Shown here one piece after another: positions 1 through 64,000 of a stretch of 64,000 bases of DNA; position 1 is the stretch's first letter, and each line of letters opens with the position of its first letter. The notes under the pieces were generated by a model. It saw only the letters and a list, made by a program, of their open reading frames with translations, searched no databases and was not told the origin of the DNA. The stretch lies in NCBI GenBank assembly GCA_903839465.1, contig CAIMCI010000366.1:15514-79513 (forward strand), read 5' to 3'. Made by a program: the position numbers and the translations under genes. The DNA is from an uncultured Pseudomonadota bacterium (lineage in GTDB: Bacteria > Pseudomonadota > Gammaproteobacteria > Steroidobacterales > Steroidobacteraceae).

Positions 1-168
1 CAGGTCGTAGGAGGGGAACACCGTGGGCACGGCCTCGACGTCGAGCAGCACCTCGGCCTGCGGCCGCCAGCCCTTCATCTCACCCGCCACCTCCTGCATA
101 GCGGCGGCCTGGACCCGCTGCTCCTTGAGCGAGCCCATCAGCCCACCCGACCTCGCAGTGCGTGCCAT
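1..168 (-). CDS. Hypothetical protein, 5' end only (cut by window start); N-terminus looks like the leader of a RecA/Sak4-type ATPase
   Basis: ATG at 168 preceded by GGAGGTAGG. My translation is MARTARSGGLMGSLKEQRVQAAAMQEVAGEMKGWRPQAEVLLDVEAVPTVFPSYDL. The VPTxFPSxD segment typically precedes the Walker A loop in RecA-like proteins, but Walker A itself lies off-window. Confidence 0.35.
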   Translation of the reverse strand, partial: MARTARSGGLMGSLKEQRVQAAAMQEVAGEMKGWRPQAEVLLDVEAVPTVFPSYDL

Positions 169-172
169 CGGC

Positions 173-1558
173 CTACCTCCGCCTCATGGTGCGGCGCGCT
201 GGCGCCGGCGCGTCCTTCGGCTTAGCCGTCTGCTTGGGCTCGGGCTTCGGTTCCGGCTCGGGCTTGCCCTTGGCGGAGTAGCTAGCCGGGAAGTCGTCCT
301 CCGGCTTTGCGGGCTCCGCGTCCTTGCGGAACTTGTCCTTCATGCGCTTCAGCCCCTCCTCGACCATCACGCCGTTGTCGTCGTACTCGGCGTGACACTC
401 GGGGCACTTACTGTCGGTCGCGGGGAAGGCCACGCCGCACCAGTCGCATTCGACCGGACCGTTGTCTTCCTCCTCGTCCTGCGCCTCGCTCTGGTCGCCA
501 TCCTCCGCCGGTGCGTTGGCACCGAACGGGAACTGCTCACGCTCCGGCTCTCCGTCGCTGCGGTTGTTCTCTCGCTGCTGCTCCTCGACGGGCCCGAATA
601 GCTCGTCCCACGGCGGCACGAGCTTGCGGTGGCACCACCACTTCTCCATGCCCATCCGGAGCTCGCGCACGTTACCCGGGCGTGTGAGCGTGCCCATATC
701 GGGCGGCTCCTCGCCGAGCACCGACAGGATCTCCGGCCCGATCTCGAGCGAGAGCATCGCCTTGGCGTCGTACTTATCGCTGTACTCGCCGTGCTCGTCG
801 TAGCTCCAGCGCATCACGTAGGGGTGCCGCCACGGGTCGCCCTCGCCGTTCCACGGCTGCTTGCGCTGCTTGGCCCCGTCGCGGCAGTCCTCGATGCGCT
901 CGCCGATGACCTTCTGAATGGCCATGCCGAGCGTTTTCTTCTCCACCGTGATGAGCGCGCCGTCGGCGGGGCGGTTGTACTGCACCACCACGAACACGAA
1001 ATTGAGCTGCGGCGTGCAGTCCTCCATCCACGATGTCTTCAGGCTGATGCCCACCTCCTTGAGCTGGTCCTTCTCCTCGTCGGTGAGGTTCTTCTGGATG
1101 CTCTTCAGGTGGCCGCAGAACGGGCTGGCGTGCAGGACCTTCCGGTCGCGGCCGATGCGCATGTCGAAGATCGGGTCGAGCCAGCCGAGCTGGTCGGTCT
1201 CGATCATCTCGCGCACCCACTCGATGAGCAGCGCGAACGGGTCGATCTCGGGCGGAACCTTCAGCACGCCGTCGTCGTTGCGGCTGCGGCTGCCCTTGCA
1301 GTTTTGGTAGAACTCGTCACCCTCCAGGCCGTTGTAGCGCATGACGCGCAGAATCTTCTGCTCCTTGTCCTCCTTGTCGCGGCCCTCGCGCCACCAGTTA
1401 TTGAACCAGAGCGCCACGGGCTTCACACCAGGGTGCAGGACCACGTCGATCTTGCCGCGGTCCTTCCACCGCTCGAGGTAGCCGCCGCCCTCTCGCCCTC
1501 CGCCGCTGCCCCCGTAGCTCAGGAAGTCGTCCACGTCGGTCATTACTTTTCTTGCCAT
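173..1558 (-). CDS. Hypothetical early protein with C-terminal zinc ribbon and Lys/Pro-rich tail
   Basis: 461-aa ORF. AAGGAGCAATCGAGCA precedes ATG 1558. It has a CDWC-x9-CPEC four-Cys motif, an acidic linker and a KPEPEPKPEPK tail. No family recognised. Confidence 0.7.
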   Translation of the reverse strand: MARKVMTDVDDFLSYGGSGGGREGGGYLERWKDRGKIDVVLHPGVKPVALWFNNWWREGRDKEDKEQKILRVMRYNGLEGDEFYQNCKGSRSRNDDGVLKVPPEIDPFALLIEWVREMIETDQLGWLDPIFDMRIGRDRKVLHASPFCGHLKSIQKNLTDEEKDQLKEVGISLKTSWMEDCTPQLNFVFVVVQYNRPADGALITVEKKTLGMAIQKVIGERIEDCRDGAKQRKQPWNGEGDPWRHPYVMRWSYDEHGEYSDKYDAKAMLSLEIGPEILSVLGEEPPDMGTLTRPGNVRELRMGMEKWWCHRKLVPPWDELFGPVEEQQRENNRSDGEPEREQFPFGANAPAEDGDQSEAQDEEEDNGPVECDWCGVAFPATDSKCPECHAEYDDNGVMVEEGLKRMKDKFRKDAEPAKPEDDFPASYSAKGKPEPEPKPEPKQTAKPKDAPAPARRTMRRR

Positions 1559-1612
1559 TGCTCGATTGCTCCTTGCTTGTCCTCAGTTGTCGTTACGTAG
1601 GAAACCCCGCTG

Positions 1613-2248
1613 CTAGACCGAGCGGGAGGTGCTGACTATCGCGCGCACGTCGCGGGCTCGCTCGCTCGCCGCCTGGCGCAGGTCCTCGAGCACCGCCACC
1701 ATGTGCTTGAGCTTGTTGCGGTTCTGCTCGATCTCGAGGAATTGGTCCGGGTAGAGCGTCGCCATACGGTGCTCGATGTCGTCGTTGGTGATGGCCTTCT
1801 TGCGCGTGCCCTTCGCCTTCTCGTCCTCGAGCTCGGAGCTGGCCGCGTCACGCATGGGGCCGAGCACGAGCTTGGCCTCGATCTCGTAGTTGGCCACGGA
1901 CATCTTGGCGTTGGCCAAGAGCTGGCTCGCCTCGACGAAGTTCTCCTGCGCAAGGTCGAGCTTGTCGCAGAGCTCGCCGTGCTGGAGCCGGCTCGGCTTG
2001 ATGGGGCGGATGGCGTTGCGTAGCTTGTCGCACGCGTCAGCCGGGTCCGGCAGGTCGAACACCCAGCTACAAATGCGGGAGTAGCCACGCGGCAGGACCG
2101 GCGGCTCGAACGCGTGCGGTGGGTGGGGGGGCCGCTCGGTGTCGGCGTGTTTGGCGTCGAGCTCGCTCTGCTCGACCAACGACGGCACACCCGGGATGGG
2201 CGCGGTGGGGAATAGCTCGGGAGGTTTGACTTCGGATCGTCTTCTCAT
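1613..2248 (-). CDS. Hypothetical early protein
   Basis: 211-aa ORF. ATG 2248 lies exactly 10 nt downstream of a CGCGCCAT box. No domain recognised. Confidence 0.65.
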   Translation of the reverse strand: MRRRSEVKPPELFPTAPIPGVPSLVEQSELDAKHADTERPPHPPHAFEPPVLPRGYSRICSWVFDLPDPADACDKLRNAIRPIKPSRLQHGELCDKLDLAQENFVEASQLLANAKMSVANYEIEAKLVLGPMRDAASSELEDEKAKGTRKKAITNDDIEHRMATLYPDQFLEIEQNRNKLKHMVAVLEDLRQAASERARDVRAIVSTSRSV

Positions 2249-2258
2249 GCCCGGGATG

Positions 2259-2266
2259 ATGGCGCG
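2259..2266 (-). promoter_or_regulatory. CGCGCCAT box, 10 nt upstream of ATG 2248
   Basis: Coding strand reads TAGCGCGCCATCATCCCGGGCATG. The box starts right after the polymerase TAG stop. No SD in the spacer. Confidence 0.55.
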
Positions 2267-4729
2267 CTAGCCCATGCCCGGGAGCTGCGACTGACCTGCC
2301 GGCTTCTTGCGTCCCGCCCCTCGCTTAGGGCGGGCTAGCACCTGCTCGCTAAACAGCGTGCCCGTCATGCTCTTGGCCGTCTGCTTGCGCGGCCTGGTCT
2401 TGCCAATCTCCCGCCAGCCCTGGTGCGGGAAGCACGCCTCGAGCACGCGCTCTGTCGCCGGGTAGACCATGCTCTCCCAAAGGTGGTGCCGGTCGACGTC
2501 GTCGTTGTAGTCCTCGGCGGGTGCGACCTTCTGAGGACTCACACTCCCGTCCGTCACGTAGTACTCAACCTTGCTCCCCTCGCCTACGTCACGACCTCGC
2601 TTGGCTAGCACCTTGGCCACCTCGACGTGCGCCGGCTGCTGCATCTCGGTGCCGTCCTTCTTCAGCCGGACCTTGTAGGCGCGGATGTTCTGCGTGAGCG
2701 TCTTCGACGTGCGCACATCCTCGATCGCGAGCGGCCCCTCGAGCACCTCGCCCCGGCGCCGGAGGACTATCTCCCGGCACGCCTCCGCCCCCTCGAGCTT
2801 GAGCAGCGCACCGATCACCTCGGCCTGCATCTCCCGAGCGATACGCACCGTGTCGCCGCGCTTGTACTCGAGCCCCTTGATCTCCGGCTTGCTGTCGGCC
2901 GTGGCGCGTGTGCCCTTGTAATGGGCAAACACGGCTGCGTACCTCTTCTTGCTCACCATCGCCAGGACGCTGAACTCCTTCTCGTAGGCGAGGCTGATCT
3001 CGTTACGCACGCAGCCAAGCTCGGCAAGCACCCGCGGGAACAGGTCCTTGTTGCACCACTCGGCGAACTCCCGGAACTGGCTCTCTGTGCACCCCGTGAC
3101 GAAGCTCGAGTCGGTGTCGCAGTAAAAGGCGCACCAGCCCTTCCGCTCCGCCTCCTTGATGACCAGCTTGATGAGCCAGACGCCAGCCTGCGTCACGCTC
3201 TCGGCCACGTCGCGCACGAAAAAGCGGGACAACGGAGAGCCAACCACCCCGTAGAACGTGTTGGCAACAATCTTGAAGCCCGTCGCCTGCCGGTCCGCCT
3301 CCTTCCACTCCTTGGTACCCGGCGGCAGGCTGGCCTTGAGCTTGTTCCACTTGGCGCGTAGCTCCCGAATGCGCGTCACCGCCTTCGGCAGGAAGCCCTC
3401 CGGCTCCGCCCTAAACGCCCAGCCGAGGTCCGGCACCTCGGAGCACCCAGGCGGGCGAGGCGTGCCCTTGTAGTAGCGCTGATCGAAGTGCATCATCCCG
3501 GCACTCGCCTGCTTACCCACGCGCATCCCCGTCTGCGTCTCGGGCGACAGGTTCCACGTCTGGATAATGCTTGGGTACAGGGCGGCGAAGTCGCACACGT
3601 GTACGTCCCGCACGATGCCGAGCCTTGTTGGCTCCATCACGTAGGCTCCCTCGAACGGAGCAGCCACCGGGATGTGCCACTTGGTCGGGAAGCGGATGCC
3701 GCTGCCACGAGCGAGCTTCAGGAGGAACCCCTCGACGAAGTGCGTGCCGTGGCTGCCGTGCGTGTCGGGGAACGTGTTGCACGCCTCGCACACCGTGCAG
3801 ACCAAGTCGAGGTAGCCAGTCTTCTCCTCGATGCGCCGCAAGAGGTCGGAGTCCTTCAGGTTGTACTTAGGCAGCGCCGGGTCCTTCCGCTCCCATGCCT
3901 CGTAGCTGTGGGCCGAGTCGAACTCGTCCTTGCCCTCGCCGAGCACCTGCTGCGCGATGGCCTCGAGCTTGTAGCTCTGCTTCTCCTCGCCGGACTCGCT
4001 CGCGGTGACGTTCATCCGACGGAAGATCTCCAGGTGGTCGACCCACAGCCAGCCGTCCCACGATGCCTGGATACCGCACTCCGCCGCCCTAGCCTTGAGC
4101 ACCGGCAGGTCGAACCGATCGAGGTTCCACGCCGCCACCTGGTCGAACTGGTCGAGCAGGGCGAGCAGCTCCTCGATGAGCTCGCGCTCGGCATCCAGTG
4201 TCCACTCGCGCAGGACGCGCACTACGCGCACCGTGTTGTCGTCGGACACCACCGCCCAGGAGAGGATCCGCATCTCCTCCTTCTTGCTGAACGGCAGGCG
4301 GCTGTCCGTCTCGAGGTCGAGGTAGCAGCGGCGAGGACGCTGGAACTCCAGCTCGTCGGCATGGTCAGTGAGCCAGCGGCGCACCGGCAGAACGTCGGCC
4401 TCGAACACTTCCTTCACGCCCCACCGCTCCATGTAGCAGTCGCGCGTCCCGTCCGGACGCGGTCGGTCCGGAGTCTCGGTGGCGCGGCGGAGCATCTCCC
4501 GGGAGCGGAAGCTCACCCGGTAGTGGCCGTCCTTCTCATCCCGGATGCCGAGCACGGCGCTGCTCTTGCGCAGCATCGTCACGAGCTCTGGCGTTGCGTC
4601 CTTCTTGCGCATGAACATGCAGTGGTCGGCCCGCTCCCGGCGCTGCACGCGGCGGCCCGTGGCGTCGCGGCTCACCACCACGACGCCCGAGCTGCCGTCC
4701 CAGTACGCGTTGACCGCCTTGATGGTCAT
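2267..4729 (-). CDS. Family B DNA polymerase with 3'-5' exonuclease domain
   Basis: 820 aa. Exo I DLETD, Exo II WNLDRFDLP, Exo III YNLKDSDLL. Pol motif A DFAALYPSII, motif B KIVANTFYGVVG, motif C YCDTDS. Confidence 0.95.
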   Translation of the reverse strand: MTIKAVNAYWDGSSGVVVVSRDATGRRVQRRERADHCMFMRKKDATPELVTMLRKSSAVLGIRDEKDGHYRVSFRSREMLRRATETPDRPRPDGTRDCYMERWGVKEVFEADVLPVRRWLTDHADELEFQRPRRCYLDLETDSRLPFSKKEEMRILSWAVVSDDNTVRVVRVLREWTLDAERELIEELLALLDQFDQVAAWNLDRFDLPVLKARAAECGIQASWDGWLWVDHLEIFRRMNVTASESGEEKQSYKLEAIAQQVLGEGKDEFDSAHSYEAWERKDPALPKYNLKDSDLLRRIEEKTGYLDLVCTVCEACNTFPDTHGSHGTHFVEGFLLKLARGSGIRFPTKWHIPVAAPFEGAYVMEPTRLGIVRDVHVCDFAALYPSIIQTWNLSPETQTGMRVGKQASAGMMHFDQRYYKGTPRPPGCSEVPDLGWAFRAEPEGFLPKAVTRIRELRAKWNKLKASLPPGTKEWKEADRQATGFKIVANTFYGVVGSPLSRFFVRDVAESVTQAGVWLIKLVIKEAERKGWCAFYCDTDSSFVTGCTESQFREFAEWCNKDLFPRVLAELGCVRNEISLAYEKEFSVLAMVSKKRYAAVFAHYKGTRATADSKPEIKGLEYKRGDTVRIAREMQAEVIGALLKLEGAEACREIVLRRRGEVLEGPLAIEDVRTSKTLTQNIRAYKVRLKKDGTEMQQPAHVEVAKVLAKRGRDVGEGSKVEYYVTDGSVSPQKVAPAEDYNDDVDRHHLWESMVYPATERVLEACFPHQGWREIGKTRPRKQTAKSMTGTLFSEQVLARPKRGAGRKKPAGQSQLPGMG

Positions 4730-4791
4730 GGCAAATGCACCACGAGCCGCAAGACCTCGAATCCTGCGGCTCGTCTGTCTGGGGACTTCAT
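4726..4791 (-). CDS. Possible 21-codon upstream ORF translationally coupled to the polymerase (MKSPDRRAAGFEVLRLVVHLP)
   Basis: ATG 4791 lies exactly 10 nt downstream of a CGCGCCAT box. Its TGA (4728..4726) overlaps the polymerase ATG (4729..4727) as ATGA. Too short to judge coding potential. Confidence 0.25.
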   Translation of the reverse strand: MKSPDRRAAGFEVLRLVVHLP

Positions 4792-4801
4792 GCCCCCAAT
4801 G

Positions 4802-4809
4802 ATGGCGCG
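4802..4809 (-). promoter_or_regulatory. CGCGCCAT box, 10 nt upstream of ATG 4791
   Basis: Coding strand reads GGCCGCGCCATCATTGGGGGCATG. Confidence 0.5.
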
Positions 4810-4811
4810 GC

Positions 4812-6191
4812 CTACTTCTTCGATGTCTTCTTGGCCTTCTTCGCCGCCTTGACGGGCTTCGGCTTCTTCGTGGCCTTTGCCTTGGGTGCCGGCTTCTCCT
4901 TGTCGGCCTTGGTCTGCGTGTGCACGGCGGGCTCCTCGGCAGCCGTGCCGCGCGAGCGGTCGACCACCAATACGAGGCCCTTCGCCGTCTGGCCCAGGCG
5001 GTAGCGGACCACCACGCCGTTCACCATGTCCTCGGTACCCACCGGCTCGTCGCCGATGCGCTGCGCACGGACCTTGCTCTTGTCCTGCCCCTTGCCGTGC
5101 GCCCCGCAGAAGAGCGGGATGGTGATGCGGCCGAGCAGGCTGGCCACCGTGACGCGGCCGGCATCCTCCTGCTTCTTGGCGGCAGCTTTGATCGCTTCTC
5201 GCTGTGCGGCCCTCGTCTCTTGTCCTCGCTTACCAGCCTCCCCCATTTTCGCCCTGCTACCACCCAACGATTGTGCAACCGTCTTCGGCGGAACCTTGCC
5301 TTCGAGCTTGTTCTTGACCAGCTGCTGCTTGACGTCCATTGCGATCTGGCTGCTCGTGTAGTCGCCATCCTCTGCCATCTTCTCGATGAGCCGTTGCCGG
5401 TCCTCCTCCGGAATCTTGGTCGCGAGCAAAAGCTTCGTGACGCCGAACTTCGCTACCTGGTCCCGCGTGAACGCCAGCGCCACGTCCATGAAGTTGCGTG
5501 CGTGCTGCCCGCTGATACCGAGCTCCACGTCCGAGAACTTGTCGAATGACTTGTAGCGCGCCTTACATTCGTCATCCACACGAACCTTGTAGAGCTGGTT
5601 CACGTAGATTTCGTAAACGGCCTTGCCAATATCCCAGTAGCAGATCACCGCAGCTGTCTTCAGGTCGTGGACCCGCTTGACCTTCTCATTCAGCTCGGCG
5701 ATCTTCTCCTTGAAATTCGCCAGCTCAGCTGGCTTAGCCGGCACGATGGCCTTGCTCCCATTCGACCCCGCCTCAGGTTCAACTTTCTGCTCGGGCTCCT
5801 TTGAGTCGTCCTCTTCCCCGACTCCGCAGTACGGACACTCGGGTAATTCGGTGGCGCTGATACCGTGGCAGTTGTCGCAGTCGGCGAGGTCGTCCTCATC
5901 GTGCATCTTCAATTGGTAGTCGAGCGCCGTCTCGACCAGCTGCGCGGGCGTCGCCCCCGTCGGCACCACCAGGCTCCACTTGACGAGCCAACGCTTCACA
6001 ACCTCGGGCTTCACCTTACCCATCTTGACGGCTGCAAGTGCCTCCTTGAGCGCCGGCTTGCCCTCCTCCATGTCGGCCGGCAAGAGTTCCGTCTGCTCCG
6101 CCGCCGTCGGCTTGCCCCTCGCCTTCCTCGGTTCCTTCGCGGTCGTCGGGTTCTCTTTGGTAGTCATGTTCATTCGGCTCCTGCCTTTCAC
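4812..6191 (-). CDS. Putative DNA-binding protein (zinc ribbon, DUF3102-like HTH segment, histone-H1-like Lys-rich tail)
   Basis: 459-aa ORF with CDNC-x12-CPYC. The segment CYWDIGKAVYEI...ELGISGQHARNFMDVALAF resembles DUF3102-type HTH proteins. The C-terminus is KPAPKAKATKKPKPVKAAKKAKKTSKK. The start is uncertain (GTG 6191, or ATG 6173/6167 after AGGAG). Confidence 0.65.
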   Translation of the reverse strand: MKGRSRMNMTTKENPTTAKEPRKARGKPTAAEQTELLPADMEEGKPALKEALAAVKMGKVKPEVVKRWLVKWSLVVPTGATPAQLVETALDYQLKMHDEDDLADCDNCHGISATELPECPYCGVGEEDDSKEPEQKVEPEAGSNGSKAIVPAKPAELANFKEKIAELNEKVKRVHDLKTAAVICYWDIGKAVYEIYVNQLYKVRVDDECKARYKSFDKFSDVELGISGQHARNFMDVALAFTRDQVAKFGVTKLLLATKIPEEDRQRLIEKMAEDGDYTSSQIAMDVKQQLVKNKLEGKVPPKTVAQSLGGSRAKMGEAGKRGQETRAAQREAIKAAAKKQEDAGRVTVASLLGRITIPLFCGAHGKGQDKSKVRAQRIGDEPVGTEDMVNGVVVRYRLGQTAKGLVLVVDRSRGTAAEEPAVHTQTKADKEKPAPKAKATKKPKPVKAAKKAKKTSKK

Positions 6192-6203
6192 GGTTTCCTA
6201 TCA

Positions 6204-6211
6204 ATGGCGCG
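6204..6211 (-). promoter_or_regulatory. CGCGCCAT box, 12 nt upstream of GTG 6191
   Basis: Coding strand reads CCGCGCCATTGATAGGAAACCGTGAAAGGCAGGAGCCGAATG. Here a short leader with AGGAG follows the box. Confidence 0.45.
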
Positions 6212-6217
6212 GTCTTA

Positions 6218-6252
6218 GGTGAAAAACTTAAAATCATTTTAAGCTTTTCACC
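6218..6252. promoter_or_regulatory. AT-rich 35-bp near-perfect palindrome (17-nt arms, 1 mismatch)
   Basis: GGTGAAAAACTTAAAAT-C-ATTTTAAGCTTTTCACC. It lies between the sigma gene stop (6267) and the CGCGCCAT box at 6204..6211. An extra TTCACC follows at 6253..6258. Confidence 0.5.
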
Positions 6253-6266
6253 TTCACCCCGGCCCG

Positions 6267-6905
6267 TCAGCCTGCCTCACTAGTCCGCCGCCCTAGTCCG
6301 CGCAGAACCTGCTCCGCCTCGGCAATGAGGCCCGTCAGCTCCCGCCTCCTCATCGTCGGCGGCAGCCGAAGCTCGAGTCGATCGGCAGCAGTACGGGCGT
6401 CACCCACCTCGAGCAGGGCCAGCGCGGCCCTCATCATCGGCAGCGACATCTCGCCGATCATCTGCACGAGCTCCGTCTCCTCGCCGGCCGTGCCCGCCTC
6501 CTCGGTCCACCGGCGGTGCGCCTCCTCGTCGAAGGCCCACTGCCCGCCGTCCCCCTCCTCGAGCTCGCGCAGGCAGCAGGCGGCAACGTCGTGGCGGCTC
6601 TGCGCCCGGTCGCTCCGCCGTAGCGCACCCCGCTGCTCGTTGATCCACCGCTTGGTGTCCGTGACTGCGGACCAGAAGACGAACGCCTTGACCGGCACGC
6701 CACGGGTTGGGTCGTAGAAGCCGACGGCCCGCCACGCGGCGAGCAGCAGCTGCTGCACCAGATCCTCATCCTCCACGGCCAGCGGCACCGGCCAGCGGCG
6801 GTGCAGCCACCGGGCCACCTTCTGCCACTCGGCCCGGGTGGCTCGCTCGAACTCGGCGAACGTCACGCGCCCCGCGTAGAGCGCTTCAATGTGCGGCTTC
6901 AGCAA
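6267..6905 (-). CDS. Phage-encoded sigma-70 family (ECF-like) sigma factor
   Basis: 212 aa. A region-2-like segment reads EDEDLVQQLLLAAWRAVGFYDPTRGVPVKAFVFWSAVTDTKRWINEQ, and there is a C-terminal helical region-4-like segment. TTG start 8 nt after GAGAGGAG. Confidence 0.7.
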   Translation of the reverse strand: MLKPHIEALYAGRVTFAEFERATRAEWQKVARWLHRRWPVPLAVEDEDLVQQLLLAAWRAVGFYDPTRGVPVKAFVFWSAVTDTKRWINEQRGALRRSDRAQSRHDVAACCLRELEEGDGGQWAFDEEAHRRWTEEAGTAGEETELVQMIGEMSLPMMRAALALLEVGDARTAADRLELRLPPTMRRRELTGLIAEAEQVLRGLGRRTSEAG

Positions 6906-6920
6906 TGTGACGGCTCCTCT

Positions 6921-6959
6921 CGAAAAGAAAGGGGGAGGCCCGGCGTCCCAGGCCTCCCC
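6921..6959 (-). terminator. Intrinsic terminator-like hairpin between the DUF932-like gene and the sigma gene
   Basis: Minus strand reads GGGGAGGCC-TGGGACGCCG-GGCCTCCCC (9-bp perfect stem) followed by CTTTCTTTTCG. It starts 20 nt after the stop at 6980. Confidence 0.6.
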
Positions 6960-6979
6960 GGCTGGCTACTCCCGAAAAC

Positions 6980-8098
6980 TCAGGCCGCCCTGGAGATGAC
7001 CGACCACTCCTTGGGCGACAGCGTGATGACCTCTCCGCCCGCGCGCTCGAACGCGGTGGCGTCCTCGTAGTCGGCGAGCGCCGTCGATGCGGCCGTGATC
7101 GCGCTCGACAATCCCCACTGCGAAAGGTCCCCGCCCTGGGCGAGGTAGGTGAGGATCGACCCGGAGCTCGACGGAGGCAGGGAGAGCTGCACGACCGCGG
7201 CGTCCACCACCTTGGCCAGCTCCTTGCTCTCGATAGGCCGCTCCGCCGCCATGTGGATGTCCTTGACGGCTGCCTCGAACAGCTTGCGGTCGAACGCAGC
7301 GGCCGTCACGTCGGCTACCTTCATGAAGAACGCCCGGTCGTCCGCCTGGCGCGTCTCGTCACGGAACACCTCCAGGTGCGCGTCGGCCTCGAAGGAGCGG
7401 CCGATGTGGTACTTGCGCATCGCCCTCTCCTTCAAGATGGCGAGGTTGGTGCACCAGGTGGTGAAGACCGACGGCTCGACCCGGAGCGTGCCGGCGCCGA
7501 CCTCGCTGTTGCTGACGACGATTGCCGCCACCACCTTACCCGCCGCGTTGCCCCGGTACTCGGCCACCGCGTTGTGCCCGTTGCCCCAGGTCATGCCGGG
7601 GGGCAGGTCGTCCGAGAGCGCCGGCAGAATTGCCTTCACATACATCCGGGTCTCGGTCAGCTCGGCCGAGACGATCTGGGCATTGAGCTCGATGAGCTTC
7701 GGTAGCACCACCTGGGCGAGGTCGAAGTTGTCGAGCGGACGGTACTTGGGGCTGAGCACGGCCCGCACCTCGCCGTCGAGCGTGCGGATCATCCGCTTGT
7801 TCTCCGGATCAGCGCGGAGCCACGTGTTGACGTTGTGCGCGAGCAGGTCGGGCTGCTCCTCGGCCATGCGCTGGTAGTACCGGGTCGGGATGCCGAGCAG
7901 GTCGGAGAGCTGCTTATGCCCGTGCGGGCGCACCGGCATGTCGCCGCCGTTCACCCCGCCAATGCGAATGCCGCCTCCCTCGGCGACGGACACGGGCACC
8001 GCCTCGATCCTCGCCTGCGGTGCGATGAAGTCACGCCGCGTCTTCGTCTGCCTGTCGAGCTCCGTCGCCAACTCCTGAAGGGTCTTGCCAGTTTTCAT
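6980..8098 (-). CDS. DUF932-like phage/plasmid protein
   Basis: 372 aa. The N-terminus (KTLQELATELDRQ) and the LSPKYRPLDNFD segment resemble DUF932-family proteins of ICEs and phages, judged from memory only. Confidence 0.5.
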   Translation of the reverse strand: MKTGKTLQELATELDRQTKTRRDFIAPQARIEAVPVSVAEGGGIRIGGVNGGDMPVRPHGHKQLSDLLGIPTRYYQRMAEEQPDLLAHNVNTWLRADPENKRMIRTLDGEVRAVLSPKYRPLDNFDLAQVVLPKLIELNAQIVSAELTETRMYVKAILPALSDDLPPGMTWGNGHNAVAEYRGNAAGKVVAAIVVSNSEVGAGTLRVEPSVFTTWCTNLAILKERAMRKYHIGRSFEADAHLEVFRDETRQADDRAFFMKVADVTAAAFDRKLFEAAVKDIHMAAERPIESKELAKVVDAAVVQLSLPPSSSGSILTYLAQGGDLSQWGLSSAITAASTALADYEDATAFERAGGEVITLSPKEWSVISRAA

Positions 8099-8247
8099 CG
8101 TTCGGTTCCTTCTTCTGGCGATGCCTTCCGGCGTGATTGCCGGCCCGGCTCGCCGGGTTGCCGCCCGGGTGGCGGCCTAGGACCCAAACCTAGCCTGAAA
8201 CTATCCCCTAGCCTAGCCTTTTTTGAGGGCCAACTTTCCCGCTGGAA

Positions 8248-8571
8248 TCAGGCCCGGCCGCGGAGAACAGGGCCGCTCGGATAGGCCCGGCGGTACCCCT
8301 TAGGGAAGCCGGTGAACGGGCCGCCCAGCTCCCGCACCACCCGGTTCACCATCGCATTGAAGGCCGGGTCTTCGCGGCGCAGGACATGCAGCGCCTTCAC
8401 GCTGATGCCGAGCTGCCGGCAAGCCTCGGCGAACCTGCCCCCCGCGTTACGCAGCGCCTGCTCGATTTGAGTCTTCGCGCCGGGCTGGTCGAACCGGAGA
8501 TCGATCAACAGCTGCCGCCCGCTCTTGGTGGTGACGGGCAGCGCGAGGGGCTTGGGCTTACGAGTGCTCAT
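8248..8571 (-). CDS. Fis-type HTH DNA-binding protein
   Basis: Trimmed to the ATG at 8571, which lies 10 nt after a CGCGCCAT box. IEQALRNAGGRFAEACRQLGISVKALHVLRRE matches the Fis-family HTH pattern. Confidence 0.6.
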   Translation of the reverse strand: MSTRKPKPLALPVTTKSGRQLLIDLRFDQPGAKTQIEQALRNAGGRFAEACRQLGISVKALHVLRREDPAFNAMVNRVVRELGGPFTGFPKGYRRAYPSGPVLRGRA

Positions 8572-8581
8572 GCCCAGGATG

Positions 8582-8589
8582 ATGGCGCG
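8582..8589 (-). promoter_or_regulatory. CGCGCCAT box, 10 nt upstream of ATG 8571
   Basis: Coding strand reads GGCGCGCGCCATCATCCTGGGCATG. Confidence 0.55.
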
Positions 8590-8674
8590 CGCCGCAGCCT
8601 TCGGTGCATCGCAGCAAGAGCACGCCGCTCGTGTCGGTTCGTCCTCAGAGGTAGCGGCTCGCCGACTTCCGCCA

Positions 8675-8833
8675 TCACTCGCCCGGAGCGCCGCAGAGCT
8701 CGAAGATGTAGTCGGCCAGCCCTTCGAGGTCGGTAAGCTTGCCGGCGGCCTCACTGGTCTGGAGCTCCTCGAGGATCTCCTCCTTGCTCATGCCGGCACA
8801 CAGGTCCTTCAGGTTCTCGAGTACTTCGTCCAT
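8675..8833 (-). CDS. Small acidic hypothetical protein (52 aa)
   Basis: My translation is MDEVLENLKDLCAGMSKEEILEELQTSEAAGKLTDLEGLADYIFELCGAPGE. High GC3. The ATG lies 3 nt after the upstream stop. Below the ORF-track length cutoff. Confidence 0.45.
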   Translation of the reverse strand: MDEVLENLKDLCAGMSKEEILEELQTSEAAGKLTDLEGLADYIFELCGAPGE

Positions 8834-8836
8834 GGG

Positions 8837-9112
8837 TCAATCCCTATCACACGGCGCGGCCAATAACTCGAGCGCCCGCTCCACCTCGGGCGGCTTGGCG
8901 AGCTTGGCCGCACGAGCCACGTCGACCAACGGCCAGAGATCGTTCCAGGTGACCAGCTTGTAGACGTAGCGGCGGCAGATGCCGAGGTCGGCGGCGATGC
9001 GCACTAGGTTGCCGTGCTGCCGCTCGATGGTCTGCTTCAGTTCCTCGAGTGCGGCCTCCAGGTCGCGTTCCCGGAGCTCACCGAGGCCGGTCGAGTGGCG
9101 GGTCACCGCCAA
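8837..9112 (-). CDS. Fis-type HTH DNA-binding protein
   Basis: 91 aa. LEELKQTIERQHGNLVRIAADLGICRRYVYKLV matches the Fis-like HTH pattern. Confidence 0.6.
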   Translation of the reverse strand: MAVTRHSTGLGELRERDLEAALEELKQTIERQHGNLVRIAADLGICRRYVYKLVTWNDLWPLVDVARAAKLAKPPEVERALELLAAPCDRD

Positions 9113-9663
9113 ACTATTCCAGGTAGCATCCCAACTCCGCTCTCTTCCCTGACAATAGCAACCGACTCAGCCTCGTCTCGACGAACAACTACCACTCCCT
9201 CCGGAAAATCCCTCCAATCGAACGCGAGGAACTCGCTAGAACCATCTTCGTTTTCATGGTGTTCGCAGGGAAGTTTCCCTCGCTTTTCGCTCGGCATTCT
9301 GATCCATTGCCGAAATATCTCTAAGTCCAACACTGTCCAACAAGTGAGTCGGATGTTCTCTCGAGCAGCGATCCCATACAGAAACAAGTCTCCCCACCCG
9401 TCGATGATCTTGCGAAATTCCGTCTTGGTTCCCCCTGGCCGATTGAGTCGAATGGTGATGTCATTTCTGTAGTCCCTCACATATTCCGGCCTCCTGATCC
9501 GCACCGCGATTCGCTTCGTCGCAGCCATGAGAACGATCAGATCAGTGTTTCTCAGTTGGTCTTCAGCCATCGACGCCTCCACGATGAGAAGTTGACCCAA
9601 AATCGCTTTGACGTGCTGCATGTACAGGTCGGACCACTTCTTGTCTTTCGTCCAGTTGTTCAT
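9103..9663 (-). CDS. Hypothetical protein translationally coupled to the MT-A70 methyltransferase; low-GC
   Basis: 186 aa starting at MNNWTKDKKW. ATG 9663..9661 overlaps the methyltransferase TGA 9662..9660. Sampled lines are 45-50 % GC versus about 67 % nearby. No motif recognised. Confidence 0.6.
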   Translation of the reverse strand: MNNWTKDKKWSDLYMQHVKAILGQLLIVEASMAEDQLRNTDLIVLMAATKRIAVRIRRPEYVRDYRNDITIRLNRPGGTKTEFRKIIDGWGDLFLYGIAARENIRLTCWTVLDLEIFRQWIRMPSEKRGKLPCEHHENEDGSSEFLAFDWRDFPEGVVVVRRDEAESVAIVREESGVGMLPGIVWR

Positions 9664-10679
9664 TTTGATTCCTTTCCCCACCCGTCGAACCCTTCAATCA
9701 CACGGCGGTTGTACATGTCCAACCTCCTTCCCGCCGTGACTCTGCACAACATCTCGTAAAATTCCCCCGGCTTCTCGCTGTGCTTGCCACGAGATGCCTC
9801 GAAGCACGTGAAAAACTCCTTCGTGTCGATGAACTTCGGGGATCCACGGCGTGCATACAACGAAAACTCACAGTTGAATTGCGGTAGCCCAACCACCTGG
9901 AAACCACCCGGCTTGTGCCAAACGAACGTACAGCAATAGGCGAGGTTCCATCGCATGAGCAGTCGAAACGCCATCGGCAAGAACGCGTGTGTGGTCCATA
10001 AGAAAACGTGGCAGTCAGGCCCAGCAGGCAACTCAATCTTCCCCAGCTCTTCCTCCGTCATGACTGAGTAGTCCAATTCCCGTGCCTGATTCGGACGACT
10101 TTCCCGTTCGACTTTTTGCATCGGCCACGGCGGGTCAACCACGATCACCTGGTAAAGCCCAATCGGCACGGATGCAGCCAGTTGCTCGACTTGTTCGCGT
10201 TTCTGCGCGGTCGTCCTCTTCTTGATGTCGGCGATCATCAGCCGCTCCGTCGCCACCTTGCCGACCTTAGCTAGCTCGTCCACCTTCGCCAGCGCCTCCT
10301 CCATGGTCAGGCTCTCGAAGATCAGCCGAGCCTCCGACAGCCGCTGGCGCGGGACAATAGAGCTGACCCGCCCCGGGACAGCTCTATCGCCTTTCGGTCT
10401 ACCGCGGCCTGCAATAGGGCCGCCCGCCTTCCCGCCCTTGGCTCCCCGCTCCTGCGCCGTCTGCGCCGGGCTCGTCTCGCCCATCTTGTGGAACGACGCG
10501 ATTCGCACCTTGGCGATCCTAACCTGCTGCGGTTGACCAAGCTTGGTCGCCTTCGCCCACGCCGCCATCGCCACCGAGCTGGCATGAATTCTCGATATCT
10601 CTTTGAGATCGGTCGTCCTCGACAGGATTCTCTCAGTTTCCGAAAGCTGAACCAACTGTACTTCTTCATTCTTCGCCAT
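9660..10679 (-). CDS. MT-A70 family DNA N6-adenine methyltransferase
   Basis: Trimmed to MAKNEEV (ATG 10679), which follows GGAGGATCGAG. Catalytic DPPW motif (VIVVDPPWPMQ) and MT-A70-like C-terminal half. Confidence 0.85.
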   Translation of the reverse strand: MAKNEEVQLVQLSETERILSRTTDLKEISRIHASSVAMAAWAKATKLGQPQQVRIAKVRIASFHKMGETSPAQTAQERGAKGGKAGGPIAGRGRPKGDRAVPGRVSSIVPRQRLSEARLIFESLTMEEALAKVDELAKVGKVATERLMIADIKKRTTAQKREQVEQLAASVPIGLYQVIVVDPPWPMQKVERESRPNQARELDYSVMTEEELGKIELPAGPDCHVFLWTTHAFLPMAFRLLMRWNLAYCCTFVWHKPGGFQVVGLPQFNCEFSLYARRGSPKFIDTKEFFTCFEASRGKHSEKPGEFYEMLCRVTAGRRLDMYNRRVIEGFDGWGKESK

Positions 10680-10692
10680 CTCGATCCTCCAA

Positions 10693-11202
10693 TCATGGCG
10701 CGGGGAACCGGTACCACTGCGCCTTCCATTCACCCTCCGGCAGATCGTCCCCTGACATCCACCGAGCGCCGTCATTCTTGGCCTGCTTGTAGATCCACCG
10801 CCTCGAGCCATCGAACCCCGCGAAGCAGATCGCAGGCTCCCGCACGATCATCCGCTCCCCTTCCGGCACGCGAGCCAGCATCTCTCCGGCATCGAACGTC
10901 GCCATGAACATCTCGCGTGCGAACTCGATTCGTCCGCCCTCCAAGTCCGTCCCTAAGCAACTCTGATTCCACTTGCAATTCCGAGCCCTCACCATGCGCG
11001 GCATCCAGTTCTCGTCTTGCAAGTATCGATCGAACTCGAACATCTCGTCCTGCTTCAGCTGCTTGAATGCACGCAGGCAGCGCATCAGGTAGTCGGCGAG
11101 CACGAACGCCTGAGTCCCACGCGCCACCCGTGCCCGCTTCAACGCGAACTCGAGGATGCTCCGCAGCTCCCCGTCACATGCATCTTCAGTCCAGTCATTC
11201 AC
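10693..11202 (-). CDS. Hypothetical protein
   Basis: 169 aa from GTG 11202, which forms a GTGA overlap with the primase stop and lies 8 nt after GAAGGAG. GC is lower than the surroundings. Confidence 0.55.
   Translation of the reverse strand: MNDWTEDACDGELRSILEFALKRARVARGTQAFVLADYLMRCLRAFKQLKQDEMFEFDRYLQDENWMPRMVRARNCKWNQSCLGTDLEGGRIEFAREMFMATFDAGEMLARVPEGERMIVREPAICFAGFDGSRRWIYKQAKNDGARWMSGDDLPEGEWKAQWYRFPAP
10695..10702 (-). promoter_or_regulatory. CGCGCCAT box, 15 nt upstream of ATG 10679
   Basis: Coding strand reads CCCGCGCCATGATTGGAGGATCGAGATG. This is the only copy whose spacer contains a clear SD. The box overlaps the stop of the upstream gene. Confidence 0.45.
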
Positions 11203-12134
11203 AGTCTCAACTCCTTCACCAACAATCGCTTGAGAGCGCCGTCCTCGTGGAGCTTCGCCGGGTCTCGCCCCTCGGGATCCCGCACGCGCATCACCCTCGA
11301 CCACCGCGCGATGCCACCGAACTGCTCGGCCACTCTGTCGCCCGCCTTGTCCGGGTCGGTGAGCAGCACCACGCAGCTGAACCGCGGCGACGCAGCGAGT
11401 GCCAACACGCTGTCGTCCGGATTGCTGCCCTGGAGTACCAGCACCGGAGTGTGCACATCAGCGTCCACCGCAATGCCGTCGAACGGTCCCTCCACTACGA
11501 CGAGTGGCTCAGGCTTCGACTCCGTGGAAGGCCAGAGGTGCATCCCCATCGGCACCTGCATCCCGGTCTTGGGCGGGGTCATCATCTTGCGGCGTCGTCC
11601 GAGGAAGTCACGCGCCGCATAGCCGACCAGGTCGCCCTGCGCGTCGAGCGCGGGGATCACCACACGCCCGGCAAGGTCTCCGTCCACCGCGTAGCCGATG
11701 CTCCAGCGGTCCACGCTCTCGGCCGAGAGGCATCGCTCCCTTGCGTAGTTGCGTGGAGCGCCGGGCCACTCGTCAAGCGGGGCGAACCTCACACCCTCCG
11801 GCACCACCACCGGGCTGCGTCCGAACCCGTGCTTGACGAGCTCCACCTCGGCACTGAGGAACGACACCTCGAGATCACCCGTGCGGAGCATCTCGAGCGC
11901 GGCCTGCGCGTCCACCCCGCGGGCGGCCATCACCAGCTCGACCGGGCCGCCGCGCAGGCCGCAGCCGTAGCATCGGTGTCGGCCGTGCCGGCGGCTGCCC
12001 GGGTCGTCCCAGACCATCCAGCTCGGTACCGGGTCGTCGTGGTCGGGGTTCGGGCAGCGCGCCCAGAGCCGGTCTCCGCGGCGCTTGTAGTGGACCTCGA
12101 GCGCGTCGAGCAGCCGCTGGACGTCGACGATCAT
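11199..12134 (-). CDS. DnaG-like DNA primase (CHC2 zinc finger + TOPRIM)
   Basis: CPNPDH...CYGCG zinc finger. TOPRIM signatures VVVEGPFDGIAV and LLTDPDKAGDRVAE. Confidence 0.85.
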   Translation of the reverse strand: MIVDVQRLLDALEVHYKRRGDRLWARCPNPDHDDPVPSWMVWDDPGSRRHGRHRCYGCGLRGGPVELVMAARGVDAQAALEMLRTGDLEVSFLSAEVELVKHGFGRSPVVVPEGVRFAPLDEWPGAPRNYARERCLSAESVDRWSIGYAVDGDLAGRVVIPALDAQGDLVGYAARDFLGRRRKMMTPPKTGMQVPMGMHLWPSTESKPEPLVVVEGPFDGIAVDADVHTPVLVLQGSNPDDSVLALAASPRFSCVVLLTDPDKAGDRVAEQFGGIARWSRVMRVRDPEGRDPAKLHEDGALKRLLVKELRL

Positions 12135-12138
12135 CTGC

Positions 12139-12492
12139 TCAGCGCTTGACGGGCAGAACCCTGCCGGTGATGGTCATATCCTTGGCGATGTTCAGCTCAA
12201 GCCGCGCATACTCGTCCCACTCGAAGTATTGCTTCCGCTCCTCGTCCGTCAGCCCGAGCTCCTGAATCACCCGCCTGAGCTCGTCAGGTTCCTTGATCTG
12301 CACTTCGATCGGTGCCCGCTTCATTTCGTACTTCGCAAGCTCAGCGAGACACTCCCCACAGTTCGCAGCCTTCTTCAGACTAGGAGGGACCCACAAGTTC
12401 CCAGGAGGCCAAGCGGCAGGCACCTCCGCCGTGAATCCACACAGCGGAAACCCCCGATCGACTATGTGCACCATTGCGATTCGCTCGTTCAT
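12139..12492 (-). CDS. Hypothetical protein
   Basis: 117-aa ORF. ATG lies 10 nt after a CGCGCCAT box. Confidence 0.6.
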   Translation of the reverse strand: MNERIAMVHIVDRGFPLCGFTAEVPAAWPPGNLWVPPSLKKAANCGECLAELAKYEMKRAPIEVQIKEPDELRRVIQELGLTDEERKQYFEWDEYARLELNIAKDMTITGRVLPVKR

Positions 12493-12502
12493 ACCCCGGA
12501 TG

Positions 12503-12510
12503 ATGGCGCG
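12503..12510 (-). promoter_or_regulatory. CGCGCCAT box, 10 nt upstream of ATG 12492
   Basis: Coding strand reads TAGCGCGCCATCATCCGGGGTATG. The box abuts the TAG stop of the upstream gene, the same context as at 2259. Confidence 0.55.
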
Positions 12511-12756
12511 CTAGCGCTTCACGCTTCCATCATCAGGACGGAGCTCGGCCGAAGTGCGCGGCCGCGTCAATCTGCGCGAAAGCCTGATGCCTCGGATGAT
12601 CGGGACTCCTTCACCAACGCGCGCGCAGTTCCAGCGCACCACGTTCGAGCCGCCCTTCATACTCCAAGCGTATTGAGACACGACCTCTATGACCGCGAGC
12701 TGCCCGCCCACGTGGCAGAGGTATCGCTCGCCAACCTTCACCTCGTCATCCCTCAT
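12511..12756 (-). CDS. Hypothetical protein
   Basis: 81-aa ORF whose start overlaps the helicase stop by 4 nt. Confidence 0.5.
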   Translation of the reverse strand: MRDDEVKVGERYLCHVGGQLAVIEVVSQYAWSMKGGSNVVRWNCARVGEGVPIIRGIRLSRRLTRPRTSAELRPDDGSVKR

Positions 12757-14372
12757 GACTTCCTTCTCCTGGTTCCTCGGCGCTGCACTAGCGAGTCGCG
12801 CAACAATGCGTCCTCAGCAGTGTCCGCCGCATCGACGTGCGCGTTCTCCACGGTGCGCCCGGGCCCAACCCGGCCGAGGTCCGGGTCCCACTCGTGCTCG
12901 ACAATGAGCGGCCACTTCCCGTCGCGCTGCTTCATCACCAGGATCTCGAGCTGGTCGTCAGGCACCGCCTTGAAGAGCGCCTCGCGGTGCACGCCGATGA
13001 CCAGGTCCGGGTTCTCGAACCAGTTGGCGCTCCCCTTGATGGCCTCGCGCGTCGGCCGCTTGTCGCGCCGCTGCTCCACGTCCTTAGCCCGGAGCTGCTG
13101 CACCAGCAGCATCGCGCAGCCGTAGGTCTCCGCAATCTGCTGCACCCGGTTGATGGCGAGCTCCTCCTCGTCCGGGTCGATGGAGCTCATGCACCGGCGG
13201 AAGAGGTCGGCCACGAACACCTCAGGCGCGACGTCGCTCACGTACTGCTCAATGGCGTCGAGCGCGGCTTCGTTGTTGCGCTGCCTCCGGTCTCGCTGCC
13301 TCGGGTCGAACCCCAGGCTCCACGCCGGCCTCTTGAAGAACCGAACCTTGCCCGCCACCTCGTCCATCGCGCCCTCGAGTACCCGTTGCGCTTCTTCGGT
13401 GTACTGCCCCGTGATGACCGCCGTGCGGCTCCAGCCAAGGTGGAGCGTGGCGAGCAGCTGGAGCATCCGACCGGCGCCAATCTCCCACGCCCCGCACATC
13501 ACCCGACGGTTGTAAGCCATCGCCTGCGCCAGCACGATGCGTGCCGTCACCGTGGTCTTGGCGCTGCCCGGCACGCCGCAGACAACCGTGAGCGTGCCCG
13601 GGGCGAGCCCGGGGACGATGCGCCAGCTGCCGTCCTCGTACCGGTCGAACCCGTCGAGCCCGAACGGGTAGACGGCGATGCCGGTGCGGCGCCGAGTCAA
13701 CTCAGAGGACTGGTCGCGCACCAGCGTGGACGGGTCGTGCAGAAGGTGGAGCGCACCCTCCCGCTCGAGCAAGGTCTTCAACCGGTTAGCAGCGGCACGC
13801 ACCGCCTCGGGGCGGGAGGCGGGTGAGCGGAGCAGCTCGTGCAGGTCGCCGAGCGGGCCGCGTACCGCCTCGATGCGGGCCCGGTCCCACGCGAGCATAT
13901 CCGCGTGGTGGCGGAGATTCGGTGGTGCCTCGGGGCGCATGTGCACGTACCGGTCGAGCTGCTCGGCCACCTCGGGACTCGTCAGCTGCCGCACCGTCGC
14001 AGGGTCGTAGCCGAGCGACTGCCGGCCGAGCTCCTGCAACGCACGCCACGCCTCCGCATGCCCCTGGCCGAAGAACGCGTCCGGGGGAAAAGCCTTGGCA
14101 TAGCGGGCCAGAGCCTCGGGGTCGGTGGCGCAGGCAGCCAGCATCACGATCTCGTTCACCGGGTCGTGCGGCACGCGGAGCTGCTGCCCCCCGGCGAGCC
14201 TGGGGGTAAGGCTCTGGCCCTGGCCGGCGGCAGTCGACTCTTCCACGGACGTCCACCCGTTGGAGCTCGTTTTCCCTGCCGCAGCCGGCGCCTGGGGCGC
14301 GCTGGCGCGTTTCTGGGTCTGCCCCGCTAGGGGGGTAGCGGCCCCCCTCCTGACCTCGCTCCTGCGCCGCAC
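12753..14372 (-). CDS. DnaB-like replicative DNA helicase
   Basis: Walker A GVPGSAKTT. A DnaB-type segment reads QQLRAKDVEQRRDKRPTREAIKGSANWFENPDLVIGVHRE, and the N-terminal domain has PHDPVNEIVMLAAC. The start could lie further downstream. Confidence 0.9.
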   Translation of the reverse strand: MRRRSEVRRGAATPLAGQTQKRASAPQAPAAAGKTSSNGWTSVEESTAAGQGQSLTPRLAGGQQLRVPHDPVNEIVMLAACATDPEALARYAKAFPPDAFFGQGHAEAWRALQELGRQSLGYDPATVRQLTSPEVAEQLDRYVHMRPEAPPNLRHHADMLAWDRARIEAVRGPLGDLHELLRSPASRPEAVRAAANRLKTLLEREGALHLLHDPSTLVRDQSSELTRRRTGIAVYPFGLDGFDRYEDGSWRIVPGLAPGTLTVVCGVPGSAKTTVTARIVLAQAMAYNRRVMCGAWEIGAGRMLQLLATLHLGWSRTAVITGQYTEEAQRVLEGAMDEVAGKVRFFKRPAWSLGFDPRQRDRRQRNNEAALDAIEQYVSDVAPEVFVADLFRRCMSSIDPDEEELAINRVQQIAETYGCAMLLVQQLRAKDVEQRRDKRPTREAIKGSANWFENPDLVIGVHREALFKAVPDDQLEILVMKQRDGKWPLIVEHEWDPDLGRVGPGRTVENAHVDAADTAEDALLRDSLVQRRGTRRRKS

Positions 14373-14376
14373 TGGC

Positions 14377-14886
14377 TTACCTAGCCCGGGCGTGGCGGGC
14401 GACGGCCACCCGGTAGTCGACCACCAGGCCGGAGCAGCCGAACTGGAGGCGCCAGCCGAGCCGGCTGGTGCGCCCCTCCTTGTTCCGCTCCTCGAGGTAC
14501 TTCTCGCGCCGCCACACCCACCGGAGGAACTCGACGGCTTGCTTCATCGACCCGCCGAACTGGTCGCGCACGAGCCTGGTCGCCATGCCGCACGCGGCGA
14601 GGAACGCCTTGCCGTCGAGCAGGTCGTCCGGGGCCACGCCGTAGACCTTCGTGTGCAGGAGCACGTACACGCCGATCAACACGCTCGGGCGGGCAGCATC
14701 GAAGGCGGTGGCGTCGTTCTCCTTGGCGTAGCGGGCGCTCAGCTCCTGCGCCTCGCGGCAGGCGGAGTCGAACATCTGCCGGGGCGAAGGCTTACGAGGG
14801 CGGGCGGAAGCCTTGCGCTCGCGGCGCACCATCGCCTGCGCGACGAACTCGTTACTCGGCTTGGCCAGCTTGAGCGGAGTCCTCAC
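14377..14886 (-). CDS. Hypothetical protein
   Basis: 169-aa ORF, tightly packed; no motif recognised. Confidence 0.55.
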   Translation of the reverse strand: MRTPLKLAKPSNEFVAQAMVRRERKASARPRKPSPRQMFDSACREAQELSARYAKENDATAFDAARPSVLIGVYVLLHTKVYGVAPDDLLDGKAFLAACGMATRLVRDQFGGSMKQAVEFLRWVWRREKYLEERNKEGRTSRLGWRLQFGCSGLVVDYRVAVARHARAR

Positions 14887-15248
14887 CGGCTGCTCCTCGA
14901 CTTGACACGGAAGCCAGTGGGCGGCGGGCGGTTCGGGTCAGGCATGTCGGGAAACGGATTCTTCACCACACTTTCTTTGAAACCCTCGAGCAGCTTGCGT
15001 GCGTCATGGCAGGTCGGCGCCTCCGCGTGCTCGACCAGCTCAGTCAGGTGCTCACGAATCGCTTCGTCGATCAGAACCCCACGCACTCCCTTGAACATCT
15101 CGATGAAGGACTGCACCGCCTCCACCGGGTCCTCGCCCTCCTCGACCAGGACCGTGACCGACATGATGGGCGTCTCGACCGAGTTGTAGCGGACGAGTGC
15201 CAGCTTGTGTACCGTAGCGGTAACCGTGACCTGCGTGACTCTTGCCAT
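14883..15248 (-). CDS. Hypothetical protein
   Basis: 121-aa ORF. ATG lies 10 nt after a CGCGCCAT box. Confidence 0.6.
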   Translation of the reverse strand: MARVTQVTVTATVHKLALVRYNSVETPIMSVTVLVEEGEDPVEAVQSFIEMFKGVRGVLIDEAIREHLTELVEHAEAPTCHDARKLLEGFKESVVKNPFPDMPDPNRPPPTGFRVKSRSSR

Positions 15249-15258
15249 GCCCGGGATG

Positions 15259-15266
15259 ATGGCGCG
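15259..15266 (-). promoter_or_regulatory. CGCGCCAT box, 10 nt upstream of ATG 15248
   Basis: Coding strand reads CCCCGCGCCATCATCCCGGGCATG. Confidence 0.55.
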
Positions 15267-15270
15267 GGGC

Positions 15271-15666
15271 TTAGTCGTTCTTCTTCGCCAACTCGATTAG
15301 GTCTGGGAACGCACTTTGCAGGTCCTGCAACTCCTCGTAGCTGCGACGAATCGACTCGAGTGAAGTCGCTACTTTCCGCAGCTGCTCGTTCCCCTTCTGC
15401 CACTTCTTCGCCACGCCCACCTCGACCGCGTGAATTCCGCCGGCCTCACGAACTACGAAGGTCCGCTGGTCTTCATCATCCGGAGGGGGAGAAACCCCAC
15501 CCACGTCCTTGTAGTCGCGCCACCGCTTCTCGAACTCTGCCGACCACTGCCCCCGGTAGACCTCGTCCAGGTCCACGGAACCCCGGGGTTCCGTGCCGGG
15601 CTCCACCCCGAGGAAGCGGAGGATCCTGGAGCGCAGCTGGTCGTGCACCCAGCGACCTCGGCTCAC
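15271..15666 (-). CDS. Hypothetical protein (contains one copy of the 20-bp palindrome)
   Basis: 131-aa ORF with a GTG start overlapping the upstream stop. The palindrome at 15575..15594 encodes GTEPRGSV. Confidence 0.5.
   Translation of the reverse strand: MSRGRWVHDQLRSRILRFLGVEPGTEPRGSVDLDEVYRGQWSAEFEKRWRDYKDVGGVSPPPDDEDQRTFVVREAGGIHAVEVGVAKKWQKGNEQLRKVATSLESIRRSYEELQDLQSAFPDLIELAKKND
15575..15594. promoter_or_regulatory. 20-bp perfect palindrome ACGGAACCCCGGGGTTCCGT (copy 1, intragenic)
   Basis: Exact copy. It extends to 22 bp with the flanking C/G. No CGCGCCAT box is adjacent. Confidence 0.45.
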
Positions 15667-15881
15667 GGCTTGTCCCCGATGAGCTCGCGCAGCTCGGCGA
15701 CGGCCACCAGCAGGCCGTTCATCGCGCCTCGCTTGTAAGCCTTCACGATCCGCGGTTCCCCAGGAGTGTTCCCGCTCAGGTCGGCCGCGATCTCGTCCAA
15801 GTGGTTGGCGAGGGCACGCAGCCGCTCCCGCTTGATGGCCCGACGTTGCCCCTTCACGCCGACCTCTGCTTGCGCCGCCAA
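15663..15881 (-). CDS. Hypothetical protein
   Basis: 72-aa ORF in operon context. Confidence 0.45.
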   Translation of the reverse strand: MAAQAEVGVKGQRRAIKRERLRALANHLDEIAADLSGNTPGEPRIVKAYKRGAMNGLLVAVAELRELIGDKP

Positions 15882-16060
15882 GCCTTCAGCGCGTTGCGCT
15901 CCTCGGGCGTCATGCCCGCCACCAGGTGCTTCGGCTTGCGCTTGCTCGTCACCGGGAGGCGAACCTTACGGGGCGGTGGAGGGGTTCCCTCGTCCGCTGC
16001 CTTCGCGGCTCCCACCCGCACCATCTGACCGGCGACGAGGATGACTGGCCCGAGTCTCAT
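15854..16060 (-). CDS. Hypothetical protein
   Basis: 68 aa from MRLGPVILVAG. ATG 16060 shares one nucleotide with the helicase TGA (TGATG). Confidence 0.45.
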   Translation of the reverse strand: MRLGPVILVAGQMVRVGAAKAADEGTPPPPRKVRLPVTSKRKPKHLVAGMTPEERNALKAWRRKQRSA

Positions 16061-17544
16061 CACTTGCTCCTTCGTAGCTCTCGCATGTACTCGCCCGCGG
16101 GCAACCACTTGCCAGCATGGCGCACGACCACGCTCCCCGGGAACCAGCGCCGCAGGTTCTGCAACGGCCCGGGCCCGCTGAGCTCCTTGTCCCAGAGGTA
16201 GTAAACGGCCGCGTCCTTCTTCCCGCTCGACGTCCGGCTGAACCGCCCAACGAACTGCCGCAGCTGCTTGTCGGCGTCCCTGCTGTTCGCCGCCGGTGCC
16301 GCGATGATGCCCCGGCTCGCCGCCGGCAGGTCGAACCCGACGCCTACCGCCTGGAGCGTACCGACCCCGACCTTGACATCGCCCCGCACGAACCCATCCC
16401 GCGTCTCGCAGAACTGCTGACGGTAGTCATCCCCGCCGATGAGCAGCCCGCTCCGGAGCCCGGCCGACACCAGCATCCGGTCGACGGCGTGGCAGTGCTC
16501 GCGGCGCATCGTCAGCACGATGGCCTGCCCGGCCTCGCGTACGCACTCGGCGGCGCACTGAACCACCACGTCGTTCCGAGAAGAGCTCGAGAACATCTGC
16601 TCGAGCATCCGGTCCCGCTCCTTGATGCGCCCGGAGTAGCTGAGCCGCTTCCACCAGTCGGCCCGGAACGTGGTCGGCACTACGCGGAGCTCCACCTGGT
16701 GCACCAGGTCACGCGCCACGAGCTCCTCCCGCTTGACCTCGCACGCTACTTGGCCGAACTGCTCGTAGATCAAGAACTCCCGGCCGTCCGCGCGGCGCTC
16801 GTCCGCGCTGATTCCAACCACCCGCTTCGCGTCCATGTACGCCACCACGTCCTGGAACGAGCTCGCGGCAAACCCCTGCACCTCGTCACAGACCACGAGC
16901 CCGAACTTCCCCACGAGCTCGTCCAAGTGGCGCACTGCCGACTGCGTGGTGGCAATCGTCACGTCCCGCCCGAGCCACCGCTTGGCTCCCTGGAAGATTC
17001 CGAAGTCGACCGGGCCAGCTAGGTCCTCCTTCAGCCGGCGCACCCACTGCGTCACGAGCTCCGTCATGTGGACGAGCACCAGAGCCCGACGGCACACCAC
17101 CTGGATCAACCCGATGGCAGCCGTCGTCTTGCCGCTTCCCGGAGGAGCGCGCCAGAGGCACACCGGTTGCTCGACCCCGGAGCGAATGAGCCGCAGTTGG
17201 TAATCACGCTGCTGCCGCTCGGGCCTGTTCGGAGGCAGGACGATCCGCTCGCCCTCCACCCGAAAGTCGTCGAGCCTCGGCGGGTAGCCGTGCTTGACGA
17301 GCGTGCTCAGCGTCCACTCGAGGCTGGCCCGCGGCAGGGTCAGCACCTTGCCCCCCTCGCTCCACCGAGCCGAGATGAAGTTCGCCGGCTCGTCCCACCA
17401 GCCCGGGGTCTTCAGCTTCCTCGCCCGGGCGTACCTGGGGTTCGGGTGGGTGTGGGCGGAGACCAGCTCGTCGACGCAGGCAGCCGAAAGGTTCTTGGCG
17501 TCGAGCGTGACGGCGCTGGCGATCCGGACGGGTACGAGGCTCAT
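16060..17544 (-). CDS. SF2 DEAD/DEAH-box helicase
   Basis: 494 aa. Walker A APPGSGKTTAAI and motif II VVCDEVQ. Confidence 0.85.
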   Translation of the reverse strand: MSLVPVRIASAVTLDAKNLSAACVDELVSAHTHPNPRYARARKLKTPGWWDEPANFISARWSEGGKVLTLPRASLEWTLSTLVKHGYPPRLDDFRVEGERIVLPPNRPERQQRDYQLRLIRSGVEQPVCLWRAPPGSGKTTAAIGLIQVVCRRALVLVHMTELVTQWVRRLKEDLAGPVDFGIFQGAKRWLGRDVTIATTQSAVRHLDELVGKFGLVVCDEVQGFAASSFQDVVAYMDAKRVVGISADERRADGREFLIYEQFGQVACEVKREELVARDLVHQVELRVVPTTFRADWWKRLSYSGRIKERDRMLEQMFSSSSRNDVVVQCAAECVREAGQAIVLTMRREHCHAVDRMLVSAGLRSGLLIGGDDYRQQFCETRDGFVRGDVKVGVGTLQAVGVGFDLPAASRGIIAAPAANSRDADKQLRQFVGRFSRTSSGKKDAAVYYLWDKELSGPGPLQNLRRWFPGSVVVRHAGKWLPAGEYMRELRRSK

Positions 17545-18053
17545 CGGCCGCTCCTTCCGGACAGCAATGCGAGTGGCTTGCCCGTGGCGTAGGCTTCGGA
17601 GATCTGCGGCTCGATCAACTCGCCTACCGTTCGCCCGTCGGGCAGCATCATGTCGGCGAGGAACTCCCGCTCGACCGACGAACCGCCTTCGGCAACGAGC
17701 TCGAGCTTAGCCTTGACCACCAAGAGCAAGCGCCGCCACACCTCGCGGGCCCCCTGCTCGACGCGGCCGGCAACCCACCTCTGGCGCTCAGACACCGCCC
17801 ATCCCTGCCACCCTTTGGGGGTGTCGGCGTTCGCCGGCTTGTACGGGTCCGGTAACTTCTCATGTTTGTTGGCGAGCTGCATTCGGTAGAACCGCTCGCC
17901 AAACCGAAACGTCACGCTCGCCGTCTCGGTCAGGTAGTCCGAAACAACTGCGGTCCCGGTTGCCCCGTGCCTGGTGAGCAGCGTCTCGATCTCGGCCTTG
18001 CTCTTGGCCACTTCGACCGTCGTGCCTTCGGCGAACCGCCTGGTCTTGTTCAT
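17541..18053 (-). CDS. Hypothetical protein, first gene of the leftward early operon
   Basis: 170-aa ORF. ATG 18053 lies 10 nt after a CGCGCCAT box that directly abuts a palindrome copy. Confidence 0.65.
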   Translation of the reverse strand: MNKTRRFAEGTTVEVAKSKAEIETLLTRHGATGTAVVSDYLTETASVTFRFGERFYRMQLANKHEKLPDPYKPANADTPKGWQGWAVSERQRWVAGRVEQGAREVWRRLLLVVKAKLELVAEGGSSVEREFLADMMLPDGRTVGELIEPQISEAYATGKPLALLSGRSGR

Positions 18054-18063
18054 GCCCTATAGG

Positions 18064-18071
18064 ATGGCGCG
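18064..18071 (-). promoter_or_regulatory. CGCGCCAT box, 10 nt upstream of ATG 18053
   Basis: Coding strand reads ACGGAACCCCGGGGTTCCGT-G-CGCGCCATCCTATAGGGCATG. Confidence 0.55.
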
Positions 18072-18072
18072 C

Positions 18073-18092
18073 ACGGAACCCCGGGGTTCCGT
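18073..18092. promoter_or_regulatory. 20-bp perfect palindrome ACGGAACCCCGGGGTTCCGT (copy 2)
   Basis: Exact copy, 1 nt from the CGCGCCAT box of the early operon. Confidence 0.55.
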
Positions 18093-18140
18093 TGGAGGGG
18101 GGGTCCCCTCGCGCGCGGCGCGCGTACGCGCGTCACTGGT

Positions 18141-18190
18141 GATCATTGATCTGATCTCTTCTCTCTTGTTTGTATTTAAGATCTGATCTG
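18141..18190. promoter_or_regulatory. AT-rich block with five GATC sites and two GATCTGATCT direct repeats; candidate origin / divergent control region
   Basis: GATC at 18141, 18148, 18153, 18180 and 18185. GATCTGATCT at 18148..18157 and 18180..18189 (32-bp spacing). Flanked by imperfect inverted repeats TACGCGCGTCA / TGACGCGCGCGTA and by CG-alternating palindromes (CACGCGTG, GTGCGCAC). Confidence 0.35.
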
Positions 18191-18289
18191 ACGCGCGCGT
18201 AATAGAACCACACGCGTGCGCACGCGCGGAGCGCGTGCATGCCGGGCCAAGCCCGGCGGCACGGGGATAGTTCGATCTCCAGAACGGAA

Positions 18290-18297
18290 CGCGCCAT
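18290..18297 (+). promoter_or_regulatory. CGCGCCAT box, 11 nt upstream of ATG 18309
   Basis: Reads ACGGAACGCGCCATCATCCCTAGGCATG. A palindrome half-site, ACGGAAC, overlaps the first base of the box. Confidence 0.45.
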
Positions 18298-18308
18298 CAT
18301 CCCTAGGC

Positions 18309-18485
18309 ATGAGGCTCCGATCCCAAGTCACCCGACGCCAAGCCATCCCACCCGAACCATCGGGGGAGCCACCGCTGCCGTTGAAAGCACCGGAGGACGG
18401 TGCAGCCCGTACCCGCAGATACGAAGCCGAGCTGGCAGAAGGGTTCAGGATAGCCATGGAGAAGGACGATCGATGCCACTCGTAA
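18309..18485 (+). CDS. Possible small protein (58 aa)
   Basis: Internal ATG of ORF 18216..18485, placed 11 nt after a CGCGCCAT box. Sequence MRLRSQVTRRQAIPPEPSGE... has low complexity. Confidence 0.3.
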   Translation: MRLRSQVTRRQAIPPEPSGEPPLPLKAPEDGAARTRRYEAELAEGFRIAMEKDDRCHS

Positions 18486-18790
18486 TGACGGGCAACCTGT
18501 TCGGCCTCTACGGACGCTTCGACGTCATCGTACAGGCCAGGGACGAGTCCACCTACTGCGCCAAGCAACCCGTCTCAATCGAGCAGCTCCACCTAGCTCT
18601 CGAACGGCTCGAGGCGGAGAACCTTCCGCCGTTCTCGAGTGGGTACTACCGGGCAGCAGTGGGCAGCTACGTCGAAGGGCACCCGGGGGTGAGACGGGTC
18701 GACCTGTTCGGCAAGCTCCAGGTCAAGGTGTTCGTGCCGTATCTGCACGCCAGCGACGAGCTCATGCAGTGGCTCCAGGGAAAGGACTGA
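18473..18790 (+). CDS. Hypothetical protein
   Basis: 105 aa from MPLVMTGNLFG, preceded by GGAGAAGGA. Confidence 0.5.
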   Translation: MPLVMTGNLFGLYGRFDVIVQARDESTYCAKQPVSIEQLHLALERLEAENLPPFSSGYYRAAVGSYVEGHPGVRRVDLFGKLQVKVFVPYLHASDELMQWLQGKD

Positions 18791-18794
18791 GCCG

Positions 18795-19256
18795 TTGGCT
18801 TCCTCCGGGAAAGCCCACCTCCTACCGTTCTTCCTGGTGGCCCTACGGTCCATCGCAGACCGAGCTCCAAGGCTCCTACGCGTGGACCGGTGGCCTGCCG
18901 CCAAACCACCCGATGTCGAGCTGCCACCGAACCACGTCGACACCCGGGTCCACGGCAGGAAGTCACTGCGGCTCACGTTGCTCAACAATGCGTTGACCCC
19001 GAGCTTCGTCAGTGCCTACCAGACCATGTCGAACCTGCTCACCGACCTGCAGTTCCGGCGCTGCCGAGAAGGGGCTTGGCGGGCATACGACCGCTTCGTG
19101 GTGCTCTGGACCAACGAGACGGACTACCCGCTAGGCGAGATCCAGCACGCCGTGTTCAGGGGGATGCGCAGCGAGTGCCGGGACTGGACCGCCTTCTACG
19201 TCGTGGCGTTCGCTCCGCTCGAGCACGCCCGGGATGCAGGCGATCCGGCGAATTAG
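18795..19256 (+). CDS. Hypothetical protein
   Basis: 153-aa ORF with GC3 high throughout. The start is uncertain. Confidence 0.45.
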   Translation: MASSGKAHLLPFFLVALRSIADRAPRLLRVDRWPAAKPPDVELPPNHVDTRVHGRKSLRLTLLNNALTPSFVSAYQTMSNLLTDLQFRRCREGAWRAYDRFVVLWTNETDYPLGEIQHAVFRGMRSECRDWTAFYVVAFAPLEHARDAGDPAN

Positions 19257-19304
19257 GGCCGCCGGTCGAATTCCCTCGACGCAGAAAGGCTCGCCGGTCA
19301 TTCT

Positions 19305-19598
19305 GTGGACATGGCGACCACAGCACGACGACGAGCCCTTGACGACGATAGCCCAGTCCCGTTCGAGTCCCGCGAGCCCGTGAGCAAGCTCCGGAGCGTC
19401 CCACCCCCACCGCCCGAGCCGGAGGTGGACCCCATCACCGAGGCGAGGTTGAACCCGCTCGACATGCGAGCCGCGGTGAAGGCCAAGTGCTGGGACTGCG
19501 CCTCGCCGTGCAACAGCGCCGAGGCAATGGAGTCGATCGGCAACTGCGGAGTGGGCAGCTGTCCGCTTCATCCGCACCGCCCGTTCCAGCGGCTCTAG
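19305..19598 (+). CDS. Small Cys-rich phage protein
   Basis: 97 aa. The C-terminal KCWDCASPC...IGNCGVGSCPLHPHRP resembles a small Cys-rich family I recall from prophages. Function unknown. Confidence 0.55.
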   Translation: MDMATTARRRALDDDSPVPFESREPVSKLRSVPPPPPEPEVDPITEARLNPLDMRAAVKAKCWDCASPCNSAEAMESIGNCGVGSCPLHPHRPFQRL

Positions 19599-20413
19599 CC
19601 GAAGAGTGCCGGGTCGGCCTTCAGCGGCCAGCTCAGCATGTCCTCGAGATCCCGCTCGAGGATGTCGGCATCCCGTTCCCTGATCATGGCGGCTTGCAGG
19701 TCCTCATCGGCCATGGCCGCAACCGCCATCACGTTGCCGGCCTCGTAGTCGTTCAGCACCGGCAGGGAGTTCCAGTCGACCTGGTCAGCGGCGGCCTTCA
19801 CTCGGGGCATGCAGCCGACCAGCAGCGCCGAGTACTTGGCCTCCATCGCCGTGTAGTAGCCGCCGAGCTTGAGCGCATGCGCATAGGCAGCCGGACTGCC
19901 CGACCAGAGCGCCTCGAACGCGGCAGGGAACCTCCGCTCGAGCAGGCTCACGTGGTCGGTGACGCCGGCGAGCAGGTCTGAGAACGCGCGGAAGCAGCAC
20001 CCCGAGTGCTTGGGACTGATGCGCACGCTGGCCATGGCCCGGCCGTTCATCGTGTACTGGCCAACGACCTGCACGAGCGGGCTGCCGGCGCAGAGCTGCT
20101 CGGCGTAGGCGAGGGTGAGCTCCTCGCCACAGGTGAAGAACGTCCAGTCGTAGGCGCCTCCGGACACCGCCTTGGCGTTGCCCACGTTGTAGTCGTGGCA
20201 CTTCTCGCCCCAAGCCACCTCACCTGCCCACTGCGCAGTCATCAGCTCGACGGCCGAGCGCGGCGGTGCCGCCCCACGCAGGTGTAGCCATGCCCGGTAG
20301 AAGGCCGGGAGTATCTGCTCTAGGGCCACCGGGGTCAGCTGGTCGGGAAACTCGTGGGTGGCGGCCAGTGCAAGTGGGGTGTCCGGTGCGGTGGGGATGT
20401 TGTCGTTCGACAT
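19595..20413 (-). CDS. Putative endolysin, N-acetylglucosaminidase (FlgJ/LytD-like) type
   Basis: 272 aa. AQWAGEVAWGEKCHDYNVGNAKA ... CFRAFSDLLAGVTDHVSLL ... ALKLGGYYTAMEAKY follows the glucosaminidase-domain pattern (WG..N.GN.K, FRAF, GY.T...Y). Confidence 0.55.
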   Translation of the reverse strand: MSNDNIPTAPDTPLALAATHEFPDQLTPVALEQILPAFYRAWLHLRGAAPPRSAVELMTAQWAGEVAWGEKCHDYNVGNAKAVSGGAYDWTFFTCGEELTLAYAEQLCAGSPLVQVVGQYTMNGRAMASVRISPKHSGCCFRAFSDLLAGVTDHVSLLERRFPAAFEALWSGSPAAYAHALKLGGYYTAMEAKYSALLVGCMPRVKAAADQVDWNSLPVLNDYEAGNVMAVAAMADEDLQAAMIRERDADILERDLEDMLSWPLKADPALFG

Positions 20414-20430
20414 GGGCTCGAGGGTAGCGC

Positions 20431-20450
20431 ACGGAACCCCGGGGTTCCGT
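20431..20450. promoter_or_regulatory. 20-bp perfect palindrome (copy 3) at a divergent junction
   Basis: Lies 17 nt from ATG 20413 (minus gene) and 22 nt from ATG 20473 (plus gene). Confidence 0.55.
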
Positions 20451-20454
20451 GGCC

Positions 20455-20462
20455 CGCGCCAT
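20455..20462 (+). promoter_or_regulatory. CGCGCCAT box, 10 nt upstream of ATG 20473
   Basis: Reads GGCCCGCGCCATCATCCGCTCCATG. Confidence 0.55.
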
Positions 20463-20472
20463 CATCCGCTCC

Positions 20473-21252
20473 ATGCGATTCCACGTGATCACCTGCTGGC
20501 GCAAGAACCTCGGCGACACCTACCTGCTGCGCACCCTCGCGCAGCTGCGCCGTCAAGTGGCGGCGCTGAACGAAGAGGGGGTCGACAACCACTGCATCTA
20601 CGTGCGCGTCGATGGAGACTCGTCCGCGGTGAAGCGCATCCGGGATGACGTCGAGCAGCAGGTCAACCTCTGCCCTCTACCCGTCCACACGCAAGTGGTC
20701 CCGCTCGGCCAGTGCGGCGGCCACACGAGAGCCTGGAGAACGCTGCTCGACCAGGCGAGCCGCCACCTCGGCTCCGCCGTCTTCCTCGAGGATGACCTAC
20801 TGCTCGACTCACGTGCCGCACGGGAGATGGTCGCCCTGGTCCCGGGTTCGAGCTGCGGGTTTCTGACCTTCTACGACGGCAACCGACTACCCGAGAAACA
20901 CCCCGACGGTGTCGTCGTCCAGCCGATACGCGGAGAGAACGGGCACGGAGTTTGGGGCCTGATCGCCATCAAGATGCCGTGCGAGGTGGTGCGCTACTTG
21001 GTGGATGCCGACTGGGACAGTGACGATGTGAAGACCTTCCCAGGCTACCTGCTACACCTCGCGAACTGGGGCAACGCGCTCAACGCAGCCGACGTATTCA
21101 CTTCGTCGCTGCTGAGCCGTAGCCCGTGGCCGAACTACTCCATCCACGTGCCGAGCCTGGTGCAGCACGTGGGAGCTAGCAGCGAGTGCTTCGGGCCCGG
21201 CGTCGGTCTGCGTGGCAGGACCGCGCGTAACTGGCGACCCTCCGCGCCATGA
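20473..21252 (+). CDS. GT-A fold glycosyltransferase-like protein
   Basis: Starts at MRFHVITCWRKN. The N-terminal beta-strand/helix pattern is typical of GT-A enzymes, and the acidic VFLEDDLLLD sits at the DXD position. Confidence 0.55.
   Translation: MRFHVITCWRKNLGDTYLLRTLAQLRRQVAALNEEGVDNHCIYVRVDGDSSAVKRIRDDVEQQVNLCPLPVHTQVVPLGQCGGHTRAWRTLLDQASRHLGSAVFLEDDLLLDSRAAREMVALVPGSSCGFLTFYDGNRLPEKHPDGVVVQPIRGENGHGVWGLIAIKMPCEVVRYLVDADWDSDDVKTFPGYLLHLANWGNALNAADVFTSSLLSRSPWPNYSIHVPSLVQHVGASSECFGPGVGLRGRTARNWRPSAP
21243..21250 (+). promoter_or_regulatory. CGCGCCAT box, 9 nt upstream of ATG 21260
   Basis: Reads CCTCCGCGCCATGACTGGGGCATG. It overlaps the glycosyltransferase stop. Confidence 0.5.
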
Positions 21253-21259
21253 CTGGGGC

Positions 21260-21964
21260 ATGAGCTCCACATCGCGTCTCGTCGACGACCCAACCCACAA
21301 ACCCCTGGACCAGTACTGGACGCCGGATGCGTTGGCTAGCGCCAGCATCGCTCGGCTCCACATCCACCGCGGGATGGGTTGGTGGAGCAAGTGCTACGCG
21401 CTCGAGCCGCACTGCGGGCAAGGTGCGTGGTTGCGAGCAATGGACAAGTGCGTGACCGCAATCGACGTGTGCGACATTGACGCTCAGTGGACCGCCGTCG
21501 CACACAATTCAAGCAGCCACATTGGCCGGAAGATCCTGGGCGACTTTCTCACGGTCGACTTCGAGCCGACCAACGCAAAGGGAACTGGGTGGGGTGGTTA
21601 CGACCTCATCTGCGGCAACCCACCGTTCTCGCGCATCGCGCGGGACGCGCACGGCAAGCCGCTACTCACGAAGAAGGGCAAGGAGAAGTTCGAGACCGTG
21701 GCCCATCTGCACGTCGAACGGGCACTTCAGTTGCTGAACCCAAGCGGCTTGCTGGCGTTCGTTCTGCGTCTAGGGTTGCTCGGGTCGAACGATCGAGCCG
21801 CGTTCTGGGACCGCTACCCGCCGAGCTGCGTCTACGTGCTGCGCCCGCGGCCGTCATTCACGGGTGGGGGTAGTGACTCGGCCGACTACGGGTTGTTCGT
21901 CTGGGACAAACGCAAAGAAGCCCAGGGCAACGTGACCGCCCTGGGCTTCCTCGACTGGGCTTAG
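21260..21964 (+). CDS. N6-adenine DNA methyltransferase (NPPF type)
   Basis: DQYWTPDALA, motif I LEPHCGQGAW, motif IV LICGNPPFSR. Confidence 0.85.
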   Translation: MSSTSRLVDDPTHKPLDQYWTPDALASASIARLHIHRGMGWWSKCYALEPHCGQGAWLRAMDKCVTAIDVCDIDAQWTAVAHNSSSHIGRKILGDFLTVDFEPTNAKGTGWGGYDLICGNPPFSRIARDAHGKPLLTKKGKEKFETVAHLHVERALQLLNPSGLLAFVLRLGLLGSNDRAAFWDRYPPSCVYVLRPRPSFTGGGSDSADYGLFVWDKRKEAQGNVTALGFLDWA

Positions 21965-21968
21965 CCGG

Positions 21969-22526
21969 CTACGGACACTTCGAGACGAACTTCATCGACG
22001 ACACGCCAGGAGACGCATCTCCCATGCGAGTCGTTGCCGTGACGGTCGTGCCAATCGGCACATCGTAGATGCACGGGTGGTAGCAGGTGCACGCCCCGGA
22101 AACGTCGAGCGAGAGGATGCAGCAGTCAGTTCCTCCGTCCGGAGTTGCCGACGTGCCACCTGTCGATGTGGAGACCGGCGTCCCGGCAGTTCCTCCGTCC
22201 GGAGTTGTCGCCGTCCCACCCGAGCCCTGCCCGCCGGCAGCCTGCTCCTCGCTATGCACTCCTGCATCTAGCTCGAGCACGTCAACGCCCCTAACCGATT
22301 CAGATGCGGGGCTGCACCCGATGAGGACAAAGAACAGAACTCCGGTACCGATCGCCCAGACGAGAGCCGCCATGATGGACGTCGCCAGCACGTGCTCGCC
22401 GAGCTTCCGCATCCGTTCACCCGGCTTGGTCATGTAGGCAATACCGAGCACGATGCCGACCGGCGGCATGAGGACTGCTGTCGACGTGAGCCCGCGATAT
22501 GAGGGGTGGGTCTTGATTGGTTTCAT
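21969..22526 (-). CDS. Membrane protein with Thr/Gly-rich repeat and Cys-rich C-terminus
   Basis: 185 aa with two hydrophobic helices, GGTATTPDGGTAGTPVSTSTGGTSATPDGGT, then CCILSLDVSGACTCYHPC. Confidence 0.55.
   Translation of the reverse strand: MKPIKTHPSYRGLTSTAVLMPPVGIVLGIAYMTKPGERMRKLGEHVLATSIMAALVWAIGTGVLFFVLIGCSPASESVRGVDVLELDAGVHSEEQAAGGQGSGGTATTPDGGTAGTPVSTSTGGTSATPDGGTDCCILSLDVSGACTCYHPCIYDVPIGTTVTATTRMGDASPGVSSMKFVSKCP
22127..22207. repeat. Direct repeat at 60-bp spacing inside the membrane-protein gene
   Basis: cagttcctccgtccggagttg occurs at 22127..22147 and again at 22187..22207. Confidence 0.7.
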
Positions 22527-22538
22527 GGTCTTCCTCCT

Positions 22539-22922
22539 TCAGTACCAACAGATGACGGTGGCGCCGAGCTCAGCCACGTACTCCACGAACCGGGCGAACT
22601 GCTCCACCCGGTAGCGAATCCCTGACTCGTCGAGCCCGAACGAGATCGCCCGGAGCGGCTTGAGCTCGACCGTGCCGTCTTCGTTCTTGCGAGGTGCGCC
22701 ATGCACCTCCTCCTCAGAACGCACGAACGGCACGAGCGTCCCTCGGTTGCGTGCTCGGATGACGGCCTGCCGCGCAGTGCCGATGCTGCACTCGCCCATC
22801 TGCCACTCGCCCGGCAGGCCAAGCACACGGTGCATTGCCTGAGCGTTGCCGATGTTCCAGTTCACCTCGGGCCAGCCGTCACGGGACTTGCCCTTGGCGT
22901 TGCTGTCGAACGAGACGCTCAC
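22539..22922 (-). CDS. Hypothetical protein
   Basis: 127 aa from GTG 22922 (GTGA overlap with the upstream stop). The longer N-terminal extension in the ORF track is R/P/A-rich and overlaps the neighbouring gene. Confidence 0.45.
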   Translation of the reverse strand: MSVSFDSNAKGKSRDGWPEVNWNIGNAQAMHRVLGLPGEWQMGECSIGTARQAVIRARNRGTLVPFVRSEEEVHGAPRKNEDGTVELKPLRAISFGLDESGIRYRVEQFARFVEYVAELGATVICWY

Positions 22923-23182
22923 GGGATAGTCTTCCGAGTGGCGGACTTGTAGATGTTCCGCAGCACGGCGAGCCAGATGGAGTCCTGCGGCAGCGAGTCG
23001 ATGGATCGGTTCAGGCACCGGAGGAACCCGCGCTCGGTGAGGCACCGCTCCGCAACGCCGAGCTCCATGTAGGCAGAGCGGAGACGCGGCTGGAGCGCAA
23101 CTTGCTGGCCGATGCCGCGCCGGGCACTCATCACCCGGACGCGGAACGGGTTGTCGGCCAGCTTGACCACTTGCGCGCTCAT
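22919..23182 (-). CDS. Hypothetical protein
   Basis: 87 aa from MSAQVVKLAD. ATGA overlap with the upstream stop. Confidence 0.45.
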   Translation of the reverse strand: MSAQVVKLADNPFRVRVMSARRGIGQQVALQPRLRSAYMELGVAERCLTERGFLRCLNRSIDSLPQDSIWLAVLRNIYKSATRKTIP

Positions 23183-23637
23183 GCCTTCCTCGGCGGGTTG
23201 CACACGCGCTCACACGCGCCGAGGCTGAGCTGCGCTGCCCGGCGGTCGAGCTCGGCCAGGCCCACGTAGCCGGCGGCCCTCACATGGGCAGCCAACTCGA
23301 GCAGCTCCGGGTCATCCGCGGGGCGGGTCTCCCTACACCGGTCGAGGAATGAGAAGGCCTCCTTCAGGTTCTTGGGGCACTGCTCAAGTAGGGTGGGCCG
23401 CGGCCGGCGCTCGGTCGCGGGTGGGAACTCCTCCGGATCACGCCCCGCGTTCTGCACCAGATCAGCGAACCGTCGCTCGTCGATAGGAGGCGGCTCGGTG
23501 CCGAAGCGCCCCGCCATGCAGGCGTCGAGCTCATCGCCGGTCGCCTTGCCCGCGATCAGGTCGTCGAAGCCGTCCTCCAGCTTGGCCAGCTCCGCCGTCT
23601 GGCGGTTCTGTTCCTCGAGCAGCTCGCGCGGGCTCAC
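23179..23637 (-). CDS. Hypothetical protein
   Basis: 152-aa ORF in operon context. Confidence 0.55.
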   Translation of the reverse strand: MSPRELLEEQNRQTAELAKLEDGFDDLIAGKATGDELDACMAGRFGTEPPPIDERRFADLVQNAGRDPEEFPPATERRPRPTLLEQCPKNLKEAFSFLDRCRETRPADDPELLELAAHVRAAGYVGLAELDRRAAQLSLGACERVCNPPRKA

Positions 23638-23864
23638 GACACCACCTCGCCGTCGACGGGGACGATCTCGATCTTGGCGAAGCGGCGCGGGTCGTCCACC
23701 AGGCGGGCGGCTGCGTCCTCAGCCCGGGCGTGTGAAGAGAACGGCCCCACCTCTCGAGTGTCGCTCGCGTTGTAGAAGCCGCATGTCGGCTCGCTCGCCT
23801 TTACCATCCACTGCACAGCGACGAGTTCGATCTTGCCTTTGAACTGCTGCGTTTCGTTGGACAT
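23634..23864 (-). CDS. Hypothetical protein
   Basis: 76-aa ORF preceded by GAGAAAGAAGAAACTACAAG. Confidence 0.55.
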   Translation of the reverse strand: MSNETQQFKGKIELVAVQWMVKASEPTCGFYNASDTREVGPFSSHARAEDAAARLVDDPRRFAKIEIVPVDGEVVS

Positions 23865-23958
23865 CTTGTAGTTTCTTCTTTCTCCCCGGAGAGAGCCGGG
23901 GGCTCGGGCCCCTCGCTGCGATCGAACGCCACGGCCTAGCCGTCGAGGGGCAGCTGCT

Positions 23959-24279
23959 TCAGTAGACGCGGCACCTGCCGTGCAGCACGGCCTCGTCCTC
24001 GCGCACGCCGAACAGCGTGCTCACTTCGACCCGGAGGATGCCCACGTGCTTGCCGCAAGAGGCGCACGCCGCATCGGCCTCATAGGCCTGGTCGTCGGCG
24101 GAGAAGCGCCGGTTGTATCCGCGGATCCAGAACGCGTAGGTGCAACCAGGATCCGGGGCGTGTTCACCGGCGTGCGGGCACTGTTGCCCGGTCACCTCGA
24201 CGAACAAGCCGCGCGCCGCAGGTGGCTCCGTACATTCGTAGCGCTTGTCGTCAACTAGCAGGAAGATCTTCCTTGCCAT
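23959..24279 (-). CDS. Hypothetical Cys-rich protein
   Basis: 106-aa ORF with eight Cys. Confidence 0.55.
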   Translation of the reverse strand: MARKIFLLVDDKRYECTEPPAARGLFVEVTGQQCPHAGEHAPDPGCTYAFWIRGYNRRFSADDQAYEADAACASCGKHVGILRVEVSTLFGVREDEAVLHGRCRVY

Positions 24280-24280
24280 G

Positions 24281-24721
24281 TCACTCCTCCTTCATCAGTC
24301 CTCGATCGAACAGCGAGACGTGCTTGTCATCGGTGACGATGACGTGGTCGAGCAGCTGGATGCCGAGCATCTTCCCGGCCTGCTGGACCTCGCGCGTCAT
24401 CTTGACGTCCGCGTAGCTCGGCTCCGGGTCGCCGCTCGGGTGGTTATGGGCGAGGGCGATCGCCGCCGCGCGATGCAGCAGGGCTCCTCGGAACACGTCC
24501 GCCGGGAGTATCGCTGCGCCGTGTAGCCCGCCCTGCGACACGACCTCGACGCCCGTCAGCTTGTTGCACCCGTCCAGGTAGAAGACCAGGACCTTCTCCC
24601 CGACCGAGTCGGAGAGAAACTCGCGCGCCACCACGGCCACGGACTGGTCGTTGCCGACGGTCCGCTGGTAGCGCACGGTGCCGCACCTGACCAGCTTGAC
24701 GCTGTAGACCGGTGTGAACAT
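24281..24721 (-). CDS. RadC-like JAB/JAMM domain protein (DUF2466 family)
   Basis: 146 aa from MFTPVYSVK. Signature ALAHNHPSGDPEPSYADVKMT. Confidence 0.8.
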   Translation of the reverse strand: MFTPVYSVKLVRCGTVRYQRTVGNDQSVAVVAREFLSDSVGEKVLVFYLDGCNKLTGVEVVSQGGLHGAAILPADVFRGALLHRAAAIALAHNHPSGDPEPSYADVKMTREVQQAGKMLGIQLLDHVIVTDDKHVSLFDRGLMKEE

Positions 24722-24846
24722 CAGCGTGCCTCCCCGAGCTCGGCCAAGAGCCTGCGTGCGTCGTCCCCACGTCGCCCGTCCCATCCCTTCATCCCTGCGG
24801 TCGCCATCGCGAGCGCCGCTTCCGGTGCCATCTTCTGCTTCGCCAT
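24721..24846 (-). CDS. Possible 41-aa leader protein of the RadC operon
   Basis: MAKQKMAPEAALAMATAGMKGWDGRRGDDARRLLAELGEAR, preceded by AGAAAGAAGGAAGAC. Its TGA shares one nucleotide with the RadC ATG. Confidence 0.35.
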   Translation of the reverse strand: MAKQKMAPEAALAMATAGMKGWDGRRGDDARRLLAELGEAR

Positions 24847-24952
24847 GTCTTCCTTCTTTCTCGCCGGATAGTTTCGAGAGCCGCCGGCTGCCGGCTCACC
24901 CTTCAAACCTAGCCCTAATGGCCGCCCTGGGCTAGTTCTTTTGTGGCCCCCC

Positions 24953-24972
24953 ACGGAACCCCGGGGTTCCGT
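24953..24972. promoter_or_regulatory. 20-bp perfect palindrome (copy 4) at a divergent junction
   Basis: Lies between the RadC operon (leftward) and ATG 25002 (rightward). Confidence 0.55.
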
Positions 24973-24983
24973 CCCGGCCGGCC

Positions 24984-24991
24984 CGCGCCAT
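24984..24991 (+). promoter_or_regulatory. CGCGCCAT box, 10 nt upstream of ATG 25002
   Basis: Reads GGCCCGCGCCATCCTCCCCCCTATG. Confidence 0.5.
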
Positions 24992-25001
24992 CCTCCCCCC
25001 T

Positions 25002-25421
25002 ATGCGCACCCCCCGCCGCCCGGCCCCTAGCTCCAAACCCGAACCGGACCCTGACGGCCGGGGCCTAAAAAGGCTACCCACCGGAACTGTTCGGCCCCTA
25101 GAAAGCGTTTCTGGCCCCCTCCCCGGGGGGTTGCCTAGGCGGGCCCGCCAGCCCCGGTTCACGGGCGTTGGCTGGCCAGAGATCATCGCCGCCCTGGGTA
25201 TCGACGACGACGCCCGGCTAGCGGCCATGGGCCGGTACCGCACCGCCGGCTGGACCCCGGAAGACTTCGCCGGTCAATGGGGCGCCCGCCGGGCCATGGC
25301 CGAGTCACTCACCTACGCCGAAGATCAAATCGAGAAGAAAGTCGACTGCCCGCGGCTGCGTGCTGCCCGCTCCGCTCTACGTGACGTGAGACGACGGCTC
25401 GAGCTCGAGCTCTGGCCCTAG
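25002..25421 (+). CDS. Hypothetical protein (N-terminal third may be non-coding)
   Basis: 139-aa ORF. The first ~50 codons are P/R/G-rich and CTAG-rich with hairpins. The C-terminal part (GWPEIIAALGIDDDARLAAMGRY...) looks coding. Confidence 0.4.
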   Translation: MRTPRRPAPSSKPEPDPDGRGLKRLPTGTVRPLESVSGPLPGGLPRRARQPRFTGVGWPEIIAALGIDDDARLAAMGRYRTAGWTPEDFAGQWGARRAMAESLTYAEDQIEKKVDCPRLRAARSALRDVRRRLELELWP

Positions 25422-26002
25422 CTGCGCACGCTGTGCAAGACCAGGTTGCTCGCCCAGCCGAGCAGCTTCACGGACGAGACGCACGCGTTCGGCATGCCGG
25501 CCTTCACCGCCAACCGCTCGAGCCCGGCCGTCCCTAATAGCCGCAGATTCTCATCCCTCGAGTAGAACTCGTGCCCGAGCCTCCGCGCACACGCGCTCCA
25601 TGCCTTCTGCGGCAGCCAGTGTAGGAGCGGCAGCCCCGTGTGAAACTCCACCGGCGCCCACCGGTTCGGCGTCGTCACGTAGAGCACTCGCCGGCAAACC
25701 CGCCAGAGCTCGCCGAGGAACCGCCACTGCGCACGCTTGCCGCCCACGTGCTCGAGCACCGCGCTCGAGTGCACCACGTCGAAGGCGCGGTCCTCGAACG
25801 GGAGCCGCGAGTCGGTGATCTGCACGTACCGCAGGGAGCTGAAGAGCTGAGGATGGAACGGGCTCTCCGCCATCAGCCCAGCCGCCGTGACGCGGTGCGG
25901 GTAGCGGTACGACCATTCCAAGTAGTTCGCATCCGGGCTGTCCTGGTCCGTCACCCCGACGTCGAGCAGCTCGTCCCGCTCGGTCGGGTTGCAGCGCTTC
26001 AA
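25418..26002 (-). CDS. Class-I SAM-dependent methyltransferase-like protein, possibly truncated
   Basis: FDVVHSSAVLEHVGGKRAQWRFLGELWRVCRRVLYVTTPN matches the Methyltransf_11-like core. Motif I is degenerate (LLDVGVTDQ). TTG start. Confidence 0.45.
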   Translation of the reverse strand: MKRCNPTERDELLDVGVTDQDSPDANYLEWSYRYPHRVTAAGLMAESPFHPQLFSSLRYVQITDSRLPFEDRAFDVVHSSAVLEHVGGKRAQWRFLGELWRVCRRVLYVTTPNRWAPVEFHTGLPLLHWLPQKAWSACARRLGHEFYSRDENLRLLGTAGLERLAVKAGMPNACVSSVKLLGWASNLVLHSVRS

Positions 26003-26085
26003 GAAGTCGTCGAACAGCAGGCGCCGCTGCCGGTGCCCAATCCTCGCAGCGAATCCTCCCGCCGCGACCTGGTGATAGCCCTCGG

Positions 26086-26637
26086 TCAGAACAGACCCCA
26101 GTGGTGCGCCAGCACGGTGAACGCCGCCCCGGCCGCGGTCAACAGCAAGGTCACCGCGATCTCGATGTTCAGCTTGGTCATCAGCTTGTGGTGCGGCTTG
26201 TCGAGCTCACGCTCCTTCTGCTCGACCACGGCCTCCTGCACAATCACCTTGGCTTCTCGGGCCCGGAGGGATGCCCTCTTGGTTCGCTCTCCGAGCTCCT
26301 CGAGTTCAGTCGCGCTCTTGCGTTCGACTACCCCGAGGTGTTCACCAATCGCACGCACATCCTCCGCGAGCTCACCAAACTGCTGCTGCATTGTCTCCTG
26401 GTTGTGCAGAAACTGCGCCTGGCCGTGGAGGAACTCCTTGTACTGAGCGAACGTCTTGGTGCCCCACTCCTGCATCCCCTCGCTGTAACGGTCTAGCCGC
26501 CTGTCCTGGTGTTGCGCGGTTTCTTTGAGCTCCACTTGGGATCTCATGAGACCGCCCACCACTTCGGCAAGCTCTAAAACGGCAGGGCAGGGCTTGCCAT
26601 TGCCGCCCCTCTCGCAATCGGCTTGTGCGTCGGCCAT
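26086..26637 (-). CDS. Coiled-coil protein with C-terminal transmembrane anchor
   Basis: 183 aa. Long heptad-like central region and C-terminal IEIAVTLLLTAAGAAFTVLAHHW. Confidence 0.55.
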   Translation of the reverse strand: MADAQADCERGGNGKPCPAVLELAEVVGGLMRSQVELKETAQHQDRRLDRYSEGMQEWGTKTFAQYKEFLHGQAQFLHNQETMQQQFGELAEDVRAIGEHLGVVERKSATELEELGERTKRASLRAREAKVIVQEAVVEQKERELDKPHHKLMTKLNIEIAVTLLLTAAGAAFTVLAHHWGLF

Positions 26638-26652
26638 GTCTACTCGGTCAGG

Positions 26653-27081
26653 CTAGCGAGAATCCTTGGAGATGCTGTGCGAGGAGGCCCGCAGCCTGCC
26701 TACCTCAGCTTCCACCTTGGATGCGATGATTGGCCTCAAGTCGCTCACGCCGAACTCCGCCTGCGCTATCACTCGCCACTTGGCCGGAATGTTGGCAAAC
26801 GCCTTCTCCACCGCGCCGTTGCGCACCCGGTCTGCTTCCTCGGAGCTGAGCTTTCCGTCAGCCGACGTGTCTTTCAGCGAGCCCACTACGGTCTGCTCGA
26901 TCTCGGCTACGGCATCACTTACCACGTCGTTGATGATCTGGAGCACCGCCGCTATTCGTGATCCGTTCGCGCTGGTGACTACCGCGGCCTGGAGCCGCTT
27001 GATACCTGCCAAGAGAAGCGACAGGATGATGACGGCGGCAATTGAGACGAGCAGCTGCTTCCAGTCGGTGGGGATCGTCAT
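26653..27081 (-). CDS. Holin-like protein (single N-terminal TM, LL-H-like architecture)
   Basis: 142 aa with N-terminal LLVSIAAVIILSLLLAGI followed by a soluble helical domain. The call rests on architecture only. Confidence 0.4.
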   Translation of the reverse strand: MTIPTDWKQLLVSIAAVIILSLLLAGIKRLQAAVVTSANGSRIAAVLQIINDVVSDAVAEIEQTVVGSLKDTSADGKLSSEEADRVRNGAVEKAFANIPAKWRVIAQAEFGVSDLRPIIASKVEAEVGRLRASSHSISKDSR

Positions 27082-27106
27082 TCCCCGAGGATAGCGTAGG
27101 CCTGGC

Positions 27107-28729
27107 TCAGGGACCCGTCACCCAGCCACGCACGATGGCGTAGACGACGCTATTGCCCCAGCCGTTGGTATTTACCGTGACGACGAACGGCGTAGCCGTA
27201 TTGCCTGCATCGGTCGCACTCACCGGAGCGGGTAGCTGCACGTCGATGCCGAACTCAGCCCAGTCTTGCGTGTCGAGTACGGACGGCACCACCAAGCCTT
27301 GTAGCTCCAGGTCAGTCGACACGACGATTCGTGCACCCGCTGCATCATCCCCATTGAGCCAGAGCTCGAGCCGCACTTCCTTCGATCCAGGCGGATAGTC
27401 GAACGAGGGGCGCAAGCTCACCGTGAAGATACCGGAACCGGGGGAAGTCTCGGCAATCCGTGTCGTCGAAACGAACCCCGCATGATTGCCGCGCATCTTG
27501 TTCCCGCGACAGCTCCCCTGTGGCACGCCGCTGCCATCGCATCCGAATCCAGCGAGAATCACTCCCATGCACGGAATCGAAAGCCCGAGAACGGCAGGGA
27601 GTTGCGTCACCACGACGAACCCGTTGTTGTGCGTCGAGGCCAGGCCGTTGTAGTCCATCACCACCAAAAGACCTCGCGGTCCACGTGGCACACGCCCGAC
27701 GCTCGAGATGTTGCTCTGTGAGTAGCGCACCCATCGAGGCAGCATCAGCGGGAAGAGTGCCGCCACCCAGTAGGTCGCCGTCACCGAGGTCGAACCAGAG
27801 CGATAGCTGAGGCCAAGCTGCTTGTTGTCGGTTCTGGCGAGCGAGAGGTGATTCTGGTCTGCCTTCGCGGCACCAAAGTCGGCGATTGCCGAGGGCATCG
27901 ACTGCCGAAGCTCACCCCCCGCCAAGTAACCGCCGAATACGGCTTCTGCATGACCAGCCATCACACGGTCGGACGTATCGGGGTCATCCATGACTTGCCA
28001 GTCGCCGCCGAGGTGACTGTAGAGGTTCGCTCCAACTTGCCCCTGAGACCCGTCGCCGTTGAATTGTGCCGGCCTCATCATGTCGTCGGCCAAGGGCCGC
28101 ACGTCGTAGAAGTCACACTCGTCGAAGCTCGCGGCGCTCGCCGGTACGTGAATCGCGGCCAGCGGTAACCAGTCGCTCTGCAATGCAGGTAGTGCTTCTG
28201 GGCTGGTGCCAGTACGAATCCTGTACTGAAGCCGCACCGTGCACCGCTTGGGAACAAGCGTCGGTATGTAGGCGCGCGAAACTTCATCCCAGATGTCGCG
28301 ACTTTCCTGGAGTTGCTCGAGGTAGGGCCGGGCCTCCACTAAATCCCACCGTACCGAGCCGGTCCCGTTGGCCGTGTATTCAAGGATCCCCGCGGTTTGC
28401 TGTCCGGCGTCATCTATGACGACCACAGGAGAATCGTCCCCGCCCTGAAGCGCAGCAAACAACATCGCCACTACACCCGGCTGTATGAGCAGGCTGCTCG
28501 TTCCCGGCTGCACCATCAGCCCAGAAAACACCACGCTCGTCTGGTAGATGGGTAGCGTTGCGTCTTGAATGACAACGCCTGGATACTGCATCCCCGAACG
28601 ACGTGGGTCGATGAGCCACCGCTCCACTAGCTGCGCACGAGCCTTGTCTTGCAGGTTCTGCCGGGAGTTGTCGTCGGAGGAGATGTACTTCTCGAGATTG
28701 TTTTGGAAGATCCTGCTCTTGGTGGACAT
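27107..28729 (-). CDS. Tail fibre / distal baseplate protein
   Basis: 540 aa from MSTKSRIFQNN (GAGGAG 9 nt upstream). Its position is immediately downstream of the baseplate genes. Confidence 0.55.
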   Translation of the reverse strand: MSTKSRIFQNNLEKYISSDDNSRQNLQDKARAQLVERWLIDPRRSGMQYPGVVIQDATLPIYQTSVVFSGLMVQPGTSSLLIQPGVVAMLFAALQGGDDSPVVVIDDAGQQTAGILEYTANGTGSVRWDLVEARPYLEQLQESRDIWDEVSRAYIPTLVPKRCTVRLQYRIRTGTSPEALPALQSDWLPLAAIHVPASAASFDECDFYDVRPLADDMMRPAQFNGDGSQGQVGANLYSHLGGDWQVMDDPDTSDRVMAGHAEAVFGGYLAGGELRQSMPSAIADFGAAKADQNHLSLARTDNKQLGLSYRSGSTSVTATYWVAALFPLMLPRWVRYSQSNISSVGRVPRGPRGLLVVMDYNGLASTHNNGFVVVTQLPAVLGLSIPCMGVILAGFGCDGSGVPQGSCRGNKMRGNHAGFVSTTRIAETSPGSGIFTVSLRPSFDYPPGSKEVRLELWLNGDDAAGARIVVSTDLELQGLVVPSVLDTQDWAEFGIDVQLPAPVSATDAGNTATPFVVTVNTNGWGNSVVYAIVRGWVTGP

Positions 28730-28743
28730 TGTCGGTTGCTCCT

Positions 28744-30258
28744 CTATGGGGCGAAGACCACTCGGAATCCTACGCCACCCGCCACTATGCGAGCGACCTC
28801 GTTCTCGATAAGCTTGTACAAGTCTTCGTCGAGAATGGTCGCTCCGTCTGCGCAGCACTTCCCCGCCGCGCACGGGCCGCTCAGCATCACGTCACGGGTG
28901 TCCGACGCAGCGCCGAACGAGCCGATCACCACCTTCGGCACCTGGACGAAGAAGAACGCGCGGTGATCCAGGAGGTCGAACGAGACTCGCCAGCACGCGT
29001 CCGAGCTCGGGTCGTCCGAGCAGTAGTGCTGCCCCGAACTGTTCGGCACGTCGGCATAGCAACCCGGGAACACAGCTGAGCCAGCCTGCCGGTAGACGCA
29101 GGTCAGCCCGTAGGGCTCAAGAATCTTGTTCACCCGGCGGCGCACCGCGTTGGGGCACACCGTGTCGGCCACCTCGGCCACCCGGTATCGGTAGGAGTCG
29201 TCCTCCTCACCGGAAGAGCGGAATACCTGCCGTTCGGCCCCGATCTCGTCAAGCGTCGCCGAACGGCCTCCGGTGGGGCTCAATGCGTTGGTCGCGACTA
29301 GCCCGAGATCGCCATCGAACGTGAGCAGCCGCCACGCCGTTGCCGAGTCGTCCGAAAGCAGCGGGTCGCGCATGACCGCGGTCACCGTCATCGCGACACC
29401 CGCGATAGTTGCCGCGCCGGCCGTGAACGAGCCGACCACTTCGTCCACCAGGAGGACGACCTGCATCGTCGTCGCATCAGGCCCGGTTGACGCACCGATC
29501 ACCCGCGCGTTGTTCGTCCCCTGCTCGAGCAAGTCACCCGCCGCGACTACCGTCCCGGCTGCCACCTGCCCGATGAGCAGGCACTCCCGGTCGAGCATCA
29601 CCACCCGACTCGACATTGCCATGACGATGCGACGCACCTCGCCCTGGTTCGTGCCGCTCATCAGTTCCACGTACATGCCGGCATGCAGGGGCGAGACGGC
29701 CTCGGCTCCCTCGGCAAACGTGAACAAGTTCTGCCCACTCACTACCGAGCACGTCGCACCCGTGCCGGATACCCGCGAGAGAGGCTGCTCGATCAGGGTG
29801 ATGGTTCCAGCCGCCGGCTCGTCGTATGCGTCACCCGGGTTCTCTGCCTGCGCGAGCACCGATTGGCCTGTGCCGTCGCCTGGCATCATGACGAGCCGCT
29901 CGGCCACCAGGTAGCGGCGCCAGCCGGCGTCCTCCACCGGACCCGAGTCCGTCTGGTCGTGCCTGACCACCAGGCCCGGGTCGATGACCAGTGCGAGGTC
30001 GAACCGCTTGTTGCGGCTCAGCGTCAAGGTCACCTCGGATCGCGCTGCGCCCGAGGCCGGGTCCCCTGCCTGCCCCGACCAGGGCAGCACGTAGCAGGCC
30101 TCGAAGTTCCGCTCCGTGGCCGAGGCCACCCGTGCGAACTGCGCTGCCGCCTGCTCGACCGTGGCCAACCCCTCCTCTCGCTTGAGCAGATTGGTGGCGT
30201 AGTCGTCATCGACGACGCTGCGCCACACTACCTGGAGCTTGGTTGCGTCGAGCACCAT
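28744..30258 (-). CDS. Baseplate/tail protein at the Mu gp48 / P2 gpI position
   Basis: 504 aa from MVLDATKLQV. The ATG shares one nucleotide with the stop of the J-like gene. The call rests on synteny. Confidence 0.5.
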   Translation of the reverse strand: MVLDATKLQVVWRSVVDDDYATNLLKREEGLATVEQAAAQFARVASATERNFEACYVLPWSGQAGDPASGAARSEVTLTLSRNKRFDLALVIDPGLVVRHDQTDSGPVEDAGWRRYLVAERLVMMPGDGTGQSVLAQAENPGDAYDEPAAGTITLIEQPLSRVSGTGATCSVVSGQNLFTFAEGAEAVSPLHAGMYVELMSGTNQGEVRRIVMAMSSRVVMLDRECLLIGQVAAGTVVAAGDLLEQGTNNARVIGASTGPDATTMQVVLLVDEVVGSFTAGAATIAGVAMTVTAVMRDPLLSDDSATAWRLLTFDGDLGLVATNALSPTGGRSATLDEIGAERQVFRSSGEEDDSYRYRVAEVADTVCPNAVRRRVNKILEPYGLTCVYRQAGSAVFPGCYADVPNSSGQHYCSDDPSSDACWRVSFDLLDHRAFFFVQVPKVVIGSFGAASDTRDVMLSGPCAAGKCCADGATILDEDLYKLIENEVARIVAGGVGFRVVFAP

Positions 30259-31373
30259 CAGTAGGTCAACCCCACGTTCTCGGCCCGAATCCGGAACGTG
30301 TGCCCGGGCTCCGGGTAGAGGTCGCCTGCGGGAGCGACAATCGTGTCGTCGGTGGCAATCAGTCCGACTGACTTGTAGCGGGTCAGCACGGCCATCAGCT
30401 CGCCGTGGAGCATTGGCATGTCGACGCCGAGGCTGTTGACGAACCCGACCATCGCGCCACGTATCTGCTCGGCGATACCCCGGGTGTCGACGTTGCCCTT
30501 GAACGCGAGCCGCAGCACCAGGCTCGGGATCTCCGGCTGCCCGGTGATAACCGCCACGTAGATGCCCGCGGCCGCCCACTCGTCGAGCTGCACACGCACC
30601 AGGTCGATCAGCGCGGAGTTCGACACGCCGGACGAGTCAGCGATGTAGTCGACCACGGCTCGAGCCGGGTAGCCCTCCACCGTGGTTGACGTGAACGCGT
30701 GCGCGCTGTCCACCCCGGGTACCAGCTTGGATGCGTACTCGATTGCAGGCAGGACGCCCCGCCGCGCGCTCTCCCAGAAGTGCTCCATCCGAGCCTTGAA
30801 CTGGTCGTTCGTCTCGCGCGGCTCGCCCCCCGCCGCGGGGTCCGGATTGTCCACCGTGATGGTCGTGTCGAACAGGCCGCTCCGGTCGCTGAAGCCGTTG
30901 ATGGCGTGCCGCCCAACCTGGAACTCCTTGCCCGCCTGCGTCGCCTTGGCGTTGCAGCTGGCCAGCAAGTCACCGGACCCGAACACTGCTGGAGTCGTCG
31001 CGTAGTAATCGACGCCCGTTGCCGTGCTGAACTTCCTGCCGATGGCGATAGTGCCGGCACCGGCGTCCGAGTTCGGGCGAGTGAGCACCACCGCCGCCAC
31101 TGCCGCCGAAGCTCCCTTGCGCAGTTCCCGGTACCGGTCGAAGTAGAGCCGGTCGAGCTTCTCGTCGTCATCGCAGCTGTCGCCGAACAGGTTGGTGAGC
31201 CCCTCGACGTGGGCACGCAGTACCGCGTGCGCCATGTAGCTGGTCGACCCGACGAACAGGTTGGCATCGCTGCCCGCCACGTCAACGATGGTCGGCTCGA
31301 TGCGCCGGGCCCGGCCGATGAAGACTCGGCGGCCCGACTCGTAAAGGTCCAGGCGAGAGGGAAGGTCAGGCAC
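30258..31373 (-). CDS. Baseplate J-like protein (Mu gp47 / P2 gpJ position)
   Basis: 371 aa. Size and position fit (after a gp25-like gene, before the gpI-position gene), with general resemblance to Baseplate_J proteins. Confidence 0.65.
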   Translation of the reverse strand: MPDLPSRLDLYESGRRVFIGRARRIEPTIVDVAGSDANLFVGSTSYMAHAVLRAHVEGLTNLFGDSCDDDEKLDRLYFDRYRELRKGASAAVAAVVLTRPNSDAGAGTIAIGRKFSTATGVDYYATTPAVFGSGDLLASCNAKATQAGKEFQVGRHAINGFSDRSGLFDTTITVDNPDPAAGGEPRETNDQFKARMEHFWESARRGVLPAIEYASKLVPGVDSAHAFTSTTVEGYPARAVVDYIADSSGVSNSALIDLVRVQLDEWAAAGIYVAVITGQPEIPSLVLRLAFKGNVDTRGIAEQIRGAMVGFVNSLGVDMPMLHGELMAVLTRYKSVGLIATDDTIVAPAGDLYPEPGHTFRIRAENVGLTY

Positions 31374-32247
31374 TGAGGTCCTCCGTGATCCCGACCGGTG
31401 CGTTCACCGGCACGGCGTTGCCGAAGCGGGTCTTGGCCCGCACCTGGAACCAGAATACGTTCCGCGAGTCCTGCACCAGGCGCACCGAGCAGTCGACCGT
31501 CTCGGGCTCCTGGCGCACCTGCTGCTCGGCATCGGCACAAAGCGCCTGCGCCACGCCACGCCGAGCGAGAGTCTGCACGCTCTGCACAAACTTGGTCCCG
31601 TACCCACGTAGGTGCGCAAAGCTGTCCTTGCGCGTGGTCAGCCGGCGGAACACCCGCTTCTTGTAGCTGGCGAGCCCCTCGTCCCGGGCGATGTCACCGG
31701 TGTGGTCTGCGGAGTACGAGCCGAGCAGTCGGTCGTCCGTTACGCTCGCCATCGGGTCGAGCAGAGCGGAGCCCACCTGCGGGTTGGCGATGTCGCGCGT
31801 GCTCGCCGCCTGGTCGAGTAGCGACACGGCCATGCCCATCTGCATGCCGTTCACGATCACGCTCTGGTCTCCACCCGCGAGCCAGTGCCCAGCCTCGCTC
31901 CGGATGCCCGTGACGCCCACCAGATAGAACGTCCCGAACGCGGAGAGCGCCCGGTCGGTCCAGAGGTCTACAGAGTACGGACTGCCCTCGGCCGCCAGCA
32001 CCTTGGCCGGCGCCACCGTGCGCGCTAGCTGCCCGTCGATGCCGATGGACCAGTGCACCTTCAGAATGCTGTAGCGAGCGACGACCGAGGCATCGCCTGG
32101 GTCGTGCCAGAGCGAGTAGTGCGGAGGTTCGCTGAACGTGAGCCGCACCATGTTCTCCCGGATCGTCTCGCCGCTGACCAGGAAGAACGAGCCGACGACC
32201 CCGTCGCCCCAGGGTCCCGCGCCGAACTCTTCCGATCCCCAGGGCAT
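31366..32247 (-). CDS. Baseplate wedge protein with C-terminal gp25/GPW-like domain
   Basis: 293 aa. The C-terminal YKKRVFRRLTTRKDSFAHLRGYGTKF...QEPETVDCSVRLVQD follows the gp25-like pattern. Confidence 0.55.
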   Translation of the reverse strand: MPWGSEEFGAGPWGDGVVGSFFLVSGETIRENMVRLTFSEPPHYSLWHDPGDASVVARYSILKVHWSIGIDGQLARTVAPAKVLAAEGSPYSVDLWTDRALSAFGTFYLVGVTGIRSEAGHWLAGGDQSVIVNGMQMGMAVSLLDQAASTRDIANPQVGSALLDPMASVTDDRLLGSYSADHTGDIARDEGLASYKKRVFRRLTTRKDSFAHLRGYGTKFVQSVQTLARRGVAQALCADAEQQVRQEPETVDCSVRLVQDSRNVFWFQVRAKTRFGNAVPVNAPVGITEDLSA

Positions 32248-32250
32248 GGC

Positions 32251-33198
32251 TCAGCTCGGGTAGCCGACGATGGTGACGTGGGCGAAGATCGTCCAGTCGG
32301 TGACGTCGTTCGTGCCGGCGCCGAAGTTGAGTACCACGGTGTGCGTCCTCGATCCTCCGCTGGCCGCGGTGAACTGGCCGGGCCTATACGTGTGCGCCCC
32401 GGCGTCGACGTCGACCAAGGAAGACTCCCCGATCAGCTGCAGGTAGTTGGTGATGTCGGTCTTCTCGAACGTGCTCGAGCGCTTCCAACAGCCGACCCCG
32501 TACCGGGCACCGCCGCCGGGCGTCAGCACGGCATGGACCACCCAGTCGACCAACACGTTCGCCGGGCGGTCGTCGGGCAGGTTGGCGATGCCGAGGTCGA
32601 GCGTGTGGCCCGCGTAGCCGGCGGACGAGGTTTGGAAGCTGAACGGCGGCAGGTCGAACGAAGCGATGACTAGGCCGGCGTCCGCGCCGCTCTCGAGCGT
32701 CGGGGTCGGCGCGAGGATGCCACGCATCCACGTCCAAATTCCAGTGACCACCTTGAGCCAGCGGCGCAGCTCGCGCGCCCACCCAACAGTGTTTCCGCTC
32801 ACGTCGATCGCGTCGGGCGCGTTGTGCTCGGTCGTCTCGAGGTAGCTCGGCATCCGGCGCGGACACGAGGCGGGATCGGTCGCGAGGGTTGCTCCCGCGT
32901 AGAAGGTGATCTCCACCGTGCTTATCACCCCGGCGAGCGAAGCGGCCACGCGCAGGAGGTACGTGCCGTCGTTGTCCGGCGTCACGTCCGTCACCTGCGC
33001 GCTTGGAGCCGAGAGCGTTGCTGCGCTCGGCGCCGTCATCGCGTCGTTCGGCGGGGCGTCGAGCAGCGTCCAGGCATAGGTGTCATAGCCACCCGTTGCC
33101 GTCGCCGTCACGGCCGAAGCCAGGTCCAGGTCCTCACGGGCCTGCCCGGCCGTGCCTGCCGTCTTGCCCGTCTGGTCGAGCGTTATCTGGAGGGTCAT
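32251..33198 (-). CDS. Hypothetical baseplate-module structural protein
   Basis: 315-aa ORF in the baseplate operon. Confidence 0.5.
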   Translation of the reverse strand: MTLQITLDQTGKTAGTAGQAREDLDLASAVTATATGGYDTYAWTLLDAPPNDAMTAPSAATLSAPSAQVTDVTPDNDGTYLLRVAASLAGVISTVEITFYAGATLATDPASCPRRMPSYLETTEHNAPDAIDVSGNTVGWARELRRWLKVVTGIWTWMRGILAPTPTLESGADAGLVIASFDLPPFSFQTSSAGYAGHTLDLGIANLPDDRPANVLVDWVVHAVLTPGGGARYGVGCWKRSSTFEKTDITNYLQLIGESSLVDVDAGAHTYRPGQFTAASGGSRTHTVVLNFGAGTNDVTDWTIFAHVTIVGYPS

Positions 33199-33218
33199 CT
33201 CCCCCGGAGTCTACAGCG

Positions 33219-33515
33219 TCAGCCGAACTCCTCGTCGACGTCCGGGTCGGAGTTCGACACCCGTCCGCCGCCCACCTTGAGCCCACCCCCGAACGGGTTG
33301 GTGAGTGAGCAGCGGATGGAGAGCCAGAAGCTCAGGCTGGGCGGGAAGTCCCATGGCGGGAACTTCGGGATGCGGAAGCTCAAACCGTAGCCGAACGGAG
33401 GGATCGACAAGCCGCACGGCAGCGCACCCACCGGCACCCCCTGGAAGCCGACCTTCAGCCCGATCGTCTGCTGCGCAGCGGGAGATGGGTAGTCAGGCGG
33501 CGGCGGGAAGCCCAT
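33219..33515 (-). CDS. Small Pro/Gly/Phe-rich baseplate-module protein
   Basis: 98-aa ORF. ATG lies 15 nt from a palindrome copy. Confidence 0.45.
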   Translation of the reverse strand: MGFPPPPDYPSPAAQQTIGLKVGFQGVPVGALPCGLSIPPFGYGLSFRIPKFPPWDFPPSLSFWLSIRCSLTNPFGGGLKVGGGRVSNSDPDVDEEFG

Positions 33516-33530
33516 GTCCTGGATAATCCC

Positions 33531-33550
33531 ACGGAACCCCGGGGTTCCGT
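33531..33550. promoter_or_regulatory. 20-bp perfect palindrome (copy 5) at a divergent junction inside the baseplate module
   Basis: Lies 15 nt from ATG 33515 (minus gene) and 21 nt from ATG 33572 (plus gene). Confidence 0.55.
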
Positions 33551-33553
33551 CGC

Positions 33554-33561
33554 CGCGCCAT
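33554..33561 (+). promoter_or_regulatory. CGCGCCAT box, 10 nt upstream of ATG 33572
   Basis: Reads GTCGCCGCGCCATTGATAGGGGCATG. Confidence 0.55.
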
Positions 33562-33571
33562 TGATAGGGGC

Positions 33572-34177
33572 ATGAGTAGCAACGACGAACCCACCTCGCT
33601 CGGCAAGGTGCTCGTGACGCGCGGCACCGATGCCGCGATCCTGGTGCGCTACCTGGACCGACACAGTCTGAAGTCCTTGTGGGTGCCGCGAGCCGTTGTC
33701 TGCGATGACGGCGGCATTGCCAAGGACTCGGTGCGCGGTGAGGAGGGGGAGCTGTTCGTGCCCCAGTGGTTCGCCGACAAGGACGAGGTCGAGGCGTGGA
33801 TGGCCAAGTCGACGCCCGAGCAAGATGCCTCTTGGGAGCTAGGCCGCCAGTCGAAGGAGAAGCTGCTCGAGCTCGAGGCTGCTGCGAAAGAAGCCACCGC
33901 GATCCCCATCGACCGACGAGGCTCGAAGATGCTCGTCAAGGACCGCAAGGTGGTCGGCTTCGTCTGCTCCCGCGAGAAGCCCGTGCCGTGCTCCGCCAAG
34001 TGCGGCCGCGACGCCGAGGTCGAGTGCGAATACCCACTTGGCGGCAAGAAAGCCGGGGAGCTCTGCGGCCGAAAGCTCTGCCGACGCTGCGCCGTGAAGC
34101 TCGGCGGCAAGGTGCGCTGCCCGCCGCACGTCGAGCTAGCCCGCGAGCAGCCCGGCGCAGCCGAGCCCCGGCGCTGA
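33572..34177 (+). CDS. Opposite-strand moron: hypothetical protein with Cys-rich C-terminal domain
   Basis: 201 aa. It is the only plus-strand gene between 26 and 64 kb. The C-terminal region has ten Cys (CSREKPVPCSAKCGRDAEVECEYP...CGRKLCRRCAVKLGGKVRCPPH). Its 3' end overlaps the spike gene by 42 nt. Confidence 0.6.
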   Translation: MSSNDEPTSLGKVLVTRGTDAAILVRYLDRHSLKSLWVPRAVVCDDGGIAKDSVRGEEGELFVPQWFADKDEVEAWMAKSTPEQDASWELGRQSKEKLLELEAAAKEATAIPIDRRGSKMLVKDRKVVGFVCSREKPVPCSAKCGRDAEVECEYPLGGKKAGELCGRKLCRRCAVKLGGKVRCPPHVELAREQPGAAEPRR

Positions 34178-35185
34178 CTGCGGCAGACCTGCCGGTGCAG
34201 CACTCTTCTGCGTCGCCGCTGCAAACGCCGCAACCAGCGCCGCTTGAGTGAGAGGGAACGTGCTCCACAGCGAACTTGTTCCGGCTGCCGTCACCAACGC
34301 GGCCATTGCCGGATCCATCGTCATCGCGGGCAACGCGGTTGGAGGGGTGCCCACTACGGCCGGTGCCATCAGCCCGACCATGCCCTGAAGCACCGTCACC
34401 AGGATGTTGAGCACTGCCTCGGTCGTCGCTACATGCTCCTGCGGTGCGTTGGTCGCCGTACCGATCGCCATCGGCCCGGGCACCGTGATGAGGTTCACCT
34501 CGTGTGTGGCCCTGCTGCCGCTGAGCTGCATGTAGGCGTCGCCCGCCTGGAGCAGGAACGTGTCCTCGCTGTGCAGGAGCTGGAGCACGTGCCGCGGTGG
34601 GCTGCCCGGGCCGCTCGGCCCTTGGTACATGAGCGCGTCGGCACTGAGCTGGAGCATCTCCCCGTCGGCACCGCGCAGCGACACGTTGCCCACGTCGTCG
34701 AGTCCGATCATCGCGTAGCTCAGCCCGACTACCGTGCGGATGTAGTACGGCCCCTGGTGCTCCTCGACCACCGGCGTGACGCGCCGCCGGAACGCGAATC
34801 CGTTCTTGGTCGAGTCCTGCCCGAGCACGTCCTTGGGGAACTTGTCCTTGCTGTTGTTCAGACGCGGACCGATCACCCCGCCGCCCCGCGGGTTGCCGCT
34901 CGGGATGAACACCAATACCTCATCCCCCTCGACTAGCGGGCTCCACTCCCCTTCGCCGTCTCCGGCAAACGCGCCGCCGACCCGACAGCGGATCGGGATC
35001 TGGCTCGGCATCAGCTCGACGTTGACCATCATCTGGCAGCCCTCGTCGTCGTACTCGACGGGCTGGTCGTCGCCGCGCATCACCAGGCCGTAGCTATTCC
35101 AGATGCGAGTGTCGCTTCCGGGCCGGGCTAGCGCCTGGGCAAACGATGCGAGGTCAAGTGGCGGGGTCGCGGTGTGCCTTCTCAC
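34136..35185 (-). CDS. Baseplate central spike (P2 gpV / Mu gp45-like)
   Basis: 349 aa. The OB-fold region GEWSPLVEGDEVLVFIPSGNPRGGGVIGPRLNN matches the gpV pattern, and the C-terminus is Ala-rich. Confidence 0.65.
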   Translation of the reverse strand: MRRHTATPPLDLASFAQALARPGSDTRIWNSYGLVMRGDDQPVEYDDEGCQMMVNVELMPSQIPIRCRVGGAFAGDGEGEWSPLVEGDEVLVFIPSGNPRGGGVIGPRLNNSKDKFPKDVLGQDSTKNGFAFRRRVTPVVEEHQGPYYIRTVVGLSYAMIGLDDVGNVSLRGADGEMLQLSADALMYQGPSGPGSPPRHVLQLLHSEDTFLLQAGDAYMQLSGSRATHEVNLITVPGPMAIGTATNAPQEHVATTEAVLNILVTVLQGMVGLMAPAVVGTPPTALPAMTMDPAMAALVTAAGTSSLWSTFPLTQAALVAAFAAATQKSAAPAGLPQSAPGLGCAGLLAG

Positions 35186-35213
35186 GTATCGATTCTCTCA
35201 TGACGGCAACGAT

Positions 35214-36056
35214 TCATTCAGGGTCCTGATCACGGAACGTCTGCACGATGTCGAACTTCACCGGGCTGGCCAATAGTTGGTCGACCTTCTCGTGCAATGC
35301 CTTCAGGTCTTGAGCGATCTGTTCTCCGTGTAGCTCGTCCTTCAGGTCGAGCTCGTAGTTGGCGTCGGCCTGGGCGCGGTCCTTGGCCGCCTGCCGGTTC
35401 TGCGACATCACGATGAGCGGCCCTTGCAGGTAAACCCAGATGCCGAGCACGATGTTCAGGAACTGGTACGGGTACGGGTCGAATGACTTGGCGAACAAGA
35501 ACCACGCCGTGATGATGACCGATGACCCAATGATGAACCGCCAGCTGCCATTGAACTCGGCAACGGAGTCGGCCAGGCGCTGACCGAACCCGCGCGTGCC
35601 CTCATGCTCGCGTACCGCGTTGCGCACCACTCGCTTGGTCAGGATCTCATCAGTGCTCCGCACCCGCTCCACCAGCGTATTCATCATCTCGAGTGCCACC
35701 CCGTAGTTGTGCGCGAGGAAGTTCGCCACCACGCCGCGTGAGAACATCAGCACAATCGTTCTCGTCGTCGCGGTCACATCGGCGGAGTGCGGCTTCTGGT
35801 CGATCAATCCGAGCTCTCCGAAGAAGTCCCCGCGGCCGAGCCGCTTGAGCTCCACCCGCTCATCCCCCTCGCCGAGAGTCACCGCGAGTTCGCCCTCCGC
35901 CACTACCGCAAGATCACCCCCCGTGTCGCCGGCCTTCGATACCACCTCACCCGGGGAGCAGAACTTCACCGTGGCCATCCGGTCGAGTAGGTCTAGGTCC
36001 TCGGCCCGCAAGCCCGAGAACAGGGGCACCCGCCGCAGCATCTCCACGTTGGTCAT
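35214..36056 (-). CDS. Cyclic-nucleotide-binding domain fused to a DUF1003-type two-helix membrane domain
   Basis: 280 aa. The CAP_ED signature runs LRRVPLFSGL ... GDFFGELGLIDQKPHSADV. The DUF1003 signature is GSWRFIIGSSVIITAWFLF..FDPYPYQFLNIVLGIWVYLQGPLIVMSQNRQAAKDR followed by a coiled coil. Confidence 0.85.
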   Translation of the reverse strand: MTNVEMLRRVPLFSGLRAEDLDLLDRMATVKFCSPGEVVSKAGDTGGDLAVVAEGELAVTLGEGDERVELKRLGRGDFFGELGLIDQKPHSADVTATTRTIVLMFSRGVVANFLAHNYGVALEMMNTLVERVRSTDEILTKRVVRNAVREHEGTRGFGQRLADSVAEFNGSWRFIIGSSVIITAWFLFAKSFDPYPYQFLNIVLGIWVYLQGPLIVMSQNRQAAKDRAQADANYELDLKDELHGEQIAQDLKALHEKVDQLLASPVKFDIVQTFRDQDPE

Positions 36057-36182
36057 GCCCCGGAGGATAGCCCCCAGGACGCGCCGAACCCCCCGGGTGG
36101 GCTAGGGTGGCGGCCCTACCCCAGAAACCATTCCTGGGGCGGCTGGCGCGGAACGGGCAGCCAAATTAGGCCCGGCCACGGT

Positions 36183-37955
36183 TCAGTAGTCCTGCACGTT
36201 TACCTGGAGGGGGGGCCCGGCTGCATCAGCCCCGACCACGTCCGCCGGGGTCAGCTGATCCTCCGGGGACACGTCCTTGTCGGCCTGGAGCTCCAGGTAG
36301 TTGATGAACGTGCACTTCACGCTCGCCCCCTCGTCTTTCTCCCACGTGGTGGAGCTGGTCTTGGTGCGGAACGTGGTCTGCATCGCGATGCCGCTCATCA
36401 CCTTGGCGTAGGCCGAGGCGAGCTCCTGGCTGTAGCCGAGCTGGACGAGGAACTGCTCCGGGTCGTTTGCCGTGTGGGCGACAATGTCGGTAGCCGTCAC
36501 GTGCGGATCTCCGTCCTGCTCCCGCATGATGACGACGTCCATCGCGTCGCCCGGCTCAAGGTCGAGCAGGTCCGGGTCGCTGTTGTCGCCCCCGTAGCTC
36601 GCCAGCACCGTGGTCTCGAGCGAGACGGAGTTCTCCCCACGGAACTGCATCTCGTAGATGGCCTGAGCGAAGAGCTTCATCGTCTTCTTGTCGAACACCC
36701 CCTCGATCTCGTGTACGTGCCATGCCTGCTCGTTGGCGTTGCCCGGGTGAGGCCTGGTGAGCCGATCGTTCTTCTCGGGGAACCGCGCAACCACCAGGCT
36801 CTTGTGCCGCACGTCGTAACTTCTGACTTCCACGTTTCCCGGCGCGACGTCGGAGTTGTACTGCCGTCCCCACTCCATCGACTTGATGTTCTTGCCGTAG
36901 ATCATCAAGCGGCGCGTGAGCACCTTGCCAGTCGGCAGCTGTCGCCCTCGCGCAAAGGGATCCTCGGGCCTGCCGCTGAACCGCCCGTCGTACAGAGTGC
37001 GCGGCCTCTGGATCACCACCGAAGTCCCGTCCACCCGGATGATGTGCCCGATGGCCCCGCACACGTCGGTGAGGTAGTCCCACACCTTGAGCTTGCTCGA
37101 GTCGCCGCCGGCTCCGCCGGTGGGGGGCCCGAGCTTCGGTTGGAAGGAGGTCTTGGCTAGCACCTCCTTCAGCTTCGGCACCTTGTCGCGTGCCACGTGC
37201 GGGCGGTACTCCACGCTCATGCCGCGGAACTGCGGGAACTTCGCCAAGTAAGCAGCCACCGCTTCGTCGATAGGCTTGGTCGCGTCGACCGTCAGCTTGG
37301 GCGGCGCGTCCTGGTTCAGGAACAACCGGGTGTTGTCCGTGCACTCGAACGTCGTGACCGGGCCGTCCGCGTTGCTCCAGCTACCCTTCCAGTCGTCTAC
37401 CCATCCGAGAAACCGCGCGTTGCTTCGAGTTCTACCTGCCGAGTCGATGAACGTGTCCGGGACGACGTTACGCGGTATGCCCCCGGACGGGGTCGCGTCG
37501 GGCCGCACCTCACCCGCGATGCCGCGCCGGTAGTCCTCCGCATCGACGCAACCGAAGAAGTAGATCATCGCTATCGAGCGGAACGCCCGCGGGTCGAACG
37601 GGAAGTCCGCCTGGCAGACCGTCACGGTGAGCGTGTCGGCCGTGCGGGCTCCGTTGCGTTGGTGCGTGGCGTTGAGCGGGATCACCTTGTCGATGACGAA
37701 CGTGCGGTTGTCGCTCGAGTGGGTCTGCTCCTGCGGCCCCCCGGTTCTACCCGGGTCGTCGCCGGGTCCGACCAGAACCTGTGCCCCATCGACCATCACC
37801 ACCTTTAGGTCGTCGGCGCCGCGCTTGTCCTTCTTGCGCAAGTGCGGTGGAATCTTCGGCGGAGGCGGCAGGTCCTTCGCCCCGAAGTCCTCGAGCCGCA
37901 CGATGAACCTGACCCGCGCGCTCGGGTAGTACTGCTGGACCGGGTACTCGCGCAC
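36183..37955 (-). CDS. Baseplate hub protein (Mu gp44 / P2 gpD position)
   Basis: 590 aa. Position lies between a gp43-like gene and the spike gene; GTG start 1 nt after the upstream stop. Confidence 0.55.
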   Translation of the reverse strand: MREYPVQQYYPSARVRFIVRLEDFGAKDLPPPPKIPPHLRKKDKRGADDLKVVMVDGAQVLVGPGDDPGRTGGPQEQTHSSDNRTFVIDKVIPLNATHQRNGARTADTLTVTVCQADFPFDPRAFRSIAMIYFFGCVDAEDYRRGIAGEVRPDATPSGGIPRNVVPDTFIDSAGRTRSNARFLGWVDDWKGSWSNADGPVTTFECTDNTRLFLNQDAPPKLTVDATKPIDEAVAAYLAKFPQFRGMSVEYRPHVARDKVPKLKEVLAKTSFQPKLGPPTGGAGGDSSKLKVWDYLTDVCGAIGHIIRVDGTSVVIQRPRTLYDGRFSGRPEDPFARGRQLPTGKVLTRRLMIYGKNIKSMEWGRQYNSDVAPGNVEVRSYDVRHKSLVVARFPEKNDRLTRPHPGNANEQAWHVHEIEGVFDKKTMKLFAQAIYEMQFRGENSVSLETTVLASYGGDNSDPDLLDLEPGDAMDVVIMREQDGDPHVTATDIVAHTANDPEQFLVQLGYSQELASAYAKVMSGIAMQTTFRTKTSSTTWEKDEGASVKCTFINYLELQADKDVSPEDQLTPADVVGADAAGPPLQVNVQDY

Positions 37956-37956
37956 G

Positions 37957-39183
37957 CTAGATGACCACCTTCAGGAGCACGTCCTTGCGTGGGATGATGA
38001 GCGGCTTCCGGGTTGGCGGCTCCACCGTGTCGAGCGGCAGCTTGTTGGCCCGGCAGAGCTGCATCCCGAGGTCGTCGCCGTAGTACTTGATCGCGATGCT
38101 CGAGATTGTCTGCCCCTGCTTTGGCAGAACTACCGCCAAGAGGTCGGACTGCGTCGCGCTGTTGCCCGCACTATTGCCGTCCTCGGCTCGGCCGTTCGTG
38201 GTGCGGATGCGCCGCATCTTCATCGCGAACTCGTGGCACGCCCCGGCGTAGGCCTCCACCGCACTCTGCACGGCACCGTAGCCACTCGCCGCTCGGAGCA
38301 CGCTTGCGAGCCGCTGCCCTACCGTCATTCCCTCGGGGTTGAGCCGGCTGATCTCATCGCAGAACGCATCGAGCGTGCCGGCGCTGTCGTTCGCGATGTC
38401 CTGGGCTCGTGCGGCGATTGTCTCCGGCAGCTCGCGCACCGTCTGCAAGATGCCCGTCACCTGCTGGATCTTGCTCGTGATGCCCACCTCCACCCGGGCC
38501 AGCTGGTCCATCATTGTGTTCGGTGTGTTCGCCAGCTCCTCGAGCTGCCCAAGGTTGAACGCGCTCGGACCTTTCACGAGCCCGTCCTCATCGACCATGC
38601 GCATCTTGGCCACCATCGACCGAACGTTCGAGGCCAAGTTGTTGAGCATTGACGTCATGCCGACAACGCCATCCCCGATGCCCGCTGCCGGCTGCTGCAC
38701 GTCGCCGCGGCCGAGCCACGTGAACTTGGAGCTCCAGCCGATGTCGTCCATGCGCGTCACTTTGAACTTGAAGCTCGATAGCCGGCCGATGCGCACCACC
38801 TTCCACTCACGCCCCTGTACCAGCGTCCCGGTCGAGGAGATCGTCTGCTCGATCTCGTTCGCCCAGGTCACACGGAGCAGCTGCCCCTCCTTGCGGATTG
38901 CGTCGAACAAGTCGGCCAATACGAATGCGTAGTTGATGTCGACCGAGTCGAGCACGCACTTGGCCCGCAGGAGCTGCGTCGTCCTCCAGAAGCCTTCCCA
39001 CTCACTCGGTAGCTCGATGGGGCCGAGCACCTGCTGCGCCCCCTCCGGGTTGCCTGGAAAGAACTCGGTCGGGGTGCGGTTCTCACCGCCCCACTCGGCT
39101 CCCTGCTTCGGCAGGCCGCCGCGCCTGAGCTCGAGCTTCCGCTTCTTGCCGGTTAGCTCCTCGATGACGAGGGTGGAACCCAC
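37957..39183 (-). CDS. Mu gp43-position tail protein with C-terminal LysM-like motif
   Basis: 408 aa. The C-terminal GQTISSIAIKYYGDDLGMQLCRANKL is LysM-like. Position is after the tape measure. Confidence 0.55.
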   Translation of the reverse strand: MGSTLVIEELTGKKRKLELRRGGLPKQGAEWGGENRTPTEFFPGNPEGAQQVLGPIELPSEWEGFWRTTQLLRAKCVLDSVDINYAFVLADLFDAIRKEGQLLRVTWANEIEQTISSTGTLVQGREWKVVRIGRLSSFKFKVTRMDDIGWSSKFTWLGRGDVQQPAAGIGDGVVGMTSMLNNLASNVRSMVAKMRMVDEDGLVKGPSAFNLGQLEELANTPNTMMDQLARVEVGITSKIQQVTGILQTVRELPETIAARAQDIANDSAGTLDAFCDEISRLNPEGMTVGQRLASVLRAASGYGAVQSAVEAYAGACHEFAMKMRRIRTTNGRAEDGNSAGNSATQSDLLAVVLPKQGQTISSIAIKYYGDDLGMQLCRANKLPLDTVEPPTRKPLIIPRKDVLLKVVI

Positions 39184-39199
39184 ATCGGCCGCCCGTTGC

Positions 39200-39913
39200 T
39201 CAGCCGCCTGCCGCGCGCTGCGCCCACATCTTCAACGCGGGCACCGTCTTCTTCGGAGTGGGTGGCGGCGGTGCGTTCTTGTCCGCATCCTCCGCGGCCT
39301 TCACGTCTGCATCGCTCGGCTTGTTCGCCTTGCTGTACGCCTCGGCCCGGGTCTTGATGGCGCCGAGGTGCGTCACCAGTTCCTGCGCCTTCATCGCAGC
39401 TTCGGCTGCCGCGCCCAGGTCCTCGCCGTCGATGGAGTCCGTCACCTCGTCGACCAGGTCCTCGATGTCCTTGACGAGGCCGGCGGCTTCCTTCGCCAGC
39501 TTCTGGATCTCCTTCGGCTGGCCTCCGAGCTTGGCGTTGTCCTGCGCCGTCGAAAGCAAAGCGTCGATTGCGGGGCCCACCTGCTCGGCCTCGTCCGAAG
39601 CGTCGGTCACCGCAGCGAGGATCGACTGCGCGTCGGCCTCGCCCAACTCCTGCCCCTCACCTTCCGCGGGCTCATTCGGGTCGCCCGGGTCCGGCTCATC
39701 CTCGAGCCCACCGTCGGCGTCACCCTCATCGGGTGCTTCGACCTCTTCGCCGGGCTCGGCTGCGGCTCCCCCAGCGGCCATGTCCTCCAGCTGGGAGAGC
39801 TCCTCGTCGGTCAGCGAGTCGATGAGCTCAGCCAAGGACGAGTAGCCAGCGGTGGACTGCTTGGCGGCAGGCTTGCCGGCGAGCGCGGGGATCAGGGGCA
39901 TCTTCGGGGCCAT
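39200..39913 (-). CDS. Highly acidic hypothetical protein
   Basis: 237 aa, with about 51 Asp+Glu by hand count, for example EPGEEVEAPDEGDADGGLEDEPDPGDPNEPAEGEGQELGEAD. Confidence 0.6.
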   Translation of the reverse strand: MAPKMPLIPALAGKPAAKQSTAGYSSLAELIDSLTDEELSQLEDMAAGGAAAEPGEEVEAPDEGDADGGLEDEPDPGDPNEPAEGEGQELGEADAQSILAAVTDASDEAEQVGPAIDALLSTAQDNAKLGGQPKEIQKLAKEAAGLVKDIEDLVDEVTDSIDGEDLGAAAEAAMKAQELVTHLGAIKTRAEAYSKANKPSDADVKAAEDADKNAPPPPTPKKTVPALKMWAQRAAGG

Positions 39914-39959
39914 CGATTCGATCTCCTGTGGTCTTGGGACGAGGGTACCACCGACGCCG

Positions 39960-41969
39960 CTACGTGCCGAACGGCGTGGCCGAATGGGCCTGGAGACGGC
40001 GCGTCGCCAGCTTGCCCATGTCCTGCTTGAACGTGATGATCATCCGGTCGGGGTCCTGGTCGCGGAAGTCCTGCTTGATGTTGAACGTCTGCCCGCCGCT
40101 CATGTTCACGTTGACGTGCGGACGGGCACCCCCCGCGGCTCCCTTGGCGAGCCCAAGCAGCCGCTCGGCGAACTCCTTGCTCTTGCCCTCGACGATGCCC
40201 GCGAGCTGCTCATAGGCGTCGGCGCTCATCTTCCCGCTCTTGATGAAGGCGTCTTGCATGGCTGCCGACCCGACCAGCATGTTGGCGATGTAGTTCATCG
40301 CCCCCGCATTGTGGTTGGACGCGGCTTGCTCGAATGCGCCGCCTACGTCCGTCATCGCAGCCGCCACGTAGGCCAGCGTTCCGGCACCAGCCTTGTCACC
40401 CGCGTTCGCCATCTCGCGCGACGCGACGGTCGCCGCGTCCATCGTCGCTACCACCTTCTGACTGGCGTCGAACTGCTTCCAGTACTCCTTGGTCAGCGCC
40501 GCCGCCGACTCACGCGTCATGCCCACCTGCTCGCTGTGCGTGATGAACTCGTTCGTCATAAAGGCAAGCTGGTGCTCCACCTCCTCACTCGCCTTGGAGA
40601 ACATCCCGCCCTCGGAGATGAACTTGTCGATCGCAGTCTTGCGCGCCACCTCGTCGGCGTTCTGATAGTGCGTCAGTTCGTTGTAGAGCTGCACCGCCTG
40701 CCAGCCTGCTGCCGCAAGCCCGCCGACCGCTAGAGTGAGCGCACCGGCAGCACCCGCTGCTCCGGCCATTGCCGGAATAACTGCACTCCACTTGGACAGC
40801 CCGAATGCCGCGGGCATCACTGCCCCGGCTCCCGCCAATACACCCTTCGCCGCTCCTCCCAGACCGGCACCCACCATCGGCGCGTACTGGCCGATCGCCT
40901 TGGCGCCCTTCAGCGCCGCAGGGCCACCGTAGTAGAGCGCGGTCGCCGCTGCGATGGCCTGCCGGTGCTCGAGCACGAACCCCACCGCGCTCTTGATGTG
41001 TCCGGCCCCAGCCTTGAACCCCTCCTCGATCTCCGCCTTGTGGTCGATGACGTACCGGATGCCCTCCTTCATCCACTGCTGCGCTTCCTTCATGCCGCTG
41101 GCCACGTCACGCGCAGCGAGCACTCCGAACTCGCGCAGCGCCGGCATCATCTCTTCGAGCCCACCCTTGAAATCCTTGAGGAACGGGGTTAGTGCTCGAG
41201 CGATGGGTGTGCCGATCTCCTTCTTCGCAATCTCGATCAGGTTGTGGATGCTCGCGAGGTAGCCGCCCATGCCCATCTGCTGAGCACCGAGCTTCTGAGA
41301 CAGCGTGCCCATCGCCGTATTGAGTCGCTTGACGCGCTCCTCCTCGGTGAGCTTTGCCCAGTTGGCGGCAGCGCCCTTCACCTTGTCCCCGAAGATGCCC
41401 GTTGTCATCAGAAGCTGAAACATGCGACCGCGCGTGCGCAAAAGCCCCTCGGTCATCATCGACACCTCGACCGAGGTGGTCTCCATGTTCAAACCTAGGG
41501 TCCGGCTGATGGTCGCGAGATTCTCGGTCGTCGCCACGGTGCGGCGCATCCCCTCCTCGGTCGCTCCGTTGATCTCGAGCATCCGCTCGAACCCCGGCAC
41601 GATCTGCTCGATCGCCACGCCAGACTTCACACCGATGCGCTCGATACTCTCCTCGAGCCCGACGGCTCCTTCCCGGGCTCGGTCGAACCCGACTCCTTGC
41701 ACGGCCGCGATGAGCCCGGTCATCCCGGTCTGGAACTGCATGCTCTCGCGCGCCGCATGCACGAACCCCTCGGCCGTGTGCCACACGTGCTGAGCCATCG
41801 GCACGATGACCGAACCAATCGCCATCGCCCCGGCCGTCTTGATGAACCCCATCGACGCCTGGACGTGCTGCTGCGCCTGGTGGGTCTGGTCAAACCCCTT
41901 ACGGATCTTGCCCAGAGTGCCCGACGTTTCGTCATCGAGAACAAGTCTGCCGCGGACGTCGACGGTCAT
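39960..41969 (-). CDS. Tail tape measure protein
   Basis: 669 aa, helical and Ala/Gly/Met-rich, with a glycine-zipper hydrophobic stretch (AGAAGAAGALTLAVGGLAAAGW). It follows the G/GT chaperone pair. Confidence 0.8.
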   Translation of the reverse strand: MTVDVRGRLVLDDETSGTLGKIRKGFDQTHQAQQHVQASMGFIKTAGAMAIGSVIVPMAQHVWHTAEGFVHAARESMQFQTGMTGLIAAVQGVGFDRAREGAVGLEESIERIGVKSGVAIEQIVPGFERMLEINGATEEGMRRTVATTENLATISRTLGLNMETTSVEVSMMTEGLLRTRGRMFQLLMTTGIFGDKVKGAAANWAKLTEEERVKRLNTAMGTLSQKLGAQQMGMGGYLASIHNLIEIAKKEIGTPIARALTPFLKDFKGGLEEMMPALREFGVLAARDVASGMKEAQQWMKEGIRYVIDHKAEIEEGFKAGAGHIKSAVGFVLEHRQAIAAATALYYGGPAALKGAKAIGQYAPMVGAGLGGAAKGVLAGAGAVMPAAFGLSKWSAVIPAMAGAAGAAGALTLAVGGLAAAGWQAVQLYNELTHYQNADEVARKTAIDKFISEGGMFSKASEEVEHQLAFMTNEFITHSEQVGMTRESAAALTKEYWKQFDASQKVVATMDAATVASREMANAGDKAGAGTLAYVAAAMTDVGGAFEQAASNHNAGAMNYIANMLVGSAAMQDAFIKSGKMSADAYEQLAGIVEGKSKEFAERLLGLAKGAAGGARPHVNVNMSGGQTFNIKQDFRDQDPDRMIITFKQDMGKLATRRLQAHSATPFGT

Positions 41970-41985
41970 GCCTCAGAGCGTACAG

Positions 41986-42890
41986 CTAGTCGGCGTCCTC
42001 CGGGCGCCACCTGATCCGGTTGCTCTTGGCTTCGAGCTGCATCGCGCGGGAGATCGCCCGGCCGTAGCGAGTCGCCTCCTTGAGCGTCATCTCCTCCACT
42101 TCCCGCAGCGAGCCGGGCCGGAGGTAGCGGCAGAGGTACACGATCTCGTCGTAAATGCCGTCGAGCTTCTCCTCCATGTCCTCTTCGGCGTCGATGAGCA
42201 TGGGCATGACCACGTGGCCGAGGTCGCGCACCGTGCCGCCGCAGTAACCGGCGTAGAGACAGCCGAGTCTTTCTATGGCCCGGCGCCTGGTCGCCCGGCT
42301 GCCGTCGTCCTCTATCCAGACGCTACGACCCGACGCACAGCGATGCAGCTCCCGAAAAAATCCGCGGTCATCTCCGGGTCCGCCACGTGTAGCTGTACGA
42401 AGATGCTGCCGATGAAGCCGCGGCACTTCTCGCCGATCTCGTCCCAGAACTGCTCCACGTTCGAGTTGCCCACGGTCCAGTCGGCACGAGCTCCGTCCAC
42501 CGCGCGGATCTGCTGCTGGTAAAGAGCCACCGTCAGGTTCGCCTCGGTCATGTCGGCGATGCGCGCAGCGGCGAGTTTCTTGTCCTTCACGCTGAGCGGC
42601 CAGATGATGGCCTGCCGCTCGCCCTTGCTCGGGTACGGTGTCCACTCGGCGCGAAACCGCAGGAACACGATCTCACCCTCCGGCGGGATGGGCAGGTTTG
42701 CCGGGATCTTCACCCAGTCGGGTGTGCCGGTCGTCGGCTTCGGCAGGCTGCCCTGCTGCGCTCTTCGCTTCGCATCGGCTAGCTCCTTGGCAGCCTCACG
42801 CAGCTTGGCCAGTGCGGCCTTCTCCTCTTCTGTCGTGCCCTCGTCGGGCTGCTCCACGGTCTCGTCTTGGTCGCTCACGGTATCCTCCAT
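41986..42890 (-). CDS. Tail assembly chaperone fusion (gpGT-like) made by -1 frameshift at 42354..42360
   Basis: After slippage the reading continues FFRELHRCASGRSVWIEDDG...EEDMEEKLDGIYDEIVYLCRYL... This is the coding-looking C-terminal part of ORF 41986..42645. It ends 14 nt before the tape measure ATG. Confidence 0.55.
42312..42890 (-). CDS. Tail assembly chaperone (gpG-like, zero-frame product)
   Basis: Position is between the tube and tape measure genes. It ends ...DPEMTADFFGSCIAVRRVVASG. The start is uncertain (ATG 42890 chosen). Confidence 0.6.
   Translation of the reverse strand: MEDTVSDQDETVEQPDEGTTEEEKAALAKLREAAKELADAKRRAQQGSLPKPTTGTPDWVKIPANLPIPPEGEIVFLRFRAEWTPYPSKGERQAIIWPLSVKDKKLAAARIADMTEANLTVALYQQQIRAVDGARADWTVGNSNVEQFWDEIGEKCRGFIGSIFVQLHVADPEMTADFFGSCIAVRRVVASG
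42354..42360 (-). other. Programmed -1 ribosomal frameshift slippery heptamer T_TTT_TTC
   Basis: Minus strand reads GCG GAT TTT TTC GGG. This is a T6 run in a ~67 % GC genome, at the canonical place near the end of the gpG-like ORF. Confidence 0.6.
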
Positions 42891-42981
42891 TGGGTTTGCG
42901 ACCAACCGTCGAGGCAGCGGGGAGGAGCCAAGCCGTCGCTGGGCACCGCAGCCCCGGCGGTTGATCGTTCTTGCGGCGGCG

Positions 42982-43425
42982 CTAGATGGCGTTGGGATCG
43001 TGCCCAACGTCGCTCGATGCGCCCTCCATCTTCAGCTTGACGAAGTCCTTGCGGCTGCCGGTGCTCTTGCTCCGGGGCCCCCACTTCACGTCGCCGTAGG
43101 TGGTGATCTCGGTGTCGCCAGCCGGGTAGAGGTCAGTCACCACCACGTTGAACTTCACGTTCGGAGTCCTGCGCTGCGCCCGATCCTTGATGGCCTTCCA
43201 GAGCACACGCCACTGCGCATCGCGCACCTGGAACTCCAGCGTGAACTTGTCGCCGTGATAGGCCTCGTCGTACTCGTCGACCACCTCGCCGAGGAAGCCG
43301 TCCTGTAGGAGCTCCTGATCCTCACTCTCCTCGAGGCTGCCGAACGAAGTGATCGCCTCGACCAGCTCGCCGTCGTTGACGATCCGAATCGAGACTTCCT
43401 GACCCTTGAGCCTGTTCTTCGCCAC
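42982..43425 (-). CDS. Tail tube protein
   Basis: 147 aa, immediately downstream of the sheath gene. Confidence 0.6.
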   Translation of the reverse strand: MAKNRLKGQEVSIRIVNDGELVEAITSFGSLEESEDQELLQDGFLGEVVDEYDEAYHGDKFTLEFQVRDAQWRVLWKAIKDRAQRRTPNVKFNVVVTDLYPAGDTEITTYGDVKWGPRSKSTGSRKDFVKLKMEGASSDVGHDPNAI

Positions 43426-43453
43426 TAGCCGTCTCCTGTTGGGAAGCCTCTGA

Positions 43454-45685
43454 TTACGCCGTGCCTTCGACCACGGTCACCACGTCCGGCCCGATCTCGC
43501 AGTCGAGCACGATGTCGTCCATGCTGCGCAGCGACTTGGCACGCACCTTCATGCGGAAGATGCCCGCCTCCACACTGGTCGGGGTGTTCGAGCTCTTCGC
43601 GTTGATGCTGTAGCTGTCGATGCGCTGCGCACTCGACTCGGGCCCGCCGAGCATCCCCTTCAAGAACTCCTTGGCCATGCCGTAGCAGCCGGCCTTGCGC
43701 GCGATGGTTGGCAGCTTCTTGCTGAACGGCAGGAGCCCCTCGGCCAGGCTGTCTTGGATGTAGTAGCTCAGACGCCGCAGACTGATCTCCGTCTCACCTG
43801 CCGTGAGGCTCGACGTGATGCCGCTCTGGATGCCGACTACCCCGTTGACGATGCGCCCGGCTGCAACACCCGCTGCCTTGAAGGCCTCGTAGTCGTTCAG
43901 GTCCATCGTCTGGACGTCGGTGTTTCCGACCTCGATGGCGTTCACGCCGTAGAGGTAGCTCGTCTCCTGCCCCGGGTTCTCCTCGGGCGGGAGCTGGCTC
44001 AGGAGCGACGCCATGAAGCTGTCGGCGTGCACGTCGATGAAACCGCCCACCGAGAAGCCATCGCCACCCGCGAGACCACGTAGCGCGATATTCGGAACGA
44101 AGATATTCCAGCCCGGGTAGCAGTAGATGACCCCGCGGTGCGCCGTGCCCACGGAACCAACGGTCGAGCTGGTGCGTGCGTTGAGCCTGGTCGTCTTGAG
44201 CGGCGGAGAGACACACGCCACGCGACCTCGGCAGCCACTGCTCGAAGCGAGGATCTCGTTGGCCTTGAGCGCAAGCCGGACGGCACGAGATTGCCGCGCA
44301 CTCCAGATGATGTTGATCTCGCGCGCTACCGAGTTGATGTTCACCGTGCTCGAGATGGCCGTGGCGTAGAGCGCGTCGATGGCCGCCTCGCTCAGGGCTG
44401 CCGCAGTGCTCACCGCATTCGACACCGTCCACGAGCCGAGCGCTATTGCGTTAGGCAGGGTGTTCAGGTGGCCGGCGGAGTCGGCACTGATGGTGCCGTC
44501 GTCGGTAGCGGGGCGAACCTTCACCGTGTAGGCGTCGGTGCCGACCACCACGTCGATGTGCTGCATCGTCACCCACTGGTCACCGCCACTGTTCTCCACT
44601 ACGACGCCTGAAGGAATCGTGCCCGTGCCGGTGCCGAGAACGCCGGTGACGCCCGCCGTGAACCCGAGGTCGCTCGAGGTAGTGCCCGCCGTGACGGCGA
44701 TGGTCTGGGTGCTGCCGGACTGCGTGTTGCTGAACCGAATGTTTCCGTCGGCGTCTCGGTCGACCAGGATGTTCGCGATGTCACCCTCGACCACCGTCTT
44801 GATTTCGGCCAGCGTATACGCGGTCGAGTCGACGCAGTCACCCGCTCCAGCATCGGTCGTCGCGGTGAAGCCCGTCCCCGTGGTCAGCGTTGCGTCGATG
44901 GCCGAGATGGTCATCGACCCGCCCGTGCCCAGCACGCGCCCAGTGAGAATCGTCACGTCAGTCGTGCCGGAAGCAGTCGCTGCCGTGTAGCCGAGCGCGG
45001 CGTTGATGCGCGCAATCACCGCAGCCCGGTTGGCGCAGTCGCCCACCAGGAACACGATGTCGATGGGGCCGATCTGAGACGGCTGGCCGTTGTCGACGAT
45101 GACCGTCATGATCTCGCCGCCGGACAGCGTGGTCGGGTAGGTTCCGGCACCGCTCGTGAGGACGCCCGCCGCAGCGTTGAACGTCGCCACGTCGCTCACC
45201 AGAGACCCGGCGATGCCGATGTCCGTGTTGACGTGCTGCGCGTCCGGGATATTCCACGTGAGGTTCGTGTTGCCCGTGACGCTCGGGCGCCTGGTCAGCG
45301 TCACTTCACCGACGCTCGTGTCCACGCGGCATACCACCAGCCGGCTGAACTTCTTGTTGATGAGCGAGATGTTGCCGTTGCCGTTCCAGTACTCGGGCAC
45401 CGTCGTGCCGTCGGCGAGTCGCTTGCGTGCGGCGGGGTTGCACGACTGCACCCCGGCAATCGTGAAGCCGAAGCCGCCAAACTGCTGGAGGAGGTCGGTC
45501 TCGCTCATCACCTCGAGTGGCGTCTCGAAGTCGCCGTCCTCGAACTCGCCCACCACGCAGGCCACGCCGGAGCCGGCACCCAGGATCGGTGCGGACGGAG
45601 CGTTGTCGATGATGACCACCCCCTCGATGGCCGTGATCTCGGTGATCCCTGGGTCCTGTGCGTACCTTCGAATGAATCCCGACAT
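43454..45685 (-). CDS. Contractile tail sheath protein
   Basis: 743 aa. Size and position fit, and the C-terminal region (AAGVAAGRIVNGVVGIQSGITS) resembles the conserved sheath C-domain. Confidence 0.7.
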   Translation of the reverse strand: MSGFIRRYAQDPGITEITAIEGVVIIDNAPSAPILGAGSGVACVVGEFEDGDFETPLEVMSETDLLQQFGGFGFTIAGVQSCNPAARKRLADGTTVPEYWNGNGNISLINKKFSRLVVCRVDTSVGEVTLTRRPSVTGNTNLTWNIPDAQHVNTDIGIAGSLVSDVATFNAAAGVLTSGAGTYPTTLSGGEIMTVIVDNGQPSQIGPIDIVFLVGDCANRAAVIARINAALGYTAATASGTTDVTILTGRVLGTGGSMTISAIDATLTTGTGFTATTDAGAGDCVDSTAYTLAEIKTVVEGDIANILVDRDADGNIRFSNTQSGSTQTIAVTAGTTSSDLGFTAGVTGVLGTGTGTIPSGVVVENSGGDQWVTMQHIDVVVGTDAYTVKVRPATDDGTISADSAGHLNTLPNAIALGSWTVSNAVSTAAALSEAAIDALYATAISSTVNINSVAREINIIWSARQSRAVRLALKANEILASSSGCRGRVACVSPPLKTTRLNARTSSTVGSVGTAHRGVIYCYPGWNIFVPNIALRGLAGGDGFSVGGFIDVHADSFMASLLSQLPPEENPGQETSYLYGVNAIEVGNTDVQTMDLNDYEAFKAAGVAAGRIVNGVVGIQSGITSSLTAGETEISLRRLSYYIQDSLAEGLLPFSKKLPTIARKAGCYGMAKEFLKGMLGGPESSAQRIDSYSINAKSSNTPTSVEAGIFRMKVRAKSLRSMDDIVLDCEIGPDVVTVVEGTA

Positions 45686-45810
45686 TGCTGCTCACCTGCC
45701 GCGGTTGGTCTCGTTTCGGTCGAGAGCCCGGGTTGCTTCGGTCGCCGCCTTGCTGTGGGCCGCGGGCGGGCGCGGTAGGTGTTCGCTCGTGGGCTCTTCC
45801 CGTGAAGCTA

Positions 45811-46515
45811 TCACGCCCCGGAGTCGAGCTCGACGTCTGGGCCGACTTCCACCACCTCGACCATGGGCTTGAGCGTGGTCGCATCGACCAGGAGCACCTC
45901 GGGTACCTGCAGCTCTACGTAGAGCTCGGCACGCCTTCGACCGAGGATCACCTCGGCGTCGTCGAAGTTCTCGCTCTCGTCCAGCGCGAAGCTCGCCACC
46001 CGGTCGTAGTAGGCCGGTAGCGACAGGCGAATCGCACTCGACTGCTCCTGTGCCCTGAAGAGCGCTACGAGGCCGGCCTTGATGCCCTCACGGATGGGAG
46101 GCTGGCTGGCGATGATCTCCACGCCGAGGAGCTCCACCCAATCACCTTGGTGGAGCAGCGCCGTGCCCCGGCCGTACACGTCCTTGCTCTCCTCGATCAG
46201 GTCGGGTGGGCCAAGCGGGTAGTCGTGCTGGCCGCGCGCCGGCACGAACGCGATGCTCGGCAGGAGGATCTGCTTCTCGCTCGTCGGGTATTCGACTTGG
46301 ATGCGTCTCGCCTTCAGATAGAAGCCGCGCGTCCTGCCCTCGACAGAGTCCGGGCGCTGGAACACCAGGTGAGTCAGGAGCTCCTGAAGACGAAGCAAAG
46401 CGTGAGCCCGGGCCGTCTTGGCGGGTAGCTTCTGGCCGAGCTGCTCGGGCCATACCTTGCCGAAGAGCAGCCCCGAGACCAGGTTCCTGAGCGCGTCGCT
46501 GAACGAGCCAGCCAT
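45811..46515 (-). CDS. Tail completion / neck protein (by position)
   Basis: 234-aa ORF between the connector genes and the sheath gene. Confidence 0.45.
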   Translation of the reverse strand: MAGSFSDALRNLVSGLLFGKVWPEQLGQKLPAKTARAHALLRLQELLTHLVFQRPDSVEGRTRGFYLKARRIQVEYPTSEKQILLPSIAFVPARGQHDYPLGPPDLIEESKDVYGRGTALLHQGDWVELLGVEIIASQPPIREGIKAGLVALFRAQEQSSAIRLSLPAYYDRVASFALDESENFDDAEVILGRRRAELYVELQVPEVLLVDATTLKPMVEVVEVGPDVELDSGA

Positions 46516-46520
46516 GGTCC

Positions 46521-47036
46521 CTAGCCTACCTGCTGCTTGATGGCCCGCTCTATCTCCTGCCGCACCACGCGGGGCAAGCGCTTCATCACACCCTCGAGGA
46601 TGCGGAAGCCTCCCTGCCCCTCCTGGTTGAAGATGCCCCGCTTCTTGAACGCGTGCGCCACGGCCCAGGCGAAGTCCTCCGCCTCGTCATCGGCGCAGAT
46701 GCCCTTGCGCACGCCCCACGCAGCCAGCGCGCTGATGAGCTTGCGGCCGATCTTCACGTGGTCGGCGCGCACCCCGTACTCGATGAAGATGGCTTGCAGC
46801 TCATCGTTGTAGAGCATCGCCCCGTTGGGCAGCGGCAGGATCTGCCAACCTCCGAGGTAGCCCGCCGCCCCGCGGTCTATGGGCGGCGGAGAGTGCTCGT
46901 GGATGGCGACGATGATCTGCGCCAAGCCCCAGGTAGCTGCCTTGCGCAAGCCCTTCAGCGCCGCCTCGTGAATGTCCTTGCCGATCTTCCCGTAGGCGGC
47001 GGAGGCGTCCTTTAGGCTGACGGTATAGGTGGGCAC
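46521..47036 (-). CDS. Head-tail joining protein (by position)
   Basis: 171-aa ORF in the connector block. Confidence 0.45.
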   Translation of the reverse strand: MPTYTVSLKDASAAYGKIGKDIHEAALKGLRKAATWGLAQIIVAIHEHSPPPIDRGAAGYLGGWQILPLPNGAMLYNDELQAIFIEYGVRADHVKIGRKLISALAAWGVRKGICADDEAEDFAWAVAHAFKKRGIFNQEGQGGFRILEGVMKRLPRVVRQEIERAIKQQVG

Positions 47037-47040
47037 GGCG

Positions 47041-47637
47041 TCATCCGAACACGTCGACGTCGTCGACCTTGCTCACACCGTCTCTTCGGAGGTCGTCGCT
47101 TACCGGCTGGAGCACTACCGTCCAGCTCAAGGCTCCCTCGTCGCGGTGCGGTGCACTCATCAGCCGGTACTTGCGCCGCTGTGCCTGCCCGCCGCCGCGG
47201 TCGTCCTCCACCACTTCCCAGAAGAAGCTCTTGTTGTCCGGGATCTCCGGCTCCGCCTCGGTGCCGCCCACCCTGTCTCCCTTGCTCGCCACCGTCGGAA
47301 CCGCCAGCCCCGTCAGGTGGTCCTCGGTGTAGGCGCCGCACGAGATGTTGTCGACCCGGAGCGTGCCCTGCGGCACGTGCCCGAACCGGGAAGCAGTGCG
47401 GCTCACTGACGTCAGGTCGGTCACGCGCGGTGTCGGCAGGAGCTCCACCCGGGACACCTCCACCTCATCGCCCTCGCCGCGCTGAGCCCCGGTCCACCGG
47501 GTCCAGACCAGGAACACCCGCTTGCTGTGCAGGCCGAACGTAGTCTCGAGCTGATAGAGACGATCCCGGAGGCCGGTGAACTTGTGCGCCAGCGTCTTGC
47601 CCGCGCGACCAGTCGTGAGCGGGGCAGGCTTGGGCAC
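47041..47637 (-). CDS. Head-tail connector / head closure protein (by position)
   Basis: 198-aa ORF in the connector block. Confidence 0.45.
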   Translation of the reverse strand: MPKPAPLTTGRAGKTLAHKFTGLRDRLYQLETTFGLHSKRVFLVWTRWTGAQRGEGDEVEVSRVELLPTPRVTDLTSVSRTASRFGHVPQGTLRVDNISCGAYTEDHLTGLAVPTVASKGDRVGGTEAEPEIPDNKSFFWEVVEDDRGGGQAQRRKYRLMSAPHRDEGALSWTVVLQPVSDDLRRDGVSKVDDVDVFG

Positions 47638-47640
47638 CGG

Positions 47641-48039
47641 CTACCCCTGCACCCGGGCGTTGATGCCCGCCATCTTCATGCGGTTGTCGAACGGGTTGCG
47701 CGGAACGCCGAGCAGGTTCGACAGCGCCGCCACCCATCGGTCGTACTCGCTCCTGAGCTTCTGCTGGAGCTTCGGGTCGATCTCGATCTGGCCGAGCTTC
47801 GACACGCCGAGTGCCTCGACATACTCGAGCATCTGCTGCTCCACCTGGTCGCAGGCTGCAACGATGCGCCGGAGCTCCGGCATGGACTCGTCGAGGAGGC
47901 GGTTGAGCGCCCCCTCGATCAGGAACTGAGTCTCTACCCCGGCGGGCGTCCCCATGACGAACGTGAACGCCTCGGCCACGTTCAGGTACCCCATGTGGTG
48001 CCTGACGCGGACCTTCTCCTGGGGGGTGCACGCTGCCAT
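47641..48039 (-). CDS. Head-tail connector protein (by position)
   Basis: 132-aa ORF in the connector block. Confidence 0.45.
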   Translation of the reverse strand: MAACTPQEKVRVRHHMGYLNVAEAFTFVMGTPAGVETQFLIEGALNRLLDESMPELRRIVAACDQVEQQMLEYVEALGVSKLGQIEIDPKLQQKLRSEYDRWVAALSNLLGVPRNPFDNRMKMAGINARVQG

Positions 48040-48047
48040 TCAGCGCC

Positions 48048-48422
48048 TCAGCCGAGGTCGACGCTGTTGAGGTACTCCTCGGCCTCTACCAGCGTGTCGA
48101 ATCGCTTCATGCGCACGCTCTGCTTCTGAAGCGCCAACAGGTCGTAGTTGAGCGAGTCGATGATCTTGCCGGCGTTGAGCGTGGACCGAATCCCGCTGCA
48201 CATCGCGCTGCTCTTCTTGGTGATCACGGCGTACTTGACGCCGGGCTTCTCGTCGCTCACCTCGCTGTCCGATACCCGGCCGATGACATCGTCACCCTTC
48301 ATGATGTCGGCCGGGCCCATCTCCCGTGCCTCGAGCTGCCGCGTCTCGGTGAACCCACCGTTCGGTAGCTCCTTGCGCATTCCCATCGGTGCGGCCGTCG
48401 CCGCGCTGCGTGCTTGTCTCAT
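48048..48422 (-). CDS. Hypothetical head-module protein
   Basis: 124 aa from MRQARSAATAAPMGMRKEL (GAGGAG 8 nt upstream). The long N-terminal extension in the ORF track is an R/H/G-rich alternate frame of the capsid gene. Confidence 0.5.
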   Translation of the reverse strand: MRQARSAATAAPMGMRKELPNGGFTETRQLEAREMGPADIMKGDDVIGRVSDSEVSDEKPGVKYAVITKKSSAMCSGIRSTLNAGKIIDSLNYDLLALQKQSVRMKRFDTLVEAEEYLNSVDLG

Positions 48423-48559
48423 CGGTCTGGCTCCTCGTTCTCCCGGGTCGAATCGATGCCCGTGGTCTGAACGAGATATAGCACCCCGGTAGTGGACTGA
48501 GGCGGGGCTGCCGGATTGGTGCGTAACAGCAGCCCTGCCCGGTCGGGTAGTGCTCAGGC

Positions 48560-49963
48560 TCAGCTGACCGTGCCGCCGCAGTGCTCGATGCACACGGCGC
48601 GCTTGAACATCGCGGGCAGGCCGCTCGTGATGTCGCTCGGGACGGGGAAGTCGGTCGTGATCGACCAGGCCGCGCCGACCATGTCCTGCATCCGGTTCAC
48701 CGGAGCTCGGAGGATGAGCTTCACGTTGTTGGTGGGGATCTGGATGCCCATGTTCACCACCTGGAACTCGCCGATCTTGCCGGTGATACCAGCCTCGGAC
48801 ACGTACTTCGCCTCGTCCAGGCCACGCTCGTACAGGGCGCCGCGCCCCGTGATAATGCACCGTGCGATGTCGACGCCCGTGTAGTTGGTCGTCTCGGCGC
48901 CGATGTCCTCGCTGTAGTAGGCGCTGCCGCCCGTGGAGATCCGGTTGCCCGCGGTGTGCGGGTCGGGGCTCTCGTTGTTCAGGTAGCTCACGCAGCCTGG
49001 GGCCACTCCGATGATCGCCTCTTGGAAGGCCACGTGCTCGGGGCGGGCAGTCAACATGCGCTGCACCGCGTCGTCGGCGAAGTACTGCGCGTTGGCGTCC
49101 ATGTTGGCGTGCAGGTGGTAGTAGCCATCCTCGTGGGGCGGCACGCTGTTGCGCCGGAGGTAGCTGACACCCAGGATCATCGCCTGCATGACGAACGTGT
49201 CGCTCGCCGTGAGGGCGTCCGTGGTGGCGCCGCCGCCGATGCGGATGATGCGCGGCCGGATGTCGCTGGTCACCGCAGTGCCGACAGCGATGGTGGCACC
49301 GAGCGTGCCGGCAACCACCAGGTCGCCCGGGCCGTCCGGGTCTGCCGCGTAGTCGGGAACGGTCGCGATCACGTTGTGCGCCACGGTTCCGATGTGAATC
49401 GGCAGCACGTTGACCGCGCTGAGCGGCTGGGGTCGCACGTGAGCCAAGCCTGCCGCAGTGCTCATCGAGAACGTGAAGCCGTTCAACGCGGCCACGTGGA
49501 TGCGGTCTTGCGCCGTGGTGCCCTGCGTGATGACGCGGGTGTTGCCACCGAGGTACGCCTTGAAGAGCCGGTTCCTTGCCACCCGGTTGATGCTCTGCCC
49601 CGCCTGGAGGCCGAGCTGGTGGATGCTCCGGAGGAACAGGTCGCTGTTGGCCACCGCGCTGGTCGGCATGTGGACGTCGATTGCGTCTCCGTAGCGGCCC
49701 ATCACCGCGGCCCACTGCTCCCAGGTCAGCGTCTGCGGGGTCGGGTCTTGCCCAGGGGTGAGGGGCGTAGTGTTCGGCGAGAGCAAGCCGGGCCGAGACA
49801 TGAATATCTCGGTGCCGATGTTCGCCTCCCACTCTTCCCACTGCGCCTCCTGCCGGTAGAGCAGGGCGGGGAACAGTCCGTCGTGGAATGCGCGCTCGAG
49901 CATGCCGGACTGCACCAGGTTCACGACCTGGCCGGGAACCGCAACGATCATCTCTGGAGGCAT
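48560..49963 (-). CDS. Major capsid protein
   Basis: 467 aa, immediately downstream of the scaffold gene. Composition and size are typical of HTH-free HK97-fold capsid proteins. Confidence 0.7.
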   Translation of the reverse strand: MPPEMIVAVPGQVVNLVQSGMLERAFHDGLFPALLYRQEAQWEEWEANIGTEIFMSRPGLLSPNTTPLTPGQDPTPQTLTWEQWAAVMGRYGDAIDVHMPTSAVANSDLFLRSIHQLGLQAGQSINRVARNRLFKAYLGGNTRVITQGTTAQDRIHVAALNGFTFSMSTAAGLAHVRPQPLSAVNVLPIHIGTVAHNVIATVPDYAADPDGPGDLVVAGTLGATIAVGTAVTSDIRPRIIRIGGGATTDALTASDTFVMQAMILGVSYLRRNSVPPHEDGYYHLHANMDANAQYFADDAVQRMLTARPEHVAFQEAIIGVAPGCVSYLNNESPDPHTAGNRISTGGSAYYSEDIGAETTNYTGVDIARCIITGRGALYERGLDEAKYVSEAGITGKIGEFQVVNMGIQIPTNNVKLILRAPVNRMQDMVGAAWSITTDFPVPSDITSGLPAMFKRAVCIEHCGGTVS

Positions 49964-50119
49964 GGGATCAAGTCCTTTGGTTCAGCAACGCTGCTTGGAG
50001 GGTCTTCGCTTCGACCGTCGCCAACTAGGGTTGCCGCCTGACTTGAGCCGCGAGCGGGCGCGGAGGGGTGCGTGGCTAGGTTCGCTCCCCAATTCGTACC
50101 ACAGCTCGCGGACATGGCT

Positions 50120-50148
50120 GCGGGCAGAGGCCGGTGACCCCTGCCCGC
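50120..50148 (-). promoter_or_regulatory. Perfect 8-bp-stem hairpin in the 206-nt scaffold-capsid spacer
   Basis: GCGGGCAG-13 nt-CTGCCCGC. Confidence 0.35.
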
Positions 50149-50169
50149 TCCTGCCCTGCCTCGACTAGA

Positions 50170-51105
50170 TCACGCCCAGGGCTTGATGCCCAGTTTCCTC
50201 TGGTGCTCGCGCAGCTCGGCCTTGTTCATGCTGTTGGGCTGGTTCGGGCGGGGAGTCTTTCCCTCGAGCCCGCCGCCCTTGCCCGCGTTCTCCACGGGTC
50301 CGCCCGGCCTGACGCGGCTGGTCGTGGCGAACACCTTGCGTACCACCGGGGCTGCCTTGCCAGCACCCGCGGTGCCCGCGGCAGCCGCCTTGCCCGCGTC
50401 GCCGGTGGCTCCCTCGCCGGCCTTGCCCGCCTCCGCCTTGCCGCCCTCCTTGGCGAACTCGGGGTTCTCCTCGACGAACTTCTTGAACCACTTGTCGATC
50501 TGCCGCTCGGTGAGCGCCTCTACTTGGTCGTCGGTGAGCGTCTTCAGGTAGCCGGCAAACTCGATCTGCGCGTACTTGGCCATTCGAGGCCGCACATGCA
50601 CGTCGATGATGGGCCGCAGGCGCAGGTCCTGCGACAGGTAGGCGTGCTCGCTCTCGAGCACGGCAATGCGTGCGGCCTGTGCCGTGTTCTCCGCCTTCTG
50701 CCGATCGAGGTCAGCCTGGAGCTTCTGCTGCTCGGTCATCGTCGACCGTTCGCGCTCCTCCTTCTCCGCCTTGAGACGCCGGTACTCCTCGTCCTGCGTG
50801 GCCCTTGCCGTCTCCTGCTCTTGGCGCTGCTGCTTGATCCGCGCGATAGCGAGCGGATCGTCCGTGCCCCACGCCTCCATGTTCGCACGGCGTCGCTCCC
50901 GCTCACGGATGTTGTGGGCTCGTGCCTCCTCCGGCGTCCTGAGCACACGCCGTTCGACGACGGGCTGCGCCGCCGCCGTCGCTCCCGCCGCCGGGTCGAC
51001 GTATCCCGGCGGCCTCTGCACGGGCACCGTGCCCGCTACTGCTACTCCCGCCGCGGGCGTCCCCGCTGCCGCTGCCCCTGGTTCCACTGCTACTTCTGGT
51101 GGCAT
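50170..51105 (-). CDS. Scaffolding protein
   Basis: 311 aa with a charged coiled coil (RERERRRANMEAW...QQRQEQETARATQDEEYRRLKAEKEERERS) and an Ala/Gly/Lys-rich tail. Position is upstream of the capsid gene. Confidence 0.7.
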   Translation of the reverse strand: MPPEVAVEPGAAAAGTPAAGVAVAGTVPVQRPPGYVDPAAGATAAAQPVVERRVLRTPEEARAHNIRERERRRANMEAWGTDDPLAIARIKQQRQEQETARATQDEEYRRLKAEKEERERSTMTEQQKLQADLDRQKAENTAQAARIAVLESEHAYLSQDLRLRPIIDVHVRPRMAKYAQIEFAGYLKTLTDDQVEALTERQIDKWFKKFVEENPEFAKEGGKAEAGKAGEGATGDAGKAAAAGTAGAGKAAPVVRKVFATTSRVRPGGPVENAGKGGGLEGKTPRPNQPNSMNKAELREHQRKLGIKPWA

Positions 51106-51146
51106 TCTGATCCTCCGTCAGGTCGGTTTGTTTGTCCGGGACATTG

Positions 51147-51182
51147 AAACGCCCGGGTGAGGTTCGAGCCTACACCCGGGCG
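51147..51182 (-). terminator. Terminator/attenuator-like hairpin upstream of the scaffold gene
   Basis: Minus strand reads CGCCCGGGTG-TAGGCTCGAACCT-CACCCGGGCG (10-bp perfect stem) followed by TTTCAATG. The T tract is weak. Confidence 0.4.
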
Positions 51183-51222
51183 CTTGCCGGTACTGTCCCC
51201 GGCAGGACTCTGAGACCTTCGG

Positions 51223-51921
51223 CTAGACGGTCGTCTGCTCGGCAGCGAGCTCGTCCGGCAGGTTCTTCTCGGCCGCTACTAGGAGCTTGACCCGGCAGCG
51301 GGTGCCGGCGTCGGTGGCGTGGTTGAAGAGCACGTAGGCGTGTGCCAGGTCGAGGCACGCCTTGGTCGTCGCCGGCAAGGAGGTGGTGGCCGCCTCGTCG
51401 ATGACGGTCTTGTCGCCCAACGTGGTGCCGGCGAGGATCTCGGCCTCCTCGAGCAGGAGCACGCCCCGCGCGGTGAGCTCGGTGGGAATCGTCACGATGC
51501 CGCTCGCAATCGGCAGGACCAGCTCATACACGTCACCACGGATTGGTTGGTAGAGGATGTCCATGTCGGTGACCGCGTCGGTGGTGAGGAAGCGGATGTC
51601 ACCCGCCTTGGTCACCCAATACGTGGTCGTGGCCGGCGTGTCGTTCGTGTCGGCCGTATACGAGACGCCGAACTTCCCGGTTGCGCCGGCGCGCACGAAG
51701 TTGTGAATCACCGAGACCGCCTTGGCGTTGTCGGGCAGCACCAAGTCAAGGTAGCTGGCGAGCTTGATCGTGCCACCAGTGACGATGTCCTGCTTGATCA
51801 GCTGCTGCGGCATGACGGCGCCGAGCAACGCGCCGAGCTCCAGGTTCCGGAGCTGATCGGCGAGCGTGTTGGGGTTGGCCCGGTTCAGGGCGCTGCGCTT
51901 GGTGGTGTCTACGGTGTCCAT
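51223..51921 (-). CDS. Hypothetical head-module protein
   Basis: 232-aa ORF; no motif recognised. Confidence 0.55.
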   Translation of the reverse strand: MDTVDTTKRSALNRANPNTLADQLRNLELGALLGAVMPQQLIKQDIVTGGTIKLASYLDLVLPDNAKAVSVIHNFVRAGATGKFGVSYTADTNDTPATTTYWVTKAGDIRFLTTDAVTDMDILYQPIRGDVYELVLPIASGIVTIPTELTARGVLLLEEAEILAGTTLGDKTVIDEAATTSLPATTKACLDLAHAYVLFNHATDAGTRCRVKLLVAAEKNLPDELAAEQTTV

Positions 51922-51980
51922 GATCGACCTCCTTTATGGCTCCCCCGCCGAGGGGTCGTGACCCCGGCGGGAGGAAACTT

Positions 51981-52400
51981 TCACTGAGGCCCGCTCACCC
52001 AGTACTCGAGCTTGCTCGACCCCTCGGCCTCGAGAAGGACGAGCTCCGCTCCTGACGCGAACTCCATGACGAACAAGCCCTGTACCACGACCACGGGGAC
52101 GATCGGAGTGGTCGTGTAGTCGCCCTCGTCGCCGTAGGTCAGCCGGAGCGAGAGCTTGCTGTCGCACTTGAAGTAGATGAACGTGCCGCGCGTTACCGTT
52201 TTGCCGGCACCAACGCCGTCGAGCGTGGTGTAGCTCGACGCGCTGCTCAGAGACCGCTCGATAACTCCCGTGCACGCCCCGAAGCTCGTCGGGTTGGTCT
52301 TGAGCGATACCGGGCAGTTGACGCTCGACGCCGGGAACACACCAGCCGACTGCGACGCCGGCCCGGCGCTGAGCTGTCCCTCGAACGAGAGCTGTCCCAT
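51981..52400 (-). CDS. Hypothetical head-module protein
   Basis: 139-aa ORF. Confidence 0.5.
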   Translation of the reverse strand: MGQLSFEGQLSAGPASQSAGVFPASSVNCPVSLKTNPTSFGACTGVIERSLSSASSYTTLDGVGAGKTVTRGTFIYFKCDSKLSLRLTYGDEGDYTTTPIVPVVVVQGLFVMEFASGAELVLLEAEGSSKLEYWVSGPQ

Positions 52401-52406
52401 GGCGGC

Positions 52407-52631
52407 CTAGAGCTTGAAAGGCTTGTAGCCGTTGCCGACGCTACCGGCTCCACCCGGGCGGGTTGCCGGGGCGTCCTGGTGCGGGAGCAGCGGGGAGACC
52501 GAATCCTGCGGATTGATGCGGCTCGCCGGGTTGCCCATCGGCTGCTGGAGCACCGAGCTGTCGTTCAGGTTGTTGCCGTTCTGGGGGCCGGGGAGTTTGC
52601 CGGCACTGCTGTTCTCGAGGGGGTTCGCCAT
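52407..52631 (-). CDS. Small Pro/Gly/Asn-rich protein ending in KPFKL
   Basis: 74-aa ORF, probably disordered. Confidence 0.45.
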   Translation of the reverse strand: MANPLENSSAGKLPGPQNGNNLNDSSVLQQPMGNPASRINPQDSVSPLLPHQDAPATRPGGAGSVGNGYKPFKL

Positions 52632-52646
52632 CGGTGGGTTGCTCCT

Positions 52647-52901
52647 TCAGGGCTTGGTGATTTTGAAGGGTACACCACTCCGAGGCGGTGGAGGCGGGCC
52701 GAACCGCATCGTGGTCGAGCCGGAGGGGGCCGTGCCTTGGCCGACACCCGGGTGCCATGCACCTTCCGGCAGCTTCGCCTGCATGGATTCTGCCGGCTGC
52801 GCGCCAGTCGTGGCGGGGTACTCACGGAACTTGCCGTCGACGCCCCGCGTGATGGGCAACTCGGTGTCGAGCTTGAAAGGTTTGCCGCCTGCCATGCCCA
52901 A
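52647..52901 (-). CDS. Small Pro/Gly-rich protein with N-terminal KPFKL and C-terminal VPFKI
   Basis: 84-aa ORF: MGMAGGKPFKLD...SGVPFKITKP. Confidence 0.45.
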   Translation of the reverse strand: MGMAGGKPFKLDTELPITRGVDGKFREYPATTGAQPAESMQAKLPEGAWHPGVGQGTAPSGSTTMRFGPPPPPRSGVPFKITKP

Positions 52902-52913
52902 AGGGTAGCACCG

Positions 52914-53894
52914 CTAGCGCATCTTGAAGCCGCTCGTGTTCCAGGGGGGCTTCGGCGGGGGGCCGCCCTTGCGCCCCTCCTGACGCCAGCGCTGCGCCAC
53001 GTCAGCCTGGCTCTTCGGCTTCAGGTACGCGGACACCGGCCACTCGACATCCCAGAGCACCACCACCTCGCGGTCGTTTGGGCGATTCGGCGGCGCGAGG
53101 TATTCACCTTCCCACCAGGTGAAAGGCTGGTCCACGCGTCGTACTTGTCCATGCACGGCATAGCTGTCGGAGCCCGTCCTGTCGTCGAACGTGGCGCAGA
53201 GAATTCTCACCATCCCGCCGCCCACCTGCTCGCTGATCTCCTGGTGAGCCTGAAGCGTTGACCTCGCGTGGGCGGCCGCGGTTTCCGTACGAAGTATCCG
53301 CTCAGCCCAGTACGCCGGAGCCTCCTGCAAGAAGGGTGACTGCTGGATGAGCAGGTCGCGTGCCTCGTCCCACGGCATGCTCTGCAATAAGCGCTGCTGG
53401 AGCACGTCCTCGAACTGCCCAACCACGCGCCCCGCGTAGCGCTCCATCACGCCCGGCCTGCCCGGGTGCGCCGGGTCGGCCTGGATGCGGTGCAGCACGC
53501 TCGACTCGGTGCCGACAACGGACCGCTCGAGCACCGTTGCTGCATCCAGAGCGAGCGGCTTGCCCGTGATGCCCTGGAAGTTCTTCTCGGCAGCGCGGAA
53601 TGACTTCAGCGTGCCCTCACCCGCCACCGCGGCAGCCTGCTTGGCCGTGTCGACCACCACCCCCTTCATCTCGGGCAGGAGGGTGCGGAGGACGACGCGC
53701 ACCTGCCGAAGAGAGGCCTCGAGCTGCGCCCTGGTGAAACTCCCCGCCATGCCCGGCGACAATCGCTTGAGCCTTCGCTCGAGCCCGCGCTCGGCCTTCT
53801 CGAGCGAACGGCGGAGCGGGCCGCGGCCTGCCCTGTCGGCGTAGCGCATGGCGAGCGCGTGGTTGGTGCGCACGAGCTCGACCGGGTCGGCCAT
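52914..53894 (-). CDS. Head morphogenesis protein (Mu gpF / SPP1 gp7 family)
   Basis: 326 aa. ERILRTETAAAHARS and CATFDDRTGSDSYAVHGQV fit the Phage_Mu_F pattern. Position is directly after the portal gene. Confidence 0.75.
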   Translation of the reverse strand: MADPVELVRTNHALAMRYADRAGRGPLRRSLEKAERGLERRLKRLSPGMAGSFTRAQLEASLRQVRVVLRTLLPEMKGVVVDTAKQAAAVAGEGTLKSFRAAEKNFQGITGKPLALDAATVLERSVVGTESSVLHRIQADPAHPGRPGVMERYAGRVVGQFEDVLQQRLLQSMPWDEARDLLIQQSPFLQEAPAYWAERILRTETAAAHARSTLQAHQEISEQVGGGMVRILCATFDDRTGSDSYAVHGQVRRVDQPFTWWEGEYLAPPNRPNDREVVVLWDVEWPVSAYLKPKSQADVAQRWRQEGRKGGPPPKPPWNTSGFKMR

Positions 53895-53903
53895 GCCCCG
53901 ATG

Positions 53904-56288
53904 CTACGCGGGCGGCGGTCCCGACGGAACCCCGGGGTTCCGTGGCGGAGCTCCGGGCACTGGAGGTGGTGCGGGTGGTTCCGCCGCCTTGTCCTCCTTA
54001 GCTAGCTCGTGCTTGGCCTGCTCTACCTGCACCTTGGCGCTCGCGTCGTACATGGACGCGTTCTTCGCGTCGAACGCCGACACGGTGAGCCACCCGTCCG
54101 GGTCGAGCTGGCCGTCCATCGTCATCAGCGGCCCTTGGCCAATGATCTCGCGTGCCTCATTGACCCGAAGGATCATCCCGACCGTGGTGGGCGAGAGCTC
54201 CACGCTCTTGGCCTTCACCGTGCCCACCGGGAGCACCGCCACATCAGCGGCGGGCTGCTCCTCGGGCTCGGCTGGCTCTTTGCCCGGGGGCACGGGCGGC
54301 TCGTCTTCGTCCGGCGGTGCCTCGGGGGCCGGCTGTTTTCCGCCTCCCGCTGCGCCTGTAGGCCGCTCAGAATCGTTTTCGGAACCGGCCTGGGGGGTAG
54401 CCCCCTGGTCAAGCTCGACGACCGTGTTCTCGTCCTGCTTGGGCATCCGGCCGCCGCTCGTCCCCCACTGATCCACCTCGAGCCGAGCGGCCCGCTCGGT
54501 CTCGTCCTGCACTCGCTGGTACTCCTCGGTACCGTCCAGGTCCCACTGATTGGCGGCCATCTGCACGGCGGACTGCTGCGACAAGACCGCCTTATTGCCC
54601 GCCGCGGCTGACAGCGTGCCGGTCGTCTTCTGCAGGTCGTCTGCGGTGGGCTTGAAGTACGGCCCCCACTCGAGCCAGATGCGTCCCTGACCGGGTGTCC
54701 TCTCGACCTCGACAGTCTTCGGCTCACCGGCGTCGTCGAGCACCTCCTTGCCGGCGTCGTCGAGCACCGGGTCGATGCGCGGCGGAAGGTCGAACCCGAC
54801 CGTGACTTCCACCTCGAGCTCCTCCTCCGGCTCGACAATCTCTTCCTCGTCAACAGCGCCCTCACCCCGTTGAATCGGGGAAGCCTTGGAGGCCGGCACC
54901 TCGGGCGAATCGAGTGAGACGTCATTGCCTTCGAGCAGCCAACGCGCCTCGTCGATGAGGCCCTGCACCACCCGCTCGATCCCCATCTTGCCGTGCTGGT
55001 AGCGGAGCTTGTCGCAGCGGGCCGTCATCGGCGCGTAGATGATCCGAATGGCCACGCTCGACAAGCCGGCCGCTGCCGCCTTGTCCGGGTCGACCAGGAT
55101 GCAGCTGCACACCTCCAGAATCTGGTCTCGCTTCGCGTCGCAGAGCCCCGTCGCACTGGCAATCATTTGCCCATCGAGCTGGAGGTACTTCGCGTCGCCG
55201 TCCTTGCCGACGAAGAGTGCGTTATCGCTACCCTTCTTGATGACGGCGCCTGGGCCCATCATCTCCGGGTCCATCCGCATCACGAGCGTCGGGTCGAGGT
55301 TGCGAGCCGTGCCGCAGTCGAGCACCGAGTTGATGACGTCCAATGCATTCATCGGCAAGAACGTCTCGCCGAAGTCCGGCAGGCCGTCGTAGGTGTTGTC
55401 GTCCGTGTCGGGCTCGTTCTCGACGAAGACGAAACGGCAGGCGTCGCGGCCGTGCTGGCTCGACTGCTCCTCGTCCACCACCCATTCGGGCTCTTTGCTC
55501 GTAACCTCCAGGTCCTTGTAGATGACGTCTTCGCCGACAAGCCAGTCGCGCCGCCGCCAGTGGGCAACCTTTTCCACCTTGCCGCTGGCCCTCACCACCC
55601 GCTTGTTGATGGTCTTCACCTCGACCACGTGCGCCGGCACTCGGTCGTCCTCGCCCTGCCACTCGATGACGTGGATGTTCTCAGCGAGGTGGCGCTTCAC
55701 GCGCGGCTTGCCGTTCACCCAGGCGTAGGAGTAGCCGACGCTGCCGCGACTTCCCGCCACGTCGCGGGCCATGTTGGCGATGGGCTCCAGGCTCGCAGCC
55801 TGCACGATGGCCTCGGCGAAGTCCTGCGTGTCGTGGTCGTCGCTGCGGAACTGCGGAAACCGACCGTGGCCGAAGAGCAGCTCAGTGAAGCTGATGACGA
55901 TCTTGTGGCCGATGAGGTACGGGCTGCTCGGGCGGCGCTGGTCGAGCGGTACGTAGAATTCCGGCACGTAGCCGCCGATGAGCGGCTGCGTCACGCTGAT
56001 GCCGCCCGGCTGGATCATCCGGCCGTAGAAGTCGAACATCTTCCAGTCGTGCTGCTTGCCCTGGAAGTAGCTGGCCCGGAACTTCAGCGCGCGCACCCGG
56101 TCGCTCGTCACGAGCTCCATCACGTTCACGCTGCTGCCGGAGGCACGCGTCGCCCGGTCCGGGCCGGTAGTGGTGCCAGCCGGGCCGAAGCTCGAGTAAG
56201 CCTGCGTCATCCCGCCCTGCCCTCCGCCCACTGGGAACGGGCCGCGGGATGCCCCGGGGAGCTGGTGGATCGTCGCTTCGCCGGCCAT
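53904..56288 (-). CDS. Portal protein
   Basis: 794 aa with no Walker A. It sits upstream of the Mu-F-like gene and has an acidic/Pro-rich C-terminal extension. Confidence 0.75.
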   Translation of the reverse strand: MAGEATIHQLPGASRGPFPVGGGQGGMTQAYSSFGPAGTTTGPDRATRASGSSVNVMELVTSDRVRALKFRASYFQGKQHDWKMFDFYGRMIQPGGISVTQPLIGGYVPEFYVPLDQRRPSSPYLIGHKIVISFTELLFGHGRFPQFRSDDHDTQDFAEAIVQAASLEPIANMARDVAGSRGSVGYSYAWVNGKPRVKRHLAENIHVIEWQGEDDRVPAHVVEVKTINKRVVRASGKVEKVAHWRRRDWLVGEDVIYKDLEVTSKEPEWVVDEEQSSQHGRDACRFVFVENEPDTDDNTYDGLPDFGETFLPMNALDVINSVLDCGTARNLDPTLVMRMDPEMMGPGAVIKKGSDNALFVGKDGDAKYLQLDGQMIASATGLCDAKRDQILEVCSCILVDPDKAAAAGLSSVAIRIIYAPMTARCDKLRYQHGKMGIERVVQGLIDEARWLLEGNDVSLDSPEVPASKASPIQRGEGAVDEEEIVEPEEELEVEVTVGFDLPPRIDPVLDDAGKEVLDDAGEPKTVEVERTPGQGRIWLEWGPYFKPTADDLQKTTGTLSAAAGNKAVLSQQSAVQMAANQWDLDGTEEYQRVQDETERAARLEVDQWGTSGGRMPKQDENTVVELDQGATPQAGSENDSERPTGAAGGGKQPAPEAPPDEDEPPVPPGKEPAEPEEQPAADVAVLPVGTVKAKSVELSPTTVGMILRVNEAREIIGQGPLMTMDGQLDPDGWLTVSAFDAKNASMYDASAKVQVEQAKHELAKEDKAAEPPAPPPVPGAPPRNPGVPSGPPPA
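53924..53943. promoter_or_regulatory. 20-bp perfect palindrome (copy 6), inside the last codons of the portal gene and 29 nt upstream of ATG 53894
   Basis: Exact copy. It is followed on the minus strand by CGGGACCGCCCGCGTAGCATCGGGGCATG, a degenerate box. Confidence 0.5.
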
Positions 56289-56298
56289 GCGTGTGACT

Positions 56299-56502
56299 TT
56301 ATCCCAGGCCGCGCAGTCGGCTCGCTAAGCTGCCTCTTAGCGGCAAGGCGGGAGCAAGCGGCTCCGGCGTCGGAACGGCCTGCGCGATCAGCTCTTCTCC
56401 CTCCGGGTCTAGCCCGGGGACTGCATCGACCTCGACTACCTCATCATGCTGTCGCCGGTCGAGCCAGTCAGCAGCGTAGCGAAGCAGCGAAGAGATGTTC
56501 AT
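56299..56502 (-). CDS. Possible small protein (67 aa)
   Basis: MNISSLLRYAADWLDRRQHDEVVEVDAVPGLDPEGEELIAQ... It ends 10 nt before the portal ATG. The longer ORF-track version is R-rich. Confidence 0.35.
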   Translation of the reverse strand: MNISSLLRYAADWLDRRQHDEVVEVDAVPGLDPEGEELIAQAVPTPEPLAPALPLRGSLASRLRGLG

Positions 56503-56721
56503 GCGTCCGCGACCCAAACCGCGGCTGCCTTGTACCTGCGCCCTCCCGGCACGATGCCCGGGATGGTCCGCCACTTCGGGGGCAACATGGCCGTGACGAC
56601 CGGCTGAACCTTGGGAATGACGCGCAAGAGTGCGACGCACACAGCGCCGACGGTGAGCCAGATTTGCCAAAGGGTGAGTGAGAGGGTCGTGGTGTCTCCT
56701 ATTCGGGCGAGGCGGGGAGGG

Positions 56722-57738
56722 TTAGGGCGAGCCCCAGTAAGCGGCGGACCACGCGCGATGCGTCGTGATCAATGTACGATCTACAGCGGTTCCGACCGCG
56801 TAGGTCTTCCAGCATATATCGGCTAGATCCATCTTGATCTGATACCCAGCTGCGGCTTCGCCTAGCGCCGTCGTGCCGCCGAAACTCTTGGGTGAATACA
56901 GATTGCCAAGGTTCGTCGCGACGTCGTCGCGGTACATCAAAGCCAAGTTGGATGCGCCGTCGTTGTAGAACTGCCATCCGCAAGCGTGAAGTCCAGTCAC
57001 CTGCGCCGCACAGTCCTTGAAGGCACCGTCGTAGAAGTAACAATGGTGATTTGGGGCATCTGCGAAGATCGCCAGATACCCCGTGGCGAATTCGATCAGA
57101 TGACGATACTGCGCAGCCGGGGTAGTCTGCTGATACATCACGAACGTTGCGCAAACGAGGTGGTACGTTCCAGCTTCCCATCCTGCTCCAGCGGAGATCG
57201 TTGTTGCCGTCGTTGCTCCGTCCCACAAGAGGCACGGCTTGCCGTTGGAAAGGGCTCCGATCAACGGTCGCGCTGCGCCCGCGGCGCTCACCGAATGTCC
57301 TCCCACGGCCGGAAGCCATAAGCCAACGGAATCCCCCGGCGCGCTTACTGGATTGCCGGCGCCGTCTTGAGTACCTTGGTCAGCGCGAAGCCATGTATCC
57401 CATCCGGCGGCGAACATGGCATTTTCCGCCGCACTGGCTCCGCCGGATGTCAGCGCCGCGAGTTGCGCAGCGTTGGTGACGGCAAGCGCGGATGGGTTGT
57501 TAGTCGAAGTGAGCGCCGCTAGTTGCGCAGCGTTGGTGACGGCAAGCGCGGATGGGTTGTTAGTCGAAGTGAGCGCCGCGAGTTGCGCAGCGTTGATGAC
57601 GGCAAGCGCGGATGGGTTGTTAGTCGAAGTGAATGCCGCGAGTTGCGCAGCGTTGACTGCCGACAAGAGCGACGTGCCGCCTTGCGGAATAGGAGGCGGA
57701 CCGCCACAGCCCATTGCCAGAGCGTTGCCCAGAAACAT
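56722..57738 (-). CDS. Fibre-associated protein with a 20-aa tandem-repeat stalk and a lectin/LamG-like C-terminal domain
   Basis: 338 aa from MFLGNALAMGCGG. Repeats read NAAQLAALTSTNNPSALAVT. The beta-rich C-terminal domain is called LamG-like by impression only. Confidence 0.55.
   Translation of the reverse strand: MFLGNALAMGCGGPPPIPQGGTSLLSAVNAAQLAAFTSTNNPSALAVINAAQLAALTSTNNPSALAVTNAAQLAALTSTNNPSALAVTNAAQLAALTSGGASAAENAMFAAGWDTWLRADQGTQDGAGNPVSAPGDSVGLWLPAVGGHSVSAAGAARPLIGALSNGKPCLLWDGATTATTISAGAGWEAGTYHLVCATFVMYQQTTPAAQYRHLIEFATGYLAIFADAPNHHCYFYDGAFKDCAAQVTGLHACGWQFYNDGASNLALMYRDDVATNLGNLYSPKSFGGTTALGEAAAGYQIKMDLADICWKTYAVGTAVDRTLITTHRAWSAAYWGSP
57452..57660. repeat. Tandem repeat, 60-bp unit, about 3.5 copies, in frame
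   Basis: Units align exactly with the 60-nt print lines: agcgccgcgagttgcgcagcgttggtgacggcaagcgcggatgggttgttagtcgaagtg, with 1-3 substitutions per copy. Confidence 0.9.
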
Positions 57739-58118
57739 CACGCCCCCGTCGGTTGCGTGATCGTTCCGCCGATCATGCCGGCTTCGCCCGATGCGACCGT
57801 GGTCGTCTGGCCGGCGGCGCGGGTGATTGATCCGCCGCCACCGTTGACGGTGCACGTTCCGTTTGCGAGCACCGTGCCGGTCGTGACTTGGCGAAGCTGG
57901 CACTTGGCCGCTGTCCCCGCGCTTGCTCCGGAGTATGGCACCGTGGTCAGTGTCAGCACGCCAGCCGACACGGTGCCCGCCGGACTGGCCAGCGTGGCCA
58001 CGTACAAGTCCGCCGGTGCGCTCGTCTGCACCGCCAGCGCGCCGCCGGCAATCTTCGTCAGGAATGAGCCGTCTAGAATGGCCGTTCGTCCTGCATCTGT
58101 GTAAATCCAGTCGCTCAT
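57738..58118 (-). CDS. Hypothetical fibre-module protein
   Basis: 126-aa Gly/Ala/Thr-rich ORF between the tailspike gene and the repeat protein. Confidence 0.5.
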   Translation of the reverse strand: MSDWIYTDAGRTAILDGSFLTKIAGGALAVQTSAPADLYVATLASPAGTVSAGVLTLTTVPYSGASAGTAAKCQLRQVTTGTVLANGTCTVNGGGGSITRAAGQTTTVASGEAGMIGGTITQPTGA

Positions 58119-58130
58119 GGTTCATGCTCC

Positions 58131-61100
58131 TTAGTTGGTTGAGTCGGTGATCAGCCCGAAGGCTGCGAGTTTCGTGAGCAGGTCCGCAAGTGCTGCGTTG
58201 CCTCCGCGCGACCCGGTCACGGCGATGCCCATCGCCTGAGACGGAGTCTTGTAGAATCCGAGCTTGTGATCATCCGTCACTTCGAACAGCACGTCTATCC
58301 CGTTATCCTGCAATAGCGCAAACGGGCTCGTCATGCTCAATTGTAGCGGGACGCCAAGCTCTGCAATCGTTTCTTGAAGTACCAGGATGAATTTGTCGTT
58401 CACCTTCCAAGCGTGCCGTGTGGACGCATATGAGTACGAATCGTGTGTCGCGTCGCCCCACGACAGATCGTTCACGCCAAAACCAGCGGTCCCACGCACA
58501 GCAAGCTGTATGACTCCCGTACCCGCGGCGTCGGTCAGCGCATACCCGAGATTTCCCGGCGACCTGAATCCGGTGGAAGAGTAGCGCCGGCCAGCGCGCG
58601 CGGGTGTCTCGGCCGCATCATAGGGGGCGATATCCTCCCAGTCGCTGACGTGCTGGGATTCGGTGCCCGTGATTCCCAGGATACAACGGCCGCCCATATC
58701 TCGCGCGTTTGCGTGGTTGTGGTCAAAGAAAAGGTGCTTGACGTTGATCACCCCGTACTGATCGAACGCTGCGAAAGGTCCAGCGTAACCGTCGACTGTA
58801 CAATGCGCGATGTGAGCCGATTGCAGGTAGTGGGTATACCCGGGAGCCCCGCCAAGGGCAACGAGGATGCACGCCCCATGACAGTTGGTCCACCGGCTGC
58901 CGATGGCCACGAGTGACCCAATCGAATAATCCGCAATCGAGCCTGCGGTCGACTCGGATACCAACATGACACTCGCGCCTGACGTCGCAGCGCAGTCCGT
59001 CGAAATAATCCCAGAGACGTCCAGAGTTTCTACGCGCCCCGCCGTGCTCCCGACCGTCCCGTTGATGATGGCCTCGACGTCTAGGCAGGTCTTGTTGAAG
59101 TGGGTGTTTCCGAAATTGGCACTTTTGACCCCTCTACCGGATAGGCTGTCCACTTTGCAGCCCAGTCCCTGCTGCACTAGGCACCCTCCAGTAAACGAAA
59201 TACGCTCACACGCGATCGTGTAGATGTTGTTCGAGTTGACGGTGCCCGGTCCGTCCGGGTGCAGGAATCGTGTGTTGTGTGGCGCGAATACCGGCACGGA
59301 ATCGACATAGGCAGTCGGAGCGAACCGGCCCACGCCGCGCGCCAGTGTGTTGCTGGCTAGCGTCACGTCATCCGTCGTGAATGACTCGCATTCTTTCGCG
59401 GCGGAGTTGTAGACGCCTGCCGGATTCTCAAACCCGGTCACGTTGGCGCGGCTGATCACCAAGCGAGAACCGGCCTGCACTGGAACGCCGCCACGGGCCC
59501 AGATGACCACGCCGGCATCGTTCGTCCCTACGACCTGTGGACCGTCGTCGCGCACCAGAGAGAGATCCTCAAGCACCACGGTCGCTCGCGACGAAAGCGC
59601 GTGATACCCGCGTGATACGGCGCGAATGATTGACGCTTGGCGGCCTGTACCGTCGATGTGAAACGGCTTGTCGAGGAGCAGTGCTTCCGAAACGAACGAT
59701 TCGCCGCGCGGCATCCAAACCACGCCTCCCTCGGCGGGTAGCGCGTCGTGCGCCGCCTGCCATGCAGCAGTATCGTCCGATCCGACGCGCAGGGTCATAC
59801 CGGAACCACTTGCCGTCGGGGCCGTGTGCAGTTCCACGGACGTCGCGGAGTTTATGCTGTCGATCGTCGTCAACAGGTGGTCCGGCGGACCATAGAGCGT
59901 TTGCGCATTCACCCGCACGCTCGGTGCCGGGTCTACCGTGATCTCTTGGTCCACCCGGATCGACTTGGTCGTGTAGTCCACGCCGTTCAGCGCGATCGGC
60001 TGATTGATTCCGAGCTCGGTTGTTGCCGCGCCGGCAGCGGCCCAGACGGTTGCCGGATCCTGCGCCTGCACTTCCGCCAGCGTGATTGACGTCGTGCCGT
60101 CGCCAGCCTGCGAAATGTTGCCGAATACGCCGGCCGGGTCGGTCAGGCACACAAATATCCCGCAATTGGCGCCCACCTGATCATCGCAGTACGCCACGAA
60201 CACGGGTCGATTGGACGTGTCCGTAGTCACGTACCCATGCGCGCCGCTTGTCGCACTGAGCACGGTACGCGCCGCAACGTCGAACGCTACGACATTGGTG
60301 TAGAGCGCCAACACCAGAACCGGGCTGCCCGTGTAGCCCGCGACCGGAACACGCAGCATCCACGGGTCTACGCTGCCAGCCTGCGCATAGCCGATACCGT
60401 GGTATGCCGTACCGGACTTCATGCGCAGCACGCCGGTTACCGGGTTGTATTCGTCGCCGCCGTCAGACCATGTCGACAGAGCCGGCCATGTAAGCGCGTC
60501 ACCGTCCGAGCACGACCACGATCCAGTCAAGGGGTTCAGTATCCCGCCGACGACCAGCGCAATTTTGCCGACGTCGGCTGCCGTCGCAGCCAGTGTCGCG
60601 CTCGTGACCGTCTTGTCAGACGCCGCGCACACGGCATTGGTCACCGAACGCGCGTCAAGTGCGCCCGCGAAATGTACAATGGCTGGCGGCCCCGCGAGCT
60701 GCCTCTTGCACCGCAGCCCGCCCGCCGTGACGAGGAGGGTGCCGCCGTTCGCCTGCTCGGTCGCGAGAGTCCACGAGCCGGCGGATTTGAGGTAGACGGT
60801 CGTGTTGGACGTGCGGAGGTACGAGTCGCCGTTCGAGCCGAGGCCCGCGTCGGGGACTCCGGCGCCTGAGAGGTAGGCGCCGGTTGCCAGGAGGACCGGG
60901 AAGTGGCCACCTCGAGCGGAGTCAAGAACGCGGAACTCTTTGACGTGTGTCGCTGTGACCGACTCGAGCTCAGCGATGGTTGCAACCTGCACGCAGGTGC
61001 CGTCCACGATCCAGCGACCGGCACTCGCACCGGACGGATTCGCAATCGAGATGCCGTCGGCCGTCTGCGTCGAAGCCGCGTCCCAGTGCCAGGAATTCGA

Positions 61101-61913
61101 GCAGCCGTCGCCGGGGTTCGTGTTGGCTGTGTGAACCGTCTCGGTACCGAGCACCGTTGCGGTGAGCTGGCTCAGTGAGCCGGAGGAGTCAAACGCGACG
61201 GCAAGTCGAGCCGGGCTCATCTCCTTGCTGTGACTCTGCCGGTGCAGCCTCGCCCCACCAACGGTGCGCTTGATGATGCTGTAACCGTTGTCAACACTGG
61301 TCGTGTCGCCGTCGAGCATCCAGAAGAGGCCACCTAGCCCGTCACCCTCCGTCGCCCCGGCCTTGACGTTGAACAGCTTGACGTTCGTGTTCTGGGTAGC
61401 TCGCAACGCAGCAAGAGTTGTCACGCTACCGTTCGTCGTCGTCGGGACGATGCGCCCAGGGTTCGAGACGAGCACGTCGTCCGGCTTGATGCACGTGAGC
61501 CCGTCTGCGTCAGTGTCGAAACCGGCGCCGGAGGTCGGCTCCCACACCCCATGGAACCCCGGGAACGAGACCGCGTCATTAGCTACATAGCTCGCTGAAG
61601 GGGACGCCATGCACGCGGCCAAGTCGTCGAACGTGTGCGTCCCCTCCCCGTTCACGCCCGGGTCTCCCTTCTGGGCCCCGAACTGCCGGGTCTCGAACTG
61701 GGCCGTCATGTCGAGCGTGTTGACGTCTGCCCCGGTCGCCTCGAGCTTGGCGCACAGCGCAGAGGCAGACCGCGTGATGTCGTTGTCGCTCAGGAGTACG
61801 CCACCAGCTGAGCCAATGTCCCCCAACCGAGTGGTCACGAACCGCCCGGCCTTGATCACAGTGCCGTCGCCGAGCACCACCGAGTTGCGGAGAAAGTAGC
61901 GGGCGGTCGTCAT
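58131..61913 (-). CDS. Large tail fibre / tailspike protein, probably with a right-handed beta-helix domain
   Basis: 1260 aa with a short collagen-like GDPGVNGEG. Long Gly/Thr/Ala/Val-rich repetitive beta regions are typical of pectate-lyase-fold tailspikes. Sampled lines are 53-62 % GC. Confidence 0.65.
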   Translation of the reverse strand: MTTARYFLRNSVVLGDGTVIKAGRFVTTRLGDIGSAGGVLLSDNDITRSASALCAKLEATGADVNTLDMTAQFETRQFGAQKGDPGVNGEGTHTFDDLAACMASPSASYVANDAVSFPGFHGVWEPTSGAGFDTDADGLTCIKPDDVLVSNPGRIVPTTTNGSVTTLAALRATQNTNVKLFNVKAGATEGDGLGGLFWMLDGDTTSVDNGYSIIKRTVGGARLHRQSHSKEMSPARLAVAFDSSGSLSQLTATVLGTETVHTANTNPGDGCSNSWHWDAASTQTADGISIANPSGASAGRWIVDGTCVQVATIAELESVTATHVKEFRVLDSARGGHFPVLLATGAYLSGAGVPDAGLGSNGDSYLRTSNTTVYLKSAGSWTLATEQANGGTLLVTAGGLRCKRQLAGPPAIVHFAGALDARSVTNAVCAASDKTVTSATLAATAADVGKIALVVGGILNPLTGSWSCSDGDALTWPALSTWSDGGDEYNPVTGVLRMKSGTAYHGIGYAQAGSVDPWMLRVPVAGYTGSPVLVLALYTNVVAFDVAARTVLSATSGAHGYVTTDTSNRPVFVAYCDDQVGANCGIFVCLTDPAGVFGNISQAGDGTTSITLAEVQAQDPATVWAAAGAATTELGINQPIALNGVDYTTKSIRVDQEITVDPAPSVRVNAQTLYGPPDHLLTTIDSINSATSVELHTAPTASGSGMTLRVGSDDTAAWQAAHDALPAEGGVVWMPRGESFVSEALLLDKPFHIDGTGRQASIIRAVSRGYHALSSRATVVLEDLSLVRDDGPQVVGTNDAGVVIWARGGVPVQAGSRLVISRANVTGFENPAGVYNSAAKECESFTTDDVTLASNTLARGVGRFAPTAYVDSVPVFAPHNTRFLHPDGPGTVNSNNIYTIACERISFTGGCLVQQGLGCKVDSLSGRGVKSANFGNTHFNKTCLDVEAIINGTVGSTAGRVETLDVSGIISTDCAATSGASVMLVSESTAGSIADYSIGSLVAIGSRWTNCHGACILVALGGAPGYTHYLQSAHIAHCTVDGYAGPFAAFDQYGVINVKHLFFDHNHANARDMGGRCILGITGTESQHVSDWEDIAPYDAAETPARAGRRYSSTGFRSPGNLGYALTDAAGTGVIQLAVRGTAGFGVNDLSWGDATHDSYSYASTRHAWKVNDKFILVLQETIAELGVPLQLSMTSPFALLQDNGIDVLFEVTDDHKLGFYKTPSQAMGIAVTGSRGGNAALADLLTKLAAFGLITDSTN

Positions 61914-61933
61914 GAAGACGAGTCTACACGCCC

Positions 61934-62251
61934 CTACTTGATCTGCGCCGTATCTGCCTCGATCCAGCCGAGCATGAGCATGTAAGCAGTCGACCCGCTT
62001 GCAACGATCTTCGTCACGGCTCCTGGGATTCGGTTGCCCATGGCAAGAATCAATGCAGCAGGAAACGTCACGGCGGCATCATCCGACTCGCGGTGCACCA
62101 CCAGAATCCCACCCGAGCCAACGCCAATCACGTAGCCGGATCGATTCTGTTTGCTCGGGTCAAGTGCCCTCACGTCGACGTCACTCCCGACAGAGCCCGC
62201 CCACACCACGTCGAACGCTCTCGGGAACTGAATACTTGCTTGCCTCGCCAT
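61934..62251 (-). CDS. Hypothetical protein
   Basis: 105-aa ORF. Confidence 0.45.
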   Translation of the reverse strand: MARQASIQFPRAFDVVWAGSVGSDVDVRALDPSKQNRSGYVIGVGSGGILVVHRESDDAAVTFPAALILAMGNRIPGAVTKIVASGSTAYMLMLGWIEADTAQIK

Positions 62252-62269
62252 CGGGATTAGTTCCTTTCT

Positions 62270-63091
62270 TCAGGAGGCTAGCAGCTGCACGTCGTTGGCG
62301 AGCTCGGCGTGCTTGAACAGGTTCGCCGCCTGCTCATCGGGGTGCACCCAGTTGGGGCTCAGCACGAAGTAGCAGCTGTCGCAGTACTGCTCGACAAAAG
62401 CCGGCGTCATTGCCTGCACCTGGTTCCAAGTGATGCAGTCGTACCGCTCGTCAACTCCTCGGCCGAACTGGTAGCCCTCGCCCAGCACCTCGTGGCCGCC
62501 CCAGCTGCCCTTGTCGGCGTCTCCGGTGTTAGTCTTCACCACGTCCCACGGCTCTCCCCGGTCGAGCTGCCGCTGCGCTGTGATGGGCATCTGGAAGCCC
62601 ATGCACGCCACGCCGAGTAGGTACTGCCCGGCTCGGAGATGGGCGAGGTTGCCCGGCGACGACGAGACGAACGCCTCGATGGGAGGCAGGCCGAACAGGC
62701 CGAGGCTCTTCCAGCGCTTCATCACGTCGAGTGGGTCACATCCCAGGTCGGTCTCGGGCTTGCCCGGAATGTAGCCCTGTGACTCGTACTCCTTGAGAAC
62801 CTGGGCATCGGAGACAACGATCTGCCCGGACGAGCCGGGGCGGCACGCGCTGAACAGCTCCTCAGCGTTGGCCGGTCCGGCGATCATGCAGGTGCCGAGT
62901 GTGTTGTTCAGGTGCATGCCCCACGGATTCTTCACCCGCTTGCGCCACTCGAACCACGAGGTCGGCACCATCGGCAGATGGCCGGCGACGAGATAGTTGG
63001 GGAGCAGCAGGTTCCGGTTGTCGTTCCGATGCGGCTTCTTGCCGAGCTTGAGTGACGAGGCCGGAACGTGAACACCGTCGAGGAAGATCAT
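62270..63091 (-). CDS. Papain-like (C1-type) cysteine peptidase-like protein
   Basis: 273 aa from MIFLDGVHV (ATGA overlap with the upstream stop). NNTLGTCMIAG is a candidate catalytic Cys and SWGGHEVLGEGY a candidate His motif. Confidence 0.5.
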   Translation of the reverse strand: MIFLDGVHVPASSLKLGKKPHRNDNRNLLLPNYLVAGHLPMVPTSWFEWRKRVKNPWGMHLNNTLGTCMIAGPANAEELFSACRPGSSGQIVVSDAQVLKEYESQGYIPGKPETDLGCDPLDVMKRWKSLGLFGLPPIEAFVSSSPGNLAHLRAGQYLLGVACMGFQMPITAQRQLDRGEPWDVVKTNTGDADKGSWGGHEVLGEGYQFGRGVDERYDCITWNQVQAMTPAFVEQYCDSCYFVLSPNWVHPDEQAANLFKHAELANDVQLLAS

Positions 63092-63446
63092 GGGCAGCAG
63101 GCTCCGGCGCCGCACCCGCAAGCCTCAGCCGGGGTGGCGGCGAAGATGTGGCACTCCGTGTCGAAACTCTTCGGGTCGGTGGCCAGCCAGAAGCGGCACT
63201 GCTCCACGAACTGGGCGTCCGCCTGCGGGCACTCGAGCGGGGGTGCCGCTAGATGGGCACGCACCTGCTCACACTGGTCCGCCGGGGTGGTACCCCCAGA
63301 ACCGGGCATTGCTCCGCCCAGGCTGGGCGCTGGCGAGCCGCCGGCCCCCCCGGTGTAGGTTGGACCCGGGGTAGGGTCAACGCGCTCCTGGCAAGTCGCA
63401 AAGCAGCCGCCGGCCAGCACCGCTGCAAAGAGCGCGATGGCAGGCC

Positions 63447-63450
<4 letters not shown>
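63088..63450 (-). CDS. Putative lipoprotein, Cys-rich
   Basis: 120 aa from GTG 63450 (GTGA overlap). The signal peptide ends in the lipobox-like LAGGC. Confidence 0.45.

Positions 63451-64000
<550 letters not shown>

Follow-up and report, generated by a model that had tools for sequence, protein, structure and literature searches.

In a lytic-looking phage, a lineage-specific accessory gene (a moron), and not a conserved tail part, separates the baseplate-hub-position gene from the spike gene. Its 280-aa product joins a cyclic-nucleotide-binding (CNB) domain to a DUF1003 membrane module. We propose that it is a host-derived, captured and ligand-retuned sensor-membrane protein that acts on host membrane physiology, an explanation to which we give about an even chance and whose mechanism we infer from the features described below. 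The coordinates of these features within the window, the whole stretch of 64,000 nucleotides analysed, are collected in Table 1.

Table 1. Features of the inserted gene, its product and its neighbours (positions in the window)
Feature	Position	Strand	Evidence
Accessory gene, cNMP_binding and DUF1003 membrane protein (280 aa)	35214..36056	-	ORF; Pfam matches above curated cut-offs
Cyclic-nucleotide-binding domain (CAP-type beta-roll), residues 1-117	35706..36056	-	PF00027, Foldseek
Phosphate-binding cassette FGELGLIDQKPHSADVT, residues 79-95	35772..35822	-	Sequence and alignments
DUF1003 module, residues 170-261: TM1, short outer loop FDPYPY, TM2, long helix predicted to be cytoplasmic	35274..35549	-	PF06210, hydropathy, AlphaFold2
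Family signature QGPLIVMSQNRQ, residues 211-222, at the predicted cytoplasmic end of TM2	35391..35426	-	(Nearly) invariant columns; retained in the phage copies
Start-abutting "early-type" box GCTATCCTCCGGGGCATG, 18 nt	36054..36071	-	Motif count, sister-phage alignment
126-nt spacer between hub-position gene and inserted gene	36057..36182	-	Alignment
13-nt spacer block GGGCCGCCACCCT, kept in L004	36104-36116	-	Alignment
Conserved protein of the tail module (590 aa), baseplate-hub position, upstream neighbour	36183..37955	-	280 homologues, many of them from contigs of 80-100 kb
Putative central spike (gpV/gp45-type OB domain) of 349 aa, downstream, starting 28 nt after the inserted gene	34136..35185	-	Sub-threshold Phage_base_V
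Further lineage-specific insertion encoding a Cys-rich ORFan of 201 aa, converging on the spike gene	33572..34177	+	This phage and L004/L005 only

Domain architecture and predicted fold

Both halves of the product match Pfam families above the curated cut-offs, with a bit score of 65.6 (threshold 27.5, E 4e-18) for cNMP_binding (PF00027) at residues 33-117 and of 78.7 (threshold 27.4, E 4e-22) for DUF1003 (PF06210) at residues 170-261. A preliminary description of this DNA had claimed a fusion of these two domains, and the matches bear it out. Scanned alone, the C-terminal half reaches 80.8 bits for DUF1003, and Pfam returned no second family there at E up to 1. The identical protein was found on nine metagenome contigs, with the ORF intact on all of them.

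The full-length AlphaFold2 model has a mean pLDDT of 82.7, with about 90-97 over residues 1-120, and arranges the chain as a beta-roll (residues 1-117), a long helix (118-153) and two hydrophobic helices. Hydropathy places the latter at residues 174-192 and 199-217, and in the model the second of them is continuous to residue 263. The N-terminal part shows the eight strands of the beta-roll and the C-helix that characterise CAP/CRP-type domains, and Foldseek matched cyclic-nucleotide-binding domains only (e.g., PKG, CRP/GlxR and MloK1, E about 1e-12).

The C-terminal part displays the features of its family, i.e., a two-helix hairpin with the [ST]QNR..KDR signature after TM2, where QGPLIVMSQNRQAAKDR falls in invariant columns. 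The transmembrane hairpin is the best-kept part of the phage protein and retains 22 of the 26 columns whose conservation in bacteria reaches 95% or more. Its predicted topology is that of an inner-membrane hairpin with both termini inside (N-in/C-in). A separate AlphaFold2 model of residues 135-280 (pLDDT 83.6) has no structural relative in the PDB (best E 5.6), and phmmer found no PDB sequence relative of the module. In the literature searched no function is assigned to DUF1003, and its mentions concern indirect stress or adaptation phenotypes in streptococci. The QNR signature may resemble that of Fet4-type "low affinity iron permease" proteins, a likeness that we do not use as evidence.

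An insertion into the tail module

The sister phage (L004/L005) carries a 60%-identical orthologue at the same site, between flanking proteins that are 70-91% identical. Three more distant relatives (L011, L012 and L013) lack the gene and retain every flanking tail gene; there, the hub-position and spike genes either overlap or lie 29 nt apart. A structural tail protein would be expected to be conserved across the phages that share the tail module; the inserted gene is not, and its product has no PHROG match. The comparison with L011-L013 agrees with the earlier claim that a conserved hub-spike order is interrupted here. That the gene is a moron, as likewise claimed, and not a conserved tail part is upheld by its lineage-specific insertion with a conserved start-abutting box of its own.

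With classical morons (lambda- or HK97-type tail-gene insertions) the phage gene shares the restriction to one lineage, a putative signal of its own and the location in a late structural operon. It differs from them in the lack of a terminator after the gene and in a putative leaderless-type promoter that is common to replication-region genes. Moreover, its carrier looks virulent, not temperate.

"Hub" is a positional label, because the 590-aa protein has no Pfam, PHROG or PDB match, and neither a PDB profile search nor a Pfam scan of 34 homologues gave an informative one; a comparison of this protein with IMG/VR gave no matches either. The Phage_base_V match of the putative spike is sub-threshold (E 4e-4 to 5e-3) and occurs at the same N-terminal place in four of five orthologues. 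Among the neighbours PHROGs yielded a single match, a baseplate wedge/J-like protein at 30258-31373, and Pfam almost none on the structural genes.

The carrier looks like a myovirus-type, lytic phage of about 88 kb. It encodes PolB, a primase, DnaB, a sigma-like protein and RecA/Mre11/Rad50-like proteins, and the roughly 83 of 88 kb covered yielded no sign of an integrase, a transposase or a repressor. A reading of this DNA as a prophage was rejected on the basis of the full replisome and of the lack of an integrase or transposase over the same extent. The likeness to Mu is confined to the gene order of the tail module.

The start-abutting box and the spacer

A -10-like hexamer, TATCCT (36064-36069), lies 7 nt before the ATG of the inserted gene, which has no Shine-Dalgarno (SD) sequence. 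The box to which it belongs, GCYATCMTCCSGGGYATG, occurs six times in the window compared with 0.07 occurrences expected, always on the minus strand and always ending in ATG, and the five other copies adjoin start codons within the replication region at 2-15 kb. Across 59 genes the -10-like hexamer and the SD sequence are mutually exclusive: xAnnnT at -13 to -7 is present in 14 of the 59 (background 5.5%, p = 3e-6), none of which has an SD sequence. The 16 nt adjoining the ATG (TATCCTCCGGGGCATG) are identical in L004 despite a diverged spacer. These motifs suggest that the box is probably a promoter for a leaderless mRNA. As the gene has its own box, which it has in common with five replication-region genes, its expression is likely to be independent of tail-gene expression. 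The box may also serve the downstream baseplate genes, since only 28 nt and no terminator follow the inserted gene.

Repeats of the 13-nt spacer block elsewhere in the window do not exceed chance, and neither does the stability of the spacer hairpins (z = -1.5; 18 of 200 shuffles fold equally well). Neither a sigma-70-type consensus promoter nor an intrinsic terminator was found. A riboswitch or attenuator in the spacer was considered and rejected, as Rfam gave chance-level matches only over 34900-36400 and the fold is not significant. Of the spacer features named in the preliminary description, the length of 126 nt and the degenerate early-type box thus stand, while the hairpins do not.

Relatives in bacteria and viruses

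The same two-domain architecture was recovered in 1323 matches, and no fewer than 547 bacterial species (from Polyangia, Lysobacterales, cyanobacteria and other groups) have a member of the family, annotated as "DUF1003 domain-containing protein" or "CRP/FNR family ... cyclic AMP receptor protein". The bacterial genes stand alone in ordinary chromosomal contexts, and in 80 loci neither a conserved neighbour nor a linked cyclase was found beside them. Judged from these sequence comparisons, the origin of the family is cellular.

Bacterial and phage proteins correspond in architecture and length, with 40-46% full-length identity, and have the signatures FGEL...P-x-SA, NGSW, FDPYPY and QGPLIVMSQNRQ..KDR in common. 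Mean identity is 69% among the bacterial homologues compared with 41-42% between bacteria and the phage copies. The best bacterial identities to the phage protein (45-46%) are those of Myxococcota-type MAGs, and a neighbour-joining tree did not resolve the donor clade, on which it is uninformative because the phage branch is long. The phage copies differ from the bacterial proteins in a shorter beta4-beta5 loop, a shorter outer loop (in the window copy), a remodelled C-terminal helix and a phage-specific tail, PV[KR][FY][DN]IV...D.DP, and many substitutions are common to both of them. Whereas the bacterial genes are chromosomal and stand-alone, the phage copies sit in a tail module, on a long branch, and have His for the cassette Arg.

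In GenBank phages and IMG/VR the cNMP-DUF1003 fusion was not found, and DUF1003-only proteins alone were recovered. Such stand-alone DUF1003 genes are present on 33 IMG/VR viral contigs (L094-L126) and in the GenBank phage records H1-H4. They encode proteins of 112-250 aa that have the same membrane module with the QNR signature as the phage protein, without its CNB domain. This recurrence on viral contigs indicates that phage or prophage regions carry DUF1003 repeatedly, and some of these genes may be host genes at prophage edges. In L120, the only viral locus checked for context, the gene lies outside the tail module.

The viral DUF1003 genes also bear on the lysis gate suggested in the preliminary description, i.e., a holin-like two-helix protein that times lysis by hole formation or depolarisation under the control of the sensor domain. 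Two transmembrane helices, a predicted N-in/C-in topology and a charged C-terminal helix resemble class II holins, and the recurrence of stand-alone DUF1003 on viral contigs is in favour of this reading. In L120, a 113-kb phage contig, the DUF1003 gene is found about 1.4 kb upstream of two peptidoglycan-hydrolase-type genes, although two unknown genes lie between. However, DUF1003 is common in bacterial chromosomes, and close relatives of the phage lyse without the inserted gene. Class II holins are two-TM proteins of under about 150 aa encoded beside the endolysin; the phage protein, with 280 aa, is far above holin size, and the sole lysin-like gene of the window (19595-20413, with a weak Glucosaminidase match) is about 15 kb away. 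The lysis gate consequently has no positional support, and we regard it as rather improbable.

The ligand pocket

Within the Gly-Glu ... Arg-[Ser/Thr]-Ala pattern of the phosphate-binding cassette the phage protein retains Gly80, Glu81, Ser91 and Ala92, and His90 (codon CAC, 35787-35789) takes the position of the conserved Arg. Both phage copies read KPHSA. The codon and the alignments confirm the His that had previously been aligned by eye with Arg82 of CRP. Arg occupies the position in 118 of 118 aligned bacterial homologues and His in both phage copies; residues other than Arg are rare and restricted to distant representatives of the family.

In CRP, PKA, MloK1 and HCN the Arg of the cassette touches the phosphate of the cyclic nucleotide, and its replacement cuts affinity by orders of magnitude. 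Binding of cAMP or cGMP may nevertheless be possible, since His can hydrogen-bond phosphate. The trypanosomal PKA regulatory subunits (6h4g, 6hyi), which have the same beta-roll and are among the Foldseek matches of the phage protein, presumably lack the cassette Arg likewise. Their PDB titles refer to a cAMP-independent regulatory subunit, in one entry in complex with inosine. They offer a precedent for CNB domains with a retargeted pocket. Unlike the phage protein they are soluble kinase regulators, and the replacement of Arg by His is a different substitution.

The state of the pocket weakens the earlier suggestion of a decoy, according to which the protein would be a membrane-tethered sponge for cyclic nucleotides of host defence or signalling. 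Sponging up nucleotide signals is an established phage strategy, and the CNB fold of the phage protein is under purifying selection. Reported anti-Pycsar sponges belong to the Tad2 family, e.g., MoTad2 (PMC12393519). Sponges such as Tad1, Tad2, Acb2 and Acb4 are small soluble oligomers that bind the immune signal tightly and are not known to be related to CNB domains; the phage protein, by contrast, is predicted from hydropathy to be membrane-anchored. Both phage copies have lost the phosphate-clamping Arg. Moreover, the DUF1003 signature would be dispensable in a decoy, whereas conservation of the protein is highest in the transmembrane hairpin. We consider a decoy very unlikely.

The loss of the Arg also bears on a Pycsar-type suicide effector, which would permeabilise the membrane upon binding the ligand of a host or co-resident cyclase and thereby render the lysogen immune to other phages. 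The layout of the phage protein is like that of the Pycsar membrane effector PycTM (Tal et al. 2021), in which a CNB domain is fused to transmembrane helices (PMC11224242), and ligand-controlled membrane activity is possible in principle in both. PADLOC gave weak matches to PycC, Effector (TIR) and PycTIR (E 5e-6 to 6e-4), but these arise via the shared CNB fold only, and the PycTM model is not among the three. In contrast to PycTM, the transmembrane module of the phage protein is a DUF1003 domain with its own signature, the pocket Arg is replaced, the gene sits in a lytic-looking phage genome, and no partner pyrimidine cyclase was found. No cyclase domain is present in the scanned window proteins or in the Pfam hits for about 20 kb of same-phage flanks, which accords with the previously noted absence of an adjacent cyclase. 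The bacterial parents, in stand-alone housekeeping contexts without a conserved neighbour in the 80 loci, likewise speak against such an effector. The claimed likeness to Pycsar effectors consequently holds for the architecture and not for the identity as an effector. A phage that encodes a replisome, and in which about 83 of 88 kb yielded no integrase, perhaps forms no lysogen that could be protected, which also weakens the prophage-borne superinfection immunity previously suggested, and we regard a Pycsar-type role as highly improbable.

Selection on the phage copies

Between the two phage copies dS is 0.73 and dN/dS 0.40 overall (bootstrap CI 0.30-0.55), with 0.35 in the sensor (CNB) domain (CI 0.21-0.54) and 0.19 in the C-terminal helix; the last 17 codons show no constraint. 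From these ratios the inserted gene and its sensor domain are judged to be under purifying selection. The constraint is relaxed in comparison with the neighbouring genes, since their dN/dS (0.11-0.26) is exceeded by that of the inserted gene.

The alternative of a functionless, recently acquired and decaying passenger of host DNA could account for the unconstrained last 17 codons and for an evolution faster than that of the neighbours, in identity (60% against 70-91%) as well as in dN/dS. It is contradicted by the full-length ORF, which is intact in two lineages at dS about 0.7, by dN/dS below 1 overall and in the CNB domain including their confidence intervals, by the conserved start-abutting box and by the many derived residues that are common to both copies and have been maintained. 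We find a mere passenger scarcely credible.

Proposed capture and re-tuning of a host protein

We interpret these patterns as follows. The ancestor of the two related phages would have captured a copy of the widespread bacterial cNMP-binding/DUF1003 gene, which came to lie between the hub-position and spike genes and would be transcribed from its own start-abutting box, probably into a leaderless mRNA. The protein is predicted to enter the inner membrane as a two-helix hairpin, with the sensor domain and the long C-terminal helix on the cytoplasmic side. In the phage lineage the membrane module would have been kept and the pocket remodelled (Arg to His), and the remodelled pocket would then have come under purifying selection. 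It is this combination of a remodelled pocket, a retained signature and purifying selection that leads us to propose a re-tuned version of a host protein.

The re-tuned copy may respond to another ligand, in another range of affinity or pH, or not to any canonical cAMP/cGMP signal. It would drive or block the membrane process of the host DUF1003 protein, possibly ion or envelope-stress homeostasis, and thereby benefit the phage during infection. The idea of a sensor of host cAMP/cGMP physiology, put forward in the preliminary description, survives in this modified form, with a ligand that the change from Arg to His suggests to be altered.

The phage protein might also be a dominant-negative or constitutive mimic, which is a special case of the re-tuned-copy explanation more than a model in its own right. 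Here, the phage protein would co-assemble with the host cNMP-DUF1003 protein via the hairpin or the long helix and hold the complex in one state, on or off, regardless of host cAMP/cGMP. The parent family is abundant in the best-matching clades, the transmembrane hairpin and the QNR signature are retained with a changed pocket, and both phage copies carry the same charge changes (D233N, N237D, N240D, I244G) in the C-terminal helix. The latter changes, however, could equally block hetero-assembly, and we consider the mimic unlikely.

The bacterial cNMP-DUF1003 proteins might themselves constitute a hitherto unrecognised second-messenger-gated membrane response, e.g., a stress or abortive-infection-like pathway fed by the general cAMP/cGMP pool. 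With the re-tuned copy the phage would then counter this response or take it over, the copy being either a dominant-negative subunit or a sensor of another, infection-made nucleotide. We put this forward as a conjecture that we consider unlikely.

DUF1003 is a large uncharacterised membrane family whose cNMP-binding fusion occurs in hundreds of bacterial species, and the phage copy suggests that its pathway matters in infection. As a selected copy with a putative expression signal of its own, altered at the phosphate-clamping residue, it represents a natural experiment that points to pocket and hairpin as functional parts. If the above conjecture of a second-messenger-gated response is true, the phage protein would be the first viral CNB-domain membrane protein in phage-host nucleotide signalling and would provide a first function for DUF1003. 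Once its role is worked out, it could represent a new class of virus-encoded second-messenger hardware beside nucleases and sponges. The immediate value of this accessory gene of an uncultured phage is that of a lead for the biochemistry of the cNMP-DUF1003 family.

A second insertion beside the spike gene

The 201-aa ORFan on the opposite strand overlaps the 3' end of the spike gene by 42 nt and is likewise absent from L011-L013. Its upstream element differs from the start-abutting box of the inserted gene and consists of a palindrome at 33533-33548.

Domain architecture and relationship to a bacterial family

The gene lying between the hub-position and spike genes (cNMP gene) encodes 280 aa, in which Pfam identifies a cNMP_binding domain (PF00027, residues 33-117, E 4e-18) and a DUF1003 domain (PF06210, residues 170-261, E 4e-22), both far over the curated cut-offs. 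An AlphaFold2 model based on 120 homologues (mean pLDDT 82.7) has matches in the PDB to cyclic-nucleotide-binding (CNB) domains only, among them PKG, CRP/GlxR, MloK1 and SthK (Foldseek, E about 1e-12), and the C-terminal half, when modelled separately, has no relative among solved structures. As Pfam domains, fold model and Foldseek matches agree, the preliminary description of the product as a CNB domain fused to a DUF1003 membrane module is correct. Both phage copies end in the motif PV[KR][FY][DN]IV...D.DP[ED], which is missing in bacterial homologues and is thus phage-specific; in L004, a contig of a sister phage, this tail is about 20 residues longer and overlaps the spike gene.

Among bacteria this combination of two domains is common, with 1323 matches in a protein search, 62 proteins at E <= 1e-30 in a representative library and occurrences in at least 547 species of a genome collection. 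The highest identities to the phage product (45-46%) are found in Myxococcota-type MAGs, and the family is likewise present in Lysobacterales, cyanobacteria, Chthoniobacterales and Acidobacteriota. What is new is the phage-borne variant; the family itself is already known and uncharacterised. Among the papers searched, those that mention DUF1003 describe phenotypes of stress or adaptation in streptococci, all of them indirect. On two large bacterial contigs the family gene is surrounded by housekeeping genes, with no cyclase among the annotated neighbours. Neighbour clustering of 80 loci revealed no conserved partner, the commonest real neighbour family occurring in 14 of them once an antisense ORF artefact overlapping the family gene was set aside. 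We reject the assignment of this family to Pycsar, the defence system of a cyclase and a CNB effector, because PADLOC returned only weak matches to three models, all through the CNB domain and none of them a membrane-effector model. The same pattern makes it improbable that the phage protein acts as a Pycsar-like suicide effector.

Insertion between tail genes and the carrier phage

The identical protein is encoded on nine metagenome contigs, the longest of 88,189 bp, and an orthologue with 60% identity occupies exactly the same position in the JGI contigs L004 and L005, where the flanking proteins share 70-91% identity with their counterparts in the window. The hub-position protein, a label that is positional only, has 280 homologues, many of them on contigs of 80-100 kb. 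At the hub-spike junction we compared three more distant relatives (L011, L012 and L013), in which the homologue of this 590-aa protein is 46-52% identical. In all three, a spike gene of about 340 aa directly follows the hub-position gene, by overlap or with a 29-nt gap, and the cNMP gene is absent. Since the cNMP gene is missing there and present in L004 and L005, an ancestor shared by the window phage and L004 gained it, and it does not belong to the conserved tail module. The 349-aa downstream product is a putative spike, based on a sub-threshold Phage_base_V match that recurs at the same N-terminal place in four of five orthologues.

The spike gene is flanked by a second lineage-specific insertion, an ORFan of 201 aa that is rich in Cys in its C-terminal half. 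The two genes converge, their 3' ends overlapping by 42 nt. Apart from the window phage, only its sister has the ORFan (76% identity), which L011, L012 and L013 lack. Three hub-position homologues (P0200, P0205 and P0220) are longer than that of the window, with 851-862 aa. P0205 and P0220 contain the intein-splicing domain PF14890, an apparent intein within a baseplate gene; the equally long P0200 has no Pfam match on record.

The gene products of the window include a family-B DNA polymerase, a primase, DnaB-type and DEAD/ResIII helicases, a sigma-70 region-2 protein, RadC and several methyltransferases; those of this phage's flanks include RecA-, Mre11- and Rad50-like proteins, ParB_N, Mom, a radical-SAM protein and Prok-JAB. 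The set of DNA-modification genes is unusually rich. In about 83 of 88 kb, genes for an integrase, a transposase or a nucleotide cyclase were not found. A search for tRNA genes was likewise negative. The element is Mu-like in the gene order of its tail module and not in the rest. We regard the carrier as a lytic-looking, myovirus-type phage, which weakens all readings that depend on a lysogen, including a suicide effector of that kind.

The cNMP_binding and DUF1003 fusion occurs in no GenBank phage record and on no IMG/VR contig. Stand-alone DUF1003 genes (112-250 aa) are present on 33 IMG/VR contigs, which include a group of about 112 kb (L114, L120 and L123). In L120 (113 kb) two genes of the peptidoglycan-hydrolase type lie about 1.4 kb downstream of the DUF1003 gene. 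This is a weak hint of a link to lysis, but the window has no such arrangement, and a function as a lysis gate is unlikely.

Positions of features (nucleotides of the window, unless a residue range or another contig is named)
Feature	Position	Strand	Remark
cNMP gene	35214-36056	-	
Hub-position gene	36183-37955	-	
Spike gene	34136-35185	-	
201-aa ORFan	33572-34177	+	
18-nt box, replication region	2246-2263, 4789-4806, 8569-8586, 12490-12507, 15246-15263	-	
18-nt box, cNMP gene	36054-36071	-	degenerate
Hexamer genes (among others)	17541-18053, 19595-20413, 26653-27081, 39960-41969, 52914-53894, 53904-56288, 58131-61913		
Palindrome	15577, 18075, 20433, 24955, 33533, 53926		
Sigma-70 region-2 protein	6267-6905		
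RadC	24281-24784		
DNA-modification genes, window and left-flank contig of same phage (L008)	9660-10811, 21212-21964, 25418-26002; L008 8541-9161, 10468-11997		MT-A70, Eco57I-type methylase, Methyltransf_11, Mom-like, radical-SAM
DUF1003 gene	L120 7974-8315		
Hydrolase-type genes	L120 9707-10901		
Beta-roll	residues 1-117		AlphaFold2
Long helix	residues 118-153		AlphaFold2
Short helix	between long and hydrophobic helices		AlphaFold2
Hydrophobic helices	residues 174-192, 199-217		hydropathy; second continues as single long helix to residue 263 (AlphaFold2)
CNB domain	residues 1-117		conserved columns kept 24/38
TM hairpin	residues 170-222		dN/dS 0.43 (95% CI 0.18-0.89); kept 22/26
C-terminal helix	residues 223-263		dN/dS 0.19 (95% CI 0.09-0.50); kept 10/20
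C-terminal tail	residues 264-280 (35214-35264)		last 17 codons, dN/dS about 1.9 (95% CI 0.32-36.8)
C-terminal tail, sister phage	L004 4968-5075		

Expression signals

No Shine-Dalgarno (SD) sequence precedes the cNMP gene. Instead, GCTATCCTCCGGGGC directly adjoins its ATG and contains TATCCT, a -10-like hexamer, at -13 to -8. Six copies of the pattern GCYATCMTCCSGGGYATG were counted in the window (0.07 expected), always on the minus strand and always ending in ATG, and the 18-nt consensus GCCATCATCC[C/G]GGG[C/T]ATG is placed directly at start codons. This bears out the degenerate early-type box proposed earlier, and the box is real because 16 nt (TATCCTCCGGGGCATG) are identical in the alignment with L004 amid a spacer that has mostly diverged. 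The hairpins reported from this spacer are no stronger than expected by chance. Scans yielded neither a consensus sigma-70 promoter nor an intrinsic terminator, and Rfam no match around the cNMP gene.

Among the 59 genes of the window, 14 have an xAnnnT hexamer at -13 to -7 (background 5.5%, p = 3e-6). None of these carries an SD, which 20 other genes possess; about one quarter of the genes have the hexamer without SD and about one third a GGAG-type SD, and the two signals never co-occur. Promoters for leaderless mRNAs are known from Actinobacteria and Deinococcus, and we interpret the hexamer without SD as their likely signature. The pattern suggests that leaderless transcripts are used heavily, and it may hint at the clade of the host. 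The 18-nt box appears to be a class of promoters for leaderless mRNAs, or of start signals, in the replication region, and at the cNMP gene it suggests regulation together with the genes of that region rather than with the SD-led genes of the tail. Since only 28 nt separate the stop codon of the cNMP gene from the spike start, transcription may continue into the baseplate genes.

A second regulatory class, distinct from this box, is marked by the perfect 16-bp palindrome GGAACCCCGGGGTTCC (six copies, 0.02 expected). Most copies are in intergenic or divergent regions, 17-30 nt upstream of leaderless-type starts. The palindrome may serve as the operator of a phage regulator or as a terminator in both directions.

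Binding pocket and selection

Alignment of the phosphate-binding cassette FGELGLIDQKPHSA with the bacterial consensus FGELALFDDKPRSA needs no gaps. Gly80, Glu81, Ser91 and Ala92 are kept, and the Arg position (residue 90) is occupied by His (CAC, codon 35787-35789), as it is in P0002, the sole other phage copy. All 118 aligned bacterial homologues have Arg, and nearly all distant family representatives retain it, P0344 and P0384 being rare exceptions. In CRP, PKA, HCN and MloK1 the cyclic phosphate is clamped by this Arg, and binding is weaker by orders of magnitude when it is substituted. Retargeting to other ligands is known for some CNB folds, e.g., the trypanosomal PKA regulatory subunits, which we take to lack the cassette Arg. 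Two of these (6h4g and 6hyi) are among the Foldseek matches of the phage protein; their PDB entries describe cAMP-independent subunits, one of them solved with inosine.

The phage pair forms a long branch, with 41-42% identity to bacterial proteins compared to a mean of 69% among the latter. The many substitutions common to both copies include M49L, S69E, D72R, R90H, L105F, P118Y, N136D, A205G, D233N, N237D, N240D and I244G. We consider it the best reading that the phage captured a bacterial sensor-membrane protein, which would be expressed independently, re-tuned and would alter a membrane process of the host; that it does so as a dominant-negative mimic, a sub-case of this reading, has a low probability. 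A decoy or sponge for nucleotides is likewise improbable. The tools known to counter Pycsar, the Apyc1 nuclease and sponges of the Tad2 family, are not CNB domains (PMC12265669, PMC12393519).

Comparison of the two phage copies gives a dS of 0.73 and a dN/dS of 0.40 (bootstrap CI 0.30-0.55), whereas dN/dS is 0.11-0.26 in neighbouring genes. Because dN/dS of the CNB domain is 0.35 (95% CI 0.21-0.54), the sensor domain is still selected and not decaying, which leaves little likelihood for a junk passenger. Retention of columns conserved in at least 95% of the bacterial homologues, counted in the window copy, differs between the parts of the protein (see table).
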